Shown here: piece after piece, positions 1 through 64,000 of the stretch | Layout: every line of letters begins with the position of its first letter | Numbering within the stretch: position 1 is the stretch's first letter | Assembly (NCBI GenBank): GCA_034665065.1 | Contig: JAXDGL010000018.1 | Span: 20,126-84,125 of the forward strand | Origin: Thermoanaerobaculia bacterium | GTDB lineage: Bacteria > Acidobacteriota > Thermoanaerobaculia > Gp7-AA8 | Reading direction: 5' to 3' | Length of the DNA: 64,000 nt | Translations under genes and position numbers: made by a program | Notes under the pieces: generated by a model | What the model saw: only the letters and a program-made list of their open reading frames with translations | Databases searched by the model: none | What the model was told of the DNA's origin: nothing

Positions 1-52
1 TCAGAATGACAGGTCCCATTCTTTTGCGCGAACAACGTACGATCAGCGTGGC

Positions 53-2278
53 GTGATCGCACTCCTGCTCCTCGGCATCCTTCTGCCGGCCGCGTTGCTC
101 GTGGCCGGCGTTCGCCGATGGATCGCGCCCGTGCCGTGGTGGATCGCGATCCTGTTGATGGCGATGACGCTGGCCTTTCTGCACGGAGCAGTCTTCACGA
201 GCAAACTGCCGGTGCCGGTCGATGAGGTCGCGCGCGGCTATCCGTGGCGCGGTCTCTTCGGCGATGTCGTCGCCGCGAATCCGCTGACGAACGACACGGT
301 CAAACTATTTCTGCCGTGGATGCAGGTCGCGCGGGAGGAGCTGATGCACGGCCGCGCGCCGCTCTGGAATCGTTACGCCTTCGCCGGCTATCCACTCCTT
401 GGCAACGGCGAGTCGGCGCCATTCTCGCCGCTGTTTCTGGCGACGTTGACCGTGCCGTTGCCGAAGCAGATCGTGGCCATGGCGGCGCTCAAGATTTTCG
501 CGGCGCTTCTTTTTACGTATCTGTTTCTGAAGCGGGAAAAGGCGAACGATGCCGCTGCGCTCTTCGGTGCAGTCATCTTTGGCTTCTCGACCGTGATGAC
601 CGTCTTTCTCTACTACTCGACGGCGTCAGTCGTCGCGTTCATGCCTGCGGCGGCGTTTGCGTTGCTGCATGCGATCGACCGGCAGTCGAAGGCGAGCATC
701 GTGTTCGTCGCGCTCGTGATCGCGACGCTGCTGGCCAACGGCCATCCCGAGAGCGTCCTGCACATCGCGGTCGGATGCGGAGCGATTCTCCTGATCGAGC
801 TCGCACTGAGTGCGGATCGCCGCGACTGGTTGCGCCGCTTTCGCGCGCCGTTGATCGGAGTCGTAGCGGGACTGGCGCTTGGCGCGTCCACGTGGGTTCC
901 CGTTCTGGAACAGGTGCGCATCAGCGAGCGATTTGCGGCTTTGCGTGGCACGGCTCCGGTTCCGATGCAGCCGCTCACTTCCGCATGGGCGATCGTAAGC
1001 CCGAACGGGTTCGGCAATCCCGTGCGGCACAACTGGTCGTGGATGCAGCACTACGTTGGGGTGGCGATTTCGTACGCCGGTCTGTTGCCGCTCGCAATCG
1101 CGCTGGCGGCGCTGTTTTGGCGGCGTACGGAAACGCGCGACCGATGGCGCATCGTTCTTGCGATCCTGTTGTTCATCGTTGCGATGGACTGGGGCGTCAT
1201 CGGACACGCCCTCAATGGCGTTCCGCTGTTCAACATCGCCGCGAACGACAAGCTGCGATTCGTTTGCGTCTTTCTGATCGCGATTACCGCGGCCAAACTG
1301 CTGGATGTTTCGAAGGCGATGCTGGCGATGGCCGCGGCGCCGATCGTCGCATTGGCAATCTACGTTTACGTGAAACGGATCGATCTGATGCGGCCGGTCG
1401 ATCTTCTCGCCGTCGCCGCGATCCTTATTTTTTTCGCGCTGCCCCAGCGATTCCGCGCCTGGGGCGCCATGGTGCTCGTCGCCGCAGAGCTCTTCGCGCT
1501 CAACAGCGGATTCAATGCCCTCGTCGACGCGAAGTACTTTCGTCCGCCGCTGCCGATCGTCGATGCCTTACGTGCGCACGCGCCGCGCGATCCCTTCCGT
1601 GTCGCCGGGCTGGGATGGGTCCTTCTGCCGAATTCGTCCGGGCAATACGAACTCGAGGATGTCCGCGGCAGCGATCCGATGGCGCTCGCCTCGTACGATC
1701 ACTTCCTCCGCCGCTTCACCGACCCCGGCCTCGGCTGGCTTCCGCTGATCAGCGATGCGAATCGTCCCGAGGTCAGCTTCATGAACGTCCGATTTCTCTT
1801 TGGCTCGCCCGATGCGTCGCCCGGCGGCGCGTGGCGACTGCTTTATCGGGGCGCGGACGGAACGCTTTGGGAGAACCCCGCAGTGATGCCGCGCTTCTTC
1901 GCGCGCGGTGCTGAAATCCGCAGCCTGCGAAGCGATGCTCCGGGAGAATTTGCGATGACGGTCATTGCTCCGTCCTCAACGCTGGTCGAATCGAGCGAAG
2001 TGCTCGCTCCGGGACGCCGCGTCTATGTCGGCGGTCATCGCGCGCCGCTTCGTCACGTCGGCGATACGTTCATCGGATTCGACGTGCCTGCAGGAACATC
2101 GGAGGTTCGCGTTGTCTATCGTCCGTTGAGTTTCTATGGCTCGTGTGTGATTGCGGTGATTTCGGTGCTCGCGATGTGGCTTTGGCCCGTGCAAAATCGA
2201 GTCGAAACGAGCGGCTGTCATTTCGAATCGGCGGAACCGCGGGGGTGGCTGGGTGGCGGGAGCGGTGGAGCACGATGA
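53..2278 (+). CDS. Integral membrane protein with a multi-TM N-terminal region and a C-terminal soluble domain, YfhO-like or glycosyltransferase-like. The last ~20 codons run into repeat A1.
   Basis: 741-aa ORF. More than 10 hydrophobic helices lie in the first ~480 aa, followed by a hydrophilic C-domain. The C-terminus ...SGCHFESAEPRGW is encoded by repeat A sequence, so the true stop may be artefactual. Confidence 0.5.
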   Translation: MIALLLLGILLPAALLVAGVRRWIAPVPWWIAILLMAMTLAFLHGAVFTSKLPVPVDEVARGYPWRGLFGDVVAANPLTNDTVKLFLPWMQVAREELMHGRAPLWNRYAFAGYPLLGNGESAPFSPLFLATLTVPLPKQIVAMAALKIFAALLFTYLFLKREKANDAAALFGAVIFGFSTVMTVFLYYSTASVVAFMPAAAFALLHAIDRQSKASIVFVALVIATLLANGHPESVLHIAVGCGAILLIELALSADRRDWLRRFRAPLIGVVAGLALGASTWVPVLEQVRISERFAALRGTAPVPMQPLTSAWAIVSPNGFGNPVRHNWSWMQHYVGVAISYAGLLPLAIALAALFWRRTETRDRWRIVLAILLFIVAMDWGVIGHALNGVPLFNIAANDKLRFVCVFLIAITAAKLLDVSKAMLAMAAAPIVALAIYVYVKRIDLMRPVDLLAVAAILIFFALPQRFRAWGAMVLVAAELFALNSGFNALVDAKYFRPPLPIVDALRAHAPRDPFRVAGLGWVLLPNSSGQYELEDVRGSDPMALASYDHFLRRFTDPGLGWLPLISDANRPEVSFMNVRFLFGSPDASPGGAWRLLYRGADGTLWENPAVMPRFFARGAEIRSLRSDAPGEFAMTVIAPSSTLVESSEVLAPGRRVYVGGHRAPLRHVGDTFIGFDVPAGTSEVRVVYRPLSFYGSCVIAVISVLAMWLWPVQNRVETSGCHFESAEPRGWLGGGSGGAR

Positions 2279-2378
2279 GAAATCCCCTGCGTCTCACATC
2301 GGCGGGGGATTCCTCGACCGTGCTTCACCGCTCCCGCCCGCACTTCCACCCCACGGTTCCGCCGGCTCGGAATGACAG
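2216..2378. repeat. Repeat family A copy A1, a ~163-bp imperfect palindrome (MITE/REP-like).
   Basis: Termini are tgtcatttcgaatcggcggaaccgcggg ... cccacggttccgccggctcggaatgacag. Inner arms are cgggagcggtggagcacgatgagaaatcccc / ggggattcctcgaccgtgcttcaccgctcccg. The same element recurs at 2424, 16954 and 25950. Confidence 0.8.
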
Positions 2379-2423
2379 CGCACCGCACGCTCTCCTCCGC
2401 ATCTCCGCGTGATAGCGAGGGAC

Positions 2424-2585
2424 TGTCATTTCGAAACGGCGGAACTGCGGGGGCGGCTGGGTGGCGGGAGCGGTGGAGCACGATGAGAAATCCCCTTCGT
2501 CTCACATCGGCGGGGGATTCCTCGACCGTGCTTCACCGCTCCCGCCCGCACCTCCTTCCCGCGTTCCGCCGGCTCGGAATGACAG
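2424..2585. repeat. Repeat family A copy A2, tandem to A1.
   Basis: Same termini and inner arms as A1. It is followed by a tctccgcgtctccgcgtga motif that also occurs at 20451. Confidence 0.8.
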
Positions 2586-2650
2586 CGCACCCCACGCTCT
2601 CCCTCCGCATCTCCGCGTCTCCGCGTGACAATGCTTTTTAAATCATTGAG

Positions 2651-3628
<978 letters not shown>

Positions 3629-3724
3629 GGCGTAACGCTACTACGGGCATCCCCTGGCGTGAAGAGCATTGCGCCTGGCGTTTTGTGAAGAGGCAGAGCG
3701 GGCATATCATCGCCCGCACAGACC

Positions 3725-4432
3725 ATGTCGCGTTGGGCGCGGATGTTTCTCGCTGTCGTGCTGCTGTCGTTCGCTTCGTTCGGAAGGGCGGACTCGTTGC
3801 GTCTGCTCGCGCCGGCCGATGGCGTGACGTTGCGCGGCGGCTCGTTCGCCGAGTTGCGCTGGTCCGCGAATGAGTTACCGGCATCGGCCGAGGAGTGGGA
3901 AGCATTTCTTTCGATCGACGGCGGGAAGTACTACGCATTCCGCGTCACGCCGCATCTCAGCATCGACCGGCAACGCTTCACCTTCATCGTTCCGAACGTC
4001 GACACCCACGAAGCGCGCATTCTGATTCGAACCGGCGACGAAGTGCATGAAGCGCACTTCGAGAATCGGGGATCGTTCTCGATCGAGCGCGATTCCAGCG
4101 CCGAACAGATCATTCCGCGCTCGCTGCAGTTCGGGCGCGCCGAAGCAGCGCGCGACGGCGACCCGGCGGTTCTTTGGTGGGTGGATGGCGCCCGCAACGG
4201 CTCCGGCGTCACGCAGCAGTCCTCCGCTCCCGTGCAGTCGCGTTCACTCACCTCGATCGCGATTGCGCAAACCGATGCGCCGCCGGTTGTCCTCGCGCCG
4301 TCCGGCGACTTCATCGGCGAGTCTTCGATTACGAGCGCGGAGCAGCAGGCTCCGCGCAGACCCGACTCCAGAACCACGCCACTCCCTCGGTCAGTCGATC
4401 TCCTCCTGGTCTGCAGCCGCAGGAACATTTAG
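3725..4432 (+). CDS. Hypothetical secreted protein.
   Basis: N-terminal signal peptide MSRWARMFLAVVLLSFASFGRA. It is divergent from the AKR gene. I recognise no domain. Confidence 0.5.
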   Translation: MSRWARMFLAVVLLSFASFGRADSLRLLAPADGVTLRGGSFAELRWSANELPASAEEWEAFLSIDGGKYYAFRVTPHLSIDRQRFTFIVPNVDTHEARILIRTGDEVHEAHFENRGSFSIERDSSAEQIIPRSLQFGRAEAARDGDPAVLWWVDGARNGSGVTQQSSAPVQSRSLTSIAIAQTDAPPVVLAPSGDFIGESSITSAEQQAPRRPDSRTTPLPRSVDLLLVCSRRNI

Positions 4433-4480
4433 TTCCGCGGCTCGCCCCGTCCGTCCAAAACTCAATCGGAGGAGACGACG

Positions 4481-7400
4481 ATGAAGACCATGGTCTCATC
4501 AAGGACGCTGGATTTCCCGTTCCACAAGGTGGCCGAGGCCGCAGGCGGTAACCGGATGGGGTTGCCGCTGTTTTTCATTTTCCTTTTTGCATTCGCAGCT
4601 TCGGTGGCTGCGCAATCTCCCAACACCGCGACGATGATTGTCGTCGTCGTCGATCAAACGGGCGCGGTCGTGACGAACGCGAACGTCGCCGTGGTCAATA
4701 CGGAAACTGGCGCAGCGCGTACGGCCGTCTCAGGAAGCGACGGCAGCACCACCTTTCCTGCGTTGTCGTTGACGGGCACCTATACGGTACGTGTGTCGCG
4801 CGAGGGATTCGGTACCGAAGAGCGCAACGACATCACGTTGCGCTCTGGCGAGACCGCGACGCTCAAAGTCAATCTTCTCGTCGGCACCGGAAAGTCGGAG
4901 GTCACGGTCTACGGTACGACCGAAGGCGTGAGAGCGGATCCGCAGATCGGGCGGCGTCTCGACACCAGGCAAATCGATGAGACGCCGATTCTCGGACGCA
5001 AACTGACTACGTTGCCGCTTCTCAACTCGGCATTCCGGCAGGGAAAAGGTACTGGCGATCTCTTCGTCAATCAGACCTACTTCATCACCGGCGCTGGCTC
5101 ACGGCGCACGACGACGTTCACGCTCGACGGCGCGAACAACGATGAAGCGTGGGGCCGCCAGACGATGATCGCCACCATCCCGCTCGGTGCCGTGCAGGAA
5201 GTGACGATTCTGTCGAACGCCTTTTCTTCCGAGTACGGATGGACCGCCGGCCCCGCGTTGAACATCGTTACGAAGTCGGGGACCAATGCACTGCACGGCG
5301 AGGTGCTGTACATGAACCGTCTGGGCGGCATGCAGGCGAAGACGTTCTCGACCAGTGGCTTTTGCGCACCATCGGTGGCCACCTGCGTGACGCCTGGTAC
5401 GCTCACGGCCATCAATCCGGTTGACATTCCGGATGCGCTGACCCAGTACTCCGGCTCGATCGGCGGGCCGCTCGTCAAAGACAGAACCTTCTTTTTCGTC
5501 ACTGCGGATTACACGCGGCAGAATCGCACGACGTTCCTCTCCAGCGCGCTGCCGGCCTTCGTGCTGCCGGCGGACGGAAACCTCGCCTACACCGGTCACT
5601 ACCGCCAGTCGCTCTTCAACGGACGTCTGGATCAACAGCTCACAGCGGCGCAGACGTTGATGCTGCGAGCGAATGTCGATCGTTTCTACGATGACAATCC
5701 GCAGGACGCCGTCGGCGGCACGAGCGCGCCAAGCGTGGCGCGCAAATACTCGCGCGCATCGTGGACATCACAACTCAACCACACAGTGGTGCTCGAAGAG
5801 GATCTGCTCAATGAGGCGCGGTTTGCCTACCTGAACGGCGATCCGGTCACGAAGTGGGAGGCGCAGACTCTCTCGACCACTTACACGCGCGCCGGATCGG
5901 TCCCCTTCACCATCGGACAGTCGCGAGCGTCCGACCTCTTCGGTCACCAGGCGCAGCTCTCGGATACGCTGTCGTGGTCGCACGGCAAGCACTACGTCCG
6001 CTTTGGCGGAAGTCTGATCCGCCACACCTCGGGCGGCTTCGGCAGCGAGCCGGGAACCGCAATCCTCGGCACGTTCACGTTCAAGAACACGACGACAGCG
6101 CCCTTCGGCTCGCTGACATTGGCCGATGTTCAGAACTACACGCAGCCGATCAACTTCGGGATCTCCAGCTACGAGTTGACGCAGAAGCTCTACACCGGAT
6201 TCGTGCAGGACACCATTCACGTCACGAACGACCTCAACATCGATGCCGGTCTGCGCTACGACCGGCAGACGCTGACCGATGCGAAGAAGAATTTCGAGCC
6301 GCGCATCGGCTTCGGATGGCATCCGAATGGCGATCCGCGCCTGGCCATCCGCGGCGGTTACGGCACCTACTACACGCAGATCCAGTCGAACATCGTGGCC
6401 AGCTATCTGGTGAACGGGCTGGATGGTTTGACGACCTACACCGCCACTCCCGGGCAACTCGGATTTCCCACCTGCCTGATCGGATCATGTCTTCCGCTGT
6501 CGTTCGACCCGAAGACGTTGCTGCCTTCTCAGTTGCCCGCGCGCGACATCACGATCCAGGCAGGCCGGCGCGCGTTCCATCAATCGCAGTTCGCCAAGTA
6601 CGGTCTCAACTTCGACAAGCTCCCGAACTATCCCGACAAGTTGGTGAACCCGCGCAGCCAGGTCGTGTCCATCGGCGCCGAGCGCGAATTCATCCCAGGC
6701 TTTTTTGCGGGCGCCGACTTCGTCCACCAGCACTGGACCGACATCGCCCGCACGGTCGACTTGAACGCGCCGGCGCCGTTTGACCGCACCGCGGTTGGGC
6801 AAGTAAGAAGTGTGGCCGCCGCCAATGCCACCCGCCCCATCCTGCCGGTCAACGGCGGCGTGCGTCAGGTCAACGTTCTTATGAACCTCGGCGAGGCCGA
6901 TTACAACGGATTGCAGACGCAGTTCACCTATCGCAAGGGCCGCCTGTATGCCGCGTTGAGCTATACGCTGTCGCACGCCACGAACACCACCGAACCGGAT
7001 GGCAACGGCGTTGGACCGGATCAGGGCAATATCGCCCGCCTTGGCGAAGTCGAGCGCGGACCGAGCCTGGTCGATCAGCGTCATCGCGCCGTCCTGACGC
7101 TCACGTATCAGCTGCCGTTCAACATCACCGCCGGCACAATGACGCAGTACGCGTCCGCCCGTCCGTTCAATGCCACGACGGGCATCGATAACAACGGCGA
7201 CGGCGCGAACAACGACCGTCCCGTCGTCAATGGCAAAGTGATGAGCAAGTCCGCGTTTCGCGGCACGTCCACTTCCGACGTCGGTCTCTTCCTCGAGGGC
7301 CGCCTCCGCCAGTCTGGTCTCGGCACGATCCTGCTTCGGCTGGAAGGCTTCAACCTTCTCAACCATGGCAACTACCTCGGCCGCGGCCAGACCGTTTACG

Positions 7401-7531
7401 GCGACACGGCGACACCGAATCCAACGTTCGGCCAGTTGGTCGCCGCCGGCACTGCCTCAAACGCAATCCCGGCATTCGCGAACGTCGATCCGCCACGCAT
7501 GTTCCAGTTGCAGGTGCGGTTTATCTTCTAA
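4481..7531 (+). CDS. TonB-dependent-receptor-like outer-membrane beta-barrel protein with an N-terminal carboxypeptidase-regulatory-like domain.
   Basis: GGAGGA ribosome-binding site before the ATG. Signal peptide. The VVVVDQTGAVVTNANVAVVN...TYTVRVSREGFG segment is a CarbopepD_reg-like fold. The long barrel region ends in the aromatic C-terminal residue ...FQLQVRFIF. The start could alternatively be M at 4556. Confidence 0.8.
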   Translation: MKTMVSSRTLDFPFHKVAEAAGGNRMGLPLFFIFLFAFAASVAAQSPNTATMIVVVVDQTGAVVTNANVAVVNTETGAARTAVSGSDGSTTFPALSLTGTYTVRVSREGFGTEERNDITLRSGETATLKVNLLVGTGKSEVTVYGTTEGVRADPQIGRRLDTRQIDETPILGRKLTTLPLLNSAFRQGKGTGDLFVNQTYFITGAGSRRTTTFTLDGANNDEAWGRQTMIATIPLGAVQEVTILSNAFSSEYGWTAGPALNIVTKSGTNALHGEVLYMNRLGGMQAKTFSTSGFCAPSVATCVTPGTLTAINPVDIPDALTQYSGSIGGPLVKDRTFFFVTADYTRQNRTTFLSSALPAFVLPADGNLAYTGHYRQSLFNGRLDQQLTAAQTLMLRANVDRFYDDNPQDAVGGTSAPSVARKYSRASWTSQLNHTVVLEEDLLNEARFAYLNGDPVTKWEAQTLSTTYTRAGSVPFTIGQSRASDLFGHQAQLSDTLSWSHGKHYVRFGGSLIRHTSGGFGSEPGTAILGTFTFKNTTTAPFGSLTLADVQNYTQPINFGISSYELTQKLYTGFVQDTIHVTNDLNIDAGLRYDRQTLTDAKKNFEPRIGFGWHPNGDPRLAIRGGYGTYYTQIQSNIVASYLVNGLDGLTTYTATPGQLGFPTCLIGSCLPLSFDPKTLLPSQLPARDITIQAGRRAFHQSQFAKYGLNFDKLPNYPDKLVNPRSQVVSIGAEREFIPGFFAGADFVHQHWTDIARTVDLNAPAPFDRTAVGQVRSVAAANATRPILPVNGGVRQVNVLMNLGEADYNGLQTQFTYRKGRLYAALSYTLSHATNTTEPDGNGVGPDQGNIARLGEVERGPSLVDQRHRAVLTLTYQLPFNITAGTMTQYASARPFNATTGIDNNGDGANNDRPVVNGKVMSKSAFRGTSTSDVGLFLEGRLRQSGLGTILLRLEGFNLLNHGNYLGRGQTVYGDTATPNPTFGQLVAAGTASNAIPAFANVDPPRMFQLQVRFIF

Positions 7532-7545
7532 ATGAACATGGAGAA

Positions 7546-7577
7546 TGAAGAGCGCTGATCATTCGGCGCTCTTCATT
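7546..7577 (+). terminator. Rho-independent terminator candidate after the outer-membrane protein gene.
   Basis: The hairpin gaagagcgc-tgatcattcg-gcgctcttc is followed by atttact. Confidence 0.5.
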
Positions 7578-7592
7578 TACTAAGAGATTGAA

Positions 7593-8255
7593 ATGAAGAA
7601 ACTCATACTCGTTGTGATGGCATTGTTGTCATTGGCGGCGTCGGGCACGATTTCCGTCGCGCCACAGTCCTTTCTGGCAATCGTAGGCGACTGGAACGTG
7701 GCCAAAGACGGCGCGAAGAACGTGCTTCAGGTTGACGGACGGCAATGGATCAAAGGTCAGCCATCTGCGGGGCTGGCGGCGAAAGCACGCACGATCTACG
7801 GCGCGAAGCATGAAGAGTTTATCGACAGCGTCAAGGCGTACGCGTATTTTCCTTATGCAGTCGCGAAGAATGTCGATGATTTTCACAATGGCGAGATCTC
7901 GATCCGTTTCCGGCTGCTGGCTGGTCAGCTCGATCAATGCGCCGGAATCCTCTTCAATCTCAAGCCGAACGGCGATTACCTTACCGTTCGCTTCAACGGC
8001 AAAGAAGACAACCTCGTGCTATGGACCTTCAAGACCGGCAAGCGGAGTTTCGTCAAGAAAGGCTCAGAGAACGTCCACATCCCCCTCGGCGAATGGCACA
8101 CAATGAGAATCGCCGTCGCCGGTACACAGTTGCACGGATTCCTCGACGACAAGCCGCTGCTCGAATACACGCTCGCCGAGCCGGTGTCAGGCAAAGTGGG
8201 AGTTTGGTCAAAGACGGACAGTGTCAGTCAGTTCGACGAATTTCTTGTGAAGTAG
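7593..8255 (+). CDS. Secreted protein with a DUF1080/LamG-like jelly-roll domain (3-keto-disaccharide-hydrolase-like).
   Basis: Signal peptide MKKLILVVMALLSLAASG. GDWNV...DG...W and LGEWHTMRIAVAGTQLHGFLDDKPL motifs resemble DUF1080. Confidence 0.5.
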   Translation: MKKLILVVMALLSLAASGTISVAPQSFLAIVGDWNVAKDGAKNVLQVDGRQWIKGQPSAGLAAKARTIYGAKHEEFIDSVKAYAYFPYAVAKNVDDFHNGEISIRFRLLAGQLDQCAGILFNLKPNGDYLTVRFNGKEDNLVLWTFKTGKRSFVKKGSENVHIPLGEWHTMRIAVAGTQLHGFLDDKPLLEYTLAEPVSGKVGVWSKTDSVSQFDEFLVK

Positions 8256-8285
8256 AAGCCGTGTAATCGTCGCCATTGTCGCCTG

Positions 8286-8476
8286 GCTGTCATCCTGAGT
8301 CGCCGGAGGACACGAAGTGCCGGAGGACGATCGAAGGACCCCCTGGTTCTGTGCCGGTTGGCGGTGGAAAAACACGGCACAGAATTAGGGGGTCCTTCGA
8401 CCGACCTTCGCTGCCGCTGCTTGCTATACGGCAGTTTTGTGAATCTTGCGGCGGCTTCGGCGGCTCAGGATGACAG
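8286..8476. repeat. Repeat family B copy B1, a nested palindrome.
   Basis: Termini tgtcatcctgag ... ctcaggatgaca. The inner palindrome is tcgaaggaccccct...agggggtccttcga. It recurs at 22798 and 33303. Confidence 0.75.
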
Positions 8477-9752
8477 TGATAATGATCGCCGGCCAGACTG
8501 CATAGAAAATCAGTGCCGCTCCGGCCGGCCGCTTTGCGAGCGGATAGCCCGGATAGGTCGACGCCTCGTGGGGCGGCGCGTGCACGCCGGAGAGCTCGTA
8601 AATCGTTTCGAGCACAATCTCTTCGGTCATCGACCGGCTCGTGGCTGTTTTCATGCCGAGGCGATAGACGATCTCTCCGTAATGGGCGTTGTTCTCGAAC
8701 AGACCGGAGCGTCCCGCGAGCGGATAGACGACCCGCAACTCCGGTAACGACCGCCGCAGCTTCACGAGTACGTTGTTCTCGAAATCCATCATTCGCGGAT
8801 CTTCGGCCGAGAGAAAGGGTGTGATGGTCAGCGGCTCTCGGATTTGGGCAAGCGCCTGCTCATCGGCCAACGAAAACGAATTCCGGCGATTCTCGGAGAG
8901 ATCAAAACTCGATCTCACAAGCATCAAAACATTGAGAACACCGAGCCCCGCCAGAATGAACAACACAGCGGTCCCCGCCATGCGCGCCTTGATGCTGCGC
9001 CCGAGGTGAAGCCAATTCGCGGCGAGGCCGAAGCCGAACAAGGAAATGATCAGCATCACCAGTACGCCGTCGACACGAAAGAGTCCTCGCTCGAAACTGC
9101 GCAGTGCCGCACCCGGCGTGAACGATGCCAGCGTTTGCACGATGCCGCCACGGCCGGCGGCGATGAAGTCGAGCGCCCATGTTCCGATCGTAAATGCGAG
9201 GACGACGATCGCGGCGTTCGCAGCGCCCGACATCAGCGCCGCCGCGGCCATGGCGATTGCCGCCGTCAGCAGGAATCGCAACGTGTATCCGGCCAGCAGA
9301 TTGAGAACCTCTGGCGCGTGGAGATGTCCGCCGTAGGCCCGCCACAATCCAAGTGCGATGCCGAACGGCACGAGCGACACGACCCACGCGCCGATGAGCG
9401 AGATCGCTTTGGCGGCGATCTGCCGTTCGATCGATGCCGGCCATTGCAACATCAGCTTCAGCGCGTCCGACGATTTCTCGTTCGCAACCAAGCGGATGGC
9501 AACGAACGGAAAAAGCAGTGTGATGGCGAGATCGTATACGCCGAGCGTCGGTGTCAGAATGCCATCCAGCGGCGAGAGTCCCTGCGGCAATGCCACTGCG
9601 CCCCCGCCGATTCCGCTTGCCTCAGCGTACGCATTCATCGCCGTGATGAAGCTTTGGCCGGTCAGTAGCCCGACGATGAGCAGCAACAGCCAGAACGCGC
9701 GGCTCGCCGCCAGCTCCGCGACTTCTTTGCGCACGAGGTCACGTAAGCGCAA
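8424..9752 (-). CDS. ABC-2 family transporter permease with a C-terminal extension. The last ~15 codons lie in repeat B1.
   Basis: Six or more TM helices. It overlaps the ATPase gene upstream, so the two form an operon. The C-terminus ...ILSRRSRRKIHKTAV is encoded by the B1 terminus. Confidence 0.7.
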   Translation of the reverse strand: MRLRDLVRKEVAELAASRAFWLLLLIVGLLTGQSFITAMNAYAEASGIGGGAVALPQGLSPLDGILTPTLGVYDLAITLLFPFVAIRLVANEKSSDALKLMLQWPASIERQIAAKAISLIGAWVVSLVPFGIALGLWRAYGGHLHAPEVLNLLAGYTLRFLLTAAIAMAAAALMSGAANAAIVVLAFTIGTWALDFIAAGRGGIVQTLASFTPGAALRSFERGLFRVDGVLVMLIISLFGFGLAANWLHLGRSIKARMAGTAVLFILAGLGVLNVLMLVRSSFDLSENRRNSFSLADEQALAQIREPLTITPFLSAEDPRMMDFENNVLVKLRRSLPELRVVYPLAGRSGLFENNAHYGEIVYRLGMKTATSRSMTEEIVLETIYELSGVHAPPHEASTYPGYPLAKRPAGAALIFYAVWPAIIITVILSRRSRRKIHKTAV

Positions 9753-10395
9753 GGAAGACCTCCTCCAGTCCTTCCGCTCCGGTCCGCGATGTCAGCTCGT
9801 TAAGGGTTCCCTCGGCAACCGACCTGCCGTGATCGAGCAGAAGGAAACGATCGCACGCGCGCGCCGCATCTGAGAGCTGATGAATCGATAGCACCAGCGT
9901 GCGCCCCTTCGCGGCGTCCCGGCGAAGAATTTCCATCACTTGCCGCGTCTGCCGCAGATCGAGTCCGTCGAACGGCTCATCGAGCAACAGAACGGTCCGC
10001 GGCGACGCAAGACCGACCGCGATGTCGAGACGCTTGGCTTCGCCTTTTGACAACGAACGGACTGTCGCATGTTGCAGCGCAACGAGATCAAGATCGTCGA
10101 GCAGCGCCGAATCGAACTGCGTGGCGAACATGCGCGCGGTCAGCGTCAATGTCCAGCGCACCGTTTGATCGGGCCATGGACGAATGGCATCGGGAACGTA
10201 GAAGAGCAGATCGCTGTCGATCTTGCCCCCGTCAAACGGAAGGACGCCCGCCACACATTCGAAGAGCGTTGTCTTGCCTGCACCGTTCGGGCCGATCACG
10301 CCGAGAATCTCGCCCCGGTTTGCGGTGAATGAGACGTCGGCGAGCACCTGCCGCGCACCGCGCCGCGCCGAGAGGTGCGTAACTTCCAGCGTCAT
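9739..10395 (-). CDS. ABC transporter ATP-binding protein.
   Basis: Walker A GPNGAGKTT, signature LSKGEAKR, Walker B LLLDEPFDGLD. The start is taken at MTLEV, internal to the longer ORF. Confidence 0.9.
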   Translation of the reverse strand: MTLEVTHLSARRGARQVLADVSFTANRGEILGVIGPNGAGKTTLFECVAGVLPFDGGKIDSDLLFYVPDAIRPWPDQTVRWTLTLTARMFATQFDSALLDDLDLVALQHATVRSLSKGEAKRLDIAVGLASPRTVLLLDEPFDGLDLRQTRQVMEILRRDAAKGRTLVLSIHQLSDAARACDRFLLLDHGRSVAEGTLNELTSRTGAEGLEEVFLALT

Positions 10396-10922
10396 CGCGC
10401 GTGCAGATACTCGGGCGGAATCGGATGCGCCGCGTCTTCCTCTTCCCATAAGATCGTCAGCACCTTCCAGTCCTCTCCGATTTTCACGAGCTGAAAACTA
10501 TTGATGCCGCGCGCGAATGCTTTGTCGTCCGCGGATTCATGGCGTGACTCGTAGGTACTGAACACATGCGCGATGTCGCCGAAGCGATCCTCGGAGTTGT
10601 GGACCGGCCTCTCGAAAAAGCCATGCTCCTTGAAGTAGGCGCCAGCCTTTTCCGCGTACTCCTTTGGCGTCATCACGTTTGCTGTGATGGCACCGTTCAC
10701 CCGCTTCGTCGAGATCAGCCGTGCTCCTGGTGCAAAGAGCGCTTCGAAACGGTCCCAATCGCGCCGTCCTGCGGGTCCGGAGATGACGTTGTAAACAGCG
10801 AGCACGGTCGATTCGATCGCAAAAGCGTCGGACCCAGGTTGAGGCCGTACCTCCGACGGTTTCATCGATGCACAGCCCGAGGCGGCGAGGAACAGAAGCG
10901 TCAGGAGAGCACAGTTTCTCAT
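10392..10922 (-). CDS. NTF2/SnoaL-like lipoprotein, first gene of the ABC operon.
   Basis: Lipobox LAASGC in the signal peptide. Its stop overlaps the ATPase start. Confidence 0.55.
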   Translation of the reverse strand: MRNCALLTLLFLAASGCASMKPSEVRPQPGSDAFAIESTVLAVYNVISGPAGRRDWDRFEALFAPGARLISTKRVNGAITANVMTPKEYAEKAGAYFKEHGFFERPVHNSEDRFGDIAHVFSTYESRHESADDKAFARGINSFQLVKIGEDWKVLTILWEEEDAAHPIPPEYLHAR

Positions 10923-11061
10923 TGCGCCGAGTATAAAGCGGGCGTGGATCGTGGCAGGCGTGGATCGTGGCAGCAGGAAGCCGGTGAGAGCGCTGAGAGC
11001 GGTTCCTTATCTCATTCTGGCTATCTTCTTGCGTACTCATCCGCAGGAAGGAGATTTCGAA

Positions 11062-11367
11062 ATGAAGAAAATCATGACAGTTCTCGCCGCCGCCTCGCTG
11101 GTGATCGCCATGGGTTGCGTGGAAAAGAAGACCGAATCGACGTCGACAGTGAGTGGCACCGACACGGTGTCCAGCAGCACGACGACCGTGTCGACGACGG
11201 TGCCGACGGTCGACACCGCGACGACCGCCGCAGTGAAAGCCGAGGTAAAGGAAGCCGGGCATGATGCCGCCGACGCCGCGCGCGACGCAGCGCACGCCAC
11301 CGGCACAGCGATGGAGACCGCTGGGAAAGAGATCCAGAAGCAGACGAAGCCGCCGAAAAAGAACTGA
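11062..11367 (+). CDS. Small Ser/Thr/Ala-rich lipoprotein.
   Basis: aggaaggag ribosome-binding site. MKKIMTVLAAASLVIAMGC lipobox. A low-complexity T/S/V stretch is followed by a charged tail. Confidence 0.55.
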   Translation: MKKIMTVLAAASLVIAMGCVEKKTESTSTVSGTDTVSSSTTTVSTTVPTVDTATTAAVKAEVKEAGHDAADAARDAAHATGTAMETAGKEIQKQTKPPKKN

Positions 11368-11370
11368 GTT

Positions 11371-11394
11371 TTTTGCGTGCGCCGGGGGGCGCAC
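11371..11394 (+). terminator. GC hairpin between the lipoprotein gene and the heptamer array.
   Basis: gcgtgcgcc-gggg-ggcgcacgc, preceded by tttttt and followed by a U-rich gttgtcg array. It could terminate in either direction. Confidence 0.35.
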
Positions 11395-11475
11395 GCGTTG
11401 TCGGTTCTCGGTTCTCGGTTGTCAGTTGTCGGTTGTCGGTTGTCGGTTCTCGAGTTGTCGGTTGTCGATTCCTCC
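11395..11475. repeat. Tandem 7-bp array (gttgtcg / gttctcg units) forming the left flank of the IS110 element.
   Basis: About 11 heptamer units. The same unit family occurs at 13444-13480 and at 40968 and 41263. Confidence 0.85.
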
Positions 11476-11682
11476 CGTTGTCGGTTGATTAAGGTGTCGG
11501 GCTCGGATGCCATTGACGGCGGCGATCAGCTCGGTGAGATCGTCGTCCGTCGAATCTCGGGTCACGACGCGCCGGAGGCGCGAAAGACGGTAGAGAAGAT
11601 GGAGTGACCCGCGCGCTCAATGTACCTTTTCGTGGGTTGAACCCTTGAGAGGAACAGAGCCACATACAAGGAGGAACGGGTC

Positions 11683-12780
11683 ATGAAGATTATCTACTGG
11701 ATTGGGATCGACGATCACGCAGACAAGTGGACCATTGCGCAGTACCGAGGCGATGAAGAGCGGCCGAGTAAAGAGTTCGAGCTGGTTCCGGATGAGAAGG
11801 GCTGGCGGCGCCTGCTTTCTCATCTGAAGGGACTGGACGCTGAGGTACGGATCGTTTACGAGGCCGGCCCTTGCGGGTACGAACTGTATCGAAGGCTGAC
11901 CAAGGCGGGCTACAAGTGCCAGGTGGCGGCTCCGGCACTTACACCGCGGAAGCCGGGCGAGAGGGTAAAGACCAACCGCCGGGACGCAGCGAAGTTGGGT
12001 CGGTATCTTCGAGGAAACGATCTGACCTTCGTGGTCGTGCCGGACGATGATCGGGAATCGCTACGCGATCTGATGCGCTCGCGAGAGACGGCAGTGAAAG
12101 ACGTCGGACGAGTGCGGAAGCAGATCGTTCATCTTCTGCTTCGGTATGGACATCGATACCGCGAGGGACAGGCCTGGACGCTACGCTTCTGGTCGTGGTT
12201 GAAGAAGATCAAGCTAGCCGGCGCGCACAGCCGATTTGTGCTGGACGAGTTGATCAGCGAGCTCGAACATCGGATCAGCAAGGTCGAGCGATATGACGAG
12301 CAAGTCGAACTTGCCGCGCAGAGACCTGAGTATCAACCGTACTTTGCAGCACAGCGCACGCTGCGAGGAATCAATACGCTCTCGGCGATGACGGTTCTGT
12401 CCGAGTTGGGTGACCTGCGCCGGTTCGGTACGGCGCCGCAGATCATGTCGGCGGTCGGAGTGGTTCCGTCCGAGTCCAGCACGGGCGACAAGACCAACCG
12501 CTACGGAATTACCAAGACCGGCAACGCGCACGTTCGCCGGGTCATGGTCGAAGCAGCGTGGCAGTACCAGCGACGGCTCTCACTCGGACGAACCATCAAG
12601 GCTCGCCGGAAAGGCCAGCCCAGGGAGATCGTCGAAATTGCCGAGAAGTGCGAGAAGCGATTGAACGCAAAGTTTCACCGGCTCACGAGCCGGAACAAGA
12701 AGTCGACCGTTGCAGTCGTCGCCGTGGCGCGAGAGCTCATCGGCTTCGTCTGGGCGATCGGACAAATCGCGCATCCCTAG
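11683..12780 (+). CDS. IS110-family transposase with a DEDD N-domain and a Transposase_20 C-domain.
   Basis: ggagga ribosome-binding site. GIDDHADKW N-terminal motif. C-terminal LSELGDLRRFGTAPQIMSAVGVVPSESSTGDKTNRYGITKTGNAHVRRVMVEAAW. Confidence 0.92.
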   Translation: MKIIYWIGIDDHADKWTIAQYRGDEERPSKEFELVPDEKGWRRLLSHLKGLDAEVRIVYEAGPCGYELYRRLTKAGYKCQVAAPALTPRKPGERVKTNRRDAAKLGRYLRGNDLTFVVVPDDDRESLRDLMRSRETAVKDVGRVRKQIVHLLLRYGHRYREGQAWTLRFWSWLKKIKLAGAHSRFVLDELISELEHRISKVERYDEQVELAAQRPEYQPYFAAQRTLRGINTLSAMTVLSELGDLRRFGTAPQIMSAVGVVPSESSTGDKTNRYGITKTGNAHVRRVMVEAAWQYQRRLSLGRTIKARRKGQPREIVEIAEKCEKRLNAKFHRLTSRNKKSTVAVVAVARELIGFVWAIGQIAHP

Positions 12781-13085
12781 AACCAACACTTGTGCAGCCG
12801 TGCCGTCGGCCGAGGGTCCGGCAATCGAAAGGAGAACCCTCGACACCGGCTATTCCTGACACGAGAACACCCGTGATTCACGCACAGTAGATCGAGGAAG
12901 CTCCCGACGGACACATGTCGTGCGGAACCAACCCGCGTATATCAGTGTGATCATCGTCGCTGCATTCCCCTCGGTCGACGGGACGGCTGCAAACCAGAAT
13001 CAAAAGTCAAAAGCTCATCAAGGAGAAAAACAGAGTCAAAAGCAAACGAGCAGCGCGGTTTGACAAGTCACTCCATATCAGCCGG

Positions 13086-13375
13086 TGGCAAGCGAGCAAC
13101 GAGCGCCGCCACCGGATAACGAGCGATTAAGAATCCCGCCCCGGCAGGGGCGGCAGAGAAGTACACGGACCATCCACGCATTTTTTCTTGGCCATATGAA
13201 AATACGTCCCGTCAGCGCGGAACGTTTCGGAAATGCATTTCTCATCTGCGCACATCTCGATGTGGATACTCCGCGCTTGTGGTGAATGGTCTGCCGCCCC
13301 TCCCGGGGCGGGGCGTGGAGAAAACGCGATTACAGGTGGCGGCGCTCGTTCCTCGCTTGCCACCGGCTACCCTCT
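13086..13375 (+). ncRNA. Long imperfect palindrome (~80-bp arms, ~120-bp loop) in the 3' end of the IS, a candidate structured or bridge-like RNA. The strand is unknown.
   Basis: ggtggcaagcgagcaacgagcgccgccacc...cccgccccggcaggggcggcag pairs with ctgccgcccctcccggggcggg...ggtggcggcgctcgttcctcgcttgccacc. The mirrored ORFs MASEQRAPPP and MASEERAPPP are artefacts of this symmetry. Confidence 0.3.
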
Positions 13376-13724
13376 TCTGCGCCTCCGGCCCGTAGCGCGC
13401 GCAATCAACCGACAGCGCGCGCAGCGCAATTCAACGCAGAACCGGTTGTCGCTTGTCGGTTGAGGGTTGACGTTGTAAGTTGTTTGATTGCGTGCTGTCG
13501 AGGTGCCAGCGCTACTTCTCAGTTATGAGCGATCGTTGCATCATTGCCGGCGGAACGCTGGCGTCCTCGCCGGCTGGCTCGGCGGCGTCTCGCCGCCGCG
13601 CAGGAGCGACAATCACGATCATCCTGGCACGGATGGACGCGCCGCACCGACGCAGACACTTACGAGTCGATGCTCGAGAATGAGATTCTGCCGGCATTCA
13701 TCGCATAAGTTTCTTGGGGGTCTC

Positions 13725-15029
13725 ATGAGCCGTCGATGGAGTGCTTCTTTCGGGGTAATCGTTTTTGTCGCAGTGCTGTCCGTCCCGGCGTCGGGTCAGC
13801 AAGCGCAGAGCGGGACGAAGCTCTTGAGTCCCGACGCGAATTACTATTCCGAACATGGTCGCTCCGTTGGCATTGCCGCTGATGGCCAGACGGCGGTCGT
13901 CGGAGGAAGGCCTCCCTACATCTGGGCCCGGCGTGACGGAGTCTGGCGTCAGCTCGACAAGCTGGTCGGCTCGGGAGAGGTCGGGGGCGCCGATCAGGGC
14001 TGGGCAGTCGCGATTTCTGCGGATGGAAATACCGCCATCGTCGGCGGAGATAACGACGACGGCAGCGGCCCGGAGGGCTATCACTACACTTCAGCGGTTG
14101 GAGCCGCATGGGTTTGGACGAAGAGCGATGGTGTGTGGAGCCAGCAAGGGCCCAAGCTTGTCGGCGACGGCGCGATTGGCAAGGCCAAGCAGGGAACGTC
14201 CGTCGCACTCTCCGCCGACGGCGACACCGCGATCATTGGAGGGCCCAAAGACAACGCCGCAGTTGGAGCAGCCTGGGTCTGGATCAGGATTGGCGGTGTC
14301 TGGACCCAGCAAGGGAAGCTGGTCGGATCGGGCGGTTCCGGTGGCGATGGCATCAGTCAAGGAGGCTCTGTTGCTCTTTCCGCGGACGGCAACACAGCAA
14401 TCATCGGAGGGGCTTCAGACAACAATCTCGTTGGCGCTGCGTGGGTCTGGACCAGAAGTGGAGGCGTTTGGACGCAGCAGGGAGCCAAGCTGGTCGGCTC
14501 GAGCTCCAGAGAGGGTTCGAATCTTCCTGAAGGCATCTATCAAGGGACTTCCGTTGCGCTATCAGCGGATGGGAACACCGCTCTCATCGGCGGTCCGGGA
14601 AATGGCCGCAATGGTGCCGCCTGGGTCTGGAGGAGGAGCGGGGAGGTCTGGTCGCAGCAGAGCAAACTGGATGTCTCGTCGAACCCCGCGGTATCCACAA
14701 CGTCGATCTCAGGGGACTCGGTGTCGCTCTCGGCCGATGGCAACACGGCCCTTGTGGGTGCACCGGGCAGCTATGTCTCCTTCGTGAGCTCTCCTGCGCC
14801 ACCATTCGTGGGCGCTACCTGGCTTTGGACCTACAACGCTGGTAACTGGAGCGTCCGCAACGCGCCTCTCATCGGCACGGATGGCGGCGGTGCGCAGCAG
14901 GGCTGCTCGGTTGCGCTGACTGCCGATGGCAGGACGGCCATCGTGGGTTCCAGCTGGGGCTTAGCCGCCTGGGTCTTGTCAACGGTCGACGACACGACTG
15001 GGCCGCGAAGACGTGTCGTCAAGCACTAA
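13725..15029 (+). CDS. Secreted beta-propeller-type repeat protein with FG-GAP-like repeats.
   Basis: Signal peptide MSRRWSASFGVIVFVAVLSVPASG. A ~60-aa unit GAAWVW.R.GGVW.QQG.KLVGSG...QG.SVALSADGNTAIIGG recurs six or more times. Confidence 0.6.
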   Translation: MSRRWSASFGVIVFVAVLSVPASGQQAQSGTKLLSPDANYYSEHGRSVGIAADGQTAVVGGRPPYIWARRDGVWRQLDKLVGSGEVGGADQGWAVAISADGNTAIVGGDNDDGSGPEGYHYTSAVGAAWVWTKSDGVWSQQGPKLVGDGAIGKAKQGTSVALSADGDTAIIGGPKDNAAVGAAWVWIRIGGVWTQQGKLVGSGGSGGDGISQGGSVALSADGNTAIIGGASDNNLVGAAWVWTRSGGVWTQQGAKLVGSSSREGSNLPEGIYQGTSVALSADGNTALIGGPGNGRNGAAWVWRRSGEVWSQQSKLDVSSNPAVSTTSISGDSVSLSADGNTALVGAPGSYVSFVSSPAPPFVGATWLWTYNAGNWSVRNAPLIGTDGGGAQQGCSVALTADGRTAIVGSSWGLAAWVLSTVDDTTGPRRRVVKH

Positions 15030-15076
15030 CTGGGGCGATGTCTTGAGAGAGAGCTACCAATAGACCCTGGTATGCC

Positions 15077-15163
15077 GCGTAGGTTTGGACCAAGAACGCG
15101 GGCCTCTGGAGACCGCAGTCCAAGCTCGCCGGTGAAGTGGCCGGAACCGGCGGCGTGGAGTAA
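15077..15163 (+). pseudogene. Decayed extra repeat unit of the upstream repeat protein (A*VWTKNAGLWRPQSKLAGEVAGTGGVE).
   Basis: It matches the AAWVWT..GVW.QQ.KLVG unit but has TGG changed to TAG at the second codon, and it lies out of reach of the gene's stop at 15029. Confidence 0.35.
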
Positions 15164-15218
15164 GGCGCTGACCGGATGTCAACCAAGTCGGCGATGATGG
15201 AAGCTGGCGACTCAACGG

Positions 15219-16919
15219 TTACGGAGTTGACGCCGGAGGCACTCTCTTCTTCGTCGCCTGCTCAAATGAGTAGGCGAGCTTGAGCAGCGTCGGTTCGCTG
15301 CAGGCCATCCCGGTGAAGCTGACGCCGAATGGTTGCGGGAGTGCTTTGAACGATTCAGGGAACGCGGTCGTCGGCGCGTTTGGGACCATCGCCCACGGCA
15401 CGATCACGGTTGGATAGCCGGGACGTGCAGCGATCGATGCGCCGATCGGGCCGGGGAAGAGGAGCGCGTCGAGGTTCTGCGCTTTCATCACCTCGTCGAT
15501 GCCGTGCGTGGCGGTGAGGCGGATGTCGTTCGCGCGGTCGGACTCATAGCGCGACTTGAAGAGATCGAGATCCATGGCGTCGGAGATGTCGAGCAGCGAC
15601 TGGCCGTACTTGATCGCACCCATCTTCGCGTGGTCCGTGTTCCACTTGCGCAATTCGGCCAAAGTCTTGACCGGAGCGGCCGGACCAAGGCCGACGAGCC
15701 ATTTGTTGAAATCGCGCTCCATGCCGTAGGCGAGGACGATCGAGCATTTGTGGCCCTTCACGTCGTCCATGTCGGTGCAGACGCCCCAGAGGAGATAGTT
15801 GTCGTTGGCGTTTTTGTCGACGATGCTGGGGATGTCAGCAGGGTCGACGACGACCGCGCCCTGTTCCTTGAGCACGGCAATGGCCTCGTTCATCGCTTTG
15901 GTCTGCTCGGGATTCAGAGCGTTGCGCGGTTTGTCGGCGCCGGGGAGCGTGATCTTCTCGTAGAAGCCGGCGCGCGGAATGCCGATGCGCGCGCCTTTGA
16001 GGCCATCCTTTTTCAGGAATTGCGTGTAGTCGTGGTTCGCCGGTGCGGTGCAGCGCTTGGTTGAGGGGTCGTTCGGGTCGGGATTGTTGCCTTCGAGCAC
16101 ACCGAAGAGGATCGCGGCGTCGCTGACGAACTTCGCCATCGGTCCGGCTGTGTCCTGATCGGCGGTAATGGGGATGACGCCGTAACGCGAGATGCGCCCG
16201 ACGGTCGGCTTGATCGCGGCGAGCATGTTCTGGTTCGCAGGGCTGAGGATCGATCCCGATGTCTCGCTGCCGACGTTGGCGGCCCAGAAGTTCGCGGTCG
16301 TGCCGCCGCCCGAGCTCGATCCGCCGGTGGCCAGCGCCGGCCGTCCGTCGCCGGTTTCCGTGCGCGGATCGCGGCGGGGATCGTAGGGATTGAATCCGTA
16401 GCCGTTGAGCGCGTTGTAATTCGTCGGCATCGGCGGATTGCCGGCCACCCAGTTGGCGAGCTCGGTGAGCTGCGTTTTAGCGATGATGATGGCGCCGGCA
16501 TCGCGCAGGTTCTTTGTCAGCGTCGCGTCGTACGGCGGCGTGAGATTGGCGAAGGCCATCGCGCCGCCAGTCGTGAGCAGGTCGGTGGTCTGGATGTTGT
16601 CCTTGAGCGCGATCGGGATCCCGTGCAGCGGTCCGCGAACCTTTCCAGCGGCTCGCTCTTTGTCGCGATCGTCCGCTTCTTTGAGCGCGTTCGGATTGAC
16701 AGTGATCGCCGCGTGCAGCTTGTCCTCGTACATTGCGATGCGCAGCAGGTATTGCTGCACGAGCTCGTGCGATGTCACGCGTCCCTCTTTCAAAGCAGCC
16801 TGCATGTCGGAGATGCTGGCTTCGACGACGGTGAAGGGCTTCGGCGCGGGTTTGGTGGCTCCGAACGCGGTGCTGGCGATGGCGAAAAGAAGGAGGACGG
16901 ATGTTGCGGCGCTCTTCAT
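15219..16919 (-). CDS. Secreted amidase of the amidase-signature family.
   Basis: Signal peptide MKSAATSVLLLFAIASTAFG. GGSSSGGG signature region. Confidence 0.85.
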   Translation of the reverse strand: MKSAATSVLLLFAIASTAFGATKPAPKPFTVVEASISDMQAALKEGRVTSHELVQQYLLRIAMYEDKLHAAITVNPNALKEADDRDKERAAGKVRGPLHGIPIALKDNIQTTDLLTTGGAMAFANLTPPYDATLTKNLRDAGAIIIAKTQLTELANWVAGNPPMPTNYNALNGYGFNPYDPRRDPRTETGDGRPALATGGSSSGGGTTANFWAANVGSETSGSILSPANQNMLAAIKPTVGRISRYGVIPITADQDTAGPMAKFVSDAAILFGVLEGNNPDPNDPSTKRCTAPANHDYTQFLKKDGLKGARIGIPRAGFYEKITLPGADKPRNALNPEQTKAMNEAIAVLKEQGAVVVDPADIPSIVDKNANDNYLLWGVCTDMDDVKGHKCSIVLAYGMERDFNKWLVGLGPAAPVKTLAELRKWNTDHAKMGAIKYGQSLLDISDAMDLDLFKSRYESDRANDIRLTATHGIDEVMKAQNLDALLFPGPIGASIAARPGYPTVIVPWAMVPNAPTTAFPESFKALPQPFGVSFTGMACSEPTLLKLAYSFEQATKKRVPPASTP

Positions 16920-16953
16920 GAGCGGGGATTGTAAGTCCACGCAGCGTGCGGTT

Positions 16954-17126
16954 TGTCATTCTGATCCGGCGGAACCGCGGGGTGGAAGGGCGGTGGGAGC
17001 GGTGGAGCGCGGAGAGGAATCCCCTGACGAAAGAAAAAACGCGCTTCGAAGGAGGGGATTTCTCATCGTGCTGCACCGCTCACGCCCACCCTTCCACCCC
17101 GCGGTTCCGCCGATTCGAAATGACAG
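16954..17126. repeat. Repeat family A copy A3.
   Basis: tgtcattctgatccggcggaaccgcgg...ccgcggttccgccgattcgaaatgacag. Confidence 0.8.
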
Positions 17127-17143
17127 CGCCCACCTTGCGCTCC

Positions 17144-19699
17144 CTACTTCGTAATCACTCCCCGCAATCCTCCCGAGATCAGCGATGCCAGGTTCGTCAG
17201 GATTCGCGGCAGCGCTAATCCGCCGGGGCTGGCCAGATACATCGGCTCCCACTCCGGATCGAACTTCTCTTTGTATTGGCGCAGTCCCTGGAAGTTGTAG
17301 AAGTTTTCGCCGAAGCGATACGCCAGTGATCCGACGCGGCTCCAGAGCGTTCCCAGCGTGCGGTTCTCCAGTCCTGACAATGGGGCCATGCCGAGGTTGA
17401 ACCAGCGGTAGCCTTGCTGCTGGCCCCACACGATGAGGCTGACGAACATGTAGTCCATCACTCCCGCCGGGGCGTCGGGAAGATGGCGCATCAGATCGAC
17501 GGACAGCTCATCGCCGGCACCTTTCCAAAGATTGGAGAAAGCGACAATCTGAGTGCCGCGGCGCACCACCGCGATATCACAACGGCGCAGATACTCCTCG
17601 GAGAAGAATCCAAGCGAGAAGCCCTTTTCCCGCGTTCGTTTCTCTGCAAGCCAGGAATCGGAGATGGCCCGAAGCTCGTCGATGATCGGTTCGGATGCGA
17701 CGATCTCGAACGAGCAGCCGTCGGTCTCGAGGCGGCGCTGCGTGTAGCGCATCCACTTTCGTTTGCGTCCATCGAGAGAGAAGGAATGCAGATTGACGCG
17801 CGCTTCCTCGCCGATCTTCAGGAGGGTCAGGCCGAGGTCGAGATAGAAGTGAAGGTTTTGGCGTTGCACTTCGTAGAAAACGGGCCAGCCCGCGTGCAGA
17901 TCACACATCTCGCGAAACCGCCAGATCAGTTCCTGTTTCTCATCATCCGCGCCGACCGGATCGCCCATCGCAATCCAGCTTCGTCCCTCGACGCCGTACA
18001 TCAGAAAGGAGCGGCCGGTGGGGCTGAAGAGCAGCGGTTTGTCGCCGAGCAGCGCGAGATTGGCCTGGCTGTTCCTCTCACTCTTGAGAATGACCATCGC
18101 GTTCTCGACTTCTTCGGATGCCGGCGGATCAGGCTCTTCGGGTGCGGGCCGCAGCAGGCGCTGAATCGAGAAAAGAAGGAGCAGACCGCCGACGCCGACG
18201 GAGGCGCGAAGAAATCGCGGAGCGTCGGCGCGGAACGAGAAGTGCCACCAGAGATCGCGCGTATATTCGACGTGCTTGTAGCTGAAGAAGCCGAGCCATG
18301 CGAACGAGATCAGAACGAGGAGGATGGCAGAGACCCAGCCCGGTCCGAATCCTTCGTTGAGGAGTGAGGCCTTGCGGTAGAAGTGCCGCCGCGACGCTAC
18401 GAGCGCGAAGAGCATCACCGCCAGGATGGTGGCCTCTTCGAAGTCGCCACCTTTGAATAGCTGGAAGAGGATTCCTGCGCCGAGGACGGCGACGGTGAGG
18501 TGGTAGGCGGCGTCGAGCCGGCGCTGCAGGCCGCGCGCGAGCAAGAGTAATGCAGCCCCGGCAATCGAGCCGAAGAAGTGCGACAGCTCGACGATCGGCA
18601 GAGGGACGAGCCGCCGGAGCACGAACGTTCTTCCCGGCAGCGTCGGCGTCGCGCCCGAAAACAAAAGCACGGCGCCGACGACGAATGTCGTGAATGCGAG
18701 AAGTTGTGGTGCGATGCCCGGAGCCCATCGTCCGAAGATCCGCCAGGCTTTGGCGACACCCTCGCGTTTCTCGATGACCTCGTGCATGGCCATGAGGACG
18801 ATCGCCACGAGCAGCGGGAGCAGGTAGTAGATGACGCGGAACGCAACGAGCGACCCGAGGATCGCGGACGGCGTGTAAAGCGGCGTGAGAAAAACGAGGA
18901 TGATCGCTTCGAAGATCCCGATTCCGCCCGGCACATTCGAGGCCACGCCCGCGATCTGCGCGAGGAGAAAGATGGCCAGCAGATGCGGGAATGTCAGGGG
19001 AATCCCGTTAGGCAGGAGGATATAGAGGACACCCGCGGCCAAAGCCCAATCGATGCACGACGTCGCGACCTGCGCGACGAAGAGTCCGGGCGAAGGCAGA
19101 TCGAACTCCCACTGCTTGATCCGGATCGGCTCGCGGCGGATCCCGATCCAGAAAATGTAGCTGAGCGCAGGCACGAGGAGGACCACGCCAAGCAGGCGCA
19201 GCGAAGCGAAGGGGAGGTGAATCGAAGGAGGAACGTAGGGCGGCGCGACGATGAAGAAGACGCCACCCAGAAGCACGAAGCCGAGCCAGAACGTGATCGT
19301 GCAGAACGCCAGCACCTTCGCAATCTCGACCGCGGTCAGGCGCCAGGCGTTGTACATCCTGTAGCGCAGACCTCCGCCGACGAGACCCGAGAATCCGACG
19401 CTGTTGTTTACGGCGTAGCAGATGAACGACGCCAGCGCGATCTTGAGATACGGCAATGGATGGCGGATGTAGCGAAATGCCAGCGTGTCGTAGCCGGTCA
19501 TCACGAGATAACCGATCAGCGTCAGCACGGCGGCGAGAATGACTTGCTGGCGCGGGAGCGCGTTGACGTAGCCGATGACGTCGCGGTAGCGGTAGTGCTG
19601 CAGCATGTCCTGCAGGACGCGCAACGCCACCGCAAACAGCGCCAGGATCACCAGCGGTTTGAGGAACGGCGCGACCTTTTTCAGTCGTTCCATGGTCAT
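17144..19699 (-). CDS. mprF: MprF-like bifunctional aminoacyl-phosphatidylglycerol flippase/synthase.
   Basis: 851 aa. N-terminal multi-TM flippase-like domain plus a C-terminal DUF2156/LPG-synthase-like domain (FYEVQRQNLHFYLDLG...). Confidence 0.75.
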   Translation of the reverse strand: MTMERLKKVAPFLKPLVILALFAVALRVLQDMLQHYRYRDVIGYVNALPRQQVILAAVLTLIGYLVMTGYDTLAFRYIRHPLPYLKIALASFICYAVNNSVGFSGLVGGGLRYRMYNAWRLTAVEIAKVLAFCTITFWLGFVLLGGVFFIVAPPYVPPSIHLPFASLRLLGVVLLVPALSYIFWIGIRREPIRIKQWEFDLPSPGLFVAQVATSCIDWALAAGVLYILLPNGIPLTFPHLLAIFLLAQIAGVASNVPGGIGIFEAIILVFLTPLYTPSAILGSLVAFRVIYYLLPLLVAIVLMAMHEVIEKREGVAKAWRIFGRWAPGIAPQLLAFTTFVVGAVLLFSGATPTLPGRTFVLRRLVPLPIVELSHFFGSIAGAALLLLARGLQRRLDAAYHLTVAVLGAGILFQLFKGGDFEEATILAVMLFALVASRRHFYRKASLLNEGFGPGWVSAILLVLISFAWLGFFSYKHVEYTRDLWWHFSFRADAPRFLRASVGVGGLLLLFSIQRLLRPAPEEPDPPASEEVENAMVILKSERNSQANLALLGDKPLLFSPTGRSFLMYGVEGRSWIAMGDPVGADDEKQELIWRFREMCDLHAGWPVFYEVQRQNLHFYLDLGLTLLKIGEEARVNLHSFSLDGRKRKWMRYTQRRLETDGCSFEIVASEPIIDELRAISDSWLAEKRTREKGFSLGFFSEEYLRRCDIAVVRRGTQIVAFSNLWKGAGDELSVDLMRHLPDAPAGVMDYMFVSLIVWGQQQGYRWFNLGMAPLSGLENRTLGTLWSRVGSLAYRFGENFYNFQGLRQYKEKFDPEWEPMYLASPGGLALPRILTNLASLISGGLRGVITK

Positions 19700-19851
19700 C
19701 CGATGGCCACGCCCTGAAAAGGCAGGTTCTCACGTCGCGCGCCCATTGCGCACCGAGTCATGGAAAAATCCTACTACGCCGGCGCGGCGCAACCGTGAGA
19801 GCGCGGCATTCAACCCGCAACGTAACAACGTCCCCATCGATCAACGCCATC

Positions 19852-20367
19852 TCACTCCAACGCGATCCACAACGCTACGTTGTGGGCCGCGGCCTGTTTG
19901 GCTGTCAACAGTAGTTGCACGTAGGTCTGCACGTCGAGATCGGCGTCGAAGAGCGCGTCGTCTTCGAGGTACTTCGCCGCGAGCTGCATCAACTCGACAT
20001 CGTCCGTCGGAAGGCTGACGCTGAGCGCGAAGAGCCGCAACTCCTCCAGCAGCCTCGGAAGGCTTCCGGCCTCCAGCGGATCAGCGACTGTGGGGATGAG
20101 AAGATGCTCGACGCGATCGAGCGCCAGCGGCAGATAGACCGATTGATAGGCATCGAGGCCGGTGATCTGCGGCGCCGAAGGGATCGCGCGCATGACGCTT
20201 TCCTGCAGCTTCGACCAGCCGATCCCTTCGACAGGCTCCGAGCGATAGGCATCGAAACGACCTTCCGGCAGCGCAGGAAAACGCTTCCGCACCTCGGCCT
20301 CGATGGCCTGCGCCAGATCGGGCGCGAAGACGTCGGTGGCGTTCCCGGCGACAAAAACGATCGGCAC
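19852..20367 (-). CDS. Hypothetical protein.
   Basis: 171-aa ORF that looks coding in its third-position GC. No motif recognised. Confidence 0.4.
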   Translation of the reverse strand: MPIVFVAGNATDVFAPDLAQAIEAEVRKRFPALPEGRFDAYRSEPVEGIGWSKLQESVMRAIPSAPQITGLDAYQSVYLPLALDRVEHLLIPTVADPLEAGSLPRLLEELRLFALSVSLPTDDVELMQLAAKYLEDDALFDADLDVQTYVQLLLTAKQAAAHNVALWIALE

Positions 20368-20525
20368 ATCGGGAGCGTATCGTACGTGGCCGCCGTTGTG
20401 GGCTGCGATTCACGAAAAAGCAGTGGACCACGCGGAGACGCGAAGACTCTCTCCGCGTCTCCGCGTGAACCGTCTCCCGCTTTTAAAAGAACCTTAGCCG
20501 TTTCCCAAACTACAATCCGCGCACC

Positions 20526-22778
20526 ATGCGCCGATCCATGCTCACGCTCGCCGCGTTCCTCGCCACCACACTCTTCGCACAATCACCCGCCGCCGATCCG
20601 CCGATCTTCGGTTTCAGCGCGGCGGGCGCCGCGAAAGAGCGTGCTCTCGAAGCGCAGTTCGACTCGTCGCTCAAACGAGATGAGCTTCGCGACTGGATGA
20701 AGCGCCTCTCCGCGCGCCCTCATCACCTCGGCTCCGCGTACGATCACGACAACGCCCTCTTCATCGCCGGCTTGTTCAAGTCGTGGGGCTACGACACGAC
20801 GATCGAAGAGTTCCGCGTACTCTTCCCGACGCCGAAACGGCGCGTCGTCGAGCTGATCGCGCCCGAACGTTTCGTGGCCAAGCTCGCCGAGCCGCCGGTG
20901 GCAGGCGACGCAACCTCGGGACAGACGAGCGAACAGCTTCCAACCTACAACGCCTACTCGATCGACGGCGACGTCACCGGCGATCTCGTTTACGCGAACT
21001 ATGGCGTCCCCGCCGACTACGAGATCCTCGAGCGTAATGGCATCGACGTGAAGGGGAAGATTGTCATCACGCGCTACGGCGGCTCCTGGCGCGGCATCAA
21101 ACCGAAGGTCGCCGCCGAGCATGGAGCGATCGGTTGCATCATCTACTCCGATCCGCGCGACGATGGCTACGGTCAGGGAGATGTCTATCCGAAAGGTGCG
21201 TACCGCAACGAAAACGGTGCGCAACGCGGCTCGGTGATGGACATGCCGGTGCATCCGGGCGATCCGCTGACGCCCGGCGTCGGCGCGACCGCGGAGGCGA
21301 AACGGATCGATCGCAAAGACTCTGACGTCATCACGAAGATTCCGGTGTTGCCGATCTCCTACTCCGACGCGCTGCCGCTGCTGCGCGCGCTCGGCGGACC
21401 GGTCGCGCCACCGGAATGGCGCGGCGCTTTGCCGATCACCTATCACCTTGGGCCCGGACCTTCGCGCGTTCATGTCGCGCTCGAATTCAACTGGAACCTC
21501 GTGCCTGCATACGACGTCATCGCGCGCATGGTTGGGTCGCAGTATCCCGACGAGTGGATCATGCGCGGCAATCATTCCGACGCCTGGGTGAACGGCGCGG
21601 ACGATCCGATCAGCGGTCTGGTCGCGGAGCTGGAGGAAGCGAAAGCGATCGGCGAGCTGGCGAAGAGCGGCTGGCGTCCGAAGCGGACGATCCAGTTCGC
21701 GGCATGGGATGGCGAAGAGGAAGGCCTCATCGGATCGACCGAGTGGGCCGAGACGCACGCGGACGACTTGCGCCGCAACGGCGTCGTCTACATCAATTCC
21801 GATACGAACGCGCGCGGCTTTCTCGACGCCGGCGGCTCGCACACGCTCGAACGGCTCGTGACGCAGGTGGCGCGCGACGTTCCCGATCCGGAGCGCAACG
21901 TCTCCGTGCTCGCCCGAATGCGCGCGCACGACGCGACGCAGCCGCGGACGAACATGGAGATGAAAAAAGAAGAGCACGAGCGTGAACTGATCCGTCTCGA
22001 CGCCCTCGGCTCCGGCTCCGACTTCACGCCGTTCCTGCAACACACGGGCATCGCCGCCCTGAACATCGGATATGGAGGAGAAGGGGGCGGCGGCTCGTAC
22101 CACTCCGTTTACGACTCGTTCGATCACTACACCCGCTTTCTCGATCCGACATTCGACTACGGCATCGCCCAGGCGAAGACGACCGGCCGTCTGGTGCTGC
22201 GTCTGGCGAATGCGGATGTGCTTCCGTTCGAGCTGAGCACCTTCGCGGAAACGATGTCGCGCTATCTTGACGAGCTGACGAAGCTCTCCGAGACAATGCG
22301 CCAGAATATCGAAGAGAAGAACCGGCTCGTTCGCGAGCACGCATACGAGATCGCCGCCGATCCGACGAAGCCGTTTGTCGGACCGAAGGCGGAGGAGCCT
22401 GTTCCGTACCTCAACTTCGCGCCGCTTCAGAACGCGGTCGCGCATCTCAAGCAAAGCACGCGGGAGTTTGACCGTGCGGTCGCCGCACTTCCCGCCGATG
22501 CAGCGGTGCGTCAGGCAGCGGCCGATCAGGCGCTGATGCACATCGAACAGTCGCTGCTCCGCGCCGACGGATTGCCGAAGCGGCCCTGGTTCCGGCATCA
22601 GATCTACGCGCCCGGCTTTTACACGGGCTACGGCGTGAAGACCGTGCCCGGCGTACGCGAAGCGATCGAGCAGAAAGACTGGACGGAAGCGAATCGCCAG
22701 ATCGAGCTCGCGGCAAGTGTGATCAACAGGTACGTGGCCGAGACGGAGAAGAACCTCACGACCGTGCGCGGAAAATGA
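20526..22778 (+). CDS. Secreted M28-family peptidase with PA and transferrin-receptor-like dimerisation domains (glutamate carboxypeptidase II-like).
   Basis: Signal peptide. PA-domain region. M28 zinc ligands in the GNHSDAW/...DGEEEGLIGS context. C-terminal TfR-dimer-like helical region. Confidence 0.85.
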   Translation: MRRSMLTLAAFLATTLFAQSPAADPPIFGFSAAGAAKERALEAQFDSSLKRDELRDWMKRLSARPHHLGSAYDHDNALFIAGLFKSWGYDTTIEEFRVLFPTPKRRVVELIAPERFVAKLAEPPVAGDATSGQTSEQLPTYNAYSIDGDVTGDLVYANYGVPADYEILERNGIDVKGKIVITRYGGSWRGIKPKVAAEHGAIGCIIYSDPRDDGYGQGDVYPKGAYRNENGAQRGSVMDMPVHPGDPLTPGVGATAEAKRIDRKDSDVITKIPVLPISYSDALPLLRALGGPVAPPEWRGALPITYHLGPGPSRVHVALEFNWNLVPAYDVIARMVGSQYPDEWIMRGNHSDAWVNGADDPISGLVAELEEAKAIGELAKSGWRPKRTIQFAAWDGEEEGLIGSTEWAETHADDLRRNGVVYINSDTNARGFLDAGGSHTLERLVTQVARDVPDPERNVSVLARMRAHDATQPRTNMEMKKEEHERELIRLDALGSGSDFTPFLQHTGIAALNIGYGGEGGGGSYHSVYDSFDHYTRFLDPTFDYGIAQAKTTGRLVLRLANADVLPFELSTFAETMSRYLDELTKLSETMRQNIEEKNRLVREHAYEIAADPTKPFVGPKAEEPVPYLNFAPLQNAVAHLKQSTREFDRAVAALPADAAVRQAAADQALMHIEQSLLRADGLPKRPWFRHQIYAPGFYTGYGVKTVPGVREAIEQKDWTEANRQIELAASVINRYVAETEKNLTTVRGK

Positions 22779-22797
22779 GTAGAGCTGTCATCGTAGC

Positions 22798-23027
22798 TGT
22801 CATCCTGAGCCGCCGAAGCCGCCGCACGATTTGGTGTGCGTCCAACTGGCAGTGATCGGCGGCGCAGGACGGTCGAAGGACCCCCTGCTTTGTGCCTGTT
22901 CTTTCATCGCCCTGCACAGAATCAGGGGGTCCTTCGACCTCCTCCACCGCCGGCTCTTGTTGGACAGCAAACATGGCGAATCTAGCGGCGGCTCCGGCGG
23001 TCTCAGGATGACAGCGTGGATGACAGC
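22798..23027. repeat. Repeat family B copy B2.
   Basis: tgtcatcctgagccgccgaag...ggtcgaaggaccccct...agggggtccttcgacc...ctcaggatgacag, with a duplicated gatgacag end. Confidence 0.75.
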
Positions 23028-23061
23028 GACAACGTCGCGCGCACCTTTCGGCGCGCCATCT

Positions 23062-23382
23062 TCACCTCGCCAGCAGGTAAATCACTTCGCCTTTACGCGA
23101 CATCCCCAGATCTTCACGGGCGACGCGCTCGACGGAGTACGTCGATCTCTTCACGCTATCGATCTCCGCGCGTAAGCGGGCGTTTTCTTTTTCGAGCACG
23201 CGCACTTCCGCATTCAGCGATTCGACGCGCTTGCGCGACTGCTGTAGCTCCGACGTCGCGCGCCCGGTGAAGAAGAGCGAGGCGATTCCGCCGAATGCGA
23301 CCACAGCCACCACGATCACCGCGATTCTGCGGATGGCCAATGCGGCGCGGCGTGGCGCGCGGGAGGAGACGGCGGGATGCAT
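23062..23382 (-). CDS. ftsB: Septum formation initiator (FtsB/DivIC-like).
   Basis: A single TM helix followed by a coiled coil, LNAEVRVLEKENARLRAEIDSVK. Confidence 0.65.
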   Translation of the reverse strand: MHPAVSSRAPRRAALAIRRIAVIVVAVVAFGGIASLFFTGRATSELQQSRKRVESLNAEVRVLEKENARLRAEIDSVKRSTYSVERVAREDLGMSRKGEVIYLLAR

Positions 23383-23440
23383 GTGTCAGGGTAGTGTCGC
23401 GGGTCGGCGCCACCGTGTCAACGCCGTATAATCCGTTTCG

Positions 23441-24877
23441 GTGACGCGCGACGCCGCACAGAACCCTCTCACCGAGCGGTACGCCTCGAAAGAGATGTCG
23501 TATCTATTCTCGGCTGACTACAAGTTCCGCACGTGGCGGAGGCTCTGGATTGCGCTCGCTGAAGCGGAGCGCGAGCTCGGGCTGCCGATCAGCGCGGAAC
23601 AGATCGCTGATCTCAAAACGCACGCGTCCGACATCAACTATGCCGACGCCGAGCGGCGCGAGCGCGAGATCCGTCACGATGTGATGGCGCACATCTATGC
23701 CTTCGGTCTCCAGGCCTCCTCCGCGAAGGGCATCATCCATCTCGGCGCCACATCCGCCTTCGTCACCGACAACACCGACATCCTGCAGATGAACGAGGCG
23801 CTGGGCATCATCCGGCGCCGCATCGTCAACCTGATGGCCAAGTTACGCGCCTTCGCCTGGCAATGGCGCGCGACGCCATCGCTCGCGTTCACGCACTTTC
23901 AGCCGGCGCAATTGACGACGGTCGGGAAGCGCGCAACGCTCTGGCTGCACGACCTTCTTCTCGATTATCGCGAGGTCGCGTTCCGCATCTCGCAACTCGC
24001 GCTTCTCGGCGTGAAGGGAGCGACCGGCACGCAAGCGTCGTTTCTCAGTCTTTTCGACGGCGACGCCGGGAAGGTCAATCGCCTCGAACAACTCGTCGCC
24101 GAAAAGTTGGGGATGCGCCGCAGTTATCCCGTGTCGGGGCAGACGTATTCGCGCAAAGTCGACTCGCAGGCCGTCAACGTTTTGTCCGGCTTCGCGCAGT
24201 CGGCTTCGAAGTTCGCGTACGACATGCGCCTGCTCCAGCATCTGCACGAGATCGAAGAGCCGTTCGAAGAGGAGCAAGTGGGATCGTCGGCGATGGCGTA
24301 CAAGCGAAACCCGATGCGTGCGGAACGGATCGATGCGCTGGCGCGGCACCTCATCGTCAACGCGCTCAATCCGGCGTTTACCGCGGCGACGCAATGGTTC
24401 GAGCGCACGCTCGACGACTCGGCGAATCGGCGCATCGCCATTCCGGAAGCGTTCCTGGCCGCCGACGCGATCGCGCTGATCTATGACAACATCGCCGCCG
24501 GACTGGTCGTACACGAGGAAGTGATCGCGGCCAACGTGAGACGGGAGCTTCCTTTCATGATGACGGAGAACCTGATGATGGAAGGGGTGCGGCGAGGCGG
24601 CGATCGCCAGGTGCTGCACGAGCGTGTGCGGATTCATTCGCAAGCTGCCGCCGGTGCGCTGAAGTTGGGCGCGGGTAGCAACGATCTGCTCGATCGGATC
24701 GCCGCGGACGAGCTTTTCGGCATCGATCGCGCATCGATCGAGGCCTTGGCGGATCCCGAGGGGTACACCGGTCTGGCGAAGCAACAGACAGAAAAATTTC
24801 TGGTCGAGGATGTCGATTCGATTCTCGATGCCGAGCGTGCTCTCATCGGAACGGAAGTCGGAGAGGTGCGGGTATGA
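23441..24877 (+). CDS. purB: Adenylosuccinate lyase.
   Basis: NPLTERYASKEM N-terminus and the GSSAMAYKRNP signature. Confidence 0.93.
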   Translation: MTRDAAQNPLTERYASKEMSYLFSADYKFRTWRRLWIALAEAERELGLPISAEQIADLKTHASDINYADAERREREIRHDVMAHIYAFGLQASSAKGIIHLGATSAFVTDNTDILQMNEALGIIRRRIVNLMAKLRAFAWQWRATPSLAFTHFQPAQLTTVGKRATLWLHDLLLDYREVAFRISQLALLGVKGATGTQASFLSLFDGDAGKVNRLEQLVAEKLGMRRSYPVSGQTYSRKVDSQAVNVLSGFAQSASKFAYDMRLLQHLHEIEEPFEEEQVGSSAMAYKRNPMRAERIDALARHLIVNALNPAFTAATQWFERTLDDSANRRIAIPEAFLAADAIALIYDNIAAGLVVHEEVIAANVRRELPFMMTENLMMEGVRRGGDRQVLHERVRIHSQAAAGALKLGAGSNDLLDRIAADELFGIDRASIEALADPEGYTGLAKQQTEKFLVEDVDSILDAERALIGTEVGEVRV

Positions 24878-25893
24878 AGCGAGTGTTGATCGCAGTAGCG
24901 GCAGCAGCGCTGATGTCGTGCGGAACGAGCCGGCCGTCGTCGCCGAGAGCAACGTCTTCCAGAGCGGCTGCCGCGCCCGCCGGAATGACCGCGCACGGAT
25001 CGGCGGGATGGGTCGGGCAGGAGTTCGCCGGCCGCACGACGGCCAATGGTGAGATCTTCGATCCAATGCTGATGACCGCCGCGCATCGCACGCTGCCTTT
25101 CGGAACGCTGCTCGATGTGCGGAATCCGAAGACGGGACAGACCGTCCGCGTCCGCGTGAACGACCGTGGTCCGTACGTCGGCGATCGCCTCATCGACCTC
25201 TCGTTTGCCGCGGCACAACAAATCGGCTTGTCGGATGGCGGCGGTGGCGATGTCGACATGACCGTCGTGAAGGTCGGACTCGGCGATCTCGAGCCGCCCG
25301 CCGCATTCGCGGTCAACGTTCCGGACAATTCGAGCGTCGCGGCGGTGCCGCCGGTTCCTGTGCCGATGCCAGTTCCAACGCCAACACCAGCGCCAGCCGA
25401 GCCACAGCCGTCGCCTGCGCCCATGCCGGCAGAGCCGCAGCCGTCGCCAGTTCCTGCGACCGTCGATCGAGTGGAAGTAACGGAGCAACCGCAGTCCACG
25501 CACGTCGAAACGCGTAAGGAAGTGGCCGCGAACGGTACGACGATCGTCGAGACGCCGGTGACGTCGACGCCGCTGCCAGCGCCGGCAGCCGCACCCGCGA
25601 CGACTACTCGTCGTCCCACGCCTGCACCGGCAACACCCGCATCCTCGACTTCGCAATCCAAGCCGGCGACCTCGGCGTCAGGCAAGTACGTGGTGCAGGT
25701 CGGCGCGTTTTCGCAGGAAGCCAACGCCAAAGCGCTCCAGAAAAAACTGAAAGCGATCGGACAGGATTCGACGATCGATCATCCCTCGCTCTATCTCGTG
25801 CGCATCGGTCCCTTCGATACGCGCGAACAGGCCGTCAGCATCCGCTCGAAGCTGGAAGCATCGGGGATCTCGGCGATCATTACTTCGAAGTAG
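24874..25893 (+). CDS. rlpA: Septal ring lytic transglycosylase RlpA-family lipoprotein with a C-terminal SPOR domain.
   Basis: Lipobox LMSCG. The double-psi beta-barrel region is GQEFAGRTTANGE...RVNDRGPY. A Pro-rich linker follows, then the SPOR motif YVVQVGAF. Confidence 0.88.
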   Translation: MKRVLIAVAAAALMSCGTSRPSSPRATSSRAAAAPAGMTAHGSAGWVGQEFAGRTTANGEIFDPMLMTAAHRTLPFGTLLDVRNPKTGQTVRVRVNDRGPYVGDRLIDLSFAAAQQIGLSDGGGGDVDMTVVKVGLGDLEPPAAFAVNVPDNSSVAAVPPVPVPMPVPTPTPAPAEPQPSPAPMPAEPQPSPVPATVDRVEVTEQPQSTHVETRKEVAANGTTIVETPVTSTPLPAPAAAPATTTRRPTPAPATPASSTSQSKPATSASGKYVVQVGAFSQEANAKALQKKLKAIGQDSTIDHPSLYLVRIGPFDTREQAVSIRSKLEASGISAIITSK

Positions 25894-25897
25894 ATGC

Positions 25898-25920
25898 GCG
25901 GGGGTCGGGTGTCGGGGTCG
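25898..25920. repeat. gggtcgg-type heptamer array, inverted partner to 26308-26327.
   Basis: gcgggggtcgggtgtcggggtcg. Confidence 0.6.
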
Positions 25921-25949
25921 CAGTGAGGCGTTTAGCCGGCAGTGCGACC

Positions 25950-26284
25950 TGTCATTTCGAATCGGCGGAACCGCGGGGCGGGAAGGGCGGAGCGGTGGAG
26001 CACGATGAGAAATCCCCCGCCTATGAAACGAATACTTTCGATCGTCAGGGGATTTCTCTCCGCGCTTCACTGCTCCCACCCTTCCACCCCCGCGGTTCCG
26101 CCGGATCGGAATGACAGCGTCAGGAAGCGGGGGATTTCTCATCGTGCTCCACCGCTCCGCCCACCCGGCCTGCCCCGCGGTTCCGCCGATTCGAAATGAC
26201 AGGCGGCAGGAAGGGGGATTTCTCATCGTCCACCGCTCCCACCCCCCCTTTCACCCCCGCGGTTCCGCCGGATCAGAATGACAA
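25950..26284. repeat. Cluster of repeat family A: one full copy (25950-26117) plus two tandem right-half copies.
   Basis: Three successive ...ccgcggttccgccg(g/a)(a/t)tc(g/a)gaatgaca ends lie at 26117, 26202 and 26284. Confidence 0.8.
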
Positions 26285-26307
26285 ACTCACTCTGATCTCT
26301 GCTTCTC

Positions 26308-26327
26308 CGGCTCCCGACTCCCGCTCA
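26308..26327. repeat. ccgactccc-type array, inverted partner of 25898.
   Basis: ccggctcccgactcccgctc. Confidence 0.55.
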
Positions 26328-26385
26328 CCTGCGACACCCCGGTATAATCCGCCGCCATTTCAAAACCCACTAAGGAAAATCACTC

Positions 26386-26802
26386 ATGTCGAATCGCACG
26401 TTTACGATCATCAAGCCGGACTCGGTCCGCAAGGGCAACTTCGGAAAAATCATCAGCCGCCTCGAAGCGGATGGCTTTCGCATTCTGGGACTGAAGAAGA
26501 TCAGCCTTTCCACGAAACAGGCGGAAGGGTTTTACGCCGTTCACAGCGCGCGGCCTTTTTATAACGATCTCGTGAAGTACATGACGTCTGGTCCCGTGTT
26601 CGTCGCGGCGCTGGAGAAGGAAGGCGCGGTCCCCGCGTTGCGCAAGATCATGGGCGCGACCGACCCGTCGAAGGCCGACGCCGGAACGATCCGCAAAGAC
26701 TTTGGCGAATCGATCGAGCAGAACGCCATTCATGGTTCCGATTCGGATGAAAACGCCGCGATCGAAATCGGATTCTTTTTCGCGGCCTCAGAGCTGTTGT
26801 AG
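26386..26802 (+). CDS. ndk: Nucleoside diphosphate kinase.
   Basis: TFTIIKPD...NAIHGSD. Confidence 0.95.
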
Positions 26803-28959
26803 AACGTGGGCTTGCGGGGGTCGGGAGTCGGAGGGCGTAAGACGAGGCTCCGGCTCCCGGCTCGCTCCGGAGATCCGCAGCATCGGTCCCGCGGCGTCGT
26901 AATCGATGGGAAGGTAGAGCGTGAAGCAGGTGCCGCGCCCAACCACCGACTGCACATCGATCCGCCCGTGATGCAGCTCCACAAAATTGCGCGTCAGCGA
27001 TAGTCCCAATCCCGTGCCCCCTCGACGCGCCCGCCGTCCTTCCTCGGTCTGATAGAACTCGTCGAAGATCCGTTGGAGCTCGTCGGGCGCGATCCCGATC
27101 CCTTCGTCGGTAACATCGATCCGAACTGTTGCAACCTCCAACGGCGACAGCGCTGCCGGGAGGGAATGGACTGCGATCGTGACCGGTCCGCCGCGCGGCG
27201 AGAACTTCACGGCGTTCGAAAGCAGGTTGAAGAGGATCTGCTTCAGCCGCCCTTCATCGAGACGCACCGGTGGCACGGCCGGCTCGATGAAGGCCGTGAT
27301 GCTGACCTTGGCCTCCGCGGCGAATCCCTTCATAACTCGCTCCACCGAGGCGATGGTGTCGCGCAAGTCGAACTCGTCGGTGCGCAGCTCCATCTTGCCC
27401 GCTTCGATCTTTGAGAGGTCGAGGATGTCGTTGATCAGGTCGAGCAGATGATTGCCGGCGACGTGAATGTTTTCCAGGAACTTGTAGAGGCGGCTGGGCA
27501 GCGTGGCGCGCGTGTTTTCGAGCAGGACGCTGGAAAAACCGATGATCGAATTCAGCGGCGTGCGCAGCTCGTGTGACATGTTGGCCAGGAACTGGTTCTT
27601 CGAGCGATCCGCGGCGAGAAGGCGGAGATTCGTCTCGCGCAGCTCGTTCGTCCGCTCCATGACCCGTTGCTCGAGCGCGTAGGTCAGCCCTTCGAGATCT
27701 TTGTAGAGATAGGCGTTCTCGATCGCGACAGCGGCCTGATTGGCGATCGCCGTCAGGAGCAGCATGTCGTCGTTCGTAAAGGCGTTCTTGCGATAGCTCT
27801 CGACAGAGATGACGCCGATGACGCGGTCGCGGGCGATCATCGGGACTCCGAGCCACGACTGCGTAGCTTTCGAATCCGCGACCGCCGTCACACCGAGCCG
27901 TTTCTCATCAGCGGTGCTGCCGATGAGAAGCGGCTCGTGATGATTGACCACCCAGGAATTCAGTCCTTGCCCGACCGGCATCCGTTCGGCCGGGAGTCTG
28001 ATGTCTTCGCGGATGTCCAGCTCGAAGGAGAGCTCGTTCGTCGATTCATCGAGGAGGGCGATCGTGAAGAGCGTGCAGTCGACGGAGCGTTTGCACTCGT
28101 TGTAGATCGCCGTCAGAAGTTGCTCGGTCGTGTAGCGAAGCGAGATCGTCTTGCCGATGTTCGTCAACGACGCGATGCGCTTCAGTTGCTGCACGCTCTT
28201 GATTCTCGTTTTCGCCAGGATCCGCGCCATGCCGATGGCGACGCTCCCGCTGAAGGCGAGCGCGATCAGCGCACCCCATCCCATCGACGCAAAGGCCAGC
28301 GCCGTCATCACCGCATACGGCAGCGTGAGCAGGTAGATGGCCAGATCGACGCCATCGAGGCGGACGATTTTTTGCAGCGAATAGCCGTACGACTGCGCGA
28401 CGCGGAACATCAGAAGGATGTTCGTAATGCTGAGCACCACGCCGCAGAGAGCGACTTTCAGAGCCGCCGGGAACGTGGCGTGAAGCAGCGGCAGCTCGCC
28501 ATTCAACCGCTCGTACAGCGTCGCCGCGGCCACGACGGGAATGCCGTAGGTGCCGAAAAGGCCGAATGTCTTGACGCGATCGACGAAACGATCCGTCGAT
28601 TCGATCTTTGCCGGCCCGATCTGCTTCAACGCAAGAACACGCGCGACGCCGGCGACGATAACCGCCAGCCACGACGCGATGACGACGCCGAGGATCGGAA
28701 TCATCACTGTGTAGGCGGTGAGAACGAGCGAGACGAAGATCAACTCCGTCAGCTCGAACTTCAGCAAGGCCAGCGTCGTGGCAAACGCGATCAGGATGCC
28801 GATGACGAGAATGGCGTTCGGTTGGAGCCTGTGAAAGATGGCCGCGGTCTGATCGAATCGCAGCCACGTCACCCAGAGCATCAGCAGCAGACCAGCTAGT
28901 CCCTGAGTCAGGAAGACCGTAATCGTGCGCCGCCGCGCGGAGTCAGAGCCGTTAGCCAT
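26788..28959 (-). CDS. Membrane-bound GAF sensor histidine kinase.
   Basis: N-terminal ~7 TM helices, a GAF-like region, His[13 protein letters not shown] and HATPase_c GTGLGLS. Its 3' end overlaps ndk convergently. Confidence 0.85.
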
Positions 28960-29030
28960 GGGATTGCCGGATGAACGACCAGCTATCGTAGCACCGGAGG
29001 GGCAACAAATCCGTTCGTGCCTGACCTAAT

Positions 29031-30056
29031 TCATTCGATGCTGCGAAGTACGAGGTCATGTTCGAAGCGGTGATCGCCTTCGCGCGGGATCGCGTCATCG
29101 TCGCGTGAGATCACGGCGTTGCGCAACGTGACCGGCTCTGTGATCTCCACTCCGTGCGCGACGATGCAGTTGTCGAGAACCACTCCGGCTGCGATGCGGC
29201 AATCGTCCCAGATGACGCTGTCGCGGAGCTCGCCTTCGATCGCGCAGTTTGCACCGATGATGCTGCGCGCGATTGTGCCGCGCAGCGACGCCGTGTCGTG
29301 GGCGAGTGAGTCGCCGGTCACGCGCGTGCTCTGCGCCGGTGGCAGCGCGCCATCAACCGTGAGCGCCAACAGCGCGCGCGATGCGGTCATGTAGCGGAGC
29401 GGCGTGCCGATGTCGAACCACGGACCGTCATCGACGACGCCGGCCACGAGCTCCGCTCCGCTCCCGATCAGCGGCTGGTAGACCTCGTCGACGATTCCTG
29501 AGAATTCCTTGTCGGGCAGATAGCGGAAGACTCGCGTCGAAATCAGGTGCGTGCCGGAGAACATCAACGGCTCGCCCGTCCCTTTTCCGAAACCGGTAAT
29601 GAGATCGTTCTCGAACCAGACCGGTGTGAAGCGGTCGCCCGGCGGCGGATGCCGCAGAGTCAGAGCGGCCAGCGCGTCGCGCTCACGACGCAGCGAGCGG
29701 AGCGCGTCGTAGGGAGGAAACTGGATCGTGTCGCCGTTGACGAGGAAAAACTCGTCACCGCCCGATTCGAGGAGCGGCCGCACGCGGCGCACGCCTCCTC
29801 CGGTGCCGAGGATCTCGGCTTCGTAGGAGAATTCGAAATGGGCCTGACCGGCGTACGTATCGCGCAGATAGCGCTCGATCGGCTCCGGGAGATGGTGCAG
29901 GTTGACGACGAAGTCGCGAATGCCGGCCCCGAGGAGCGACTCGACCGCCCACGCCATGAGCGGCCTTCCGCACAACGGCACGATCGGTTTCGGGATCGTG
30001 TACGTGATCGGCCGGAGGCGCGTGCCGTAGCCGGCGGCGAGGATCATTGCTTTCAT
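29031..30056 (-). CDS. Sugar-phosphate nucleotidyltransferase with a C-terminal left-handed beta-helix (GlmU/RmlA-like).
   Basis: MKAMILAAGYGTRLRPIT...KP N-terminus; hexapeptide repeats at the C-terminus. The longer ORF upstream only translates the aatgttg array. Confidence 0.8.
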   Translation of the reverse strand: MKAMILAAGYGTRLRPITYTIPKPIVPLCGRPLMAWAVESLLGAGIRDFVVNLHHLPEPIERYLRDTYAGQAHFEFSYEAEILGTGGGVRRVRPLLESGGDEFFLVNGDTIQFPPYDALRSLRRERDALAALTLRHPPPGDRFTPVWFENDLITGFGKGTGEPLMFSGTHLISTRVFRYLPDKEFSGIVDEVYQPLIGSGAELVAGVVDDGPWFDIGTPLRYMTASRALLALTVDGALPPAQSTRVTGDSLAHDTASLRGTIARSIIGANCAIEGELRDSVIWDDCRIAAGVVLDNCIVAHGVEITEPVTLRNAVISRDDDAIPREGDHRFEHDLVLRSIE

Positions 30057-30093
30057 GTGGGTGTTGTCAGAGATGCTGCGCGCTGAAAGGCGG

Positions 30094-30312
30094 AATGTTG
30101 AATGTTGAATGTTGAATGTTGAGTGTTGAATGGGAGCCGCGCTTTCGAGCAGTTGCAATGACGGCGCCGACCGCCGACAGGCTTTCCCTAGAGCTCGTAT
30201 CCAGTTGTGATCTACTATTACGAGTTACTGCCATTGGTATGTTTTATATCAACATTTAACATCCAACATTTAACATCCAACATTGAACATTCAACATTGA
30301 ACATTCAACATT
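30094..30312. repeat. Inverted tandem-heptamer arrays (aatgttg)n / (caacatt)n bracketing a ~115-bp unique core.
   Basis: Left arm 30094-30133 has ~6 units; right arm 30250-30312 has ~9 units. Confidence 0.9.
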
Positions 30313-30344
30313 CCGACTCTCATTTGAACGTTCCCGCCGGGCAA

Positions 30345-30902
30345 TCACAACTGCTCCGGCGGGAAAATCATGTGCTCCCCGAGATCGGGGCGCGTCCGCC
30401 GCGCGAGCCGGTAGAGATCGGAGTACGTCTGGCGGATGGCCTGCTCCATCACCATTCCCAGCTCGCCGGCGATCGTGCGTATCACGTCGATCGGTCCTTC
30501 GATCTCGAAGTAGTCGCCGATGGGCGTGCGGTCGAGCACGACTTCGACGTCGCGGATGCGCCAGACCTCGCGGAACTTCTGGTAGCGGAAAACCGGCTTG
30601 TATCCGAGGGAGTCGAAGAGCTGGATGGCGAGCTCGAAACTCTCGACGCCCGTCTGCACCTCCTCGCGCGACTTCACACCGCCTTCGATCGACATTGGTC
30701 CTTTGTAGGTTGCGATCGAGTACTTCCCGAACTTGCGCACACGGAGCAGCGAGCCTTTCGTGCGCAGCTCCCCGCGCCGGTCGAGAACGATGTTGTCCTC
30801 GAACGTTTCGGCATACAGGCGTTGCCCGCCGATCTCGTGCAGTTTGCGAACGAGATCGGCGCGGTCTTTGAGGGCGAACTTGACTTCGATTTCCTGGGCC
30901 AT
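30345..30902 (-). CDS. CYTH-domain protein (class IV adenylyl cyclase / triphosphatase-like).
   Basis: N-terminal EIEVKF (ExExK) motif and a CYTH fold-like pattern. Confidence 0.75.
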   Translation of the reverse strand: MAQEIEVKFALKDRADLVRKLHEIGGQRLYAETFEDNIVLDRRGELRTKGSLLRVRKFGKYSIATYKGPMSIEGGVKSREEVQTGVESFELAIQLFDSLGYKPVFRYQKFREVWRIRDVEVVLDRTPIGDYFEIEGPIDVIRTIAGELGMVMEQAIRQTYSDLYRLARRTRPDLGEHMIFPPEQL

Positions 30903-30909
30903 GGGGTTA

Positions 30910-31089
30910 AAGGATGAAGGATGAAGGGTGAAGGATGAAGGATGAACGCGTGTAGATCACTGCGGCCAGTCTCGATGAAACGATGAGCATTCCGTGCAAC
31001 GCTCGAATCACAACTTTTGGCGAAGTCATGATCGATACGAAAGGTTCATCCTTCATGCTCATCCTTCATCCTTCCGCCTTCATCCTTCG
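30910..31089. repeat. Inverted tandem-heptamer arrays (ggatgaa)n / (ttcatcc)n bracketing a ~95-bp core.
   Basis: Left arm 30910-30946, right arm 31045-31089. The right arm supplies the last seven codons of pgk. Confidence 0.9.
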
Positions 31090-32259
31090 AATCGCCTCCA
31101 CTCCCGGCAACGTCGCGCCGGAGATGAATTCGAGAGATGCGCCGCCGCCGGTGGAGATGTGGCTGATGCTGCTGGCGAAGCCCGATGCTTTCACCGCCTC
31201 GACCGATTCGCCGCCGCCGACAACGGTGATGGCCTGCGACGCCGCCACCGCTTTCGCCATCGCCATCGTGCCGCGCGCAAAGTCGCGCTTCTCGAAAACG
31301 CCCATCGGTCCGTTCCAGAAAATCGTCCGGGCATCGAGCAGCAGTCCGCTGTATTCGGCGATCGTTTTCGAGCCGATGTCGAAGGCCTTCTGCCCCGCGG
31401 ACAATCCGCCGGCGACATCCACTTCATCGATGCGCGAGGGTGATTCGAGATCGTCGGCGACGATGAGGTCGGACGGGAGCGTCACGTTCGTGATCCGGTT
31501 CGCGACTTCGATGGAGTCCTTATCGACGAGCGAGCCTCCCATCGGCACGCCACGCGCCGCCAGGAACGTATTGGCCATTCCGCCGCCGATCAGGACCGTG
31601 TCGGCGAGCTTGACGAGCGCTTCGAGCGGCTCGATCTTCCCTGCGATCTTCGCGCCGCCGAGGAGCGCGACGAACGGGCGCTCGGAGACGTTGGTGATCT
31701 TCTGCAGGAACTCGATCTCTTTTGCCAGCAGCAAACCGCCGGCAGTCCGATCGGCGCCGAACAGCCGCGGCAACGCTTCGATCGATGCATGCGCGCGATG
31801 ACAGGCGCCGAAGGCGTCGTTGACATAAAAATCGGCGAGCTTGCGAAGCTGTGCGGCGAAGCCTGCGTCGTTCGCTTCTTCACCGGCGTGAAAGCGAAGG
31901 TTTTCGAGCAGCAGAACCTGCCCCGATTCGAGCGCGGACGCTTTCGCTTCCGCCTCCTCGCCCACGCAGTCGTCCGCCCATTGAACGTCGGCACCGAGCA
32001 GTTCGGCCAGTTTTTCGCGCACCGGTGCGAGCGAGTACTTCGTCTTGCGCTCCCCCTTCGGCCGGCCGAAGTGGCTGGCGATCACGATGGCCGCACCGGC
32101 GCCGCGCAGACGCTGCAACGTAGGGAGCGTCTCCTCGATGCGCGTGGCGTCGGCGATGCGCGTGCCGTCGAGCGGCACGTTGTAGTCGACGCGATAGAAG
32201 ACGCGCGCTCCCTTCGCGAGATTCAAATCGTCGAGCGTGCGGATTTGAATGAGACTCAT
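31066..32259 (-). CDS. pgk: Phosphoglycerate kinase.
   Basis: MSLIQIRTLDDL...VDYNVPLD. There is an ATGA start/stop overlap with gap. Confidence 0.95.
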   Translation of the reverse strand: MSLIQIRTLDDLNLAKGARVFYRVDYNVPLDGTRIADATRIEETLPTLQRLRGAGAAIVIASHFGRPKGERKTKYSLAPVREKLAELLGADVQWADDCVGEEAEAKASALESGQVLLLENLRFHAGEEANDAGFAAQLRKLADFYVNDAFGACHRAHASIEALPRLFGADRTAGGLLLAKEIEFLQKITNVSERPFVALLGGAKIAGKIEPLEALVKLADTVLIGGGMANTFLAARGVPMGGSLVDKDSIEVANRITNVTLPSDLIVADDLESPSRIDEVDVAGGLSAGQKAFDIGSKTIAEYSGLLLDARTIFWNGPMGVFEKRDFARGTMAMAKAVAASQAITVVGGGESVEAVKASGFASSISHISTGGGASLEFISGATLPGVEAIRRMKAEG

Positions 32260-33281
32260 ACGCTTTGAAGGGCGTCCTTCTTCACCCGCGCCACGTAGGC
32301 GATCAAATCGAGGATGCGATTCGAGTAACCCCATTCATTGTCGTACCACGCCAGCACTTTGTGCATGTGCGGATCGACGGAGCGGGTGAACGTCGTGTCG
32401 ACGATCGACGAATGGGGATTGTGATTGAAGTCGACCGAGACCAACTGCTCGTCGGAGAAGTCGAGAATCCCTTTGAGCGCGCCCTTTGCCGCGGCGCGCA
32501 GCACGTCATTGATCTCATCGGCTCCAGTGGCGCGCTCGGTCCGGAAGGTGAGATCGACCAGCGAGACATTGGGCGTCGGGACGCGCACGGAGATGCCGTC
32601 GAATTTTCCTTTCAGCTCCGGCAGCACGAGGCCGACCGCTTTTGCGGCGCCGGTCGTGGTGGGAATCATCGACATCGCCGCAGCCCGGCCACGCCGCACA
32701 TCCTTGTGCGGGAGATCGAGGATCTCCTGATCGTTCGTGTACGAGTGGATCGTGGTCATGATCCCCATCTCGATGCCGAACTTCTCGTGCAGCACTTTCG
32801 CCACCGGAGCCAGGCAGTTCGTCGTACACGATGCGTTGGAGATCACGCGATGCGCAGCGGGATCGAAGACGTCTTCGTTGACGCCGATGCAGATCGTGAC
32901 GTCCGCGTCTTTCGACGGCGCGGAGATGATGACGTGCTCGACCGGCTTGCGCAGATGCCGCGACGCTTTCTCTTTCGAGGTGAAGCGGCCCGACGACTCG
33001 ACGACGATCTCGACGCCGAGGTCGTTCCAGGGAATCTCGGCGGGATCGGGAGACGAGAAAACGCGCAGCTCTTTCCCGTCGATGGTGATGCTGTTGGCGG
33101 TGTGGCCGACGGTATTCGGGATCGTGTGATGCACCGAGTCGTACTTGAGCAGATACGCCAGCGTCGCCGCGTCGGTGAGATCGTTGACGGCGACAAATTC
33201 AATTTCCAGATTGCGCTCGAGCGCGGCGCGAAGTACGTTGCGCCCGATGCGCCCGAAACCATTGATTCCTACCCTGATCAT
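32256..33281 (-). CDS. gap: Glyceraldehyde-3-phosphate dehydrogenase.
   Basis: INGFGRIGR...ASCTTNCLAP. Confidence 0.95.
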   Translation of the reverse strand: MIRVGINGFGRIGRNVLRAALERNLEIEFVAVNDLTDAATLAYLLKYDSVHHTIPNTVGHTANSITIDGKELRVFSSPDPAEIPWNDLGVEIVVESSGRFTSKEKASRHLRKPVEHVIISAPSKDADVTICIGVNEDVFDPAAHRVISNASCTTNCLAPVAKVLHEKFGIEMGIMTTIHSYTNDQEILDLPHKDVRRGRAAAMSMIPTTTGAAKAVGLVLPELKGKFDGISVRVPTPNVSLVDLTFRTERATGADEINDVLRAAAKGALKGILDFSDEQLVSVDFNHNPHSSIVDTTFTRSVDPHMHKVLAWYDNEWGYSNRILDLIAYVARVKKDALQSV

Positions 33282-33302
33282 TCATTCTCCGTGTAAGTTC
33301 GC

Positions 33303-33418
33303 TGTCATCCTGAGCCGGCGAAGCGCGGTCGAAGGACCCCCACCCACCTCGCCAGAAGGGAGGGGGTCCTTCGACCGTCCTCCGGCACTTCGTGTCCTTC
33401 GGCGGCTCAGGATGACAG
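33303..33418. repeat. Repeat family B copy B3, followed by a partial half.
   Basis: tgtcatcctgagccggcgaag...ggtcgaaggaccccc...gggggtccttcgacc...ctcaggatgacag. Confidence 0.75.
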
Positions 33419-33474
33419 AGCAGTCATCCTGGCTCGCCGCGTAGTATAACGACGCGTCTCGTACTGCGAAGCCC

Positions 33475-34470
33475 ATGCACGTTGAACCCATCCGTTGGCG
33501 CGGCGACGCGCTCGATCTGCTCGACCAGCGCCTCCTTCCGCGCGAAGTCCGCTACGTCTCCCTGCACGATGCGCACGAGGTCGCGAATGCCATCCGCGAC
33601 ATGATGGTGCGCGGCGCTCCGGCCATCGGAGTGTCGGCCGCATTTGGCATCGCGCTGGCCGCGCAACGCGGAGACGACGTCGACGCTGCCGCCGCGGAGT
33701 TGCGCGCGTCGCGTCCGACGGCCGTCAATCTCATGTGGGCGCTCGACCGGATGTTGCGCGCGCGCGACGCCGGCAGCGATCTGATCGCGGAAGCGGAGTC
33801 GATGTTCCGCGAAGACGTCGAAGCGAACAAACGCATCGGTCAATACGGCGCCGCCCTCCTCGGCGACTCCGTCACCGTCCTCACGCACTGCAACGCGGGC
33901 GCCCTCGCCACCGCCGGCTACGGCACCGCCCTGGGCGTCATTCGCGCGGCGGTGGAGGGCGGCAAGCGCGTGGCCGTCTTTGCCGACGAGACGCGGCCGT
34001 ATCTTCAGGGCGCGCGGCTGACCGCATGGGAGCTGCAGCAGGAAGCGATCGACGTCACGCTCATCACCGACAGCATGTCGGGACATTTTTTCCAACAGGG
34101 GCGATTCGATGCCGTCATCGTCGGCGCCGATCGCATCGCCGCGAACGGCGATACGGCGAACAAGATCGGAACGTACACGGTGGCCGTTCTGGCCAACGCG
34201 CATGGAGTACCGTTTTACATCGCCGCGCCGTTGTCGACGATCGATGTTCATTGCCCGAGCGGCGCCGAGATCCCGATCGAAGAGCGGAGCGCGCTGGAAG
34301 TGACGACGATCAACAACGTATCGGTGGCGCCGGAAGGGATCAGCGTGCGTCATCCGGCGTTTGACGTAACGCCGGCGCGGTTGATCACGGCGATCATCAC
34401 CGATCGCGGTGTCCTGCGTGCGCCATATGAGGAGTCGATTCGCGAGGTGTTCTCATGGCAGACGAAATAG
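33475..34470 (+). CDS. mtnA: S-methyl-5-thioribose-1-phosphate isomerase (eIF-2B alpha/beta/delta family).
   Basis: Family-typical N-terminus [22 protein letters not shown] and overall pattern. Confidence 0.85.
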
Positions 34471-35054
34471 CGGACGATTCAGGCGCGGAGACGACACCGC
34501 CGTCGATTGAAGAGCAGGCGAACGAACCGATGGTGCTCGATCGTCCGTTGCAAGCTCCCGCTTCCGCGCTGGCCGCCGAGCATTTGCCCGCTGCGGGCAA
34601 TCCGCCGCGGCGCTGGTTCGCGCCCGCGCTGGCGCGGCTCGTTCGTGCGCTGTGGCTTGGCAGCGGCGCGTTTCTCCTGCTCACCGCCGCCGCTGCATTC
34701 AGCGCGGCCAGCAACGCCAACGACGCGGCGAACGTCGTCGGCGCGGTGCTCATCCGATGGCATTACATCGCCCTTTTTGCGCCGCTGCTGCTCCTGGTTC
34801 TGGAGTGGCGCCGCAGCCGTCCGGCCATGCTGGTGATTCTGTTCATCGCCATCGTTCTGGCGTCGTTCCAGGGATTGCTCGACACGCGCATCCGTCTGAT
34901 CCGGATGGAATCGCCCGTTTCGATCAGCAGCCTTTCTCCCGACGATCCGCTGCGACGGCACTTCGGCATGCTGCATGGGGCATCGTCGTTGTTTCTGATC
35001 GGGCAGGTCATCGCCGCGGGTATCGCGGTGGCGATGCGCGACCCCGACCTATAA
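34455..35054 (+). CDS. Hypothetical membrane protein with ~4 TM helices.
   Basis: Hydrophobic segments. It overlaps the mtnA stop and precedes the response regulator gene. Confidence 0.4.
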
Positions 35055-35071
35055 TCCGCCGCGGAGAAACT

Positions 35072-36478
35072 GTGGACCTACTGATCGTCGACGACGAGGC
35101 GTCACTGCGGGACTTCCTCTCGATCGTCTTTGAAGAAGAAGGATGGCGCGTGGAGACGGCGGCGTCACTCGCGGCAGCACGCGTCGCCTGCGCGAAGCTC
35201 GAGCCCGATCTCATCCTCTGCGATCTGATGCTGCCCGATGGCTCCGGGATCGACCTTCTGCGCGAAGTGAAAGCGGCCACTCCATCGGTGGCGGTCATCA
35301 TGATCACCGCCCATACGTCGACCAAGTCGGCAGTCGAGGCGTTGAAGTCGGGCGCGTTCGATTACATCGCCAAACCGTTCGACATCGATGAGCTGAAGAT
35401 CATCGTCCGCAACGCCGTCGAGCGGAAGGAGCTGGAAGAAGAGAACCTTCACCTGCGCACGGCGCTCGAAGAGCGATTCACCTTCTCGAACATCATCGGC
35501 CGCAGCGCGCGGATGCAGGAGATCTTCTCCGTGGTGCAGCGGATTGCCAAGACGACGTCGACCGTGCTGATCTCGGGCGACTCCGGAACAGGCAAAGAAT
35601 TGATCGCGCGCGCCATTCACTACACGTCCGGCCGGCGAGGAAAATTCGTCTCGATCAATTGCGGCGCCCTGCCGGAGACGCTGCTGGAGTCGGAGCTTTT
35701 CGGACACGAGCGCGGCGCGTTCACTGGCGCGATCCGCGAGAAGCGCGGACTCTTTCACGAAGCCGACCGCGGAACGATCTTTCTCGACGAGATCGGCGAG
35801 ACGTCGACGGCGATGCAGATCAAGCTTCTGCGCGTCCTGCAGGATCACGTCGTGCGGCGGGTCGGTTCGAACAGCGAGACGCAGGTCGAAGTGCGCGTGA
35901 TCGCGGCCACGAACCGCGATCTGGCCGAGTCAATCAAAGCGGGGACGTTCCGCGAAGATCTCTTCTATCGGATCAACGTCATTCCGATCACGCTCCCGCC
36001 GTTGCGGCAGCGGCGGGAAGACATCGCTCTCCTCGTCGAGCATTTCATCGCCAAGTATTCGAAGATGCTCGGCGTTCCGCAGAAGCGCATCTCGGCGGAC
36101 GCGATGCGCCTGATCGAGAAGTATCACTGGCCGGGCAATGTCCGCGAGCTGGAGAACGTCATCGAACGGATGCTCGCACTCGAGGCATCCGACGTCCTGA
36201 CCACGAAGTCTCTGCCCGAGCATGTCCTGATCGGCGGAGCGATTCCGAATGTGACCTTCGATCTGCCGCCGGAAGGAATCTCGCTCGAGAATCACCTCGA
36301 GGGAATCGGCAAGTTCTTCATGCTCAAAGCGCTGGAACGGTCCGGAGGCGTGCAGACGCAGGCCGCGGAGCTGCTGCGGATGTCCTTTCGCTCATTCCGC
36401 TACTACGCGAAGAAATACGAGCTGATTACGCGCGATGCGAAACATGAAGAGGCGCTGGAGGTGGAGAATGAGAAGTAG
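35072..36478 (+). CDS. Sigma-54-dependent response regulator (NtrC family: receiver + AAA+ + Fis-type HTH).
   Basis: GTG start after ggagaaa. Receiver domain DLLIVDDE...D. AAA+ GESGTGKE with GAFTGA. C-terminal helix-turn-helix. Confidence 0.9.
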   Translation: MDLLIVDDEASLRDFLSIVFEEEGWRVETAASLAAARVACAKLEPDLILCDLMLPDGSGIDLLREVKAATPSVAVIMITAHTSTKSAVEALKSGAFDYIAKPFDIDELKIIVRNAVERKELEEENLHLRTALEERFTFSNIIGRSARMQEIFSVVQRIAKTTSTVLISGDSGTGKELIARAIHYTSGRRGKFVSINCGALPETLLESELFGHERGAFTGAIREKRGLFHEADRGTIFLDEIGETSTAMQIKLLRVLQDHVVRRVGSNSETQVEVRVIAATNRDLAESIKAGTFREDLFYRINVIPITLPPLRQRREDIALLVEHFIAKYSKMLGVPQKRISADAMRLIEKYHWPGNVRELENVIERMLALEASDVLTTKSLPEHVLIGGAIPNVTFDLPPEGISLENHLEGIGKFFMLKALERSGGVQTQAAELLRMSFRSFRYYAKKYELITRDAKHEEALEVENEK

Positions 36479-36959
36479 TACGGTCCTGCTGCTCGCTTGT
36501 GCGCTTGCATGCGCGCAGCGCGCGTCCACGCCGATGCCGGCATCCGCTGCAACCGCTCCTTCCGACGCAAACGGTCCGCGGATCATCCTGCCCGACAAGA
36601 GCGTGATCGCGGTCGAAGTGGCGTCGGACGATGCCACACGCGCGCAAGGTCTGATGTATCGCGATCATCTCGCCGATGACCGCGGGATGGTTTTCCTCTT
36701 TCCGGAAGCGGGCGAATATCCCTTCTGGATGAAGAACACGCTGATTCCGCTCGACATGATCTGGATGGACGCACAACATCGCATCGTTCACATCGCGCGC
36801 GACGTGCCGCCTTGCAAAGCTGATCCCTGCTCCAACTACCCGCCGCACGCAATGGCTTCGTCGGTACTCGAGCTGGCAGCCGGCGTGGCAGCAACGCATC
36901 ATCTGGCCGATGGAAGCGTGTTGCGGTTCGAAGGAATGGAGAACATCGTCGCAAGGTAG
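36468..36959 (+). CDS. Secreted DUF192-family protein.
   Basis: Signal peptide, then ...GLMYRD...GMVF...IPLDMIW. Confidence 0.7.
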   Translation: MRSSTVLLLACALACAQRASTPMPASAATAPSDANGPRIILPDKSVIAVEVASDDATRAQGLMYRDHLADDRGMVFLFPEAGEYPFWMKNTLIPLDMIWMDAQHRIVHIARDVPPCKADPCSNYPPHAMASSVLELAAGVAATHHLADGSVLRFEGMENIVAR

Positions 36960-37028
36960 CGCCGCGCCACATCAACCGTTCAACGCCTCCTGTGTCTGAT
37001 TCGTATCAGATCGCGCCGGGAGTGCGGA

Positions 37029-37985
37029 ATGAATCCGTCGCGAGGGTATAGTCGAACCGTCATGTTTCGCAGCCGCGGGGAGAATCTGCGCTCGACGTAC
37101 GTTCTGCTGTTCCTGAACGTCGCCTTCTTCCTTCTTCAGTACCAGGATGGGGAGAAGTTCGCGCGCCTGTTCGGGTTCGATCGCGATGGCGTCGCTGCCG
37201 GTCAGATCTGGCGGCTCTTCACCTATCAGTTCGCGCAGACGAGCCACGTCGGGCTGCTTTCGATTCCTCCCGTTCTCACGCTCTTTCTCAATCTCGTACT
37301 GCTCTCGCTGATGGGATTCGCGGTCGAGGAAGCGTGGGGTACTGCTCATTTTCTCCGTTTCTATTTGCTGTCGACCCTCGGCACGGCGCTGGTGGCGGCA
37401 TGGTTCAACACACCGTTGCTCGGTTCGTTTTTCATCAACTTCACGCTTCTCTTCGTCTACGCCGCATTGAATCGCGACCAGACGTTTTCACTCTCTACGA
37501 TCCTGCCGATCCGCGTCACCTTCCTGGCCTGGATGGCGCTCGCAGCTCTGCTGACGGGCGTGTTTTTCGGCAGCAAGGCGAATCTCTCCGCGCTTGCAGG
37601 CGCGGTGACGGGCTTTGGATACTTCGTCTCGCAGCGCATCCGCATCGTGGCGGTGTTGCCGGGCGGAGCCGCGCCGGTTGAACGTGACGGTGACACGGAC
37701 CGCGCCGTAGTCCTGGCAACGCGGAACGTCACGCGCGTGACCGCAATGAAGAAGGCGATCGCGACGGGATCGCACGCCGACATCGACCGTCTGATTCATC
37801 TCGCCGAGCGTGAAGCGGTTGCCGGCGTGAACATCTGTCCGCCAACCGATTTCAAACCGGAGCATTCGGATCGCTACTGCGTCCGATGCGAGGGGTTCGC
37901 CGAATGCACAGCGCGCCATCTGCGTCTCAATCGTCCGAACGTCGTGATCGCGCCGGCGGTTGCTGCGCCGGTTGAGACAACGTAA
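37029..37985 (+). CDS. Rhomboid-family-like membrane protein with a Cys-rich C-terminal tail; catalytic motifs unclear.
   Basis: TM2-type motif QIWRLFTYQFAQTSH. Six to seven TM helices. I find no clear GxSG or AHxxG. C-terminal CPPTDF...YCVRCEGFAEC. Confidence 0.45.
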   Translation: MNPSRGYSRTVMFRSRGENLRSTYVLLFLNVAFFLLQYQDGEKFARLFGFDRDGVAAGQIWRLFTYQFAQTSHVGLLSIPPVLTLFLNLVLLSLMGFAVEEAWGTAHFLRFYLLSTLGTALVAAWFNTPLLGSFFINFTLLFVYAALNRDQTFSLSTILPIRVTFLAWMALAALLTGVFFGSKANLSALAGAVTGFGYFVSQRIRIVAVLPGGAAPVERDGDTDRAVVLATRNVTRVTAMKKAIATGSHADIDRLIHLAEREAVAGVNICPPTDFKPEHSDRYCVRCEGFAECTARHLRLNRPNVVIAPAVAAPVETT

Positions 37986-38010
37986 GGGACGGAGCCCTAA
38001 GCATCTTCGC

Positions 38011-38108
38011 CATTGCTTCAACGTAGGTCGGACACTCCAGTCCGACGATCCCGGTTTTCTGCGCGACGCTGCCCGCGCGCTAAAGCCGCGTGCAGTCGGA
38101 CTGAAAGT
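38011..38108. repeat. Repeat family C copy C1, a paired-hairpin element.
   Basis: acgtaggtcggacactccagtccgac ... agtcggactgaaagtccggcctaac. Confidence 0.6.
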
Positions 38109-38169
38109 CCGGCCTAACCCACGAAAAAGTACCCGAGCGAGCAGGTCATTCCATCCCGTCTGCGTTTCT

Positions 38170-39180
38170 TCAAATCATGGAAGTCAATTGCGCGCGCAGC
38201 AATTTTCCCAGCGGCGAGCGCGGAATGGCATCGACGCGATGAACGGCGCGAATGCGTTCGAACGGATGCACGCGCGCGTTGAATCGATCGGCGATCTCAT
38301 TCGCTTCAACCGTCGACGCGAGATGGATGACGTGCCCGAGCCGGTCATCAGGAACAGCGACGATCGCCGCCGCATCGCTCGCGATCTCGAAAAGAATCCG
38401 ATCGAGGCGCCCGAGGTCGACGGACTCGCCGCCGATCTTGACGAAGTCGCCGGCGCGGCCGTGAATGCGCAGCGTCCGGCCGTCGACGGTGCCGAGATCC
38501 TCCGAGAGAAACCACCCGTCGATCTTCGGATCGACCAACCCCTCATCCGTGACGTAGCCCGTCAGTAGCGACGAGCCGCGAAACGCCAGACGTCCATCCG
38601 ATTCGACGCGCGCTTCGAGATGGGGGAGCAGAACGTCTTCGATCGCGATTGTCGAGCAGCATTCGCTCATGCCGTAGCTCGGAAGAACAGGCCATCCAGC
38701 AGCACGCGCTCGATCGACTGCGCTCTCGTCGAAGGCCCCGCCGCCGACGAGGATCGCGCGCAGCGTGCGCGGCGGCATCACCCTTTTCTCGACGAGATCG
38801 TGAACCTGCGCCGGGACGAGGGACGCCAGCGTGCAGCCCGATTCCGCGAACGTTTGCGGATCCCACTCCATCGGCAGTGCGCTCGCGCCGGCGAGATGAC
38901 ATCGCGCGTAGACGCCGAGTCCTCCGACGTGAAACGTTGGAAGGGAAGCGGCCCATACATCGCGGCTCGTCACGTCGAGCCGCTCGTTGACCGCGGCCGC
39001 GGAGGCGAGGATGGCGCGCTTCGACAAGGCTACGAGCTTGAGCGCGCCGGTCGAACCTGACGTGGCGATGAAAACGTGCGCGTCGAGAGCCGGCACCATC
39101 TTCTCGATCCTCTCCCTCTCCTCGGCGGGCATGCGAGGATTGAGAAGAAGGTGCGATTCGGAGGAGTCGAAGTCGATCAT
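38170..39180 (-). CDS. menE: Short-form o-succinylbenzoate-CoA ligase (AMP-binding family).
   Basis: AMP-binding core TSGSTG...YG(M)SE. It sits in the men cluster and, at 336 aa, lacks an extended N-terminal region. Confidence 0.65.
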   Translation of the reverse strand: MIDFDSSESHLLLNPRMPAEERERIEKMVPALDAHVFIATSGSTGALKLVALSKRAILASAAAVNERLDVTSRDVWAASLPTFHVGGLGVYARCHLAGASALPMEWDPQTFAESGCTLASLVPAQVHDLVEKRVMPPRTLRAILVGGGAFDESAVDRARAAGWPVLPSYGMSECCSTIAIEDVLLPHLEARVESDGRLAFRGSSLLTGYVTDEGLVDPKIDGWFLSEDLGTVDGRTLRIHGRAGDFVKIGGESVDLGRLDRILFEIASDAAAIVAVPDDRLGHVIHLASTVEANEIADRFNARVHPFERIRAVHRVDAIPRSPLGKLLRAQLTSMI

Positions 39181-39250
39181 CTAGCTTTAGTATTGTGTAT
39201 TAGAGTGCATGTTTATAATTCCATATTTTATGAGTTCGTCATTCGGCTCG

Positions 39251-40087
39251 TTACATGCGGCGCCATGGCAACGACTCCAGCAGATCGTCGAATCCGAATC
39301 CTGTACCAGATGGCGGAACCAGCCGCGCGGCATCGATGTGCATCCGTTCGATGAAAGGATTGGATTCGTAAAGAACGTGCGTGACCAGGCCGCACGTCGC
39401 CGTGATTCCTGCGCTCGCAGCGGCGTAGGCGGCGCAAAGCTGACCGAGCGGGTGATCCAGATACGACGTCACGACGATTTCGGCATTCGTTCGTGGAATC
39501 TGCTGCACGGCCGGTTTGACGACGAGCACGTCGATATCCTCCGCGCCGGTGCCGCGATCGAGCGCGAGGCGCAGTCCCGTTCGTTCGCGCAGTGATCGCC
39601 ACGTCGCAGCGTCGTACGGACATGGGTCTTCGATGAAGTCGATGCGCTCGCGCGGAAGGGTTGCGGCGATGCGTACGAATTCATCGGGACTGAGCGTGGC
39701 GTTGAAATCGATCCGCAGACGGACGTTGTCCGGAATGCGATCGATGGACTTCAGTTTCACGATGTCGAACCCGGCCGGGGGATCGGTGCCGGGCCAATGG
39801 CTCGGCGGAATGACGAGTCCTTCGAAGACACTCTTTCCCGCGTGGCGCGCGGCAGCGTCGATCGCGGCGAAGCGAAGCGAGGCGGCAGTCAGATTCGTGG
39901 TCTCGCCGCGGCGTAGAAGCGCGAGCTGCTCGTCGAGCGGCGCGTCGCCGAGCTCCGGCCATGGGTGAATATCGGCGAATCCACCATCGATACGAATCAA
40001 TGCGCCGCGCCGCGGACCTGACGTTGCGATCGCGCTCAAACGGCGGCGCGGGATCAGCTCGTACGGCCAATACCAACGATCAGCCAA
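39251..40087 (-). CDS. menC: o-Succinylbenzoate synthase (small enolase-superfamily member).
   Basis: Lies in the men cluster and overlaps menA. 278 aa with OSBS-like length and pattern. Confidence 0.65.
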   Translation of the reverse strand: MADRWYWPYELIPRRRLSAIATSGPRRGALIRIDGGFADIHPWPELGDAPLDEQLALLRRGETTNLTAASLRFAAIDAAARHAGKSVFEGLVIPPSHWPGTDPPAGFDIVKLKSIDRIPDNVRLRIDFNATLSPDEFVRIAATLPRERIDFIEDPCPYDAATWRSLRERTGLRLALDRGTGAEDIDVLVVKPAVQQIPRTNAEIVVTSYLDHPLGQLCAAYAAASAGITATCGLVTHVLYESNPFIERMHIDAARLVPPSGTGFGFDDLLESLPWRRM

Positions 40088-41009
40088 CTGCCGCTCCGAT
40101 GATGTAGAGAATGCCGAACAACCATTCCAACGCGCCTGCCAGAACCAGGCAGCGATTCAGCTCCGCGCCGCGGCTGCGCGCAACGCGCGCCAGAAGTGCG
40201 ATCGCGAGAACGATGGCCAGCATCGGAATCATCATCGTCCGTTCGTGGCGCAAATACGCGATCGCGGCGACGCAAAGGAAGGGAATCAGCGCGAAGACGA
40301 CGATCTCGGCGTTCGCGAAACCTGGTCCGAAGCGCGCGGCCAGCGTCCGCTTGTTGCTGGTGCGGTCGTTTTCGAGATCGCGCAGATTGTTGATGGCGAG
40401 GATGACCACGGAGAGCGAGCCGACGGCAAGGCTTCCGATCCACGCGCTCCGATCGAGCGTCAGGCGTTGCAGATAGAACGAGCCGCAGACGGCGACGAAG
40501 CCGAAGAAGAGCATCACGAACACTTCACCGAGTCCGTGGTAGGCGAGCGGATAGGGTCCGCCGGTGTAGGCGTAGGCGGCGAGAATCGACGCGACGCCGA
40601 TCGCCGCGATCGGCCAGCCGCCTCGAAGAATGAGCGGGATTCCGCAAAGCGCGGCGATCAGGAAGCAGACATATGCGCCGCGCAGCACGGAGTCTGCGTC
40701 GAGCAGACCCGCCTGCGTCACGCGCAAGGGGCCGAGCCGTGTGTGTGTGTCCGCCCCCTTCTTGAAATCGAGCGCGTCGTTGACGAAGTTCGTGCCGATC
40801 TGGATGAAGACCGCGCCAAGGAGGGCGAAGAGGAACGAAGGCCAATGCGTCTTCGCGACGCTGTTGATCGCGAGCGCGGTACCGACGAGCACGGGCGTCA
40901 CCGCCGCGGCAAGCGTCTTCGGTCGGGCAGCGAGAAGCCATGGGTTCATGACAGCGCCTCGGGGCGCGTTGCCGATTGCCGGTTGTCGGTTCGCAGGTTC
41001 TTCCCACAC
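40080..41009 (-). CDS. menA: 1,4-dihydroxy-2-naphthoate polyprenyltransferase (UbiA family).
   Basis: Multi-TM protein with UbiA-type Asp-rich motifs NDALDFKKGAD. Confidence 0.85.
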   Translation of the reverse strand: MWEEPANRQPAIGNAPRGAVMNPWLLAARPKTLAAAVTPVLVGTALAINSVAKTHWPSFLFALLGAVFIQIGTNFVNDALDFKKGADTHTRLGPLRVTQAGLLDADSVLRGAYVCFLIAALCGIPLILRGGWPIAAIGVASILAAYAYTGGPYPLAYHGLGEVFVMLFFGFVAVCGSFYLQRLTLDRSAWIGSLAVGSLSVVILAINNLRDLENDRTSNKRTLAARFGPGFANAEIVVFALIPFLCVAAIAYLRHERTMMIPMLAIVLAIALLARVARSRGAELNRCLVLAGALEWLFGILYIIGAAVG

Positions 41010-41291
41010 TCTTCCAAGCCAGCTAAACCTACGAATCGAGCGCCTTCTCCCCCACGCTTTTTGTGGAGGAGAAGGTGCCGAAGGCGGATGAGGGGGGCGT
41101 TAATCGCGGCAGGCGCTGTGTTCGACGCAAGGTTGCTGGGAAGTGCTAAAAATCCCCACCCCCTCATCCGGCCTTCGGCCACCTTCTCCCCCACTGAAAA
41201 GCGTGGTGGAGAAGGGGCTCGATCAAGATGGATGGCGGGGCTGAAAAACGGTGGGCAGAGCGAGACAACCGACAACCGACAACCGACAACG
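40968..41291. repeat. Composite palindromic element: inverted (gttgtcg)/(cgacaac) arrays around a ~190-bp near-perfect palindrome.
   Basis: Outer arrays lie at 40968-40995 and 41263-41291. The inner palindrome runs ccttctcccccacgctttttgtggaggagaaggtgccgaaggcggatgagggggg ... cccccctcatccggccttcggccaccttctcccccactgaaaagcgtggtggagaagg. Confidence 0.8.
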
Positions 41292-41334
41292 CGCGAAGTG
41301 CACATCGTCGAAGCACACATGGGCTCAGCACACA

Positions 41335-42159
41335 TCAAGGAAATCTCGGGAACTTCTTGAAATCGGGCTTGCGCTTTTCGACGTACGCGTCGCGGCCTTC
41401 CTGTGCTTCCTCCGACAGGTAGTAGAGCAGCGTGGCGTCTCCGCCGAAATCGAGAAGACCGATCTGACCGTCGCAGTCGGCGTTCATTGCGGCTTTCAAA
41501 AAACGTAGCGCCGTCGGCGAGAGCTCGAGCATCTCGCGGCACCACTTCAGCGTTTCTTCTTCGAGCTGCGCGAGCGGGACGACGGTGTTGACCAGACCCA
41601 TGTCGAGCGCCTGGTGCGCGTCGTACTGCCGGCAGAGGAACCAGATCTCGCGCGCTTTTTTCTGGCCGACGATGCGGGCCAGATACGATGATCCGAGTCC
41701 TGCGTCGAACGAGCCGACGCGCGGACCGGTCTGGCCGAAGCGCGCGTTGTCAGCGGCGATCGTCAAATCGCAGACGACGTGCAGCACATGACCGCCGCCG
41801 ATCGCGTAGCCGGCAACCATCGCCACGACCGGCTTGGGCATCGAGCGGATCTGCTTTTGGACATCGAGGATGTTGAGGCGTGGGATTTTCTCGTTCGGAT
41901 CGACGTAGCCGCCTTTGCCGCGGACGCGCTGATCGCCGCCGGAGCAAAACGCGTCGGGGCCCTCGCCGGTGAGGATGATGACGCCGATCTCGCTGTCGTC
42001 GCGAGCCATGTCGAGCGCCTGCTTCATCTCGTTCACCGTCAGCGGCCGGAATGCGTTCCGCACCTCGGGGCGATTGATCGTGATCTTGGCGATGCCATCG
42101 CCGGTTCGCTCGTACTTGATGTCCTGAAAGTCGTGAAGGCTCGTCCAAGTCTCTGCCAT
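41335..42159 (-). CDS. menB: 1,4-dihydroxy-2-naphthoyl-CoA synthase.
   Basis: Crotonase fold, [16 protein letters not shown] ... [22 protein letters not shown]. Confidence 0.95.
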
Positions 42160-42186
42160 GAGCCGGAGGCTATCAAGCGCGGGGCG

Positions 42187-44283
42187 CTACATCAACGGCA
42201 CGCTCACGCGCTGCGGCGCGTCGACGCCTTTCTTGTGGATCGTGACATCGAGCGATGAAGCCCCGAAGGCATTGTCGAGCTGAAGTACGACCTTCGTCGC
42301 GCCATCGGTGTCCGTCATTGCCAGGACCTTCGTTTGTGGTGATGTCTCCATCGTCAAGTCGCTCGGATGGGCGCCGAATACGAACAGCGCGATCCGCCGC
42401 GGACCGCTGCTCATGTCTGCGATTGCGTTCGGCATGAATGTGCGGCCGGCAAATTCGAACGGATACGTGGCTGTCCCAGCGCGGTCACCGCTGACGAAAA
42501 GCCAGCTCTCGTCGTTGCCGATCGGGATCAGTGGAAGAATGGCGGCCTGCCCCAAGGTAGGGACAGTGATATTGACGCGCGCAAATCCACGCTTTTCTGC
42601 GGCTCCAACCATTCCGCGGTCCGCATCGCCCGTGCGCACGAGCGTCTTCAGAGCGTAGCTTCCGGGTGGGAGCATCAAAGTTCCGTAGTAGCGGACGCCG
42701 GTCGCGCGGACCTTCTCCCCGAGCTTGGCGATCTCGAAGGTGACGCTCCGATACAGCCGGTCGCGCACGATGCCGTCGCTGTCGAAGGCGTAGACGAAAA
42801 TATCGGCACCCCCGATCGTCGTACTCGTCTGCCGTACGAGATCGGCACCGTTGATCTCGATGATGACGGGAACCTGCGAGACTTTCGAGTCTGCGGCAGG
42901 GGGGAACGGCGCCGCGAGCACGTTGATCCGAAGATCCTTTTGCGGGATGTCGTTGATGATGATCTGCCCGTTGGTCAGCGCCCGCTCGACCGGCGAATCG
43001 GAGCCAGGCTCGTAGTAGCCGGGACGATGCAACACGCGCATTCCGGGCGGCACGTTGACGAGCTTCACGCTGATGGTGTGAAACGCGCCGGGCGAGCTGT
43101 CGGGAACGTGAAAGCCGAGGACGTAGACGACTTCCTGCTGGCGAAGCAGGCGCGCAAAGTCGGTGCTCAAGTCGTTCGAGTTCTGAAACACTTCGCCGCC
43201 CGTTGGACGCGCCAGCAGAAAAAGGCTGGCGTTGGAGTTGACGATCGATCCTTCGTCGATGTTGTTCTGTACGCGTACACCCTGGATATCGATCGCCTGG
43301 AGGACGACGTCCGAGGCGCGAAAGTTCGCCGCCATCCGATCGAGAACGGCCATGCTGGAGGTACTGCCGAAAACGGTATCGCTGTCGATCTTCGAAAAGT
43401 CACCGCTCATGATCTGATCATTGCGGCTCTTCTGAGTCGTGGTGGATGCTTTTGTGTCGCGGGCATCGCTCCCCTGAAGAATCCGTGCGTCGAAGCCTTC
43501 TGAGAGAAAGATAGCCTGCTTGCGTCCCGGCACGGAACGGAGCGCACGGGCCAGATTGCTCAGCGTATCGAGCTCCCGCTCGATTCTCTGGCGCACGGCG
43601 GGAATGTTCTTCGCAGTGGCCAGTTGGGCAAGATCGCGCAGGTGCTCCTCCACCTCCGGCCGAACGTCTCGTAGCGGACGCTCTACCGCCGCCGCCGAGC
43701 TTCCCTCAGGAGGAGGTATCGGAGATTCGGCTCCCACCGGCTCGCCAGCGGACCATACCTGGGTCTGATTCGCGAGTTGCAACGGATCAGTGCCGTGGAA
43801 GTTGGCAGGATTGCCGATTGCCGAGGCGACAAGCGCGCGATCGGTAGTGAATGCCGTGACGAAGCGGAATCCGCGATCAACGTCGACGGTGGTGACTGCG
43901 ACCCGATCGCGAGGACCAACACTCTCTTTCACGAAGCGGCGAGCCGCCTCCTGCGCGCGCGCCATCGCTCGCGGCGAAGTGAAACTCAGATCGAATATGA
44001 GAACGAACGAGCGCCGCGCGGCGGCGTTCAGCGGAGAGATCGCGCTGGCGTCATCACGAGCGGCGAAGTCGATCGCGTCGAACGACGTGATCGGTTGCTT
44101 CATCTTCTCGTCGTAAAGCGTGAAGTTTGCGGCGGTGAGACCGCGCACAGGATTTCCGGAACTGTCGAGCACCGTCACGGGCAATTCGACGACATGCACG
44201 TTGATCGTCGATTCGCTTTGTGCGAGCGCGGCGGCCACAAACAGACTTGCGGCAACCATCATCAGGACTTGCCGAAGGGTCAT
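42187..44283 (-). CDS. Secreted VWA-domain protein, paralog 1 of 3 (Acidobacteria-type VWFA-related family).
   Basis: Signal peptide. MIDAS-region LIFDLSFTSP. About 700 aa and collinear with its two neighbours. Confidence 0.8.
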   Translation of the reverse strand: MTLRQVLMMVAASLFVAAALAQSESTINVHVVELPVTVLDSSGNPVRGLTAANFTLYDEKMKQPITSFDAIDFAARDDASAISPLNAAARRSFVLIFDLSFTSPRAMARAQEAARRFVKESVGPRDRVAVTTVDVDRGFRFVTAFTTDRALVASAIGNPANFHGTDPLQLANQTQVWSAGEPVGAESPIPPPEGSSAAAVERPLRDVRPEVEEHLRDLAQLATAKNIPAVRQRIERELDTLSNLARALRSVPGRKQAIFLSEGFDARILQGSDARDTKASTTTQKSRNDQIMSGDFSKIDSDTVFGSTSSMAVLDRMAANFRASDVVLQAIDIQGVRVQNNIDEGSIVNSNASLFLLARPTGGEVFQNSNDLSTDFARLLRQQEVVYVLGFHVPDSSPGAFHTISVKLVNVPPGMRVLHRPGYYEPGSDSPVERALTNGQIIINDIPQKDLRINVLAAPFPPAADSKVSQVPVIIEINGADLVRQTSTTIGGADIFVYAFDSDGIVRDRLYRSVTFEIAKLGEKVRATGVRYYGTLMLPPGSYALKTLVRTGDADRGMVGAAEKRGFARVNITVPTLGQAAILPLIPIGNDESWLFVSGDRAGTATYPFEFAGRTFMPNAIADMSSGPRRIALFVFGAHPSDLTMETSPQTKVLAMTDTDGATKVVLQLDNAFGASSLDVTIHKKGVDAPQRVSVPLM

Positions 44284-44285
44284 GA

Positions 44286-46310
44286 TTACGGCCGCACCAC
44301 CGCGACGCTGGCCGTCTGCGCCTCGGTCACGCCCTTCTTATGAACCGTGACTTGCAGCGAGGAAGCCTGCGCCGGATCGTCGAGCTGGAGGACGAGCTTC
44401 GTGCCGCCGGTGATCGGAATCGTGCCGAGCAGCTTCGTCTTCGGGGTCGTTTCCCACGTCAGCTCACTCGCGGACGCGCCGTAGACGACGACGGCCACTT
44501 TGTTCGATGCCGTGGCGCTCGGGATGAAGTTCTGCCCGTTCAGTTCGAAGGGATAGTCGCCCGTCGCCCCGCGATCCGTACCTTTCACCAGCAGCCACTT
44601 CGGTTGCTCATCGATCGGAATCGGCGGCAGGACGACGATCTCCCCCGCCCTCGGCACGATCACGTCCGTCCGCGCGAAGCCACGCTTCTCGATCTCGTTC
44701 GGGTTCTTCTTATCCGGTTCACCGGCACGCACCAGCGACTTGATGGCGTACGTCCCGGGAGGCAGCATGAGCGTGCCGTAGTAGCGAACGCCGCTCGTGC
44801 GCAAACGGTCGCCGACTTTCTTCATGTCCAGCGTTAGACGCTGATAGAGGCGATCGCGAACGATGCCTTCGGAATCAAACGCGTAGACGAAAATCTCCGC
44901 GGACGCCACGTTGCCCTTCGCGTGTTTGGCGAGATCGGCGCCATTGAGATCGAGGATGACCGGAACCTGCGAGTTGCCATTCGCTCCCGGAAACGGCGCT
45001 GCAAACGAAGCGAGGTGCACATCATCCTGCGGGATATCGTTGACGATGACTTCGGCCGTCGTCAGCGCGCGCTCGGCTGCCGACTCACCGCCGTTCTCGT
45101 AGTAGCCCATGCGGTAGGAGACGCGGCCCGGCGAGTTGACGAGCTTCACTTTCAAGTCATGGAACTTACCAGGGCTCAACGTCGGAGCCTGAAAGCCGAG
45201 GACATAGACGACTTCCTGGGCGTGCAGCATGCGGTCAAAGTTGTTCTTGAGGTCGTTCGAGTTCTGGAAGACTTCGCCGCCCGTGGGGCTGGAGAGGACG
45301 TGCAGCCCGGCGTTGGAGTTGAAGTTGGAGCCTGCGGCGTCATTCTGAACACGGACGCCCTGAATATCGATGGCGTGGAGAACAACATCGGACGAACGGA
45401 AGGCTTTGGCCATCCTGTCCAGCGTCGTCAAGGTCGCAGTGTTTCCGTAACGCGCATCGTTATCGACCGCCCAGACCTGTCCTGCCATGACTGCGCTGTT
45501 GTCGCGCGCGGCGGCCTCGGTGTCGCGGGCGTCACGCCCTTGCAGATACTTCGCATCGAAACCTTCGGAGAGGAGGATCACCTGCTTGCGGCCCGGTACG
45601 GCGCGAAGTGTCTTGGCCAGATCAGCGAGATAGTCCACTTGCTTGTCGACGCGCGCCTTGATGTATTGCTCGTTGCTACGCGTCATCTGCACTTGCCGCT
45701 CGGCCATTTCAACATCTGCTACGGACTTTGCTTCGCCGGCAGAAGCAGGTTGGGGGGTTTTGACGCTGTCACCGTTCGTCAGATCGGCGACGAAGGTCTG
45801 ATTGCCGATCTGCAGCGGATCATTACCGCGGAAGCCGCTCGGGTCGTTGATCGCTGCGGAAACGAGGGCGTGGTCGGTGGTGAATGCGGTGAGCAGACGG
45901 AAGCCATGATCGTTGTCGAGCGTGCCGACGCCGACGAGGTCGCGGGGCTGAACGGCGGTCGTGACGAAACGCCGGGCCGCTTCCTTCGCGCGGACGAGCG
46001 ACTTCGGAGACGAGTAGCCGAGGTCGAAGAGGAGCAGGAACGAGCGGCGCGCGGCGGGATTCATCGGCGAGATCGCGCTGACCGCTTCTTTTGACTGAAA
46101 ATCGATCTTGTCGAATGACGTGATGGCCTGTTTCTTTCCGCCGTCGTAGAGCTCGAAATTCGCGGCGGTCAGACCGCGCACGGGATTTCCGCTGGAGTCG
46201 ACGACAGAGACAGGAACTTCGACAACGTTGACGTTGACCGTTTCGCGCATCTGCGCGAACGCAGATCCCACGCAGATCATCATGACTGCCGCTACGAATC
46301 GAAGCTTCAT
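44286..46310 (-). CDS. Secreted VWA-domain protein, paralog 2 of 3.
   Basis: Signal peptide. LLFDLGYSSP, in which the first MIDAS Ser is replaced by Gly. Two bp separate it from paralog 1. Confidence 0.8.
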   Translation of the reverse strand: MKLRFVAAVMMICVGSAFAQMRETVNVNVVEVPVSVVDSSGNPVRGLTAANFELYDGGKKQAITSFDKIDFQSKEAVSAISPMNPAARRSFLLLFDLGYSSPKSLVRAKEAARRFVTTAVQPRDLVGVGTLDNDHGFRLLTAFTTDHALVSAAINDPSGFRGNDPLQIGNQTFVADLTNGDSVKTPQPASAGEAKSVADVEMAERQVQMTRSNEQYIKARVDKQVDYLADLAKTLRAVPGRKQVILLSEGFDAKYLQGRDARDTEAAARDNSAVMAGQVWAVDNDARYGNTATLTTLDRMAKAFRSSDVVLHAIDIQGVRVQNDAAGSNFNSNAGLHVLSSPTGGEVFQNSNDLKNNFDRMLHAQEVVYVLGFQAPTLSPGKFHDLKVKLVNSPGRVSYRMGYYENGGESAAERALTTAEVIVNDIPQDDVHLASFAAPFPGANGNSQVPVILDLNGADLAKHAKGNVASAEIFVYAFDSEGIVRDRLYQRLTLDMKKVGDRLRTSGVRYYGTLMLPPGTYAIKSLVRAGEPDKKNPNEIEKRGFARTDVIVPRAGEIVVLPPIPIDEQPKWLLVKGTDRGATGDYPFELNGQNFIPSATASNKVAVVVYGASASELTWETTPKTKLLGTIPITGGTKLVLQLDDPAQASSLQVTVHKKGVTEAQTASVAVVRP

Positions 46311-46377
46311 CGATTTCCTCCTGGATTGGCTTTTACAACAGCGATGCGAGCTGGCCGCAACGCCCAGTGCGACCCGT

Positions 46378-48405
46378 TCACTGCACCACCATCGGCACGC
46401 TCGACTTCCGGGCGTCGCTCGATCCCTTCTTGTGTACGGTTACGTCGAACGATGCTGGACCGCTTTGCAGGCCGGCGGGAGCGTAGTCGAAAATGAGCTT
46501 CATCACATCCTGCCCTTGTAAGCGTGTGACCTCGTCCGGAGCTTCAGAGCGCGGCTGGCCGCGGCCATCGGTAGTCGCGGTTTCCAACGCGAGCTCGTCC
46601 GGTTCGACATTGAAGACGAAGACGGCCACACGCCGGGAGCGGCCGTTGGCGACATGCGCGCTGGCGCTCGGCATGAACGGATCGCCGTTGATGTGAAACG
46701 GATAGGCGGCCGCTTCGTCACGTGAGGCGCCCCGAACCACAACCCATGATGCTGGATCATCGAGAAACATCGGCGGAAGAAGAGCGACGTCGAACGCAGC
46801 GGGAACGTCGACCGTCGTCCGGGCGAATCCTTTTCGCTCCGTTCCTGCGACACGGACGAGCGTCTTTACGTCGTACTTGCCGGGCGAGAGCGTCAGCGTC
46901 GAGAAGAGTTTGATCCCGTTATGCCCCGACAGTTTGGCGCGATCGATCGACAGCCGTTGGTACGAGCGGTCGCGAACGACTCCCGAGTCGTCGAATGCAT
47001 AGACGTACACCTCGGCAGTCACGGCGTTCGATTTGGCATCGCGCACGAGGCCGGCACCGTCGATGTCGATCACCATCGGCACGGCGCCGGTGCCGCTTCG
47101 CGGAAACGCAGCAGCCAACGCGGCGACCGGGATGTCGTTCTGGGGAAGGTCGTTGAGAATGATCTCGGCATTCGAAAGCGAACGTTCCAGCGCGTTTTCC
47201 ACGCCGGACTCGTAGTAGCCGGCGCGATGAAAGACGTTCACGCCTGGCACGCCGGTAACCTTAACTTTGAGCTCGTGGAACTTTCCGTCCTTCGAGGCCG
47301 GCGAGGCAAATCCGAGAACGTAGACGACATCCTGCGAACGCAACATCTTCTCGAGATCGGCATTGATGTCGTTCGAGTTCTTGAAGACTTCGCCTCCCGT
47401 TGGCCGCGACAACAGATGGAGCGCCTCGTTGGAGTTGATGTGAGCCCCGTTTTCGTCGTTCTGCACGCGCACACCCTGGATATCGACGCCGTGCAGGACG
47501 ACGTCCGAGCCGCGAAACGTGCGCGCCATCTCTTCCAGAATCGTCATCGTCATCGAGCTGCCGTAGCGGGCGTCGGTGTCGACACGCCATTGATTTCCTG
47601 ACGTCGTCTGATTCGCGTCGTCCTGCTCGTCGACGCTGGAGTGCACGTCGCGCCCGCGTACGAGCCGCGGATCAAAACCCTCGGAGAAGAGGATGACCTG
47701 CTTGCGGCCGGGCAGCACGCGAAGCACACGGCCAAGATCGCCGAGAAGATGCAGTTGCCGCTCGATGCGCGATCGGTTGTATTGATCGTTGAGTTTCTTC
47801 TCCCCCCGAGCGATGTCGGCGGTGAAATCATCGATGCCATGGACGTCGGCTCGCGGCGACGCATCCTGCACCGGAGCAGCCAGAACGGCGCTGCCGGCGA
47901 TTCGGAGCGGGTCGGAGGAGACGAATGTGCGCGGGTTGGCGATGGCCGCACCGAGGAGGTTGCGGTCGGTCGTGAGAGAGGTGACCATCCGGAATCCATG
48001 GTCAACGTCGACGGTCGCGACGGCCGCGAGGTCGCGACGCCCCATCCCGCGGGCGATAAAGTTTTTTGCCGCTTCCTGCGCTTTATTTCGTCCGACCGGC
48101 GACGAGAACGAGAGATCGAAGAGGAGGATGAAGTTGCGGCGCGCCGACGGATTGAGCGGCGAGGTGGTCTTGCTGATCTCGGCCGAGGCGAAGTCGATGG
48201 CATCGAAATGCGTGATCGGCTTTCGCGCGCCACGATCGAAGAGCTCGAAGTTCGCCGCGGTCAGACCACGCACCGGATTCCCGGACCGGTCGACCACCGT
48301 GACCGGAACCTCGACGAGGTGGACGTCGATCGTTTCCTTGACCTGAGCAAAGGCCGCGCTCGTCGCGAGCAACAGAACGAGCGCAACGCGGCCGGGGCAA
48401 CCCAT
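46378..48405 (-). CDS. Secreted VWA-domain protein, paralog 3 of 3.
   Basis: Signal peptide. LLFDLSFSSP gives a canonical DxSxS. Confidence 0.8.
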   Translation of the reverse strand: MGCPGRVALVLLLATSAAFAQVKETIDVHLVEVPVTVVDRSGNPVRGLTAANFELFDRGARKPITHFDAIDFASAEISKTTSPLNPSARRNFILLFDLSFSSPVGRNKAQEAAKNFIARGMGRRDLAAVATVDVDHGFRMVTSLTTDRNLLGAAIANPRTFVSSDPLRIAGSAVLAAPVQDASPRADVHGIDDFTADIARGEKKLNDQYNRSRIERQLHLLGDLGRVLRVLPGRKQVILFSEGFDPRLVRGRDVHSSVDEQDDANQTTSGNQWRVDTDARYGSSMTMTILEEMARTFRGSDVVLHGVDIQGVRVQNDENGAHINSNEALHLLSRPTGGEVFKNSNDINADLEKMLRSQDVVYVLGFASPASKDGKFHELKVKVTGVPGVNVFHRAGYYESGVENALERSLSNAEIILNDLPQNDIPVAALAAAFPRSGTGAVPMVIDIDGAGLVRDAKSNAVTAEVYVYAFDDSGVVRDRSYQRLSIDRAKLSGHNGIKLFSTLTLSPGKYDVKTLVRVAGTERKGFARTTVDVPAAFDVALLPPMFLDDPASWVVVRGASRDEAAAYPFHINGDPFMPSASAHVANGRSRRVAVFVFNVEPDELALETATTDGRGQPRSEAPDEVTRLQGQDVMKLIFDYAPAGLQSGPASFDVTVHKKGSSDARKSSVPMVVQ

Positions 48406-48465
48406 TCGGATGATTTCTCCCTGATACTGACCGGACAGAATGCCCGAAATACGCGCCGGATTCCG

Positions 48466-49143
48466 TTACGTGTCTGTGGCGTTTCGCCGGGACGCCTTCG
48501 GCGCGCGCGCCGGCGCTTTGCGCGGCGCACCACTCTTCAGCATCCCGTCGCGCAGGATCCGCGAGATCTCGCCCACCACTTCGTCTGTGTTTTTTCCGAA
48601 ATGGTCTTTCACACCGAAGAGAATCTCGATCGAGAAGTAGTTGTAGAAAATACGCGTGGCCAGCATCACGGCGGAGATCGGGGAGAGACCATCCTGGAGA
48701 CGGCCGGCAAGCTCGTCCTCCATCCCATGCTTCTTCATGAACGAGTCGAAGCGCAACGCCATGTCGCCGTAGAACTTGCGAATGTGCGTGCCGTCGAACT
48801 CGACGACGTCGACGTAGATCAGCGCGACATAAGCGCGATAGTCCTTCACCGTCTCCCGCGCGGCGCGGCCGAGGTCTTCGAGATTCTCGGGGAACGTTCC
48901 CGACGCCAGCGCGCGGTTGAACGGGAATTCAGGGTTCGACATGGCCAGGAAATATTGATCGAGCAGTTCCCGGAAGATCGTCTCCTTATCCGAAAAGTGA
49001 TGGTAGACGTTTCCTTTCGACACGCCCGCTTCCTCGGCAATGTCGCGGACACTCGTCGCGCCGTATCCGCGGTGCGAGAACAGTTTGAGCGCGGCTTCGA
49101 GGATTTGGGCGCGGCTGCGCTCGGAGCGCTCTTCCTGGTTCAT
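48466..49143 (-). CDS. TetR-family transcriptional regulator.
   Basis: N-terminal helix-turn-helix RAQILEAALKLFSHRGYGATSVRDIAEEAGVSKGNVYHHF. Confidence 0.9.
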   Translation of the reverse strand: MNQEERSERSRAQILEAALKLFSHRGYGATSVRDIAEEAGVSKGNVYHHFSDKETIFRELLDQYFLAMSNPEFPFNRALASGTFPENLEDLGRAARETVKDYRAYVALIYVDVVEFDGTHIRKFYGDMALRFDSFMKKHGMEDELAGRLQDGLSPISAVMLATRIFYNYFSIEILFGVKDHFGKNTDEVVGEISRILRDGMLKSGAPRKAPARAPKASRRNATDT

Positions 49144-49153
49144 GGTCTCTCCG

Positions 49154-49336
49154 CGGGTGTCGGGGACCGGGGGTCGGGAATCGGAAATAAGCCTTCTTGC
49201 GCGAGCACGTCACCTCCGACACCGAACATCGATTTTTGATCCGCAGATGACGCAGATCGACGCAGATGAGCTTTGATCTGCGAGCATCTGCGTAATCTGC
49301 GGATCACCCACATCCACTTTCCGACTCCCGACTCCC
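49154..49336. repeat. Inverted (gggtcgg)/(ccgactc) heptamer arrays around a triple-repeat palindrome.
   Basis: Left arm gggtgtcggggaccgggggtcgggaatcgg; right arm ccgactcccgactcccg. Confidence 0.8.
49248..49305. promoter_or_regulatory. Candidate operator: three direct cgcagat units mirrored by three atctgcg units.
   Basis: gatccgcagatgacgcagatcgacgcagatgag / ctttgatctgcgagcatctgcgtaatctgcggatc. It lies between the TetR gene start and the upstream gene run. Confidence 0.4.
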
Positions 49337-49352
49337 GAAACGCGACACCCTC

Positions 49353-50825
49353 TCAGGATGACACATCCAACATCTCTCGAAGTTTCGGCTTTTCAACTTT
49401 TCCGTACGGTGTTCGCGGCAAGGACGCGACGAAGATGTAGCGCTTCGGCAGCTTGAACTTCGAAATGCGCTCCGCGAGATAGACTTCCAGCGTCTCCGCA
49501 GTGGCATCGCCGACGATAAACGCGACCGCTACCTCTCCCCACGTTTCATCCGCAACGGAGAGGACCGCAGCGTCAGCAACATTCGGATGCGAGACGAGCT
49601 GCGCCTCGATCTCGGCCGGATAGACGTTCACGCCGCCGCTGATGAACATCTCTTTCTTGCGGCCGGCGATGTAGAAAAATCCTTCGTCATCGCGTCGTGC
49701 GAGATCGCCGGTGTGCAGCCAGCCGTCAGCGTCGAACGCCTCGCGCGTCGCGTCGGGATTGTTCCAATAGCCGAGTGCGACGTGCGGCCCGCGGATCCAC
49801 ATCTCACCGACATCTCCCGCCGGCATCTCCGCGCCGTTTTCATCCACCACACGAATCTCGGTGAACATCATCGGCTTTCCGATCGATCCCGCCTTGCGCC
49901 GCGAGTCTTCCACGGTCATCGAGAAGCAATTCACGCCCGCTTCGGTCATGCCGTAACCCTGTTTCATCTCGATGCCGCGCTTCTGATAGGCATCGATGAT
50001 GTAGTGCGGGAGCGGCGCGCCGCCGGAGATGAACCAGCGCACGTGACGGAAATCCACGCTCGCGAATTCGGGCGACTCCATTAGCATCTTCAGCGTGGTC
50101 GGGACGCCGAGAACGACCGTCGCTTTCTCCCGTTCGATTCTGCGCAGAACTTCGGCTACATCAAACGTGCGATGCAACACGATCGTCCCGCCGACCGTGA
50201 AGATGGGGATGAGAAACGCGGCCACACCACCGGCGTGATAGAGCGGCGTGTAGATCGGACTGACGTCGTCCTCGCGCAGTCCCCAGTTCACGGCCGTGTT
50301 GTAGCCGTTCCACCAGAGCTGACGTTTCGGAATCATCACGCCTTTTGGTTTTCCGGTGGTGCCCGAAGTGTAGAGAAGGCAGTAAGGGTCTTCGGGTGTG
50401 GCGTGTGGGGAGTGGGGGGTGGTAGCGGGAGTCGCTTGTCGGGCGTCGGATTCCGACGAAACCGATACGCGGCACCCGATACCGGCCACGTCGAAGTCGC
50501 CGCTTGTGAACAGCACGCTCATCTCGCAGTCATCGACGATCTGCCGCCGTTCGTGATTCGTCGCGCGCGTCGAAAGCGGCACGACGATCGCGCCGCACTT
50601 GGCAGCGGCAAAGAAAAGCGCGAGAAAGTCGATCGAGTTGTGAAAGAGGATCCCGTATCGATCGCCTGGTCCGACTCCCGTTGCGACGACGGCAGCCGCG
50701 GCGCGCTCTGCGCGAGCGTTCAATTCCGCGTACGTGAGCCGCTCGCCGGTTTCGACCGCGACGAGGGCCAGCTTGCCGGGCGTGAGACGGGCCCGCTCCG
50801 CGAGCAGGTCGCCGTCGAAAATCAA
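49353..50825 (-). CDS. AMP-dependent synthetase/ligase (acyl-CoA synthetase-like).
   Basis: YTSGTTGKPKGV AMP-binding motif and C-terminal GRKKEM. Confidence 0.88.
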   Translation of the reverse strand: MIFDGDLLAERARLTPGKLALVAVETGERLTYAELNARAERAAAAVVATGVGPGDRYGILFHNSIDFLALFFAAAKCGAIVVPLSTRATNHERRQIVDDCEMSVLFTSGDFDVAGIGCRVSVSSESDARQATPATTPHSPHATPEDPYCLLYTSGTTGKPKGVMIPKRQLWWNGYNTAVNWGLREDDVSPIYTPLYHAGGVAAFLIPIFTVGGTIVLHRTFDVAEVLRRIEREKATVVLGVPTTLKMLMESPEFASVDFRHVRWFISGGAPLPHYIIDAYQKRGIEMKQGYGMTEAGVNCFSMTVEDSRRKAGSIGKPMMFTEIRVVDENGAEMPAGDVGEMWIRGPHVALGYWNNPDATREAFDADGWLHTGDLARRDDEGFFYIAGRKKEMFISGGVNVYPAEIEAQLVSHPNVADAAVLSVADETWGEVAVAFIVGDATAETLEVYLAERISKFKLPKRYIFVASLPRTPYGKVEKPKLREMLDVSS

Positions 50826-51706
50826 CGCAGCGCCTCCTGCATCAGGCGAACGAATTCTTTCGGTCCCTGGCGATGAGGAATGTGCGCCGCCTTGTCGATG
50901 ATGTGCAGCGTCGACCCGGCGATGCGCGAATGCAAGGTTTCCGCGTACGCGACCGGCAGCAATCCGTCATGCGCACCCCAGATCATCGTCACCGGCATCG
51001 TCAGATCTTTGAGGCGCGGATCGATCAGGAAGCCGATCAGGCCTGCCTGGATGACGCGCGCCTGTGGCATCTTCGACGCGTTCTTCAACAGCGCATCGAC
51101 CAGATAGTCCGCGATCGGCGTATCGGGTCCGTGTACGAGCCGCAGGACTTTGATCGCCTCCTCGCGGTTCTTCGGAAAGAGGTTAACGTGGCTCATGTCC
51201 CAAACCATGCCGCTGGCGTCTTCGAGCACGAGGTTCGTGACGCGCGTCGGATGGTCCGCCGCGTAGAGCATGCTCACCCATCCGCCCATCGAGTTGCCTG
51301 CGAGCACGACTGGTGCATCGGGTGACTCGCGATCGATGATCGATGCCACCGCCTTCACCATCAGCGGCATCGGCAATGGACCGGTTGCGGGCGCGCTATC
51401 GCCGTGTCCTGGCAGGTCGATCGCGATCACGCGGGCGCCCTTCATGAGCGCCGGGACGACAGCAACCCAGGTCCCGGCCTGATCGTTGACGCCGTGAATC
51501 AGAACGATCGTCCGCGCGCCGCTGCCTCCGGCGAAATAGACGACGCGATTTCCGTCGACGTCGACCGTGCGCTGGTCCATCCCGGCGCGAACGAGTCCGC
51601 GGCGCGTCAGCTTGACGAATGCTTCGAGCGGATGGCGGCGCGCGTACATCGTCGCGCAACCGAACGCGAGGAAGAGAAGGACTACGGCCGTCGCTGCGAT
51701 CTTCAT
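50822..51706 (-). CDS. Alpha/beta-hydrolase-fold serine hydrolase with an N-terminal hydrophobic anchor or signal.
   Basis: HG oxyanion motif HGVNDQ and nucleophile elbow GNSMGG. There are 4-bp start/stop overlaps with both neighbours. Confidence 0.8.
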   Translation of the reverse strand: MKIAATAVVLLFLAFGCATMYARRHPLEAFVKLTRRGLVRAGMDQRTVDVDGNRVVYFAGGSGARTIVLIHGVNDQAGTWVAVVPALMKGARVIAIDLPGHGDSAPATGPLPMPLMVKAVASIIDRESPDAPVVLAGNSMGGWVSMLYAADHPTRVTNLVLEDASGMVWDMSHVNLFPKNREEAIKVLRLVHGPDTPIADYLVDALLKNASKMPQARVIQAGLIGFLIDPRLKDLTMPVTMIWGAHDGLLPVAYAETLHSRIAGSTLHIIDKAAHIPHRQGPKEFVRLMQEALR

Positions 51707-52719
51707 CCGAACAACCTCGCGCCATCCTCCGCCACGCGAAATGCGGTAGCGGCCTGGTTGTATCCGACGCCGGATCCGACGAGCACGACGAGATCACCCG
51801 GCTTGATTTTCCTTTGTCGCAGCGCGTCGTCGAGCGCCATCGGGATGCAGGCCGAGCCGGTGTAGCCGACCGTCTCCATGATCATGTGCGTCTTGCTCAT
51901 CGGCAGGCCGAGGTCCTTCATCACCAACTCGATGGTCGGCTTGCGCACCTGCGTGAAGATCGTGAAGTCGATGTCGCTGACCTCGAAACCGCCATTCTTC
52001 GCCACCTGCCGCACGATGAGCGGCCACCCTGTGTTGTTGATCTCGGGAGGATAGCGCTCGTACATCTTGACGCGCGCCCGTCCTTCGCGGACAGCGATCT
52101 CCGTCGCCGGCTCGACGGTGCCGCCGGCGTGAATCGCCCATCGCGGCGCGTAGGTGCCATCGGCGCGAAACGCTGACGAGATAAACCCGCGCTCTTCACG
52201 TTGTTCGAGCACCGCCGCGCCCGCACCGTCGCCGTAGAAGAAAACCATCGGATCGTCGGCGCTTGTGAGTTTGTGCATCAGATAGACGCCGATCACGAGA
52301 ACGGTCCTAAGGTGCGGACTCGTCGCCATCATCCCGGCCGCCGAGGCAAAGGCGGTGGGAAAGGAGGCGCAGGCGCAACCGACGTCGAACGTACCGGCGT
52401 TTCTCGCTCCCAACTTCCCCTGGACGATGACGGAGGTTGCCGGTGTGATGTAGTCGGGCGAGTCGGTGCCGACGATGATGAGATCGATGTCCTCCGCCGT
52501 TTTGCCCGCGCGCTCGAGGGCGATGTGCGCGGCGCGGACGGCGAGATCGGAGGTCACGACATCGTCGGGCGCCCACCAGCGCGTGAGGATGCCGGTCGAT
52601 GCTTCCATCTTGTTGACGAAGTCGGGCGCGGTGGCGTCGAAACGCGCGCGCAAGTCGTCGTTGGTCACTTTGATCTCCGGCACGTACGAGCCGGTCGCAA
52701 CGATGTTTGCGTGCGTCAT
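51703..52719 (-). CDS. 3-oxoacyl-ACP synthase III-like enzyme (FabH family).
   Basis: Active-site context FDVGCACASF, aligned by eye to FabH AACAGF; 338 aa. Confidence 0.85.
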   Translation of the reverse strand: MTHANIVATGSYVPEIKVTNDDLRARFDATAPDFVNKMEASTGILTRWWAPDDVVTSDLAVRAAHIALERAGKTAEDIDLIIVGTDSPDYITPATSVIVQGKLGARNAGTFDVGCACASFPTAFASAAGMMATSPHLRTVLVIGVYLMHKLTSADDPMVFFYGDGAGAAVLEQREERGFISSAFRADGTYAPRWAIHAGGTVEPATEIAVREGRARVKMYERYPPEINNTGWPLIVRQVAKNGGFEVSDIDFTIFTQVRKPTIELVMKDLGLPMSKTHMIMETVGYTGSACIPMALDDALRQRKIKPGDLVVLVGSGVGYNQAATAFRVAEDGARLFG

Positions 52720-52723
52720 AGGC

Positions 52724-52821
52724 AGGGACGAGGGACGAGGGATGAGGGAAGGGGAACGGCTGGACCAGGTTTGCGAGGGTTCTCTCCCTCGTCCCTTATC
52801 CTTCGCCCCTCGTCCCTGTTC
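52724..52821. repeat. Inverted (gacgagg)/(cctcgtc) heptamer arrays around a ~25-bp core.
   Basis: gggacgagggacgagggatgagggaaggggaacgg ... ctccctcgtcccttatccttcgcccctcgtccctgttcc. Confidence 0.8.
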
Positions 52822-53544
52822 CTAAGTGCCCAGTACCAGTCCTCCATCAACAGAAAGAACGGCTCCGGAAATGAACTTGGCGGCGTCGCTGGCCAGCCAG
52901 ACGTACGCGTTGGCGATGTCGTCGGGCTCGCCGAGCTTCGCCAGCGGCGTTTTCGCGGCCATCGACTCGACGACTTTCTGCGGCATGGCCGTGACCATCT
53001 CGGTGGCGATGAATCCCGGCGCCACGGCGTTCACGCGAATGCCGTATCGCCCCAGTTCGCGCGACCACGTTTTCGTGAAACTGATGACGCCAGCCTTTGT
53101 TGCGGCGTAGTTCGTCTGCCCGAAATTTCCATACAAGCCGACGATCGACGACGCGTTGAGAATCACGCCGCGCTTTGCCTTGATCATGTGCGGCACGACC
53201 GCGCGCGTGCAAAGAAAGACGCCCTTCAGGTTGACGTTGATGACGGCGTCGAATGCGGCGTCGTCCATCATGCCGGTGACGCCGTCTTTCCACTTCACGA
53301 GCTGGGCGTCTCGCACGATGCCGGCGTTGTTGACGAGCACGTCGATGCGGCCATGTGTGGCGATCACATCCTCGACCGCTTTCTGGACCGAGGCGGAGTC
53401 GGTGACGTCGACTTTCGGGTCGGTCGTCACATCCCACGCCACGACGGTCGCGCCCTCAGCCCTGAACCGTTCGACGGTGGCGCGGCCGATTCCGGCGGCA
53501 CCGCCGGTTACGATGACAACTTTGTCTTCAAGATTCAGATCCAT
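52822..53544 (-). CDS. Classical SDR 3-oxoacyl-ACP reductase-like enzyme (FabG-like).
   Basis: TGGAAGIG Rossmann motif and a YxxxK active site; 240 aa. Confidence 0.88.
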   Translation of the reverse strand: MDLNLEDKVVIVTGGAAGIGRATVERFRAEGATVVAWDVTTDPKVDVTDSASVQKAVEDVIATHGRIDVLVNNAGIVRDAQLVKWKDGVTGMMDDAAFDAVINVNLKGVFLCTRAVVPHMIKAKRGVILNASSIVGLYGNFGQTNYAATKAGVISFTKTWSRELGRYGIRVNAVAPGFIATEMVTAMPQKVVESMAAKTPLAKLGEPDDIANAYVWLASDAAKFISGAVLSVDGGLVLGT

Positions 53545-53650
53545 TCAATGACCACCCACGCGCCTCGAAGAATCAAGATCAAGAATTACCGTCCGACCGG
53601 TCGGTTTGTTCTTTCGCGCAATGTAGGCTGATCGTGCGGCGGGTGTCAAG

Positions 53651-53804
53651 TGCGGTGTGGGGGGTAGGGAGTGGGGAGTGGGGAGTGGGAGCAGAAGCAG
53701 TGTAGTTACGGTCCGCCGCAGTCCTTACTATCGCAAGTATCCACAGAGCCGGCACCATCGCCGATTCAACTCCCACTCCCCACCCCCCACTCCCCACACC
53801 CCAC
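53651..53804. repeat. Inverted (gtgggga)/(tccccac) heptamer arrays around a ~75-bp core in a divergent promoter region.
   Basis: gtgcggtgtggggggtagggagtggggagtggggagtgggag ... ctcccactccccaccccccactccccacaccccac. Confidence 0.85.
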
Positions 53805-53826
53805 GGACGCGGTAGAATCCCGCGCC

Positions 53827-54462
53827 ATGTCGCTGCTCATGCAACGCAAAGGTCCGCCCGCTCCGCTGCCACGTCTCGAAGGAAAAGAAGTTCTCACCGG
53901 CCCGAATCCGGAGATCGCCAAAGTCAAAGGCGTCATGTTCGGTGGCCGCAAACAGTTCCTCGCCGACACCGCCGGTGATGAAGGTTTTGCTGCTATTCTC
54001 GCGAAGGTCTCGCCGAAAACGGCCGGTTACGTAAAGACGCCGCTGGCATCGAGCTGGTGCGAATTCTCATCGGTGATCGAGCTCGATCGCGCCATCCACG
54101 AGACGATGAAAGCGAAGTATCCCAATGTTCTCGCGCTCATCGGCGCGGCGTCGGCGGAGTTGGGAATCGGCCGCGTCTACAAATCGCTCGACAGCACGGA
54201 GCTTCTGAAGTTTCTCGAAAGCCAGGCGCTCTTTCACAGCCAGTTTCAGAAGTTCGGCAATGTTCGTTTCGAGAAGACTGCCAGCGGCGGACGGATGATC
54301 TGCAGCGACTATCCCGTCTACAGCCCAATCTACTGCGCCAGCGCGGTCGGCTTTTATCTCGAGTCGATCCTGCGCCACGGCGGCGGCGAGCCGAGCGTGG
54401 TCGAAACGAAATGCCACACGCTGGGCGATTCGCACTGCACGTTTGAGATGACCTGGAGATAG
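53827..54462 (+). CDS. V4R-domain-containing protein with a putative small-molecule-binding domain.
   Basis: C-terminal ...VETKCHTLGDSHCTFEMTW matches the V4R C-x-x-G-D-x-x-C-x-F pattern. The N-terminal region resembles H-NOX/V4R-associated folds (IGAASAELG). Confidence 0.5.
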   Translation: MSLLMQRKGPPAPLPRLEGKEVLTGPNPEIAKVKGVMFGGRKQFLADTAGDEGFAAILAKVSPKTAGYVKTPLASSWCEFSSVIELDRAIHETMKAKYPNVLALIGAASAELGIGRVYKSLDSTELLKFLESQALFHSQFQKFGNVRFEKTASGGRMICSDYPVYSPIYCASAVGFYLESILRHGGGEPSVVETKCHTLGDSHCTFEMTWR

Positions 54463-54527
54463 GTTCGCCGCAGCGTGCGGCAGCAACGCCAGAAGCTCCG
54501 ACCACGAGTCCCGAGACCACGATCACG

Positions 54528-55847
54528 ATGCACTTCCAACAGTTTTACCTCGGTTGTCTCGCTCACGCCTCGTACCTGATCGCGGACGGCGGCGAAGCAG
54601 TCGTGGTCGATCCGCAACGCGACGTCGATCAATACATCGAGGCGGCGGACAAACTTGGCGTCGCGATCCGTTACGTGATCGAGACCCATCTCCACGCCGA
54701 CTTCGTGAGCGGACATCGCGAGCTTGCCGCGCGAAGCGGCGCGGAGATCGTTTTCGGTGCGCGGGCAAATGCCGCGTTCCCGCACCGCGCCGTTCACGAT
54801 GGCGACGATCTGCGAATCGGGAACATCGAGCTGCGTGCGATCGAGACGCCGGGTCACACGCCGGAGTCGATCTCATGGCTCCTTTCCGCGAATGGCGAGC
54901 CATCCCGGCTTCTGACCGGCGACACGCTCTTCATCGGCGACGTTGGCCGTCCCGATCTCGCCGGCTCGCGCGGCTTCACATCCGAAGAAATGGCGTCGAT
55001 GCTTTACGACTCGCTCCACGAGAAAATCCTCACGCTGCCTGATGACGTGGAAGTCTGGCCTGCGCATGGCGCCGGCTCCTCGTGCGGACGCAACATCTCC
55101 AACGAGCTGACGTCCACGATCGGCGCACAGCGGCGAATGAACTGGGCGCTGCAACCGATGACTCGGGAAGAGTTCATCGAGAAGCTGACCTCCGGCCTTG
55201 CCGCACCGCCACGCTATTTTCCGCGCGACGCGGAGATGAACCGTATCGGGCCATCGTCCCTGAATGACGAAGGGCCGCCGCTTCTGACGCCAGAGACGAT
55301 TCCTCCCGACGCCGTGATCCTCGATGTGCGCGATCCCGGCATCTTTTGCGCGCGTCACATCGCCGGCGCGATCAACATCGCCCTCGACGGAAGTTTCGCT
55401 CCATGGTGCGGCGCGCTCCTTTCGTACGATGCGCCAATCGTCATCGCCGCCGATAACGTCAGCGCCGCGTTCCAGGCCTTTGTGCGGCTCGCCCGCGTGG
55501 GGATCGAAAACGTCGCGGGCTACATCACCGCGAGCGACGACTTCCCGATCGTGAGCATCCCGCAACTCACGATCGAGCGAGTCCGCTCCGAAGCGCCCGC
55601 CGTCCTCGACGTTCGCAGGCGGACGGAGTATGCCGAAGGCCACATTCCCGGCGCGCAGAACATCCCACTCGACGAGTTGCCTGAGCGGCTCGCGGAGGTC
55701 GACCGCGAAAACCCGCTGGCGGTGATCTGCGCCGGTGGTTATCGCTCGTCGATTGCCAGCAGTCTTCTCGCACGTAACGGCTTCACGAACGTGATCAACG
55801 TCGAGGGTGGCACCGAAGAGTGGGAGCGTCAGACGGCGAATCGGTAG
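54528..55847 (+). CDS. MBL-fold metallo-hydrolase fused to tandem rhodanese domains (persulfide dioxygenase-rhodanese type).
   Basis: HLHADF metallo-beta-lactamase motif and C-terminal rhodanese CAGGYRSS. Confidence 0.85.
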   Translation: MHFQQFYLGCLAHASYLIADGGEAVVVDPQRDVDQYIEAADKLGVAIRYVIETHLHADFVSGHRELAARSGAEIVFGARANAAFPHRAVHDGDDLRIGNIELRAIETPGHTPESISWLLSANGEPSRLLTGDTLFIGDVGRPDLAGSRGFTSEEMASMLYDSLHEKILTLPDDVEVWPAHGAGSSCGRNISNELTSTIGAQRRMNWALQPMTREEFIEKLTSGLAAPPRYFPRDAEMNRIGPSSLNDEGPPLLTPETIPPDAVILDVRDPGIFCARHIAGAINIALDGSFAPWCGALLSYDAPIVIAADNVSAAFQAFVRLARVGIENVAGYITASDDFPIVSIPQLTIERVRSEAPAVLDVRRRTEYAEGHIPGAQNIPLDELPERLAEVDRENPLAVICAGGYRSSIASSLLARNGFTNVINVEGGTEEWERQTANR

Positions 55848-55853
55848 TCAAGC

Positions 55854-56936
55854 TTGCCGCGAACAGTGCGCGCCACGCGCGCGCCGCAGACATCGTGGTA
55901 CAACTCCCCGGCTTTGCGCCGCACACTCCAGGTAACCTCCGTCGCCCTGCTCACGATCTTTTTCCTCGGGCTCTTCCTTTGGAAAAGCAACCTCGCGGAC
56001 GTGTGGCGGATCATGACGGCAACGAGCCCGCTTTGGCTCGCATCGGCGTTCGTCGTCAACTGGATGGCGCTGGTGTTTCGCACCATTCGCTGGCGTGTAC
56101 TGCTCGCCAATCCCAAACCTCCCCGCTTCTATCCGACGTTTTTCGCCAACACGACCGGCTACATGTTGTCGACTGTTCTGCCGATCCGGGCCGGTGATGT
56201 CGCGCGGCCTGCTCTTCTGGCGAGGCGCACCGACATTCGATTTGCGGAGGCGTTGGGAACGGTGTTGACGGAACGGGTGCTCGACCTGTTCAGCATCCTC
56301 TCGATTTTCATATGGTTTGCTGCCGTGCGCTGGAATGCCTTTCCCAACGGGACGGGCGTTGTGCATGGAGGAGCGATCGGCTGCGGCATAGTCCTGGCCG
56401 CACTCGTGTCGTTTCTGTTCGGACTCTATTTCTTTGGCGGAATGGTTCGGCGCGCGCACGAATGGATCGGCCGCATTCTGCCGAAACGATTTCGCGAGCC
56501 GTGGATGAAGTTCTTCGACGCGTTCGCGAAGACGCTTGCGATCACGAAACGTCCGCGTGATTTTCTCACCGTCATTTTCGCTACCGCCGGCGTCTGGCTC
56601 TGCCTGACGGCGCAGTACTGCCTCGTTTTCATTGCCGTGCATCACCCGCTTCCGTACGACTCGACGTTCTTCATCAACGCGGTGACCACCATCGGCGTGG
56701 CCATTCCCACTCCCGGCGGCGTGGGCGGATTCCACAAGCTCTGCCAATGGGCGCTGACCTCGTTTTACGGATTCGACATCGATACCTCGGTTGCGACCGC
56801 GCTGCTGCTCCATCTCGTCGGGACGCTTCCGGTCGTGATCACCGGAGTCGTCCTCTTCGCGCGCGAAGGTCTGCGCTGGCGCGATCTCCGGCACGAAGCT
56901 GCTGATGTGCCCAGCGACGCGGCTTCACAGTCGTGA
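55854..56936 (+). CDS. Membrane protein of the lysylphosphatidylglycerol-synthase-TM / flippase-like family (UPF0104).
   Basis: Eight or more TM helices. RWRVLL and PGGVGG motifs are typical of this family. Confidence 0.6.
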   Translation: MPRTVRATRAPQTSWYNSPALRRTLQVTSVALLTIFFLGLFLWKSNLADVWRIMTATSPLWLASAFVVNWMALVFRTIRWRVLLANPKPPRFYPTFFANTTGYMLSTVLPIRAGDVARPALLARRTDIRFAEALGTVLTERVLDLFSILSIFIWFAAVRWNAFPNGTGVVHGGAIGCGIVLAALVSFLFGLYFFGGMVRRAHEWIGRILPKRFREPWMKFFDAFAKTLAITKRPRDFLTVIFATAGVWLCLTAQYCLVFIAVHHPLPYDSTFFINAVTTIGVAIPTPGGVGGFHKLCQWALTSFYGFDIDTSVATALLLHLVGTLPVVITGVVLFAREGLRWRDLRHEAADVPSDAASQS

Positions 56937-56952
56937 TATACGGCGCACCGAA

Positions 56953-57399
56953 ATGCGCTGCCCGTTCTGTGGCAACACGGAAGACCGTGTGGTCGACTCA
57001 CGAGAGAGCCGCGAGGCCGACGTCATCCGCCGGCGCCGCGAGTGCACGAAGTGCGAGCGCCGCTTCACCAGTTACGAGAAGATCGAGCAGGTTCCGTTTC
57101 AAGTCGTGAAGCGCGACGAGCGGCGCGAGTCGTACGACCGAGGAAAACTGATGCGCGGCCTGCAGGTGGCCTGCCGCAAACGTCCCGTTGCGCAGGAAAA
57201 ACTGGAGCGTATGGCCGACTCCATCGAAACGGCCATGCAGGACTCCAGCGAGCGTGAGATTTCCAGCTCAACGATTGGAACGATGGTCATGGAGCGATTG
57301 CGCGCTCTCGATCCCGTTGCCTACGTTCGGTTCGCATCGGTCTATCGCCGATTCGAAGATGTCGATGCCTTTGTGAAAGAGTTGCATCAATTGAAGTAG
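56953..57399 (+). CDS. nrdR: Transcriptional repressor NrdR.
   Basis: MRCPFCG...C..C zinc ribbon plus an ATP-cone. Confidence 0.9.
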   Translation: MRCPFCGNTEDRVVDSRESREADVIRRRRECTKCERRFTSYEKIEQVPFQVVKRDERRESYDRGKLMRGLQVACRKRPVAQEKLERMADSIETAMQDSSEREISSSTIGTMVMERLRALDPVAYVRFASVYRRFEDVDAFVKELHQLK

Positions 57400-57480
57400 A
57401 TCGAGAATCACCTGATGGCGGCACAGGAACACGCATTGCAGAGGGAACCAGACGGTTCCCCCGAAATTTGAGAGGTCCAG

Positions 57481-59952
57481 ATGACTGACGCGAACGAAGC
57501 GGCGAAAGAAGAGCCAATTAAAATCCCCGACGTCCTGCCGGTGCTTCCACTGAAGGACCTGGTGATCTTTCCGTTCATCATCGTGCCGCTGTCGGTGTCG
57601 CGCGAGAAATCGATCAACGCTGTCGATCAGGCGCTGGCCGAAAACCGCGTCATCATGCTCACGGCGCAAAAAGATTTTCAAAACGAAGACCCCGCCGAAG
57701 ACGATCTCTATCGCGTCGGCACTGTGGCCATCATCATGCGGATGCTCAAGCTCCCCGATGGCCGCATCCGCATCCTGGTTCAGGGACTCAGCCGCGCGCG
57801 GATCGACTACTTCATCCAGACTGCGCCATTTTTCAAGGCGAAAATCACGCGAATCGAAGAGACGACCGCAAAAGAAAAAGGTCTGGAGACCGAAGCGCTG
57901 ATCCGCGCCGTCAAGCAGAACCTCGACCGCGCCGTCGGCCTCGGCAAGAACATCAGCCCCGAGGTCATGGTGATCGCTGCGAACCTCGACGATCCGGCAC
58001 GCCTCACCGATCTCGCCGCGTCGAACCTCGACCTCAAACTCGAAGAAGCGCAGCAGATTCTCGAGACGATGGATCCCGTCGAGCGGCTGAAGAAGGTCAA
58101 TGACCTCCTCTCCCGCGAGATCAATCTCCTGACGATGCAGCAGGAAATCTCATCCGCGGCGCAGGGAGAGATGAACAAGTCGCAGCGCGAGTACTTCCTC
58201 CGCCAGCAACTGAAAGCGATCCAGTCCGAGCTCGGCGAAGGGGAGGACGTCGCCGAAGACGTCGAGAACTACCGGAAGAAGATCGAAGAGAAACAAATCC
58301 CCTCGGAAGCAAAAGAAGAAGTCGAAAAACAGATCAAGCGGCTGGAGCGATCGCATCCCGACTCCGCGGAGACTTCGATCATCCGCACCTATCTCGACTG
58401 GATGACCGGCCTGCCGTGGGGCGTGATGTCTGCCGACAATCACGACCTCGAGCGCGCACGCACGATCCTCGACGAAGACCACTACGACCTCGAGAAAATC
58501 AAAGAGCGCATTCTCGAATACCTCGCCGTGCGCAAACTGCGCGGTCAGAAGATGAAGGGACCGATCCTCTGCTTTGTCGGGCCTCCCGGTGTCGGCAAGA
58601 CGTCGCTCGGACGATCGATTGCCCGCGCTCTCGACCGCAAGTTCGTCCGCATCTCCCTCGGCGGCGTTCGCGACGAAGCGGAGATCCGCGGCCATCGCCG
58701 GACGTACGTCGGCGCGCTTCCCGGACGCATCATCCAGGGCATCAACCAAGCGGCGACGTCGAATCCCGTCTTCATGCTCGACGAGGTCGACAAGATCGGC
58801 GCCGACTACCGCGGCGATCCGTCATCGGCGCTGCTCGAAGTGCTCGACCCCGAACAGAATTTCTCCTTCCGCGATCACTACCTCGGCGTTCCGTACGATC
58901 TGTCGAACGTCATGTTCGTCGTCACGGCGAATGTGCTCGACACGATCCAGCCCGCGTTCCTCGACCGCATGGAAGTCATCCGCCTCTCCGGCTACACGGA
59001 CGAGGAGAAGCTGGCCATCGCCAAGCAGCACCTCATTCCGAAGCAGATGGAAGAGAACGGCATCAAGGAAACGAATGTCGTCTGGACCGACTCCGGAATC
59101 ACACGCGTCATCACCGGCTACACGAAGGAAGCCGGCCTTCGCAATCTGGAGCGCGAGATCGGCACGATCTGCCGGAAGATCGCGGTGCAGGTAGCGGGCG
59201 GAAACCAGCAGGAGAGCTACCGCATCACCGACACGTCGGTCGAAAAATATCTCGGGCCGATGAAGCATTTTGCAGAGGAGCTACTCGAGCGCGATCAGGT
59301 CGGCGTGGCAACGGGACTGGCGTGGACCGCGGTCGGTGGCGACATCCTCTTCATCGAAGCGCTGGCGGTGAAGGGCAAGGGGAAACTCGTGCTCACTGGC
59401 CAGCTCGGCGACGTGATGAAGGAATCCGCGCAAGCCGCGCTCACCTACGCGCGCGCCCACGCGGACGAGCAGAACATTCCCTCCGACTACTTCGAGACGC
59501 ACGACATTCACATCCACGTTCCCGCCGGCGCGATTCCGAAAGATGGACCGTCGGCCGGCATCACGATGACGAGCGCGATCATCTCGATGATCACAGGCCG
59601 TCCCGTGAAACGGAACGTGGCCATGACCGGCGAGGTAACGCTGCGCGGCGACGTACTGCCGATCGGCGGACTGAAGGAGAAGGTCCTCGCCGCGCGCGCC
59701 GCGAAGATCACCACCGTGATCATGCCGAAGCTCAACGAGCGCGATCTGATCGATGTGCCGGAGCCGATCAAGCGCGACATGCAGTTCTATTTCGTCGAGC
59801 ATGTCGAAGATGTGCTGAAGATTGCGTTGCTCGATCGCGCTGCCGCGGATCAGAAGACGACGGAGCGATCGGGACGCGAATCGAAGCCGCTGGCCGAGCC
59901 TGAGCCGGCACCGCCAGTGACGGGTGAAGTGCCGGTCGCGCAGCCGGGTTGA
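57481..59952 (+). CDS. lon: ATP-dependent Lon protease.
   Basis: LON N-domain, AAA+ GPPGVGKTS and the protease domain PKDGPSAGIT. Confidence 0.97.
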   Translation: MTDANEAAKEEPIKIPDVLPVLPLKDLVIFPFIIVPLSVSREKSINAVDQALAENRVIMLTAQKDFQNEDPAEDDLYRVGTVAIIMRMLKLPDGRIRILVQGLSRARIDYFIQTAPFFKAKITRIEETTAKEKGLETEALIRAVKQNLDRAVGLGKNISPEVMVIAANLDDPARLTDLAASNLDLKLEEAQQILETMDPVERLKKVNDLLSREINLLTMQQEISSAAQGEMNKSQREYFLRQQLKAIQSELGEGEDVAEDVENYRKKIEEKQIPSEAKEEVEKQIKRLERSHPDSAETSIIRTYLDWMTGLPWGVMSADNHDLERARTILDEDHYDLEKIKERILEYLAVRKLRGQKMKGPILCFVGPPGVGKTSLGRSIARALDRKFVRISLGGVRDEAEIRGHRRTYVGALPGRIIQGINQAATSNPVFMLDEVDKIGADYRGDPSSALLEVLDPEQNFSFRDHYLGVPYDLSNVMFVVTANVLDTIQPAFLDRMEVIRLSGYTDEEKLAIAKQHLIPKQMEENGIKETNVVWTDSGITRVITGYTKEAGLRNLEREIGTICRKIAVQVAGGNQQESYRITDTSVEKYLGPMKHFAEELLERDQVGVATGLAWTAVGGDILFIEALAVKGKGKLVLTGQLGDVMKESAQAALTYARAHADEQNIPSDYFETHDIHIHVPAGAIPKDGPSAGITMTSAIISMITGRPVKRNVAMTGEVTLRGDVLPIGGLKEKVLAARAAKITTVIMPKLNERDLIDVPEPIKRDMQFYFVEHVEDVLKIALLDRAAADQKTTERSGRESKPLAEPEPAPPVTGEVPVAQPG

Positions 59953-59967
59953 ATTCAACAAGAGAGC

Positions 59968-60059
59968 GGGACGTAGGTCGGACTCTCTAGTCCGACTTCT
60001 CACGTTCCACTGCGAACATTCCTTTGTCGGACTGGAGAGTCCGACCTACGTTTCGCCCG
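59968..60059. repeat. Repeat family C copy C2, a paired hairpin placed like a terminator after lon.
   Basis: gggacgtaggtcggactctctagtccgac ... gtcggactggagagtccgacctacgtttcgccc. Confidence 0.65.
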
Positions 60060-60113
60060 CCAGAAGAATGTGGCACAGACACTTTGTCGGTGCTTCGGCG
60101 ATAGAATCCATTC

Positions 60114-60311
60114 ATGGCTGACAATCCGCAGGACGACGCGAACGACAAAGGCTTCTGGGACGGTGGGTCCGCCGGGCATGGAACGAACAAAGAGTCGTCC
60201 GGCCGGCCGAACGGCTATCCCGGCAAGCGCTCCAATTCGCGCACCGGCTACCGCACGGACATCGAGTTCCCGCCGGAGACCGAGGGAAATCGCAGCCAGC
60301 AGAAAAAGTAA
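60114..60311 (+). CDS. Small hydrophilic protein (65 aa), possibly stress-related.
   Basis: Strong third-position GC bias. Gly/Asn/Lys-rich. Lies upstream of the ECF sigma gene. No ribosome-binding site is evident. Confidence 0.4.
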   Translation: MADNPQDDANDKGFWDGGSAGHGTNKESSGRPNGYPGKRSNSRTGYRTDIEFPPETEGNRSQQKK

Positions 60312-60350
60312 ATCCGGCTCCGGCGCCGGAACGTAATCTCAGCGCCGGCC

Positions 60351-60929
60351 ATGACTGCTGCAATGGATATTGGCGTCGAATCCAGCTCACTGCTGCCTGC
60401 CGTCGCGCAGGGGGATCTCACTGCGTTCGAGCGGCTCTACGACCGTCACTCGTCCACACTCTATGCACTTCTCCTACGCATTCTCGCCAATCCTGATGAT
60501 GCGCAGGAAGTCCTGCAGGAGACGTTCGTGAAGGCGTGGACGAACGCGAAGATGTTCGACGCCGTGCGTGGAACCGACGTGGCGTGGCTGATCTCGATCG
60601 CGCGCAGCCGCGGGATCGACCGGCTCCGCTCACGCAAGATTCGCGGAGACCGCGAAGACGATGCCGGACGCGAGCTCGCCAGCGGACCCGGGTTCGTCGA
60701 GAAACGAACCGGCGCCGACGACGCGATCGAAGCAGAAGAGCGGATGGCGGTACGAGGCGCCCTCGCGGAGCTGCCCGAGCCGCAGCGTGTGGCCCTCGCT
60801 CTCGCCTACTTCGAGGGTCTCTCGCAGTCCGAGATCGCCGCGAAACTCGGCGAGCCTCTCGGCACGATCAAGACACGGATGCAACTCGGGATGAAGAAAC
60901 TGCGGGAACGGCTGAAGGCCTATCGATGA
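60351..60929 (+). CDS. ECF-type RNA polymerase sigma-70 factor.
   Basis: Region 2 YALLLRILANPDDAQEVLQETFVKAW and region 4 LSQSEIAAKLGEPLGTIKTRM. Confidence 0.9.
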   Translation: MTAAMDIGVESSSLLPAVAQGDLTAFERLYDRHSSTLYALLLRILANPDDAQEVLQETFVKAWTNAKMFDAVRGTDVAWLISIARSRGIDRLRSRKIRGDREDDAGRELASGPGFVEKRTGADDAIEAEERMAVRGALAELPEPQRVALALAYFEGLSQSEIAAKLGEPLGTIKTRMQLGMKKLRERLKAYR

Positions 60930-61729
60930 TGACGCCTTTGAAAAGTCATGCTGAGCTCGAATCGATCGCTGCGCTCGAAGCGGTGGGCGCCGCAACGGCG
61001 GAGGAGAGCAGCGCGTTTGCCGCGCACACCGCGACGTGTGCCGACTGCCGCCGTGCGCGCGATGAATACGCCGAGGCGGCGTCATTCATGGCGCGCGACC
61101 TCGAGCCCGTAACGCCACCCGCCGGCGTCCGCGATCGAGTTTTCGCCGCGATCGATCACGACAGCGCCAGCAACGTCGTCGACGCGCAAGAGCGATTCGG
61201 CATCAGCCGATGGTGGATGGCGGCAGCGATGCTCTTTCTCGCGCTCTGGGGATGGCGTGAGCTCTCGGTCCGCGTGACGCGCGAGAGGGTCAACACGCGC
61301 GAGGCGGAGATTCGGCGACTGGCGGGAGAGAATCAAATCCTCTCCGCGCGCAACGAGAAGCTCGCCGCGGAGATGGCCGCGCTGGCATCGCGCGACACCC
61401 GCACGATCGCACTGACCGGCCAGCAGGTGTCGCCGTCCGCATCGGCCAGAGTATTTCTCGAGCCGGGGCAGCGGCGTGCCGTCGTTTTCTTCTACAACCT
61501 TCCCGCCAACGCAACCGACAAGAGTTACCAGCTCTGGATTCTTCGCGGCGATCAGCCGAAGCCGCAAAGCGCGGGCGTCTTCGATGTGGCCGGCGACGGA
61601 GCCGCATCCATCTCGATCGAGAATCTCCCTCTGGCGACGGAGATCAAAGGTCTTGCCGTGACTCTGGAGCCGAAAGGCGGCGTCGCGCAGCCGACGAACA
61701 CGAATTTCTTCGTCGCCGGCAGCACGTAG
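60926..61729 (+). CDS. Anti-sigma factor (zinc-finger anti-sigma N-domain + RskA-like C-domain).
   Basis: ATGA overlap with the sigma gene. HTATCADCRRARDEY zinc motif, one TM helix, and a C-terminal YQLWIL...P RskA-type motif. Confidence 0.75.
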   Translation: MMTPLKSHAELESIAALEAVGAATAEESSAFAAHTATCADCRRARDEYAEAASFMARDLEPVTPPAGVRDRVFAAIDHDSASNVVDAQERFGISRWWMAAAMLFLALWGWRELSVRVTRERVNTREAEIRRLAGENQILSARNEKLAAEMAALASRDTRTIALTGQQVSPSASARVFLEPGQRRAVVFFYNLPANATDKSYQLWILRGDQPKPQSAGVFDVAGDGAASISIENLPLATEIKGLAVTLEPKGGVAQPTNTNFFVAGST

Positions 61730-61759
61730 GAACTGTTCCTGCAGCGGCGCCGGATCAGA

Positions 61760-62362
61760 ATGAGTGATCTGAACCTCGATCCATCAACCACCGCACTCAT
61801 CGTCATCGATCTGCAGCGCGGCATTGTGGCGCGCGAGGCTGCGCCTCATTCCGCTGCAGATGTCGTGACTCGCTGCGCGAAGTTGGCGAAAGCGTTCCGT
61901 CATGCGGGAGCGCTCGTCGTGCTCGTTCACGTTGGTTTCTCAGACGACGACCGCGACCGGCTGAAACCAACCGCAGACGCAGCGCCGCCGGCGATGAAGT
62001 TGACTGCCGATTGGAGCACGCTCGTACCGGAGCTCGATCAACAATCAACCGACATCGTGATTCTCAAACGGCAATGGGGCGCGTTCTACGGAACACAGCT
62101 CGACATGCAATTGCGGCGTCGCGGGATCAAGACGCTCGTCTACGGCGGCATCGCCACAAACTTCGGCGTGGAGTCGACGGCGCGCGATGCGTACGAGCGC
62201 GGCTTTGAGCAGGTGTTCGTCGAAGACGCCATGTCCGGCCTCACGGAAGGCGCGCACACGTTTGCAATCACGACGATCTTCCCGCGCATGGGCCGCGTGC
62301 GCTCGACGGAGGAAGTGCTGGCCGCGCTCAGAGCCCGCGATCAAAGTCCCACGATGTTGTAG
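61760..62362 (+). CDS. Isochorismatase-family cysteine hydrolase.
   Basis: ALIVIDLQ ... catalytic Cys-region pattern GIATNFGVEST. Confidence 0.85.
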   Translation: MSDLNLDPSTTALIVIDLQRGIVAREAAPHSAADVVTRCAKLAKAFRHAGALVVLVHVGFSDDDRDRLKPTADAAPPAMKLTADWSTLVPELDQQSTDIVILKRQWGAFYGTQLDMQLRRRGIKTLVYGGIATNFGVESTARDAYERGFEQVFVEDAMSGLTEGAHTFAITTIFPRMGRVRSTEEVLAALRARDQSPTML

Positions 62363-63114
62363 CCGCCGTCGACGAACATCACTTCGCCCGTAATTCCCGC
62401 GGACATCGACGAAATCAAGAAGAGCGCGGCGTTGCCGATCTCTTCGAGCTCGACGTTCCTGCGCAACGGCGCGCGCTCGGCGTGATGCTTGAGCATGCCG
62501 GTAAATCCTTTGATGCCGCGCGCGGCCAGCGTGTTGACCGGACCGGCGGAGATGGCGTTGACGCGGACGTTCTTCGGGCCCAGGTTGGCGGCGAGGTAGC
62601 GGACGCTGGCTTCGAGGGAGGCTTTGGCGACACCCATCAGGTTGTAGCCTTCGACCGCTTTTTCTGCGCCGTAATAGGTAAGCGCCAGAACCGCGCCGCC
62701 GCCTGATTGTTCGAAGAGAGGAAGCGCAGCACGAGTCAGCGCGACGAGCGAGTATGCGGAGATGTCGTGCGCGAGCTTGAAGCCATCACGCGAGGTGTTG
62801 ACGAAATCGTTCTCGAGATCCTCGCGCGGCGCAAAAGCGACGGAGTGCACAAGCGCATCGAGCCGTCCGAATTTCTCCCCCACCTCGCGAAACACCGACT
62901 CGACCTCGGCGTCAATCGTGACGTCGCAGGGCAGAATGAGCGAGTCGGGCATCGCCGCGCAAAGACCCTCAACGCTTTCTTTGAGTCGCTCGCCCTGGTA
63001 CGTGAACGCCAGCCGCATCCCCTCGCGCGAGAGCGCCTGCGCAATCGCCCAGGCGATGGAGCGTTTGTTGGCGACTCCGAAAACGATTCCAGTCTTCCCT
63101 TCGAGCAGCGGCAT
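62341..63114 (-). CDS. fabI: Enoyl-ACP reductase (NADH).
   Basis: GKTGIVFGVANKRSIAW ... Y..K; 258 aa taken from MPLLEGK. Confidence 0.93.
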   Translation of the reverse strand: MPLLEGKTGIVFGVANKRSIAWAIAQALSREGMRLAFTYQGERLKESVEGLCAAMPDSLILPCDVTIDAEVESVFREVGEKFGRLDALVHSVAFAPREDLENDFVNTSRDGFKLAHDISAYSLVALTRAALPLFEQSGGGAVLALTYYGAEKAVEGYNLMGVAKASLEASVRYLAANLGPKNVRVNAISAGPVNTLAARGIKGFTGMLKHHAERAPLRRNVELEEIGNAALFLISSMSAGITGEVMFVDGGYNIVGL

Positions 63115-63199
63115 GCGATCCCCTTTGCTTGCGATCATAGCAAGCTATCCCCAGGCGTCTCGTTGATCGCGCGCCCAGAATCGCGGTACCGTTACGGAA

Positions 63200-64000
63200 A
63201 TGAGAAAGATGGCGTTATTGCTATTGCTTGCTGCGACGCCGGCACTGGGCCAGATCCGCGGTGATCAAGCGCTATCGCCGGTGGTTCTCGGCGCCGCTCC
63301 GGCGCGACAGGAATCCGCGCGTGTCGCCTCGGACGGTACGAACTTTTTTACGGTCTGGATTACGCGCACCGGTTCAAATGCGATCATCGGAGGCGGCCGC
63401 ATGTCTCCGGCCGGCGAATTGCTCGACCGGCCCAGCATCCTGATCGCGTCGGGCACCGGGCTTGGCGCGCCCGACGTAGTTTTCGTGGGAGGTAATTTTC
63501 TCGTCGTCTATCAATCAGGAACTTCAGTAATGGCGCGGCGGGTCTCCCGCGAAGGACGGCTGGTTGATCAGCAGGCAGTCGTGATCATCAACACCAGTAT
63601 GCGTGGACAGCTGGCCACCAATGGCGACAATGTAGTGCTGCTCACGGCGACGAATACCATTCGAATGCTCGCCGCCGACGGGACCCCATTAGGCGCGGAC
63701 CGCGTCGTTCCGAATGCCGGAATCTACGCACCCTCGGTCACTTCGAATGGCAGCCAGTACCTGATCGCCTATCCAAGCGATTACGCTTCTCGCGGCTCGT
63801 TCACCATCCTCAATTCAAAGGGTGATGTCGAGCACTCCAATGCGTTTACGATTCCGGAGCCTTTCTACATCAGCGGCCTCACCTTGGCATCGAACGGATC
63901 TTCATTCCTGATGATGCTGGTGAGCAGCAGCCGGATCGCTTTCATGCCGATCGACTCTGCTGGCAACGCGGGGCCGCTACGCAAGACCGGCTATCAAATA
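63200..64000 (+). CDS. Secreted protein, partial: it continues past the window end.
   Basis: ATG at 63200 with signal peptide MRKMALLLLLAATPALGQ. The frame stays open to position 64000. It is not in the supplied ORF track because it has no stop within the window. Confidence 0.45.
   Translation, partial: MRKMALLLLLAATPALGQIRGDQALSPVVLGAAPARQESARVASDGTNFFTVWITRTGSNAIIGGGRMSPAGELLDRPSILIASGTGLGAPDVVFVGGNFLVVYQSGTSVMARRVSREGRLVDQQAVVIINTSMRGQLATNGDNVVLLTATNTIRMLAADGTPLGADRVVPNAGIYAPSVTSNGSQYLIAYPSDYASRGSFTILNSKGDVEHSNAFTIPEPFYISGLTLASNGSSFLMMLVSSSRIAFMPIDSAGNAGPLRKTGYQI

What the first reader, a model, noticed from the sequence alone, without database searches (positions are those of the whole stretch)
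11395..13480. IS110-family element inserted in a gttgtcg heptamer array, with a long palindromic 3' non-coding region that may encode a bridge-like RNA
The transposase CDS (11683-12780) is flanked on both sides by same-orientation gttgtcg arrays (11395-11475 and 13444-13480). This is what insertion into one pre-existing array would produce. IS110-family recombinases are known to pick targets through a non-coding bridge RNA encoded in the element end, and some family members target REP-like repeats. Here the 660-bp 3' end contains an imperfect palindrome with ~80-bp arms (13086-13165 pairing with 13290-13375) and a nested loop. That is far more structure than a terminator needs. Heptamer arrays may therefore be the landing sites for this IS.
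Basis: partly seen in the sequence, partly recalled or inferred. Interest (0 to 1): 0.58.

Follow-up and report, generated by a model that had tools for sequence, protein, structure and literature searches.

The report
RNA-guided insertion sequence inside a REP-like palindrome
This is an ordinary though undescribed IS1111-type insertion sequence from an uncultured Acidobacteriota (Thermoanaerobaculia) genome: its own 3' guide RNA matches the GTAG-tagged hairpin repeat it sits in, the big palindrome is that host repeat and not the guide RNA, and the gttgtcg arrays are only neighbours.

Summary

- **Element.** The mobile element is 1,488 bp (11594-13081), not about 2.1 kb. It has 10-bp subterminal inverted repeats, an 89-bp left end, a 365-aa DEDD transposase (11683-12780) and a 301-bp right end.
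- **Guide RNA.** The right end encodes a roughly 200-nt structured RNA (12793-12991), supported by compensatory changes in 14 homologues. Short loop segments of this RNA covary with each copy's own insertion site. The window copy has CACCGGCTA, the reverse complement of target TAGCCGGTG. Six other target variants are matched by their own guides. This is an IS1111-type seekRNA/bridge RNA.
- **Palindrome.** The palindrome at 13080-13371 is the target, not an IS product. It is a doublet of inverted REP-like units, each built as GC hairpin, 7 nt, GGTAG, imperfect palindrome, GC hairpin. The IS split the left unit at the AG of GTAG.
- **Independence of the repeat.** Intact units occur without any IS in 38 metagenome contigs. 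Sister copies sit in either end of one doublet, or in both ends.
- **Heptamer arrays.** The arrays lie 81 bp and 52 bp outside the REP-like doublet. Most homologous insertions lack them, and no guide segment matches them.

Verdict: a new member of a known kind, of modest interest.

The parts
11397..11487 (+). GTTGTCG heptamer array (context only, not part of the IS or of its target)
   Evidence: TRF reports period 7, 12.6 copies. The double-unit pattern gives 13 matches against 0.72 expected. The array ends 81 bp before the REP-like unit.
11569..11581 (+). h1: short GC hairpin (gcgccggaggcgc) that opens the left REP-like unit
   Evidence: The same kind of hairpin lies 6-8 nt before GGTAG in 49 metagenome units and in nearly all IS loci.
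11582..11593 (+). Left half of the target: 7-nt spacer gaaagac plus GGTAG. The AG at 11592-11593 is the left copy of the crossover (core) dinucleotide.
   Evidence: Intact units read ...GGTAGCCGGTGG... with a single AG. Occupied sites read GGT-AG-IS-AG-CCGGTGG.
11594..13081 (+). The insertion sequence proper, 1,488 bp counting one AG
   Evidence: blastn homology to 24 related loci begins at 11586-11591 and ends at 13084-13089 in the more distant relatives. The conserved ends are TAGAGAAGATGGAGTGAC and GTCACTCCATATCAG. Most homologues sit on 1.2-2.1 kb contigs.
11599..11608 (+). Left subterminal inverted repeat ATGGAGTGAC
   Evidence: Perfect 10-bp inverted repeat with 13067-13076, conserved in all loci.
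11683..12780 (+). DEDD transposase/recombinase gene, 365 aa
   Evidence: Pfam PF01548 and PF02371. NCBIfam NF033542, 213 bits. More than 6,000 homologues at E <= 1e-20. It contains GVVPSESSTG, which fits the G--P----S/TG motif described in PMC11187229.
12793..12991 (+). Guide RNA gene (seekRNA/bridge-RNA type). A long closing stem, 12793-12816 with 12968-12991, encloses two loop modules.
   Evidence: RNAalifold on 14 homologues gives 51 pairs. 97.8% of cells are paired, and 11 pairs change on both sides, reached by 0 of 500 shuffles. Slid controls pair in only 28-50% of cells. G-U pairs at several columns fit only the + strand. No Rfam family matches.
12844..12852 (+). Guide segment 1, CACCGGCTA. 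It is complementary to the target top strand 5'-TAGCCGGTG-3' (T, core AG and the right flank).
   Evidence: It covaries with the target in 7 target types. In the own-versus-cross match matrix the diagonal is the row maximum in 9 of 10 rows, with means of 7.8 and 4.7 nt. L150 is a further case.
12884..12893 (+). Guide segment 2, ACAGTAGATC. It has the same sense as the left junction (left flank, core AG, first bases of the IS), so it would pair with the bottom strand.
   Evidence: It covaries in L010 (CATTAGAC), L016 (CCTAGAC), L009 (GGTAGATA) and L008 (GGTAGAGA).
12939..12945 (+). ATATCAG in the second loop module, which equals the right IS end plus core. Candidate donor guide.
   Evidence: L013 has ATACCAG both in this loop and at its own right end, CCATACCAG.
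13060..13065 (+). Outward-facing TTGACA. It is a candidate -35 box of a promoter formed at the circle junction, with GAAGAT from the left end 17 nt further on.
   Evidence: It is conserved in position across the loci, and an NANNAT hexamer is conserved in the left end. The promoter itself is inferred from published IS1111/IS110 biology (PMC11187229).
13067..13076 (+). Right subterminal inverted repeat GTCACTCCAT
13082..13153 (+). Remainder of the interrupted left REP-like unit: imperfect palindrome H2 (13082-13115), about 20 nt, then GC hairpin h3 (13136-13153)
   Evidence: The architecture is the same as in IS-free metagenome units. h3 matches units in L118, L068, L108, L124, L064 and L102.
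13154..13293 (.). Interior of the doublet. It is unique to this locus and is about 110 nt longer than in related doublets.
   Evidence: No match in any fetched locus. The related doublet in L118 has about 22 nt here.
13294..13391 (-). Intact right REP-like unit in inverted orientation: h3' 13294-13311, H2' 13334-13366, CTACC 13367-13371, spacer, h1' 13379-13391. It holds an unoccupied perfect target at 13355-13371 on the - strand.
   Evidence: Exact GGTAGCCGGTGGCAAGC on the - strand. Arm complementarity is shown.
13444..13490 (+). Degenerate GTTGTCG-like run (context only, not part of the element)
   Evidence: One 14-mer hit with 1 mismatch, an 83% copy of the left array, and no TRF report.

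Best explanation
An IS1111-type, RNA-guided insertion sequence of 1,488 bp (11594-13081) has inserted into one unit of a host REP-like doublet.

**Shown**
- The element has 10-bp subterminal inverted repeats, a short left end, a DEDD transposase and a 301-bp right end.
- The right end encodes a conserved, roughly 200-nt structured RNA (12793-12991).
- One internal loop of that RNA carries two short variable segments. One is complementary to the top strand of the target (TAG + right flank). The other has the sense of the left flank + AG.
- Both segments change in step with the insertion site across homologues.
- A second loop carries the sequence of the right IS end + AG.
- The target is the tag end of a repeat unit built as GC hairpin, 7 nt, GGTAG, imperfect palindrome, GC hairpin. 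The crossover dinucleotide is the AG of GTAG.

**Inferred from published IS1111/IS110 biology**
- The element excises as a circle, abutting TTGACA in the right end with a -10-like hexamer in the left end.
- Transposase and RNA form a complex. The RNA pairs with both strands of the target and with the joined ends, and the DEDD enzyme exchanges strands at AG.

**Consequences**
- These repeat units occur as inverted doublets, so either end of a doublet, or both, can be hit.
- The large palindrome at 13080-13371 is simply that doublet.
- The gttgtcg arrays are a separate feature of intergenic DNA in this lineage.
For: **Boundaries**
- blastn to 24 loci limits homology to about 11589-13085 in distant relatives.
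- The ends and the 10-bp subterminal repeats are conserved in all loci.

**The target is a host repeat, not IS cargo**
- L011 and L015 come from the same genome and their IS copies are 97% identical. Their flanks are swapped and reverse-complemented, and the hairpin interior is inverted. This means the IS sits in opposite ends of the same palindromic element.
- L012 has two IS copies tail to tail that share one palindrome.
- L003 has an intact unit 180 bp upstream that reads ...aagagaaGGTAGCCAGAGG....
- A metagenome scan for the intact 17-mer GGTAGCCGGTGGCAAGC gave 132 matches. Of these, 52 close the hairpin and 49 also have the upstream GC hairpin, in 38 loci. Only 2 of the 120 loci carry the IS motif.

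**Guide RNA**
- The alignment of the 3' ends shows conserved stems with two variable segments.
- The consensus fold has 51 pairs. Eleven pairs carry compensatory changes, reached by 0 of 500 shuffles.
- Segment 1 matches its own target better than any other target type in 9 of 10 rows. L150 is a further confirming case.
- The donor-like ATATCAG becomes ATACCAG in L013, together with that copy's right end.

**Protein**
- Pfam and NCBIfam assign it to the IS110 family of RNA-guided transposases.

**Agreement with the literature**
- IS1111-group elements have a short left end, a long right end, subterminal inverted repeats of 7-17 bp and an RNA encoded in the right end (PMC11208160).
- In their seekRNA the top-strand match lies 5' of the bottom-strand match (PMC11187229). 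The order is the same here.
- REP sequences are known targets of this family (PMC1525189; PMC11187229).
Against: - There is no expression or transposition data. RNA ends, circle formation and activity are all inferred.
- No sigma-70-type promoter was found in the linear element. The proposed junction -10 hexamer GAAGAT matches TATAAT at only 3 of 6 positions.
- No segment complementary to the left IS end was identified, so donor recognition is only half explained.
- Segment 2 of the window copy matches its own left flank imperfectly (ACAGTAGA against ACGGTAGA).
- L010 sits in a target with one mismatch to its guide, and L017 matches only 5 contiguous nt.
- Only one IS copy and two units of this repeat are present in the 64-kb window. 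Copy number in the host genome is unknown.
- No empty site at this locus could be recovered.
- The same-orientation heptamer runs on both sides of the doublet remain unexplained.
Confidence: 0.85

Rival explanations
1. The IS landed in a single pre-existing gttgtcg array and split it. The palindrome 13086-13375 is IS-encoded and yields the bridge-like RNA that reads the heptamer.
For: - GTTGTCG-type runs lie on both sides in the same orientation.
- GTTGTCG or CGACAAC runs also occur near related copies: L003 and L005 and a short remnant in L150.
Against: - The arrays are 81 and 52 bp from the repeat unit that is actually interrupted.
- All junctions are GGT-AG|IS|AG-hairpin.
- 11 of the 15 other genome loci, plus L149 and L151, have no heptamer array nearby.
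- In L005 both arrays lie on the same side of the IS.
- No 6-mer of GTTGTCG or CGACAAC occurs in the guide RNA.
- The palindrome occurs without the IS in many metagenome loci.
Confidence: 0.02
2. The element is about 1.83 kb (11567-13393). It would be bounded by the 27-nt inverted repeat found (11567-11593 / 13367-13393), and the palindrome would be a passenger or structural module that travels with the IS.
For: - The 27-nt, 85% inverted repeat brackets the transposase gene and the palindrome.
- The same arrangement, IS followed by a doublet ending in CTACC + hairpin, is seen in L011, L015 and L118.
Against: - The '27-nt repeat' is h1 + spacer + GGTAG of two inverted repeat units. These units exist independently of the IS.
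- L011 and L015 differ by inversion of the supposed passenger together with a swap of flanks.
- L012 has two transposase genes sharing one palindrome.
- More distant homologues are followed by other hairpins, or by a single unit only.
- In L003 the partner unit lies upstream of the IS.
Confidence: 0.04
3. The insertion model is right, but the target is not a true REP (a repeat mobilised by a RAYT transposase). It could be another kind of structured intergenic repeat, such as a small RNA gene or terminator module related to the Rfam Acido-Lenti-1 motif. The IS would then use it only as a conserved 'safe' sequence.
For: - The unit carries extra GC hairpins (h1, h3) that classical REPs lack.
- Only two units of this family are in the 64-kb window.
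- Rfam RF01687 gives repeated sub-threshold hits of 22-25 bits, against a gathering score of 37, on the part [..GG-CUACC-spacer-h1]. The architecture is the same.
Against: - The unit has a GTAG tag directly followed by an imperfect palindrome and occurs in inverted doublets, as GTAG REPs are defined in PMC3733652.
- Up to 4 units occur on one 1.6-kb stretch (L128).
- A second, classical GTAG REP doublet exists in the same window at 59973/60049 and again in L021. GTAG-REP biology is therefore present in this lineage.
Confidence: 0.3

Closest known systems
IS1111-group insertion sequences with a 3' seekRNA/bridge RNA (ISEc11, ISPa11, ISKpn4; Siddiquee et al. 2024, PMC11187229; Durrant et al. 2024, PMC11208160)
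   Same: - A DEDD N-terminal domain plus the PF02371 C-terminal domain, with a G--P----TG motif.
- Subterminal inverted repeats (10 bp here, 7-17 bp in the group) with short terminal extensions.
- A short left end (89 bp) and a long right end (301 bp).
- A structured RNA encoded downstream of the transposase gene.
- The top-strand match lies 5' of the bottom-strand match.
- The donor-related sequence sits in a multi-branched part of the fold.
- Insertion is orientation-specific and makes no real target duplication.
   Different: - The protein is 365 aa, against 330-350 aa quoted for the group.
- The host is an uncultured Thermoanaerobaculia (Acidobacteriota).
- The target sequence is different.
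- Nothing has been tested experimentally.
- Only one of the two expected donor guides was identified.
IS621 and its bridge RNA (IS110 group)
   Same: - An RNA with separate target and donor loops, each reading both strands around a core dinucleotide.
- The natural target is a REP sequence (Choi et al. 2003, as cited in PMC11187229).
   Different: - In IS621 the RNA is encoded in the left end, upstream of the gene.
- IS621 has no long subterminal repeats and its core is CT.
- The window protein gave no significant match to IS621 chains in the PDB sequence search. Its only hit was the ISCro4 transposase, E = 1.7e-07.
REP-occupying IS110-family elements of Pseudomonas and Sinorhizobium (ISPa11, ISPpu9, ISPpu10, ISPsy8, ISRm19, ISRm22; Tobes and Pareja 2006, PMC1525189)
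   Same: Specific insertion at one fixed position of a repeated extragenic palindrome. Several copies per genome sit in different REP copies and in both genomic orientations.
   Different: - Different phylum and different REP family.
- Here the crossover falls in the AG of the GTAG tag.
- Across this clade the guides have been retargeted to at least 7 hairpin variants.
GTAG-tagged REPs, BIMEs and REPINs (Di Nocera et al. 2013, PMC3733652; Nunvar et al. 2010, PMC2817692)
   Same: An unpaired GTAG tag at one end of an imperfect palindrome, an extragenic location, and units paired in inverted orientation that can fold into a larger hairpin.
   Different: - The palindrome is 34 nt with a large loop.
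- Each unit is bracketed by two extra short GC hairpins.
- Doublet spacers are 20-130 nt.
- Copy number per genome and any RAYT association are unknown.
Rfam RF01687, Acido-Lenti-1 RNA motif (Weinberg et al. 2010, PMC2864571)
   Same: The model consensus is hairpin closed by CC..GG, then CUA, about 8 nt, then a GC hairpin with a UUCG-type loop. [quoted passage not shown] The taxon, Acidobacteria, is also the same.
   Different: All hits stay below the gathering score: 16-25 bits against 37. The first hairpin is much longer here.

Membership tests
IS110 family (DEDD RNA-guided transposases) | Protein with the DEDD_Tnp_IS110 (PF01548) N-terminal domain and the Transposase_20 (PF02371) C-terminal domain | tested here: met
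   Both Pfam domains score above their cut-offs. NCBIfam NF033542 scores 213 bits against a cut-off of 140.
IS1111 group within the IS110 family | Subterminal inverted repeats of 7-17 bp | tested here: met
   ATGGAGTGAC at 11599-11608 and GTCACTCCAT at 13067-13076, a perfect 10 bp. They lie 5 and 3 nt inside the ends and are conserved in all homologues. The criterion comes from PMC11208160.
IS1111 group within the IS110 family | The long non-coding region lies downstream of the transposase gene (long right end, short left end) | tested here: met
   The left end is 89 bp and the right end 301 bp, using the boundaries. The criterion comes from PMC11187229 and PMC11208160.
IS1111 group within the IS110 family | The transposase groups phylogenetically with IS1111-type proteins (330-350 aa; GL-P----S/TG motif) | tested here: inconclusive
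   The motif GVVPSESSTG is present by inspection. The protein is 365 aa, and no tree with ISfinder references could be built.
seekRNA / bridge RNA | A structured RNA in the non-coding end whose structure is conserved | tested here: met
   51 pairs, 97.8% paired, 11 pairs with compensatory change, 0 of 500 shuffles reaching that value, and low slid controls.
seekRNA / bridge RNA | Loop segments complementary to both strands of the target that covary with the target | tested here: met
   Segments 1 and 2 were compared with their own and with foreign targets. There are 7 target types.
seekRNA / bridge RNA | Loop segments complementary to both strands of the donor (the joined IS ends) | tested here: inconclusive
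   ATATCAG equals the right end plus core and covaries in L013. No segment matching the left end was found.
seekRNA / bridge RNA | The RNA is expressed, binds the transposase and is required for transposition | not testable with these tools
   This needs RNA-seq, co-purification and transposition assays.
GTAG-tagged REP / BIME / REPIN (the target) | A 20-40 bp imperfect palindrome with an unpaired GTAG at one end | tested here: met
   GGTAG followed by the 34-nt CCGGTGGC...GCCACCGG. Variants with other stems are in L003, L008, L013 and L018.
GTAG-tagged REP / BIME / REPIN (the target) | Units commonly arranged as inverted pairs | tested here: met
   The window doublet. L054, L064, L080 and L138 have pairs of the 17-mer on opposite strands, about 150 bp apart where positions were listed. 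L011, L015 and L118 also show doublets.
GTAG-tagged REP / BIME / REPIN (the target) | High copy number within one genome (usually more than 100 copies) | not testable with these tools
   Only 2 units lie in the 64-kb window. L128 has 4 units and L134 has 3 on short stretches.
GTAG-tagged REP / BIME / REPIN (the target) | Association with a RAYT (Y1 HUH) transposase | not tested
   No RAYT gene was looked for outside the window.
Rfam RF01687 Acido-Lenti-1 | Score at or above the family's gathering threshold of 37 bits | tested here: not met
   The best scores were 16-25 bits on 6 units.

The most novel reading that the evidence does not exclude
The clade to which this IS belongs (58-100% protein identity, in uncultured Thermoanaerobaculia and other Acidobacteriota) may be a specialised 'REP hunter'. 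Its crossover dinucleotide is always the AG of a (G)TAG tag. Its guide has been naturally reprogrammed at least seven times to follow different hairpin families.

Its target unit (GC hairpin, GTAG, palindrome, GC hairpin), which resembles the Rfam Acido-Lenti-1 'sRNA', may be an undescribed composite REP/REPIN class. Together with the locus-specific inverted heptamer arrays, it may form a distinctive intergenic architecture in this lineage.
Probability: 0.3. Interest if true: 0.45.

Novelty: new member of a known kind. Interest (0 to 1): 0.3.

Why it matters
- **Annotation.** Without the corrected boundaries this element would be recorded about 600 bp too long, and a host repeat would be mistaken for a guide RNA. 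PMC11187229 names wrongly recorded ends as a common problem for this family.
- **Guide-target pairs.** The set of homologues gives a natural series of matched guide and target pairs, with seven target variants. Such a series is useful for learning the pairing rules of IS1111-type guide RNAs, which are less well characterised than the IS621 bridge RNA.
- **Reach of the biology.** GTAG-tagged REP-like doublets, and RNA-guided IS that home to them, extend to uncultured Acidobacteriota.
- **Scope.** None of this changes current understanding of how the system works.

Tried and rejected
- **Rfam on the region and on related loci.** No family covers the guide RNA. Long hairpins give spurious microRNA-precursor hits. 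Only sub-threshold Acido-Lenti-1 hits fall on the target unit.
- **Empty site.** Exact look-ups of the two neighbouring proteins returned only the same contig. The 89%-identical orthologue of the FG-GAP protein (P0121, L148) has conserved flanks but different genes between them. The pre-insertion state of this locus therefore could not be seen.
- **Heptamer arrays as landing sites.** TRF on all loci finds arrays within 400-700 bp of the IS in only 4 of the 15 other genome loci, and within 400 bp of REP-like units in only 4 of 48 metagenome loci. Rejected.
- **The 27-nt inverted repeat (11567-11593 / 13367-13393) as IS termini.** Rejected. It is the outer part of two inverted repeat units.
- **A sigma-70 promoter for the guide RNA in the linear element.** None was found.
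- **A guide for the left IS end in the second loop.** No convincing complementarity was found.
- **Other copies in the window.** tblastn finds only the one transposase gene. The 17-mer target occurs only at 13355-13371. A 9-nt guide match at about 60252 inside coding DNA is unoccupied.
- **Unique flanks and doublet interior against all fetched loci.** No informative matches beyond the h3 hairpins.
Full report
**1. What is in the sequence**

The ORF at 11683-12780 (+) encodes a 365-aa protein. It carries the two Pfam domains of IS110-family transposases and matches the NCBIfam model 'IS110 family RNA-guided transposase' at 213 bits against a cut-off of 140.

The left GTTGTCG array is real. TRF places it at 11397-11487 with 12.6 copies, and the double-unit pattern gives 13 matches against 0.72 expected by chance. 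The right run at 13444-13480 is much weaker, with two clean units followed by degenerate ones. TRF does not report it.

The long palindrome is also real. Its arms are 13080-13113/13335-13368 (34 nt, 97% complementary) and 13135-13157/13290-13312 (23 nt, 96%). Folding z-scores are -7.9 and -10.5. The observation therefore stands, except for the strength of the right array and the extent attributed to the element.

**2. Where the element really ends**

The source is a Thermoanaerobaculia (Acidobacteriota) metagenome contig.

- blastn of 11200-13700 against 24 related genome loci shows homology from about 11586-11591 to 13084-13089 in the more distant relatives. In some closer ones it runs on to about 13117, or resumes at 13335-13389.
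- All copies share the left terminus (G)GTAG-AGAAG-ATGGAGTGAC and the right terminus GTCACTCCAT-ATC-AG.
- ATGGAGTGAC and GTCACTCCAT form a perfect 10-bp subterminal inverted repeat, at 11599-11608 and 13067-13076.
- The element is therefore 11594-13081, or 1,488 bp counting one AG. Its left end is 89 bp and its right end 301 bp.
- This fits the 1.2-2.1 kb contigs on which most of the listed homologues sit.

**3. The palindrome is the target, not a product of the IS**

Three copies in one genome (CAWGEI010000003.1) settle this.

- The IS copies in L011 and L015 are 97% identical. The left flank of one is the reverse complement of the right flank of the other, and the hairpin interior is inverted between them. 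The simple reading is one palindromic host element with the IS in its left end in one case and in its right end in the other.
- L012 has two IS copies tail to tail that share a single palindrome, so both ends are occupied.
- L003 (93% protein identity) has an uninterrupted unit 180 bp upstream of the IS. Read on the reverse strand it is gccgcgtagcggc-aagagaa-GGTAG-CCAGAGGTGCGAGCGCAGCGAGCAACCTCTGG.

Comparing intact and occupied units gives the insertion point as GGT-AG-CC..., with the AG present on both sides of the IS.

- 52 matches close the hairpin (…GCCACCGG).
- 49 of these, in 38 loci, also have a short GC hairpin 4-10 nt upstream of GGTAG.
- The remaining matches look like chance hits in coding DNA.
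- Only 2 of the 120 loci carry the IS motif.
- L054, L064, L080 and L138 have pairs of the 17-mer on opposite strands, about 150 bp apart where positions were listed. L128 has four direct copies.

The unit is [GC hairpin h1][6-7 nt, purine-rich][GGTAG][imperfect palindrome H2][about 22 nt][GC hairpin h3].

In the window, the left unit is h1 11569-11581, spacer, GGTAG 11589-11593, then the IS, H2 13082-13115 and h3 13136-13153. The right unit is inverted and intact at 13294-13391. The h3 hairpins match units in six other loci. The 13154-13293 interior matches nothing and is about 110 nt longer than in the closely related doublet of L118.

An unpaired GTAG tag followed by an imperfect palindrome, with frequent inverted pairing, is how GTAG-type REPs are defined (PMC3733652). 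A second, classical GTAG REP doublet lies at 59973(+)/60049(-) in this window (GTAG-GTCGGACT…AGTCCGAC) and recurs in L021.

**4. The real guide RNA**

Alignment of the last 345 nt of 16 homologues shows a strongly conserved right end with a few short variable segments.

- RNAalifold on 14 distinct sequences gives a roughly 200-nt fold (window 12793-12991). A 21-pair closing stem encloses two modules.
- On this structure 97.8% of cells pair, and 11 pairs show changes on both sides, reached by 0 of 500 shuffles. Sliding the partners by 1-3 columns drops pairing to 28-50%.
- G-U pairs at several columns fit only the + strand, the strand of the transposase gene.

The first module is an internal loop with two variable segments.

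*Segment 1* (window 12844-12852, CACCGGCTA) is the reverse complement of the target TAGCCGGTG. Each of the other target types is matched by its own guide:

| Locus | Guide segment 1 | Own target |
|---|---|---|
| L003 | CTGGCTA | TAGCCAG |
| L008, L013, L150 | CCCCGGCTA | TAGCCGGGG |
| L014 | CCGCGGCT | AGCCGCGG |
| L016 | CTTCCCTA | TAGGGAAG |
| L018 | GTGCCCTA | TAGGGCAC |
| L017 | GCaCTCCT | AGGAGaGC |

In an own-versus-cross matrix the diagonal is the row maximum in 9 of 10 rows, with means of 7.8 and 4.7 nt. The exception is L010, whose target carries one mismatch to its guide.

*Segment 2* (12884-12893) has the sense of the left junction. It covaries in L010 (CATTAGAC), L016 (CCTAGAC), L009 (GGTAGATA) and L008.

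The second module contains ATATCAG (12939-12945), which equals the right IS end plus AG. L013 has ATACCAG both there and at its own right end. I could not find a segment matching the left IS end.

The order, with the top-strand match 5' of the bottom-strand match, is the order reported for IS1111-family seekRNAs (PMC11187229). The location in the right end and the multi-branched donor region agree with the IS1111-group bridge RNAs of PMC11208160. No Rfam family matches this RNA.

**5. Heptamer arrays**

- The arrays lie 81 bp left and 52 bp right of the interrupted repeat unit.
- Period-7 arrays lie within 400-700 bp of the IS in L003, L005, L012 and L015. They are absent near the other 11 genome loci. 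L149 and L151 also lack them, and L150 has only a two-unit remnant.
- In L005 both arrays lie on one side of the IS.
- Among 48 metagenome loci with canonical units, only 4 have even a weak period-7 repeat within 400 bp.
- No 6-mer of GTTGTCG or CGACAAC occurs in the guide RNA.

The arrays are therefore not the landing site. They are, however, a striking feature of this genome in their own right (see 'noticed in passing').

**6. Mechanism**

*Shown:* the element boundaries, the subterminal repeats, the transposase family, the conserved RNA structure, guide-target covariation, a fixed insertion point and orientation relative to the GTAG tag, and the independence of the target repeat from the IS.

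*Inferred from published work on ISEc11, ISPa11 and IS621:* excision to a circle, a junction promoter, an RNA-protein complex that pairs with both strands of target and donor, and strand exchange at AG. The junction promoter would combine TTGACA at 13060-13065, a 17-nt spacer and GAAGAT from the left end. The -35 box and an NANNAT hexamer are conserved in position across loci.

Because the targets come as inverted doublets, insertions occur in either genomic orientation and sometimes in both ends.

**7. Comparison with known systems, and novelty**

The element meets the tested criteria of the IS1111 group: subterminal inverted repeats, a long right end, an RNA encoded in the right end, and the guide order. 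Its behaviour matches the known REP-occupying members ISPa11, ISPpu9/10 and IS621. I could not place the protein on a tree, and at 365 aa it is somewhat long for the group.

The target meets the structural criteria of GTAG REPs. Copy number and RAYT association remain untested. The target unit resembles the Rfam Acido-Lenti-1 motif in layout but scores below threshold, at 16-25 bits against 37.

Overall this is a new member of a known kind. It is useful as a natural series of retargeted guides, but not surprising.

**8. Limits**

- There are no expression or activity data.
- Donor recognition is only half explained.
- No empty site was recovered. The orthologous region of a related strain (L148) carries different genes between conserved flanks.
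- Copy number in the host genome is unknown.
- The two same-orientation heptamer runs around the doublet remain unexplained.

Noticed in passing
window 30093-30132/30249-30313; 30910-30946/31045-31088; 40968-40991/41264-41290; 53649-53689/53772-53804; also 50394-50422, 52724-52749; L003 964-1070; L005 2784-2868; L012 2790-2820; L015 2841-2872/4589-4613: Many period-7 tandem arrays with locus-specific units (GAATGTT, AAGGATG, GTTGYCG, AGTGGGG and others). Most come as inverted pairs 100-270 bp apart in intergenic DNA, and several lie 5-40 nt from a start codon. The GTTGTCG unit recurs in at least three different MAGs and tends to end in GTTGATTGCGC. Function unknown. This may be more unusual than the IS itself.
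   Followed up: partly
window 59973 (+) and 60049 (-); L021 567 (+) and 641 (-): A classical GTAG REP doublet: GTAG-GTCGGACT-ctct/ctcc-AGTCCGAC, two units in inverted orientation about 75 bp apart. It is shared between this genome and the closed Thermoanaerobaculia genome OY970380.1.
   Followed up: no
window 11569-11593 (-); L015 4550-4579; L088, L058, L066: Repeated sub-threshold hits (16-25 bits, gathering score 37) of Rfam RF01687, the Acido-Lenti-1 'sRNA'. They fall on the part H2'-CTACC-spacer-h1' of the REP-like unit, and the model has the same layout. That Rfam motif may itself be a REP-like repeat.
   Followed up: partly
window 41030-41230; L146 7547-7768: Another long palindromic intergenic repeat family (ccttctcccc…ggagaaggtgccgaaggcggatgagggg). 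In the window it lies between an inverted GTTGCCG/GACAACC array pair. It produces spurious plant microRNA-precursor hits in Rfam.
   Followed up: no
window 2208-2618 and 26075-26283: A 208-bp tandem duplication (93% identical) and an 82-bp repeat of 2.5 copies. By eye they share motifs such as ggaatgacagcg. Not characterised.
   Followed up: no
window 10823-13720 compared with L148 4065-5759: The orthologous region of a related strain has flanks 79-92% identical at the nucleotide level. Between the same flanking genes it carries a PALP-domain gene and a 150-aa gene, in place of the lipoprotein gene, arrays, IS and REP doublet. This is a variable island.
   Followed up: partly
L148 4165-4290: A palindrome TATGGAGTG-CGGTGGCGAAGCCACCG…CGGTGGCTTTGCCACCG-CACTCCATA. 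Its tips resemble the IS subterminal repeat (ATGGAGTG) and its hairpin resembles H2 of the target unit. It could be an IS-end-derived miniature element or only a coincidence.
   Followed up: no
window about 60240-60252 (-): GGTAGCCGGTG inside coding DNA matches the guide over 9 nt plus GGT, yet the site is unoccupied. This hints that hairpin context matters as well as base pairing, as a 2026 preprint proposes for ISPpu10 (10.64898/2026.03.19.712850; abstract seen).
   Followed up: no
window 13548-13610: A GC-rich stretch of about 60 nt just upstream of the FG-GAP gene matches L122 (85%), L075 and L090. It is probably another small dispersed repeat.
   Followed up: no

Follow-up and report, generated by a model that had tools for sequence, protein, structure and literature searches.

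Heptanucleotide repeats were reportedly described in cyanobacteria by Mazel et al. in 1990 as short tandemly repeated repetitive (STRR) sequences, which are usually described as direct arrays. More generally, heptamers are in excess among the long simple sequence repeats (SSRs) of prokaryotes (Mrazek et al. 2007, as summarised in PMC4679880 and PMC4692102), and in Xanthomonas, (GGGANTN)n heptamer SSRs form “convergent” pairs just downstream of ORFs (Rehm et al. 2015, PMC4692102). These are the closest precedents for the hairpins described here, which lie in a stretch of 64,000 nt from a Thermoanaerobaculia metagenome contig, hereafter called the window. The hairpins are real and odd, but they do not represent a new kind of element. 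They belong to a fast-evolving intergenic repeat class that is common in this soil acidobacterial lineage, and inverted heptamer elements are also found in many other bacteria. The initial annotation, which had matched them to no repeat class it knew, has to be corrected here: the over-representation of tandem heptamers among SSRs is recognised, and in Xanthomonas ORFs are known to be followed by inverted heptamer arrays (PMC4692102).

In Xanthomonas as in the present lineage, tandem heptamers lie mainly between genes, near where the upstream ORF ends, number hundreds per genome, are mostly paired with a nearby inverted array, have converging G-rich strands (a G-first polarity), vary in copy number, and are not kept at the same genes between related species (PMC4692102). 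However, Xanthomonas has one unit family per genome, read as G-quadruplexes (PMC4692102), whereas dozens occur in the lineage studied here, with at least six in the 64-kb window rather than one dominant family, and most are incapable of forming a G-quadruplex (G4). Unlike in Xanthomonas, the period is occasionally 8 or 10 in relatives of the window, and elements fill the junctions of otherwise overlapping genes. The cyanobacterial STRR resemble the present arrays as tandem heptanucleotide families that are dispersed in the non-coding DNA of particular lineages, a few of them recurring per genome, but their unit sequences differ and inverted pairs are few in Nostoc. The long SSRs of Mrazek et al., as summarised in PMC4679880 and PMC4692102, likewise show a dominant period of 7, an intergenic location, and polymerase slippage as the proposed cause; the arrays in these summaries are direct, in contrast to the inverted pairs found here. 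REP/BIME and REPIN elements are also intergenic, palindromic, and hairpin-forming, frequently occupy gaps between co-directional genes, and vary in presence from strain to strain. Yet REPs form one conserved family per genome, lack internal tandem periodicity, and are linked to RAYT, while the sequences described here differ between loci.

Seven loci in the window consist of a tandem heptamer array, a spacer, and the reverse-complement array. This shared architecture, proposed in the initial annotation, is borne out by TRF and an inverted-repeat search. TRF reports head-to-tail units in 3.4–12.6 copies at no fewer than 11 window arrays, placing them in the heptameric SSR/STRR class (at least three copies).

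The two focal hairpins are embedded in a minus-strand stretch of three genes, comprising a phosphoglycerate kinase gene (pgk, gene C; Pfam PGK; 31066–32334), a CYTH-domain gene (gene B; Pfam CYTH; 80 orthologues; 30345–30902), and an NTP-transferase gene (gene A; Pfam NTP_transferase; start set by homology in 80 loci; 29031–30056). Hairpin 1, upstream of the NTP-transferase gene, has a G-rich arm of about six AATGTTG units at 30084–30132 (TRF array 30093–30132, 5.7 copies, 93% matches), a loop of 116 nt of unique sequence at 30133–30248, and a C-rich arm of about nine CAACATT units at 30249–30322 (TRF array 30249–30313, 9.3 copies), which also carries a 14-nt higher-order repeat (period 14, 4.5 copies). 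The arms are complementary over 49 nt at 88% (30084–30132/30274–30322), and their inequality, about six versus about nine units, agrees with the first reading. TRF further detects higher-order repeats of 14 and 21 nt in the window. Hairpin 2, which separates the CYTH gene from pgk, comprises a G-rich arm of about five GGATGAA units at 30905–30946 (TRF array 30910–30946, 5.3 copies), a unique 98-nt loop at 30947–31044, and a C-rich arm of about six TTCATCC units at 31045–31088 (6.4 copies in TRF), with 93% complementarity over 30 nt (30916–30945/31059–31088). Its G-rich arm stops 3 nt from the start codon of the CYTH gene (30900–30902, minus strand), while its C-rich arm contains, on the minus strand, the final codons and TGA stop of pgk, the ORF of which ends at 31066 inside the array. 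The true start of pgk likely lies about 75 nt inside the listed ORF; the public gene call on the same contig has 397 aa. As RNA, hairpin 1 (30080–30325) folds with −95.2 kcal/mol (z = −8.1) and hairpin 2 (30900–31095) with −86.3 kcal/mol (z = −8.2). The whole window has no Rfam match at gathering thresholds, and the hairpin 1 loop has none above chance. With relaxed cut-offs, the focal region matched only models of eukaryotic miRNAs and snoRNAs, all below threshold and indicative of no more than a long hairpin, and a tRNA/tmRNA search found none.

The remaining loci follow the same plan. A GGGNGTC-type G-rich arm at 25896–25928 (read directly from the sequence; TRF 25901–25920) begins 2 nt past the stop of a DPBB/SPOR gene and has its C-rich partner at 26306–26340. 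This pair, first given as 25898/26308, is real but degenerate, being complementary only with an indel, and its 377-nt loop (25929–26305) is occupied by a different dispersed palindromic repeat matching 2208–2618 and 16940–17139. TRF (40968–40991 and 41264–41290) and the inverted-repeat search (pair starting at 40964 and ending at 41294) both identify a GTTGYCG arm at 40964–40991 and a C-rich (GACAACC) arm of 3.9 copies with 100% matches at 41264–41294; their loop contains a second long inverted repeat. The GGGNGTC-type arm at 49155–49187 pairs with 49318–49350 (33 nt, 82%; TRF 49321–49338) around a nested hairpin at 49237–49306, the arms of which have a 9-nt period (TRF 49242–49269). Between two minus-strand fatty-acid-synthesis genes (assigned by Pfam), the entire 102-nt gap at 52720–52821 is hairpin, with an AGGGACG arm at 52723–52754 (TRF 52724–52749) and its C-rich partner at 52787–52818 (32 nt, 84%). 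The neighbouring genes overlap at 50822/50825 and 51703/51706, as expected from the initial description of a hairpin among otherwise overlapping genes. Finally, a divergent intergenic region carries a GTGGGGA arm at 53650–53696 (TRF 53649–53689) and a C-rich arm at 53765–53804 (TRF 53772–53804; also read from the sequence) that stops 22 nt ahead of the ATG at 53827, with 88% complementarity over 40 nt (53657–53696/53765–53804). The cores of the seven loci measure 32–385 nt instead of the 25–190 first stated. That each locus has its own 7-mer holds roughly, but the loci at 25898 and 49154 share GGGNGTC, and GTTGTCG recurs on the plus strand as a long unpaired array of 12.6 copies at 11397–11487 (TRF and sequence read). 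Moreover, units are reused more within genomes (8/45 pairs) than between them (167/3943 pairs).

The inverted heptamer pattern is far beyond chance. A scan of the window yields eight period-7 arrays and none of periods 6 and 8–13, and 80 related loci contain 129 period-7 arrays versus at most 12 for each of periods 5, 6, and 8–12 (34 for period 4). In the window and these loci together, 166 of 222 heptamer arrays fall into 85 inverted pairs, against six adjacent direct pairs. Long inverted repeats number 66 in the real sequences and 0 after mononucleotide shuffling (10 sequences). Altogether, 90 heptamer hairpins with 41 distinct units were found in 866 kb, and the density in the Thermoanaerobaculia lineage is roughly one element per 10 kb.

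Orthologous loci from Thermoanaerobaculia MAGs, ordered by UPGMA, show how these elements come and go around the conserved gap-pgk-CYTH-NTP-transferase operon; these relatives also bear out the acidobacterial affiliation supposed initially. At the pgk-CYTH junction, 39 loci are empty (≤16 nt), 39 are filled (36–163 nt), and one has a 1.6-kb insertion, while the CYTH-NTP-transferase junction is empty in 44 (≤21 nt) and filled in 36 (56–307 nt); these counts are not independent, given the phylogenetic relatedness of the 80 loci and their sampling around a single operon. The lengths are bimodal, with no values between about 21 and 36 nt. In empty junctions, stop and start codons abut or overlap, and filled ones hold one heptamer-type hairpin, mostly with folds of −45 to −100 kcal/mol. 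Gene junctions gain and lose hairpins, even where stop and start codons abut or overlap, and one locus (L012) retains short palindromic remnants such as ATCTGGTTGCAACCAAACC. Among orthologous hairpins, the unit, its copy number, its variants, and the loop all vary. The AATGTTG hairpin thus has 10/7 units per arm in the window, 7/6 in L010, 5/6 in L014, 4/4 in L015, 4/2 in L016, and 4/15 in L024, and a further case of unequal arms, with 5/20 units, is found in L075. An exact-protein look-up for near-identical strains returned no contig besides the window's own.

The initial annotation regarded the arms as brackets around a core, but the cores are conserved neither between loci nor between orthologues. 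When the seven cores were compared by BLAST with the window and every fetched locus, none was shared between loci, and the loops of hairpins 1 and 2 have no similar sequence there. Orthologues of hairpin 1 (L015, L016, L014, and L010) have loops of 19–45 nt versus 116 nt in the window, and the orthologous GAAGGAT hairpin at the hairpin 2 junction of L012 has a 12-nt loop versus 98 nt. The long window cores are unique sequence or nested palindromes, and a conserved payload is ruled out by the BLAST search and the orthologue comparison. It is therefore the arms that constitute the element; what lies between them is a loop that varies and in some cases has nested palindromes inside.

As for placement, 80 of the 85 inverted pairs lie outside the (crudely called) genes and 57 in co-directional gaps. 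The distance from stop codon to array has a median of about 3 nt, and the stem ends 0–13 nt before the start codon. Divergent promoter regions are occupied as well (53650–53804; the IF-2B/gap gap in relatives), so that the intergenic positions listed initially, operon junctions and one divergent region included, are confirmed. The proximity to stop codons, the preponderance of co-directional gaps, the very high stability of hairpins 1 and 2, and the similar position of Xanthomonas arrays near the upstream ORF (PMC4692102) would fit functional RNA hairpins, acting as intrinsic or bidirectional terminators, or as 3′-end protectors or processing sites that tune the gene ratios of operons in the manner of E. 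coli REP elements. We consider this unlikely. No T-run follows the 3′ arms in the window or in relatives, and the GC-rich stem with U-tract of an intrinsic terminator is thus missing; between 29900 and 31300, there are no terminator-like sites and one weak promoter-like site, no more than in shuffled sequences. Based on crude (GC3-based) gene calls, only 3 of 47 periodic hairpins lie in convergent gaps versus 23% expected (P = 0.005), which rejects the intrinsic terminator by location, whereas aperiodic hairpins are enriched there (39/84, P = 3e-6). The occupation of divergent promoter regions and the presence or absence of hairpins among close relatives within one conserved housekeeping operon likewise speak against an RNA function.

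A comparison of the two strands leads in the same direction. For 73 junction hairpins, the mean folding energy is −60.6 kcal/mol for the sense and −62.0 kcal/mol for the antisense strand (35 versus 38 more stable, P = 0.11), and G:U pairs number 246 and 261, respectively. RNA-level selection on the sense strand is rejected on the basis of this lack of asymmetry. Polarity is nearly absolute: the G/purine-rich arm is 5′ in 89 of 90 heptamer hairpins (41 units), on either strand, giving the convergence known from Xanthomonas. The G-first polarity, the lack of U-tracts, the depletion in convergent gaps, and the equal folding of both strands therefore argue against a terminator and for maintenance at the DNA level. 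A test for arm-to-arm copying, based on a mirrored order of unit variants, gave a weakly positive outcome (65/95, P = 4e-8) that is biased by arm delimitation.

The most likely explanation, which as a whole we hold with somewhat more belief than doubt, is that each locus is one strand-symmetric long palindrome whose arms are short-unit tandem arrays and whose variable loop carries no information. It would be a self-templating palindromic SSR, driven by slippage and tolerated where genes adjoin. From the unequal arm lengths and the higher-order repeats of 14 and 21 nt, we infer slippage within each arm; slipped-strand mispairing would both lengthen and shorten them. It would be templating within the DNA hairpin, either template switching or quasipalindrome correction, that restores complementarity, rather than selection on one transcript. 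The earlier reading, slippage on each arm plus a process that preserves complementarity, is supported in this respect. A mechanism of this kind is known as quasipalindrome template-switch mutagenesis (the Ripley model, mentioned in PMC4060949). It acts on DNA and perfects inverted repeats on both strands, matching the lack of sense-strand bias, but it is a mutational mechanism rather than an element class, and its action here is proposed by analogy. Units might spread among the loci of one genome by a copying route. Within operons, the hairpins could persist because a flush stem reunites the upstream stop with the downstream start, and termination-reinitiation coupling could survive because the terminating ribosome would melt the stem that hides the next start. 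The geometry of the junctions suggests this coupling, and effects of the hairpins on expression are probably side-effects rather than a designed function.

Some observations sit less easily with slippage and templating. The bimodal junction lengths fit the arrival of a block as well as fast growth in situ, simple slippage does not predict a G-first polarity that is nearly absolute, and 8-mer hairpins placed precisely between TGA and ATG, without similarity to their flanks, favour import. The elements could instead be small non-autonomous mobile palindromes (MITE, REPIN, or PATE-like) that owe their copying to a transposase from another part of the genome. In favour of this, presence and absence are clean and bounded exactly by stop and start, units are reused at separate loci of one genome, hairpins are nested within hairpin loops, and (GAAGGAT)n hairpins are found in contigs of 38–66% GC. 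This origin appears improbable, however, as neither termini nor loops are conserved, target-site duplications are absent, units number in the dozens, and arm lengths are unequal and differ between orthologues. Exact boundaries are also what selection alone leaves when the original gap was 0 nt. No transposase is associated with the arrays. The one IS110 transposase of the window (11683–12780) lies between two GTTGTCG arrays, but the conserved IS110 ends and the upstream array are separated by about 100 nt, and small GC hairpins rather than arrays adjoin five other IS110 copies, so that targeting of heptamer arrays is rejected.

Other identities were likewise examined, and the poor fit to simple terminators, REP, ERIC, BOX, and CRISPR that had been remarked on at the outset is upheld. 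A REP/REPIN family is excluded by the absence of a palindrome shared among the copies, with units differing between loci and unrelated cores or loops, and none of the 18 window proteins scanned in 64 kb of genome has a Pfam match to a Y1 transposase (RAYT). MITEs are rejected on account of the unconserved cores and of junctions without any duplication beyond the stop and start codons themselves. In contrast to the 23–50 nt direct repeats and unique spacers of a CRISPR array, the 7-nt units are contiguous and set in inverted arrays. AATGTTG matches the GTTRRRY motif of integron attC sites (GTTGAAT) but on the 5′ arm, the reverse of attC; the other units do not match, and the flanks are the conserved gap-pgk operon rather than cassettes.

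In place of passive slippage, an active enzyme system that adds repeats or copies hairpins could write palindromes into bacterial genomes, although we regard this as a long shot. Candidates would be a slipping repair polymerase, a reverse transcriptase, or a hairpin-specific recombinase. The order G-rich array, filler, C-rich array is the one expected if one short G-rich repeat had been attached to the two 3′ ends of a DNA break before rejoining, by analogy with telomere-telomere fusion. The same polarity in unrelated bacteria, the bimodal junctions, the arbitrary loops, and the reuse of units within genomes would together be the grounds for such a system.

The arrays are very unlikely to serve in regulation as G-quadruplexes or i-motifs, a role suggested for the G-rich heptamers of Xanthomonas and Nostoc. 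GTGGGGA (53650) and GGGNGTC (25896 and 49155) could form a G4, and the orientation of the G-rich arm is fixed, but GGG occurs in only 9 of 41 units, and the conserved feature is arm complementarity, not G-runs. For the focal loci, whose units AATGTTG and GGATGAA cannot form a three-tetrad G4, this role is largely refuted by sequence. Assembly or chimera artefacts, conceivable in a metagenome contig (JGI 3300044737, 460,755 bp) with repeats that can mislead assemblers, have a negligible probability, given that some 40 independent MAGs (MEGAHIT, SPAdes, and long-read assemblies), two complete chromosomes (OY970284.1 and OY970380.1) among them, show the same architecture at the same junctions, with intact genes on either side and variation that follows lineage.

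That heptamers are in excess in bacterial genomes has been recognised since 2007, with no mechanism to account for it. This lineage provides an unusually rich natural experiment: units run to dozens, the same housekeeping-operon junctions occur as clean filled and empty alleles across 80 genomes, arm polarity is near-absolute, and the hairpins separate clearly from terminator-like ones. Any model of origin is constrained by these rules, since they indicate a polar process that acts on DNA and treats both strands alike, and the same rules weaken G-quadruplexes as a general explanation. Two questions become testable, namely the effect of a stable hairpin between translationally coupled genes and the nature of the generating process. 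The hairpins could also serve as hypervariable strain markers. In practice, the elements break short-read assemblies, and ORF calls have been extended into the arrays, as seen at the C-terminus of pgk and in a 375-aa call for the NTP-transferase.

The focal operon, encoded on the minus strand, comprises gap (32256-33281), pgk (31066-32334), a CYTH-domain gene (30345-30902), and an NTP-transferase gene (29031-30056; a histidine kinase gene is next), gene calls being approximate except for three homology-anchored genes. Hairpin 2 (30905-31088, GGATGAA unit) occupies the pgk-CYTH gap, where the pgk frame enters one arm and its TGA stop is supplied by the repeat unit, and hairpin 1 (30084-30322, AATGTTG unit) is located in the CYTH-NTP-transferase gap. 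As RNA of the transcribed strand, hairpins 1 and 2 fold at -95.2 and -86.3 kcal/mol, with respective z-scores of -8.1 and -8.2 versus dinucleotide shuffles. The pgk 3' end (31066-31088) reads into an arm also in the orthologous loci L003, L005, L008, L011-L013, L028, L067, L076, and L077; wherever the unit is GAAGGAT, GAAGGCA, or GAACGAT, the TGA comes from that unit and leaves a few-residue C-terminal extension compared with relatives that have an empty junction. In the public gene call, NTP-transferase has 375 aa and is extended into the array on the opposite side.

Tandem Repeats Finder recovers period-7 arrays at the loci named in the initial annotation: 30093-30132 (5.7 copies) and 30249-30313 (9.3 copies), 30910-30946 (5.3 copies) and 31045-31088 (6.4 copies), 40968-40991 and 41264-41290, 49321-49338, 52724-52749, as well as 53649-53689 and 53772-53804. 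The claimed complementarity of the arms is borne out by an inverted-repeat search, which pairs 30084-30132 with 30274-30322 (49 nt, 88%), 30916-30945 with 31059-31088 (30 nt, 93%), 53657-53696 with 53765-53804 (40 nt, 88%), 52723-52754 with 52787-52818 (32 nt, 84%), and 49155-49187 with 49318-49350 (33 nt, 82%). The pair at 25898/26308 is real though degenerate, with GGGNGTC-type arms at 25896-25928 and 26306-26340. Cores measure 32-385 nt rather than the 25-190 first given, and the assignment of a different 7-mer to each locus fails for two loci that have GGGNGTC in common. Period 7 dominates the window (eight arrays versus none for periods 6 and 8-13 in a repeat scan). In JGI metagenome 3300044737, a 460,755-bp contig includes the window sequence without any difference. 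GTTGTCG is also present as a 12.6-copy array without inverted partner (11397-11487). Outside the focal operon, heptamer hairpins lie between a DPBB/SPOR gene and ndk (25896-26340), enoyl-CoA hydratase and UbiA genes (40964-41294), AMP-binding-enzyme and TetR genes (49155-49350), and SDR and KAS III genes (52723-52818). The last of these sits, as proposed, in a gene run with other overlaps of 4 nt, and hairpin 53650-53804 does occupy a divergent region.

A search of the CYTH protein against GTDB species representatives yielded 80 loci, all from Thermoanaerobaculia/Acidobacteriota soil MAGs (75-95% identity), with pgk-CYTH-NTP-transferase synteny kept in 80/80. Both junctions are sharply bimodal in length among these relatives. 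The pgk-CYTH junction is empty in 39 (≤16 nt, typically TGAATG) and filled in 39 (36-163 nt), and one locus, L022, carries a 1.6-kb insertion between the two genes, which abut in most relatives; the CYTH-NTP-transferase junction is empty in 44 (≤21 nt, typically an ATGA overlap) and filled in 36 (56-307 nt), with no other state. Nearly every filled junction is made up of one long hairpin that usually contains the stop codon or starts 0-3 nt past it, and usually ends 0-13 nt upstream of the start codon; a few carry an aperiodic palindromic element instead. Period-7 units include GAAGGAT, GAAGGCA, GAACGAT, GAATGAT, GAATGTT, GGTGTCA, GTTGTCG, GAGCGCA, and others, period-8 units are GGTTGCNN and GGTCGCGC, and period 10 is rare (L023, L055). 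Among close relatives (at least 90% CYTH identity), units and empty or filled states form a mosaic, and some "empty" junctions keep short palindromic remnants, such as ATCTGGTTGCAACCAAACC in L012. As these loci are kin and were all sampled around one operon, hairpin counts represent non-independent events. Single arms can be extreme: the CYTH-NTP-transferase junction holds two different adjacent hairpins in L075, one with 5 versus 20 GAACGAT units, and 4 versus 15 units in L024, and one arm of the L008 pgk-CYTH hairpin is expanded as a higher-order repeat of ~32 nt.

The view of the cores as the bracketed entity is not borne out. The AATGTTG hairpins of orthologues are homologous, since flanking sequence is common to them, and their loops range from 116 nt in the window (30133-30248) through ~45 nt (L010) and 30 nt (L014) down to 19 nt (L015 and L016); the GAAGGAT hairpin loop has 98 nt in the window versus 12 nt in L012, and the median loop is 21.5 nt (n = 90 heptamer hairpins). 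By BLAST against all fetched sequence, the cores of both focal loci, 52724, and 53651 have no match, those of 25898 and 40968 hold other dispersed palindromic repeats, and that of 49154 holds a nested hairpin of 9-nt period. Thus, the arms are the element. A core carried as cargo was rejected, as loop size differs widely among orthologues and the seven cores lack a common sequence.

General rules were surveyed in 866 kb, comprising the window and the 80 loci. A general search returns 244 long inverted repeats (90 with period-7 arms, 18 with period-8 arms, and 133 aperiodic or degenerate), and a 10-sequence subset contains 66 versus 0 in shuffles. The pairing of heptamer arrays extends from the window to related genomes: 166 of 222 arrays stand in 85 inverted pairs, and direct adjacent pairs number six. 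Polarity is nearly absolute, the G-rich arm being 5' in 89/90 heptamer hairpins with 41 distinct units, and holds on both strands because the element is a palindrome. Base frequencies in the arms are A 0.30, C 0.13, G 0.40, and T 0.17, and G exceeds C in 38 of the 41 units. Units are reused in 8/45 pairs within one genome versus 167/3943 pairs between genomes. A modest enrichment is seen for units with ATGA, the sequence in which start and stop codons overlap at empty junctions (5/41 versus 4.3% expected, p = 0.03). In L003 (8643-8736), L017 (8639-8731), and L016 (9881-9947), a long ORF runs without interruption through a GGGNGTC hairpin, so that either a single gene carries the hairpin in frame or the ORF call has joined two genes; if translated, it would give a Gly/Arg-rich and then Pro-rich linker.

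A role as functional terminators or mRNA stabilisers is unlikely. No terminator-like site (stem plus T-run) occurs in 29900-31300, and periodic hairpins outside the sampled operon are depleted in convergent gaps (3/47 versus 23% expected, p = 0.005; crude GC3-based gene calls). The placement expected of terminators is instead that of aperiodic long hairpins, which are concentrated there (39/84, p = 3e-6; same scope and gene calls). If selection acted on a single transcript, G:U pairs would be tolerated on that strand alone. In the 73 junction hairpins whose direction of transcription is known, sense and antisense strands have mean folds of -60.6 versus -62.0 kcal/mol, are the more stable one in 35 versus 38 cases (Wilcoxon p = 0.11), and contain 246 versus 261 G:U pairs. 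This symmetry argues that arm complementarity is maintained at the DNA level, or that too little time has passed for the arms to diverge.

The elements are very probably palindromic short-period SSRs: polymorphic, fast-evolving, strand-symmetric, polar, not terminator-like, and flush with stop/start codons in most filled junctions. Arms would lengthen or shorten through slipped-strand mispairing, to which their unequal sizes (10/7, 4/15, 5/20 units) and 14-nt and 21-nt higher-order repeats point, and intra-hairpin template switching would re-equalise them on both strands. Palindrome deletion would remove elements, with short remnants staying behind, and some copying route would spread units inside one genome. 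Insertion between translationally coupled genes would be tolerable because a flush stem would keep the upstream stop beside the downstream start, and a terminating ribosome melting the stem could still pass over to the next gene. We propose this combination of slippage, templating, and neutral tolerance tentatively; description and mechanism together are slightly favoured as the best explanation.

Mobile palindromes driven by a transposase are about as unlikely as terminators; inspection for candidate enzymes in this genome covered the 64-kb window. G-quadruplex elements are highly improbable: GGG is present in only 9/41 units, which rules out G-quadruplex formation as the property that unites the class. 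An assembly artefact is effectively excluded because the same architecture recurs in assemblies of different pipelines, including two complete chromosomes. None of these four rivals accounts for the near-absolute polarity. Candidate causes are template switching favoured once the G-rich strand is synthesised and selection against Rho loading on a C-rich arm that is transiently single-stranded; repeat addition at both 3' ends of a break is a further, rather improbable candidate.

The claim that the pattern fits neither a simple terminator nor any known repeat class stands for terminators, but the architecture has a precedent. Xanthomonas genomes contain ~185 (GGGANTN)n arrays each, with 70-75 close pairs in convergent orientation; their mean distance to the upstream ORF is 28 nt, and different species do not keep them at the same genes (Rehm et al. 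2015, PMC4692102). The underlying class, the inverted heptamer SSR, was thus already reported there, whereas the acidobacterial version is many-unit, not G4-dependent, and fills operon junctions. Related to this class are cyanobacterial STRR; Rehm et al. 2015 (PMC4692102) cite Calothrix STRR heptanucleotides and an excess of heptamers recorded in 2007. According to a proposal summarised in MacGregor 2015 (PMC4679880), the polymerase contacts a length of ~7 nt during slippage. An exact search for (GAAGGAT)3.7 matched >120 metagenome contigs; the 80 examined have a GC content of 28-72%, ~33 of them carry at least 3 ATCCTTC units ≤350 nt downstream of the array, and none carries such units upstream. 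Therefore, G-first polarity also applies in unrelated bacteria. The feature is real and striking, its repeat class is known, and its mechanism is without precedent; its value lies in the comparative rules, namely bimodal alleles, near-absolute polarity, depletion from convergent gaps, and strand symmetry.

The window also harbours an IS110-family element (11588-13080) with a plus-strand transposase ORF (11683-12780; Pfam DEDD_Tnp_IS110 and Transposase_20), a left end conserved as GGTAGAGAAGATGGAGTGACCC, and, on the 3' side, ~300 nt of conserved non-coding sequence terminating in ...GTCACTCCATATCAGCC. Guide (bridge) RNAs are typical of this family, and by analogy the non-coding part may encode a putative one. 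Its >6000 homologues lie mostly on 1.2-2.9 kb contigs, hence the element breaks assemblies. Other copies (L202-L207) adjoin small GC-rich hairpins that differ from copy to copy, which suggests hairpins or REP-like sites as targets.

A dispersed palindromic family, CTGTCATTTCGAAnCGGCGGAACCGCGGGG...GGGGATTTCTCATCG (units of ~82-208 nt), occurs at 2208-2618, 16940-17139, and 25943-26283 in tandem or inverted clusters, one nested in the 25896/26340 heptamer hairpin loop. In L031, L050, L058, and L075, similar elements, GTGTCATCCCGAGCG...GGGGATCC...GCTCGGGATGACAC, occupy the pgk-CYTH or the CYTH-NTP-transferase junction. The hairpin at 49237-49306, nested in a GGGNGTC hairpin loop, has arms of (CGCAGATGA)3 and complement with a 9-nt period and an 8-nt loop. 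Within the GTTGTCG hairpin loop (40992-41263) lies another long inverted repeat, CTTCTCCCCCAC...GTGGAGGAGAAGG...CCCCCTCATCC, pieces of which are also found in L056, L058, L062, and L076; 2.9 copies of the 15-nt tandem repeat GCGAAGCACACATCG follow (41293-41336). Finally, reading by eye shows three copies of the 9-mer ATCACAACT or its complement in less than 1 kb, one in each focal loop (30204-30212 and 31010-31018) and one just inside the CYTH gene 3' end (30343-30351).

Follow-up and report, generated by a model that had tools for sequence, protein, structure and literature searches.

Every decarboxylating KAS III, like PqsD and OleA, uses a His-Asn pair as its decarboxylation dyad. In the window that we analysed (a stretch of 64,000 nucleotides from a Thermoanaerobaculia bacterium), a thiolase-fold gene, an alpha/beta hydrolase gene, an AMP-ligase gene and a nearby SDR gene mirror OleA, OleB, OleC and OleD in superfamilies and order. 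A sequence-only reading had accordingly proposed small-lipid or signal biosynthesis by OleABCD or PqsA/D/E logic. Our tentative preference is for a different function, in which the module would supply the core enzymes of a catabolic operon, repressed by TetR, for scavenging imported esterified (R)-3-hydroxy acids. If so, the "FabH" of this locus would be a rewired enzyme in a nutrient uptake route, not in lipid or signal synthesis.

Organization of the operon

The gene order that had been read from the sequence is real, with all five genes on the minus strand between 48466 and 53544. A 240-aa SDR with classical TGGAAGIG and YxxxK motifs (52822-53544) is followed by the KAS III-like protein (51703-52719; 338 aa, Pfam ACP_syn_III and ACP_syn_III_C), the alpha/beta hydrolase (50822-51706; 294 aa, GNSMG elbow at residues 137-141), the AMP-ligase (49353-50825; 490 aa, Pfam AMP-binding, 6.8e-93) and TetR (48466-49143; Pfam TetR_N, 2e-21), the last gene of the operon. 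Of the two claimed 4-bp ATGA overlaps, the KAS/hydrolase junction is indeed ATGA, whereas the hydrolase/ligase junction is TTGA, the ligase starting with a TTG codon that overlaps the hydrolase stop codon. Among related genome loci with enough flanking sequence to be counted, the four enzyme genes are colinear in 47 of 56, a clustering far above chance, and TetR is present in 44 of the 56. The FabI-like gene noted elsewhere in the window is also present (62341-63138).

Both repeat-bearing spacers described earlier, one as a heptamer array and the other as a repeat/palindrome, are real and hairpin-forming. The SDR/KAS spacer (52720-52821, minus strand; 102 bp) forms a hairpin from AGGGACG heptamer arrays in inverted orientation, its 32-nt arms being 84% complementary (folding energy -62 kcal/mol, z = -5.6), and it matched no Rfam family at threshold. 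The ligase/TetR spacer (49144-49352, minus strand; 209 bp) is a nested hairpin in which a 31-nt palindrome lies within inverted CCGACTC heptamer arrays (-110 kcal/mol, z = -6.9). Judging from tblastn coordinates, the same junctions measure ~57 bp and ~12 bp, respectively, in L001, whereas L002 has no SDR/KAS spacer and a ligase/TetR spacer of ~16 bp; both loci are relatives at 85-90%, and the window spacer DNA aligns to neither. Thus, the window spacers are lineage-specific insertions.

Residues and clade of the KAS III-like protein

Alignment with four solved FabHs showed that the KAS III-like protein keeps the nucleophilic Cys, whereas His244 is replaced by Thr, Asn247 by Arg and Asn274 by Tyr. 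The key residues of the window protein are Asp86, Cys117, Thr256, Arg259, Tyr286 and Cys291, among them an invariant Asp86 and a second Cys, Cys291. The resulting D-C-T-Y-C signature is fixed in 87 of 87 acidobacterial orthologues, and the individual replacements in 86-87 of the 87. Every tandem copy also shows D-C-T-[R/N]-Y-C, as do relatives belonging to Bacteroidota, Chlorobiota and Chloroflexota. Thus, of the Cys-His-Asn triad that was to be inspected, the Cys is retained while His has become Thr and Asn has become Tyr, in all orthologues, which speaks against the earlier assignment as a Claisen-condensing KAS.

The proposed KAS III phylogeny did not place the protein within housekeeping FabH: the D-C-T-Y-C clade is split from canonical FabH in 98 of 100 bootstraps (93 of 100 without the signature columns). 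Similarity is highest to FabH (4e-45), followed by PqsD (1e-28) and OleA (~1e-16, a partial match over residues 42-133), and the scores fall below two NCBIfam FabH cut-offs (209 vs 249 and 186 vs 292). The scores and the separate clade bear out the view of a dedicated TetR-linked module distinct from housekeeping fatty-acid synthesis. Arg249 and Lys214, which serve in ACP docking, have been lost. Bacteroidota members keep the CoA-stacking residues Trp32 and Lys/Arg151; Acidobacteriota do not retain the CoA-adenine stacking pair Trp32/Arg151, a counterpoint to the scavenging reading. Thr or Ser takes the place of Phe87, a substitution shared with the long-chain mycobacterial FabH and suggestive of an open acyl channel.

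Judged by its residues, the protein is an uncharacterised FabH relative from which those needed for carbon-chain building are gone. The invariance of Cys, Asp86, Tyr286 and Cys291 across phyla, together with co-ordinate tunnel replacements, indicates that the active site has been remodelled rather than left to decay. The invariant acidic residue coincides with the catalytic Glu of HMG-CoA synthase or lies one position away, a match deduced from spacing (31 vs 32 residues before the Cys) and profile coordinates, whereas the protein lacks the His with which HMG-CoA synthase and thiolases position the keto substrate.

The SDR and the direction of the pathway

The SDR matches Pfam adh_short_C2 (2.6e-58) and scores under the FabG cut-off (256 vs 298). 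Its best solved relative is 4nbw (7.7e-88), and it also matches 2et6, the (3R)-hydroxyacyl-CoA dehydrogenase of MFE-2 (4e-56). An NAD(H)-type Asp at the end of strand beta2 (Asp38 in the window SDR) is found in all 8 module SDRs aligned; the window SDR differs from the rest of the family by an 18-aa deletion. The enzyme is thus a probable NAD(H)-type FabG-like (R)-3-hydroxyacyl-CoA dehydrogenase, and the Asp suits oxidation better than biosynthetic reduction, although such a motif does not prove direction. We take 4nbw to be an NADH-preferring FabG homologue, an NADH-using 3-oxoacyl reductase, and it was reportedly studied as a reductase by Javidpour et al. in 2014.

That relative would fit an ACP-independent salvage by a single round of elongation, in which an imported acid would be activated and joined to acetyl-CoA by the KAS-like enzyme in a non-decarboxylative Claisen condensation (in the style of a thiolase or OleA, Asp86 acting as the base), NADH-dependent reduction to an (R)-3-hydroxyacyl-CoA would pull the reaction, and a hydrolase would release the product. 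The near-coincidence of the acidic residue with the HMG-CoA synthase Glu points the same way, and an archaeal complex of ketothiolase/DUF35 and FabG-like reductase provides an example of such condensation and reduction on CoA esters (bioRxiv 10.1101/2024.07.05.601840). However, the reductase of that characterised synthesis pathway is strictly NADPH-dependent (same source), and the keto-positioning His is missing. Dehydratase and enoyl reductase are absent, the product would have no obvious use, and linkage to importers and exported esterases (see below) points to consumption of a substrate rather than the making of a product. We therefore regard elongation as rather improbable.

A FabH/FabG pair that initiates housekeeping type II fatty-acid synthesis is suggested by the database names ("3-oxoacyl-ACP synthase III", "FabG"), by high conservation and by the Chondrinema SDR, which lies just above one FabG model (299.6 vs 296). 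A housekeeping FabH is contradicted by the residues, the catalytic His and Asn and the ACP-docking residues being gone. Moreover, the FabH cut-offs are missed, the cofactor motif is NAD-type, transporters lie beside the operon and no fabD, acpP or fabF was found near the module, leaving this reading hardly any credence.

Hydrolase and ligase

The hydrolase has PlaF (6i8w) as its best solved relative (4.7e-25; the match spans residues 10-288 and takes in the N-terminal helix), also matches ABHD6 (7ots, 3e-15) and carries a hydrophobic segment at residues 3-19. It is a PlaF/ABHD6-like serine enzyme anchored in the membrane by an N-terminal transmembrane helix, and it probably faces the periplasm, the side on which the catalytic domain of PlaF lies (PMC9132575). 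The Fulvivirga and Chloroherpetonaceae orthologues also have hydrophobic N-termini, which on visual inspection look like a signal peptide and a lipoprotein signal. Models of PHA depolymerase, PcaD, BioH and MenH gave the hydrolases weak and about equal scores. The ligase is about equally distant from solved FadD13, feruloyl-CoA synthetase, MatB and MenE, with FadD13 the best, and reached no cut-off among NCBIfam models.

These relatives raise the possibility of a bacterial "Lands cycle" module for membrane-lipid remodelling or fatty-acid salvage. A PlaF-like phospholipase A would deacylate membrane or imported lipids, a FadD-like ligase would activate the fatty acid, and the Cys-only KAS III-like protein would be an acyltransferase that uses acyl-CoA to re-acylate the lysolipid or to charge a carrier with the chain. 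Natural-product pathways have Cys-only KAS III-like acyltransferases. The PlaF match that extends over the transmembrane/juxtamembrane helix, the FadD13 match, the open acyl channel suggested by the Phe87 replacement and the scarcity of inner-membrane transporters in acidobacterial loci, which a lipophilic acid would fit, all favour such a cycle, and the authors of the PlaF study note that the acyltransferase partner in its cycle is yet to be found (PMC9132575). Yet it leaves no role for the invariably adjacent NAD-type FabG-like SDR, the hydrolase of other phyla appears soluble and exported, and thiolase/DUF35 and PcaD-like esterases co-occur with the module. Furthermore, the Na+/solute, MFS or LIV-type ABC importers of operons in other phyla suggest a small hydrophilic acid. 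On balance a Lands cycle is unlikely.

Genomic context in relatives

The operon is widely conserved and importer-linked in the loci examined. The SDR/KAS-like pair is accompanied by a CoA-activating enzyme, exported esterases and import systems, namely a TonB-dependent receptor, an Na+/solute symporter, and MFS or LIV-type ABC transporters. Fulvivirga and Chondrinema share the order SDR, KAS, Na+/solute symporter, ligase, hydrolase and TonB receptor; in Chloroherpetonaceae it is MarR, SDR, KAS, MFS and ligase, with the hydrolase further downstream. Chloroflexota and a metagenomic lineage combine KAS, ligase or CoA-transferase, hydrolases, thiolase, DUF35, SDR and a LIV-type ABC system, and an unclassified metagenome contig (L081) carries hydrolases, KAS, SDR, ABC and TetR. 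Most acidobacterial loci are without an inner-membrane transporter, and PcaD-like esterases recur with the module.

An SCP-x thiolase with DUF35 is often found near the module, including an SCP-x-type thiolase in many acidobacterial loci. The KAS-like protein could then be a non-catalytic scaffold, like the inactivated HMGS-like PhlA and MucA, organising a catalytic thiolase/DUF35 complex; the Chloroflexota and metagenomic loci hold both genes, and dead HMGS-like units have been described in bacterial HMGS-like/ACAT/DUF35 complexes (PMC12960953). However, PhlA and MucA are without the Cys that the KAS III-like protein keeps, its invariant residues and tunnel changes speak for a remodelled site, and the gene occurs without thiolase/DUF35 in the window, its closest relatives and the examined Bacteroidota and Chlorobiota loci. 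A scaffold thus seems improbable.

None of the eight operons for which Pfam matches or record annotation were used contained an acyl-CoA dehydrogenase or hydratase, and no ACPs, PKS parts or exporters lie beside the module in the examined Acidobacteriota, Bacteroidota, Chlorobiota and Chloroflexota loci and L081. The missing dehydrogenase, hydratase, ACP and PKS genes fit a substrate that already bears a 3-hydroxy group.

A specialised cluster making an olefin or beta-lactone, an alkylquinolone-like signal or another lipid by Claisen chemistry could still draw on the Ole-like order, the dedicated regulator and a KAS III-like protein that is no housekeeping FabH. Against it stand the replacement of both His and Asn, a weak, partial OleA match and a PqsD match behind that to FabH, the acyl-CoA synthetases as nearest relatives of the ligase, and importers and esterases as genomic context across four phyla. 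The earlier doubts over OleB and OleD were justified, since the hydrolase nucleophile is Ser (GNSMG elbow) instead of Asp and the SDR is a classical 240-aa enzyme, compared with ~330 aa for OleD. With His-Asn lost, an uptake context and NAD-type SDRs, the biosynthetic proposal is unsupported and highly improbable.

A proposed scavenging route

In the scavenging reading, a TonB-dependent-receptor-like protein of the relatives would take an ester-linked substrate across the outer membrane, and the membrane-anchored hydrolase would free a carboxylic acid. The AMP-ligase, or a CoA-transferase in some lineages, would convert the acid to its CoA thioester, and the NAD-dependent SDR would oxidise the (R)-3-hydroxyacyl-CoA to 3-oxoacyl-CoA. 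On this product the FabH-derived enzyme, unable to decarboxylate malonyl units, would perform non-decarboxylative thiol chemistry through Cys117, with Asp86, Tyr286 and Cys291 functionally replacing the His-Asn pair. Its reaction would most likely be a CoA-dependent C-C cleavage, a thiolase-like retro-Claisen, carried out alone or with the SCP-x thiolase/DUF35 pair of other lineages. We know of no degradative thiolase with a FabH fold. A precedent is offered by bacterial HMGS-like/ACAT/DUF35 loci in which catalytic residues are rewired and acetoacetyl-CoA undergoes thiolysis (PMC12960953). Lineages with a classical thiolase have no obvious need for a second C-C cleaving enzyme.

Our leading guess for the substrate is (R)-3-hydroxyalkanoate esters, for example oligomers of polyhydroxyalkanoate or other esters or lactones of 3-hydroxy acids. 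The weak, even hydrolase scores and a ligase equidistant from several specificities are a counterpoint to this guess.

A lost receptor gene and a candidate operator at the operon head

Alignment with L001 revealed that the receptor gene has been deleted from the window's copy of the operon. Window positions 53583-53662 correspond to L001 4284-4363 and window position 53553 to L001 7214, whereas L001 4364-7213, which contains a 921-aa receptor gene (4394-7159), has no counterpart. The scar of the lost TonB-dependent-receptor-like outer-membrane gene lies at 53554-53582 (strand not assigned). This gene family is present in 46 related acidobacterial loci, directly upstream of the SDR wherever both are called. 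The window copy has neither an outer-membrane receptor nor an inner-membrane transporter gene, so its present role may differ.

The operon is headed by a putative sigma-70-like promoter (53620-53649, minus strand; TTGACA, 18 nt, TACATT; 10 of 12 matches), the sole promoter-like site in 48300-53900. It sits inside an 80-bp block that matches the L001 DNA upstream of the receptor gene at 87.7% identity. A perfect 12-bp palindrome, CCGACCGGTCGG (53593-53604, strand not assigned), lies 16 bp downstream of the -10 hexamer, and its position and co-occurrence make it a candidate TetR operator. The window TetR, whose match to characterised TetRs is limited to the HTH region, would sit on this site just downstream of the promoter and be released by a CoA ester of the pathway. 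The window contains a single copy of the palindrome, as does each of 20 related loci; in the 17 kb loci it usually lies at ~3590-4930, several kb upstream from the KAS-like gene (8001). In L001, it is found at 4342-4353, 41 bp ahead of the receptor gene start (4394).

Organization of the operon

Five consecutive genes are located on the minus strand, in the order put forward in the sequence-only reading, namely, those for a classical SDR (52822-53544, 240 aa), a KAS III-like protein (51703-52719, 338 aa), an alpha/beta hydrolase (50822-51706, 294 aa), an AMP-ligase (49353-50825, 490 aa) and, last in the row, a TetR regulator (48466-49143). Of the ATGA overlaps described in the same reading, the one at the KAS/hydrolase junction is indeed ATGA, whereas the hydrolase/ligase junction reads TTGA, with a TTG start.

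A KAS III-like protein with a replaced catalytic set

The KAS III-like protein shares with FabH the fold, the nucleophilic Cys with the GxG oxyanion loop and the Pfam domains ACP_syn_III and ACP_syn_III_C (1.5e-14 and 3.6e-24, both over the gathering scores), and FabH is its closest sequence relative (31% identity to the E. coli enzyme; 4e-45 to 4dfe). However, alignment to four solved FabHs showed that only the Cys of the canonical Cys-His-Asn (C-H-N) triad is retained, with His244 replaced by Thr and Asn274 by Tyr (E. coli numbering); Asn247 is replaced by Arg. The inspection of these residues recommended in the sequence-only reading thus finds the triad absent. The His and Asn replacements, with the Cys kept, are fixed in 86-87 of the 87 orthologues taken from 80 genome loci, and the ACP-docking residues Arg36, Arg151 and Arg249 are also lost in these orthologues. 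In E. coli FabH, a basic docking patch (Arg249, Lys214 and Lys256/257) is needed for ACP use; this patch is not retained in any of the three groups compared, in which Arg249 gives way to Pro, Asn or Glu and Lys214 to Glu or Asp.

Moreover, the protein scores below the NCBIfam FabH cut-offs (PRK09352, 209.3 versus 249; TIGR00747, 186 versus 292.1). Among 1.84 billion representative proteins searched, the full-length sequences closest to it (37-57% identity) carry the same signature as the window protein, Asp86, Cys117, Thr256, Tyr286 and Cys291 (D-C-T-Y-C), and canonical C-H-N FabHs start only at 41% identity or less. The D-C-T-Y-C clade was split from 81 C-H-N sequences in 98 of 100 bootstraps of a neighbour-joining tree that left out OleA, PqsD and DarB sequences, and in 93 of 100 when the signature columns were removed. 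Of the phylogenetic comparison proposed earlier, the part against FabH places the protein outside the canonical group. Identification as housekeeping FabH/FabG was rejected on the catalytic residues, the cut-off scores and the tree.

All copies examined, tandem duplicates included, conform to D-C-T-[R/N]-Y-C, the position of Asn247 being occupied by Arg or Asn across the clade. The clade-wide invariants that are absent from FabH comprise Asp86, Tyr146, Met148, Pro224, Asn228, Trp232, Thr256, Tyr286, Cys291 and Ser316, with Pro224, Asn228 and Trp232 replacing the face of the tunnel helix; Phe87 is changed to Ser or Thr. That this new set of residues is so strictly conserved speaks for an active site that has been remodelled rather than a dead one. 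In FabH, the His-Asn pair serves malonyl decarboxylation and enolate stabilization. With the pair lost, this machinery is gone, and the KAS-like enzyme is very probably not a decarboxylative condensing enzyme. Asp86 lies 31 residues ahead of the nucleophilic Cys; in HMG-CoA synthase, the catalytic Glu precedes the Cys by 32 residues (E82/C114; PMC12960953); judging from this spacing, the two acidic residues may be equivalent.

The KAS-like gene is tandemly duplicated in six Thermoanaerobaculaceae-type loci (L045, L050, L054, L056, L070 and L077) and in L084, and the duplicated block in L045 is bigger, including the hydrolase and ligase. Both tandem copies carry the full D-C-T-[R/N]-Y-C set, so that hetero-dimers or two specificities are possible.

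The SDR, hydrolase and ligase

The SDR is FabG-like, yet falls under the FabG cut-off. Its closest solved relative is PDB 4nbw (7.7e-88), an NADH-preferring FabG homologue from Plesiocystis pacifica. The two proteins share the GLYGNFGQTNY motif and are colinear except for an 18-aa segment between strands beta2 and beta3 that the window SDR does not have. Another match of the SDR is the (3R)-hydroxyacyl-CoA dehydrogenase domain of MFE-2. The motifs TGGAAGIG and NYAATK and residue Asp38 are all present, as expected of a classical SDR that would prefer NAD(H). The classical determinant for NAD(H) is an acidic residue that closes strand beta2; Asp occupies this position in 8 of 8 module SDRs aligned, the window's included, versus Thr in E. 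coli FabG.

The hydrolase carries a Ser elbow, GNSMG, at residues 137-141, and an N-terminal transmembrane helix (hydrophobic segment at residues 3-19; Kyte-Doolittle 2.3). Its closest solved relative is PlaF (PA2949; 4.7e-25), and the alignment spans residues 10-288, including the anchor helix. The N-terminal helix, a juxtamembrane segment and the Ser-elbow alpha/beta fold are common to the module hydrolase and PlaF/ABHD6, but the identity is only distant; furthermore, some acidobacterial orthologues do not have the helix, and the counterparts from Fulvivirga and Chloroherpetonaceae have apparent cleavable signal peptides, read by eye as a signal peptide in the former and a lipoprotein signal in the latter. 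The catalytic domain of PlaF faces the periplasm (PMC9132575). By analogy with this topology, and given the signal-like N-termini of the counterparts, the hydrolysis step would take place outside the cytoplasm. An alternative that is attractive for the acidobacterial version of the operon is a PlaF-centred module for lipid remodelling (a Lands cycle), in which the Cys-only enzyme would supply the missing acyltransferase; however, such a module does not account for the SDR or for the small-solute importers described below.

The ligase contains the N- and C-terminal AMP-binding domains (Pfam, 6.8e-93 and 1.7e-18) and the P-loop YTSGTTGKPKG in its translation. It is a generic ANL acyl-CoA synthetase, equally distant from FadD13, feruloyl-CoA synthetase, MatB and MenE. 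None of the family scores of the hydrolase, ligase, symporter and CoA-transferase reached a curated cut-off, so that the substrate cannot be read from the sequences. Menaquinone synthesis of the MenE/MenH type was discarded, with sub-threshold matches only and no men genes present. Pimelate synthesis of the BioZ/BioH type was likewise discarded: the hydrolase scores weakly against BioH (96 versus 207) and BioZ structures are among the KAS matches (8e-27), but BioZ retains Cys-His-Asn and there are no bio genes nearby.

Genomic context across phyla

Among the 56 acidobacterial loci with enough flanking sequence, the four enzyme genes are colinear in 47 and TetR is present in 44. A 921-aa outer-membrane protein resembling CarboxypepD_reg/TonB-dependent receptors is encoded in 46 acidobacterial loci, and its gene immediately precedes that of the SDR in every locus in which the two were called. 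In other loci, a canonical receptor with a Plug domain or an MFS transporter is present instead. Downstream of the ligase there are often extra alpha/beta hydrolases and a thiolase of the SCP-x type.

In Chloroflexota (plasmid record CP069395), the SDR and KAS-like genes are followed, in this order, by those for a CoA-transferase of the acetyl-CoA hydrolase/transferase family, an archaeal-type thiolase, DUF35, a hydrolase and a LIV-type ABC importer. Chondrinema litorale and Fulvivirga imtechensis (Bacteroidota) have, in order, SDR, KAS-like protein, Na+/solute symporter, AMP-ligase, hydrolase, a protein of ~480-510 aa and a TonB-dependent receptor, and the locus of Chloroherpetonaceae (Chlorobiota) encodes, again in order, MarR, SDR, KAS-like protein, MFS, ligase, lipoprotein, porin-like protein and hydrolase. 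An unassigned lineage, represented by the metagenome contig L081, has hydrolases, KAS-like protein, SDR, ABC importer and TetR. Finally, a metagenomic lineage (the metagenome scan was seeded with a single protein) has a MalT-like regulator, KAS-like protein, ligase, hydrolase, thiolase, DUF35, a second hydrolase, SDR, a second ligase, a third hydrolase and an ABC importer.

Common to these settings are the SDR and the KAS-like protein, together with a CoA-activating enzyme and at least one esterase, whereas the regulator (TetR, MarR or MalT-like) and the inner-membrane importer (SSS, MFS or ABC) vary across lineages. The operons inspected are all devoid of ACPs, PKS parts, acyl-CoA dehydrogenases, enoyl-CoA hydratases and dehydratases. 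This context, with constant enzymes next to importers and neither ACP nor PKS, points to a substrate-utilization locus rather than a biosynthetic cluster, and the locus is probably catabolic or scavenging in nature.

The proteins of ~480-525 aa encoded in the Bacteroidota and Chlorobiota loci (L087, 15222-16658; L088, 14367-15905; L089, 13543-15120) have no Pfam or NCBIfam match. In both Bacteroidota loci, the corresponding gene directly precedes that for the TonB receptor; in the Chlorobiota locus, where no receptor is seen, it lies before the hydrolase gene. Identity between the two Cytophagales proteins is 57%, and the one from Chloroherpetonaceae is unrelated to them and has a signal peptide. 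An apparent further protein at 12278-13687 of locus L060 was dismissed as a wrong-frame ORF over the thiolase gene.

Comparison with known systems

The sequence-only reading had compared the module with the Ole and Pqs biosynthetic systems, while doubting the match to OleB and OleD. OleABCD indeed comprises the same four superfamilies in a similar order of thiolase-fold protein, hydrolase and ligase. However, OleA structures match the KAS III-like protein only over residues 42-133 (~1e-16, versus 4e-45 for FabH), and the Cys-His-Asn of OleA is not kept. The doubts over OleB and OleD were well placed: OleB has an Asp nucleophile, whereas the module hydrolase has a Ser and scores 48 bits against a cut-off of 241 on haloalkane dehalogenase models, and OleD is an extended SDR of ~330 aa, in contrast to the classical 240-aa enzyme of the module. 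At the position of the beta-lactone synthetase OleC, the module has a generic ANL ligase that, among its solved relatives, is nearest to acyl-CoA synthetases. The ole operon is stand-alone, whereas the module is embedded among import systems. In the Pqs system, PqsD matches the KAS III-like protein at 1.3e-28, more weakly than FabH, and its Cys-His-Asn triad is absent from the module protein; PqsE-type proteins are thioesterases of the MBL fold, not the alpha/beta fold of the module hydrolase; and the anthranilate-CoA ligase 4wv3 scores the module ligase at 6e-51, versus 2e-93 for FadD13. On these similarity ranks and defining residues, both OleABCD and PqsADE were rejected, and the biosynthetic analogy is not supported.

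Rewired thiolase-superfamily complexes have precedents in the bacterial HMGS-like/ACAT/DUF35 loci (PMC12960953) and an archaeal ketothiolase/DUF35/FabG-like complex (bioRxiv 10.1101/2024.07.05.601840). In the HMGS-like/ACAT/DUF35 and archaeal thiolase/HMGCS/DUF35 complexes, a rewired protein of the KAS III/HMGS fold stands beside an SCP-x-type thiolase and DUF35, as in many module lineages. About 1,000 bacterial HMGS-like/ACAT/DUF35 loci are uncharacterized, and a Pseudomonas representative performs acetoacetyl-CoA thiolysis (PMC12960953). Unlike the HMGS-like proteins, the module protein is FabH-derived, with the Cys kept, and also occurs without a thiolase or DUF35, neither of which was found in the 64-kb window. 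The archaeal ACP-independent fatty-acid synthase complex likewise places a FabG-type SDR beside thiolase/DUF35 and performs CoA-based 3-oxo/(R)-3-hydroxyacyl chemistry; its gene cluster reportedly also includes esterases, acyl-CoA synthetases and a TetR regulator. However, the archaeal reductase is strictly NADPH-dependent and the pathway includes a dehydratase and an enoyl reductase (bioRxiv 10.1101/2024.07.05.601840), whereas the module SDR is of the NAD type and no dehydratase or reductase accompanies it. The lower beta-ketoadipate pathway (PcaD, PcaIJ and PcaF) follows the same logic of ester/lactone opening, CoA activation and thiolytic cleavage, and cytoplasmic hydrolases of related loci score best on PcaD models, albeit below the cut-off. 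By comparison, the module adds an SDR and the FabH-like enzyme and has no aromatic ring-cleavage genes nearby.

A proposed pathway for esterified (R)-3-hydroxy acids

In the pathway that we propose, the exported hydrolase would free an ester-bound acid, which would then be activated to the CoA ester; the NAD-dependent SDR would oxidize its (R)-3-hydroxy group, and the FabH-derived thiol enzyme would process the resulting 3-oxoacyl-CoA via an acyl-Cys117 intermediate, without decarboxylation. The simplest reaction that can be imagined for the last step is a thiolase-like retro-Claisen cleavage, performed alone or in complex with the thiolase and DUF35 where these are present. The missing dehydrogenase and hydratase fit a substrate that already bears a 3-hydroxy group. 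FabG-type SDRs are (R)-specific, whereas ordinary beta-oxidation uses (S)-isomers, which makes it reasonable that (R)-3-hydroxy acids should have a route of their own. Such (R)-specificity of FabG-type SDRs is documented (bioRxiv 10.1101/2024.07.05.601840). Candidate sources of the acids are polyhydroxyalkanoate fragments, lipid A or lipopeptide acids and lactone-derived acids. The full mechanism as laid out here is possible, if somewhat short of probable. Single-round CoA-based elongation, a scaffold-only role, the Ole/Pqs analogy and housekeeping fatty-acid synthesis are, in this order, progressively less compatible with the data.

The D-C-T-Y-C proteins constitute a conserved, multi-phylum KAS III-fold subfamily with a replaced catalytic set in a recurrent, uptake-linked operon, and the enzyme is therefore of more interest than the initial idea of a lipid or signal cluster. 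Our literature search found nothing specific on a Cys-only or Thr/Tyr FabH-like family or on the module operon, and the proteins go under generic names in databases ("ketoacyl-ACP synthase III", "3-oxoacyl-ACP synthase III family protein"). Thousands of database entries named "ketoacyl-ACP synthase III" or "FabG" belong to the module and are probably mis-annotated, which would inflate counts of fatty-acid and polyketide potential in Acidobacteriota, Bacteroidota, Chlorobiota and Chloroflexota. A bolder and rather doubtful reading is that these proteins are a new enzyme class, in which the FabH scaffold serves as a non-decarboxylating, CoA-dependent cleaving enzyme that, with the NAD-dependent SDR, forms an unrecognized pathway for scavenging 3-hydroxy-acid esters in at least four bacterial phyla. 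Such an enzyme could be a thiolase on the "wrong" branch of the superfamily or a thiolytic esterase, which could convert oligo-(R)-3-hydroxyalkanoyl-CoA straight to monomer CoA esters and save ATP. If true, a FabH-derived cleaving or transferring enzyme would represent a new reaction type of the thiolase superfamily, in the company of other radically repurposed active sites (Ltp2/Sal aldolases and PhlA/MucA complexes), and would show how abundant soil and sediment heterotrophs harvest a class of ester-bound hydroxy acids, possibly breakdown products of polyhydroxyalkanoate.

Promoter, candidate operator and loss of the receptor gene

Only one sigma-70-like promoter (TTGACA, 18 nt, TACATT; 53649..53620, minus strand) lies in the region, and the perfect palindrome CCGACCGGTCGG (53593-53604) comes 16 bp after it. 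Each of 20 related loci has this palindrome exactly once; in the full-length loci it usually precedes the KAS-like gene by a few kb, and in L001, which together with L002 represents relatives at 85-90% protein identity, it is located 41 bp before the start of the receptor gene. The regulator has a TetR_N helix-turn-helix domain (2e-21), and CCGACCGGTCGG, conserved at the operon head in these 20 loci, is a candidate TetR operator.

The promoter block at 53583-53662 corresponds to L001 4284-4363 and directly abuts the SDR gene in the window. The window lacks the 2.85 kb in which L001 and L002 carry the receptor gene (53554-53582 versus L001 4364-7213). The TonB-dependent-receptor-like gene that heads the operon in most relatives is thus precisely absent, leaving the promoter and palindrome directly before the SDR.

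The 102-bp and 209-bp spacers within the operon contain the inverted heptamer arrays and the palindrome noted in the sequence-only reading, and fold into unusually stable hairpins (z = -5.6 and -6.9). An Rfam search of both spacers produced no family match; the sole hits, to models of eukaryotic miRNA hairpins, were below threshold and meaningless. The corresponding spacers measure ~57 and 12 bp in L001, and in L002 the first is missing and the second is ~16 bp (tblastn coordinates); the window spacer DNA aligned to neither locus. The window spacers are therefore recent insertions, and repeats of the same type are found at other sites in the window. With the receptor gene gone and two hairpin repeats placed between cistrons, the window operon is a derived form and shows remodelling in progress.

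Neighbouring genes and further repeats

Directly downstream of TetR, two tandem paralogous genes for 675-aa acidobact_VWFA proteins (TIGR03436) occupy 44286-48405 on the minus strand, and this adjacency is kept in many related loci (for example, L001, L002, L005, L008, L015 and L017). These genes are part of the evidence that assigns the window to Thermoanaerobaculia (Acidobacteriota). Divergent from the operon is a conserved gene (53671-54462, plus strand) with no Pfam match, in which the C-terminal 90 residues weakly resemble the C-terminal domain of MsvR (4.9e-05). Its listed GTG start lies inside the 53650-53804 hairpin repeat, and the real start is thus probably downstream, at an ATG near 53826. 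This gene is syntenic with the operon only in the close relatives L001-L003, L010 and L026. Further along are a metallo-beta-lactamase-fold/rhodanese fusion resembling persulfide dioxygenases (54528-55847, plus strand) and, at 56905-63138, NrdR, Lon protease, an ECF sigma/anti-sigma pair, a PRK11440-type hydrolase (NCBIfam NF008517) and a FabI-like enoyl reductase (338.6 versus a cut-off of 370). Of the neighbours at 54528-63138, only the MBL-rhodanese gene is linked to the operon in other genomes, namely, in a few close relatives (L001, L016 and L031).

Additional tandem heptamer arrays, which belong to one type of element with the two operon spacers, are present at 11397-11487, 30093-30132 with 30249-30313, 30910-30946 with 31045-31088, 40968-40991 with 41264-41290, and 53650-53696 with 53765-53804. 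Their units differ (GTTGTCG, GAATGTT/TCAACAT, AAGGATG/TTCATCC, GTTGCCG/GACAACC and AGTGGGG/CCCACTC), and several arrays are inverted pairs. Together, the arrays look like a genome-wide family of hairpin-forming repeats with arms of variable 7-mers. Other repeats in the window, at 2208-2618 and 26075-26283, are a 208-bp unit present twice at 93% identity and an 82-bp unit present 2.5 times at 79%.
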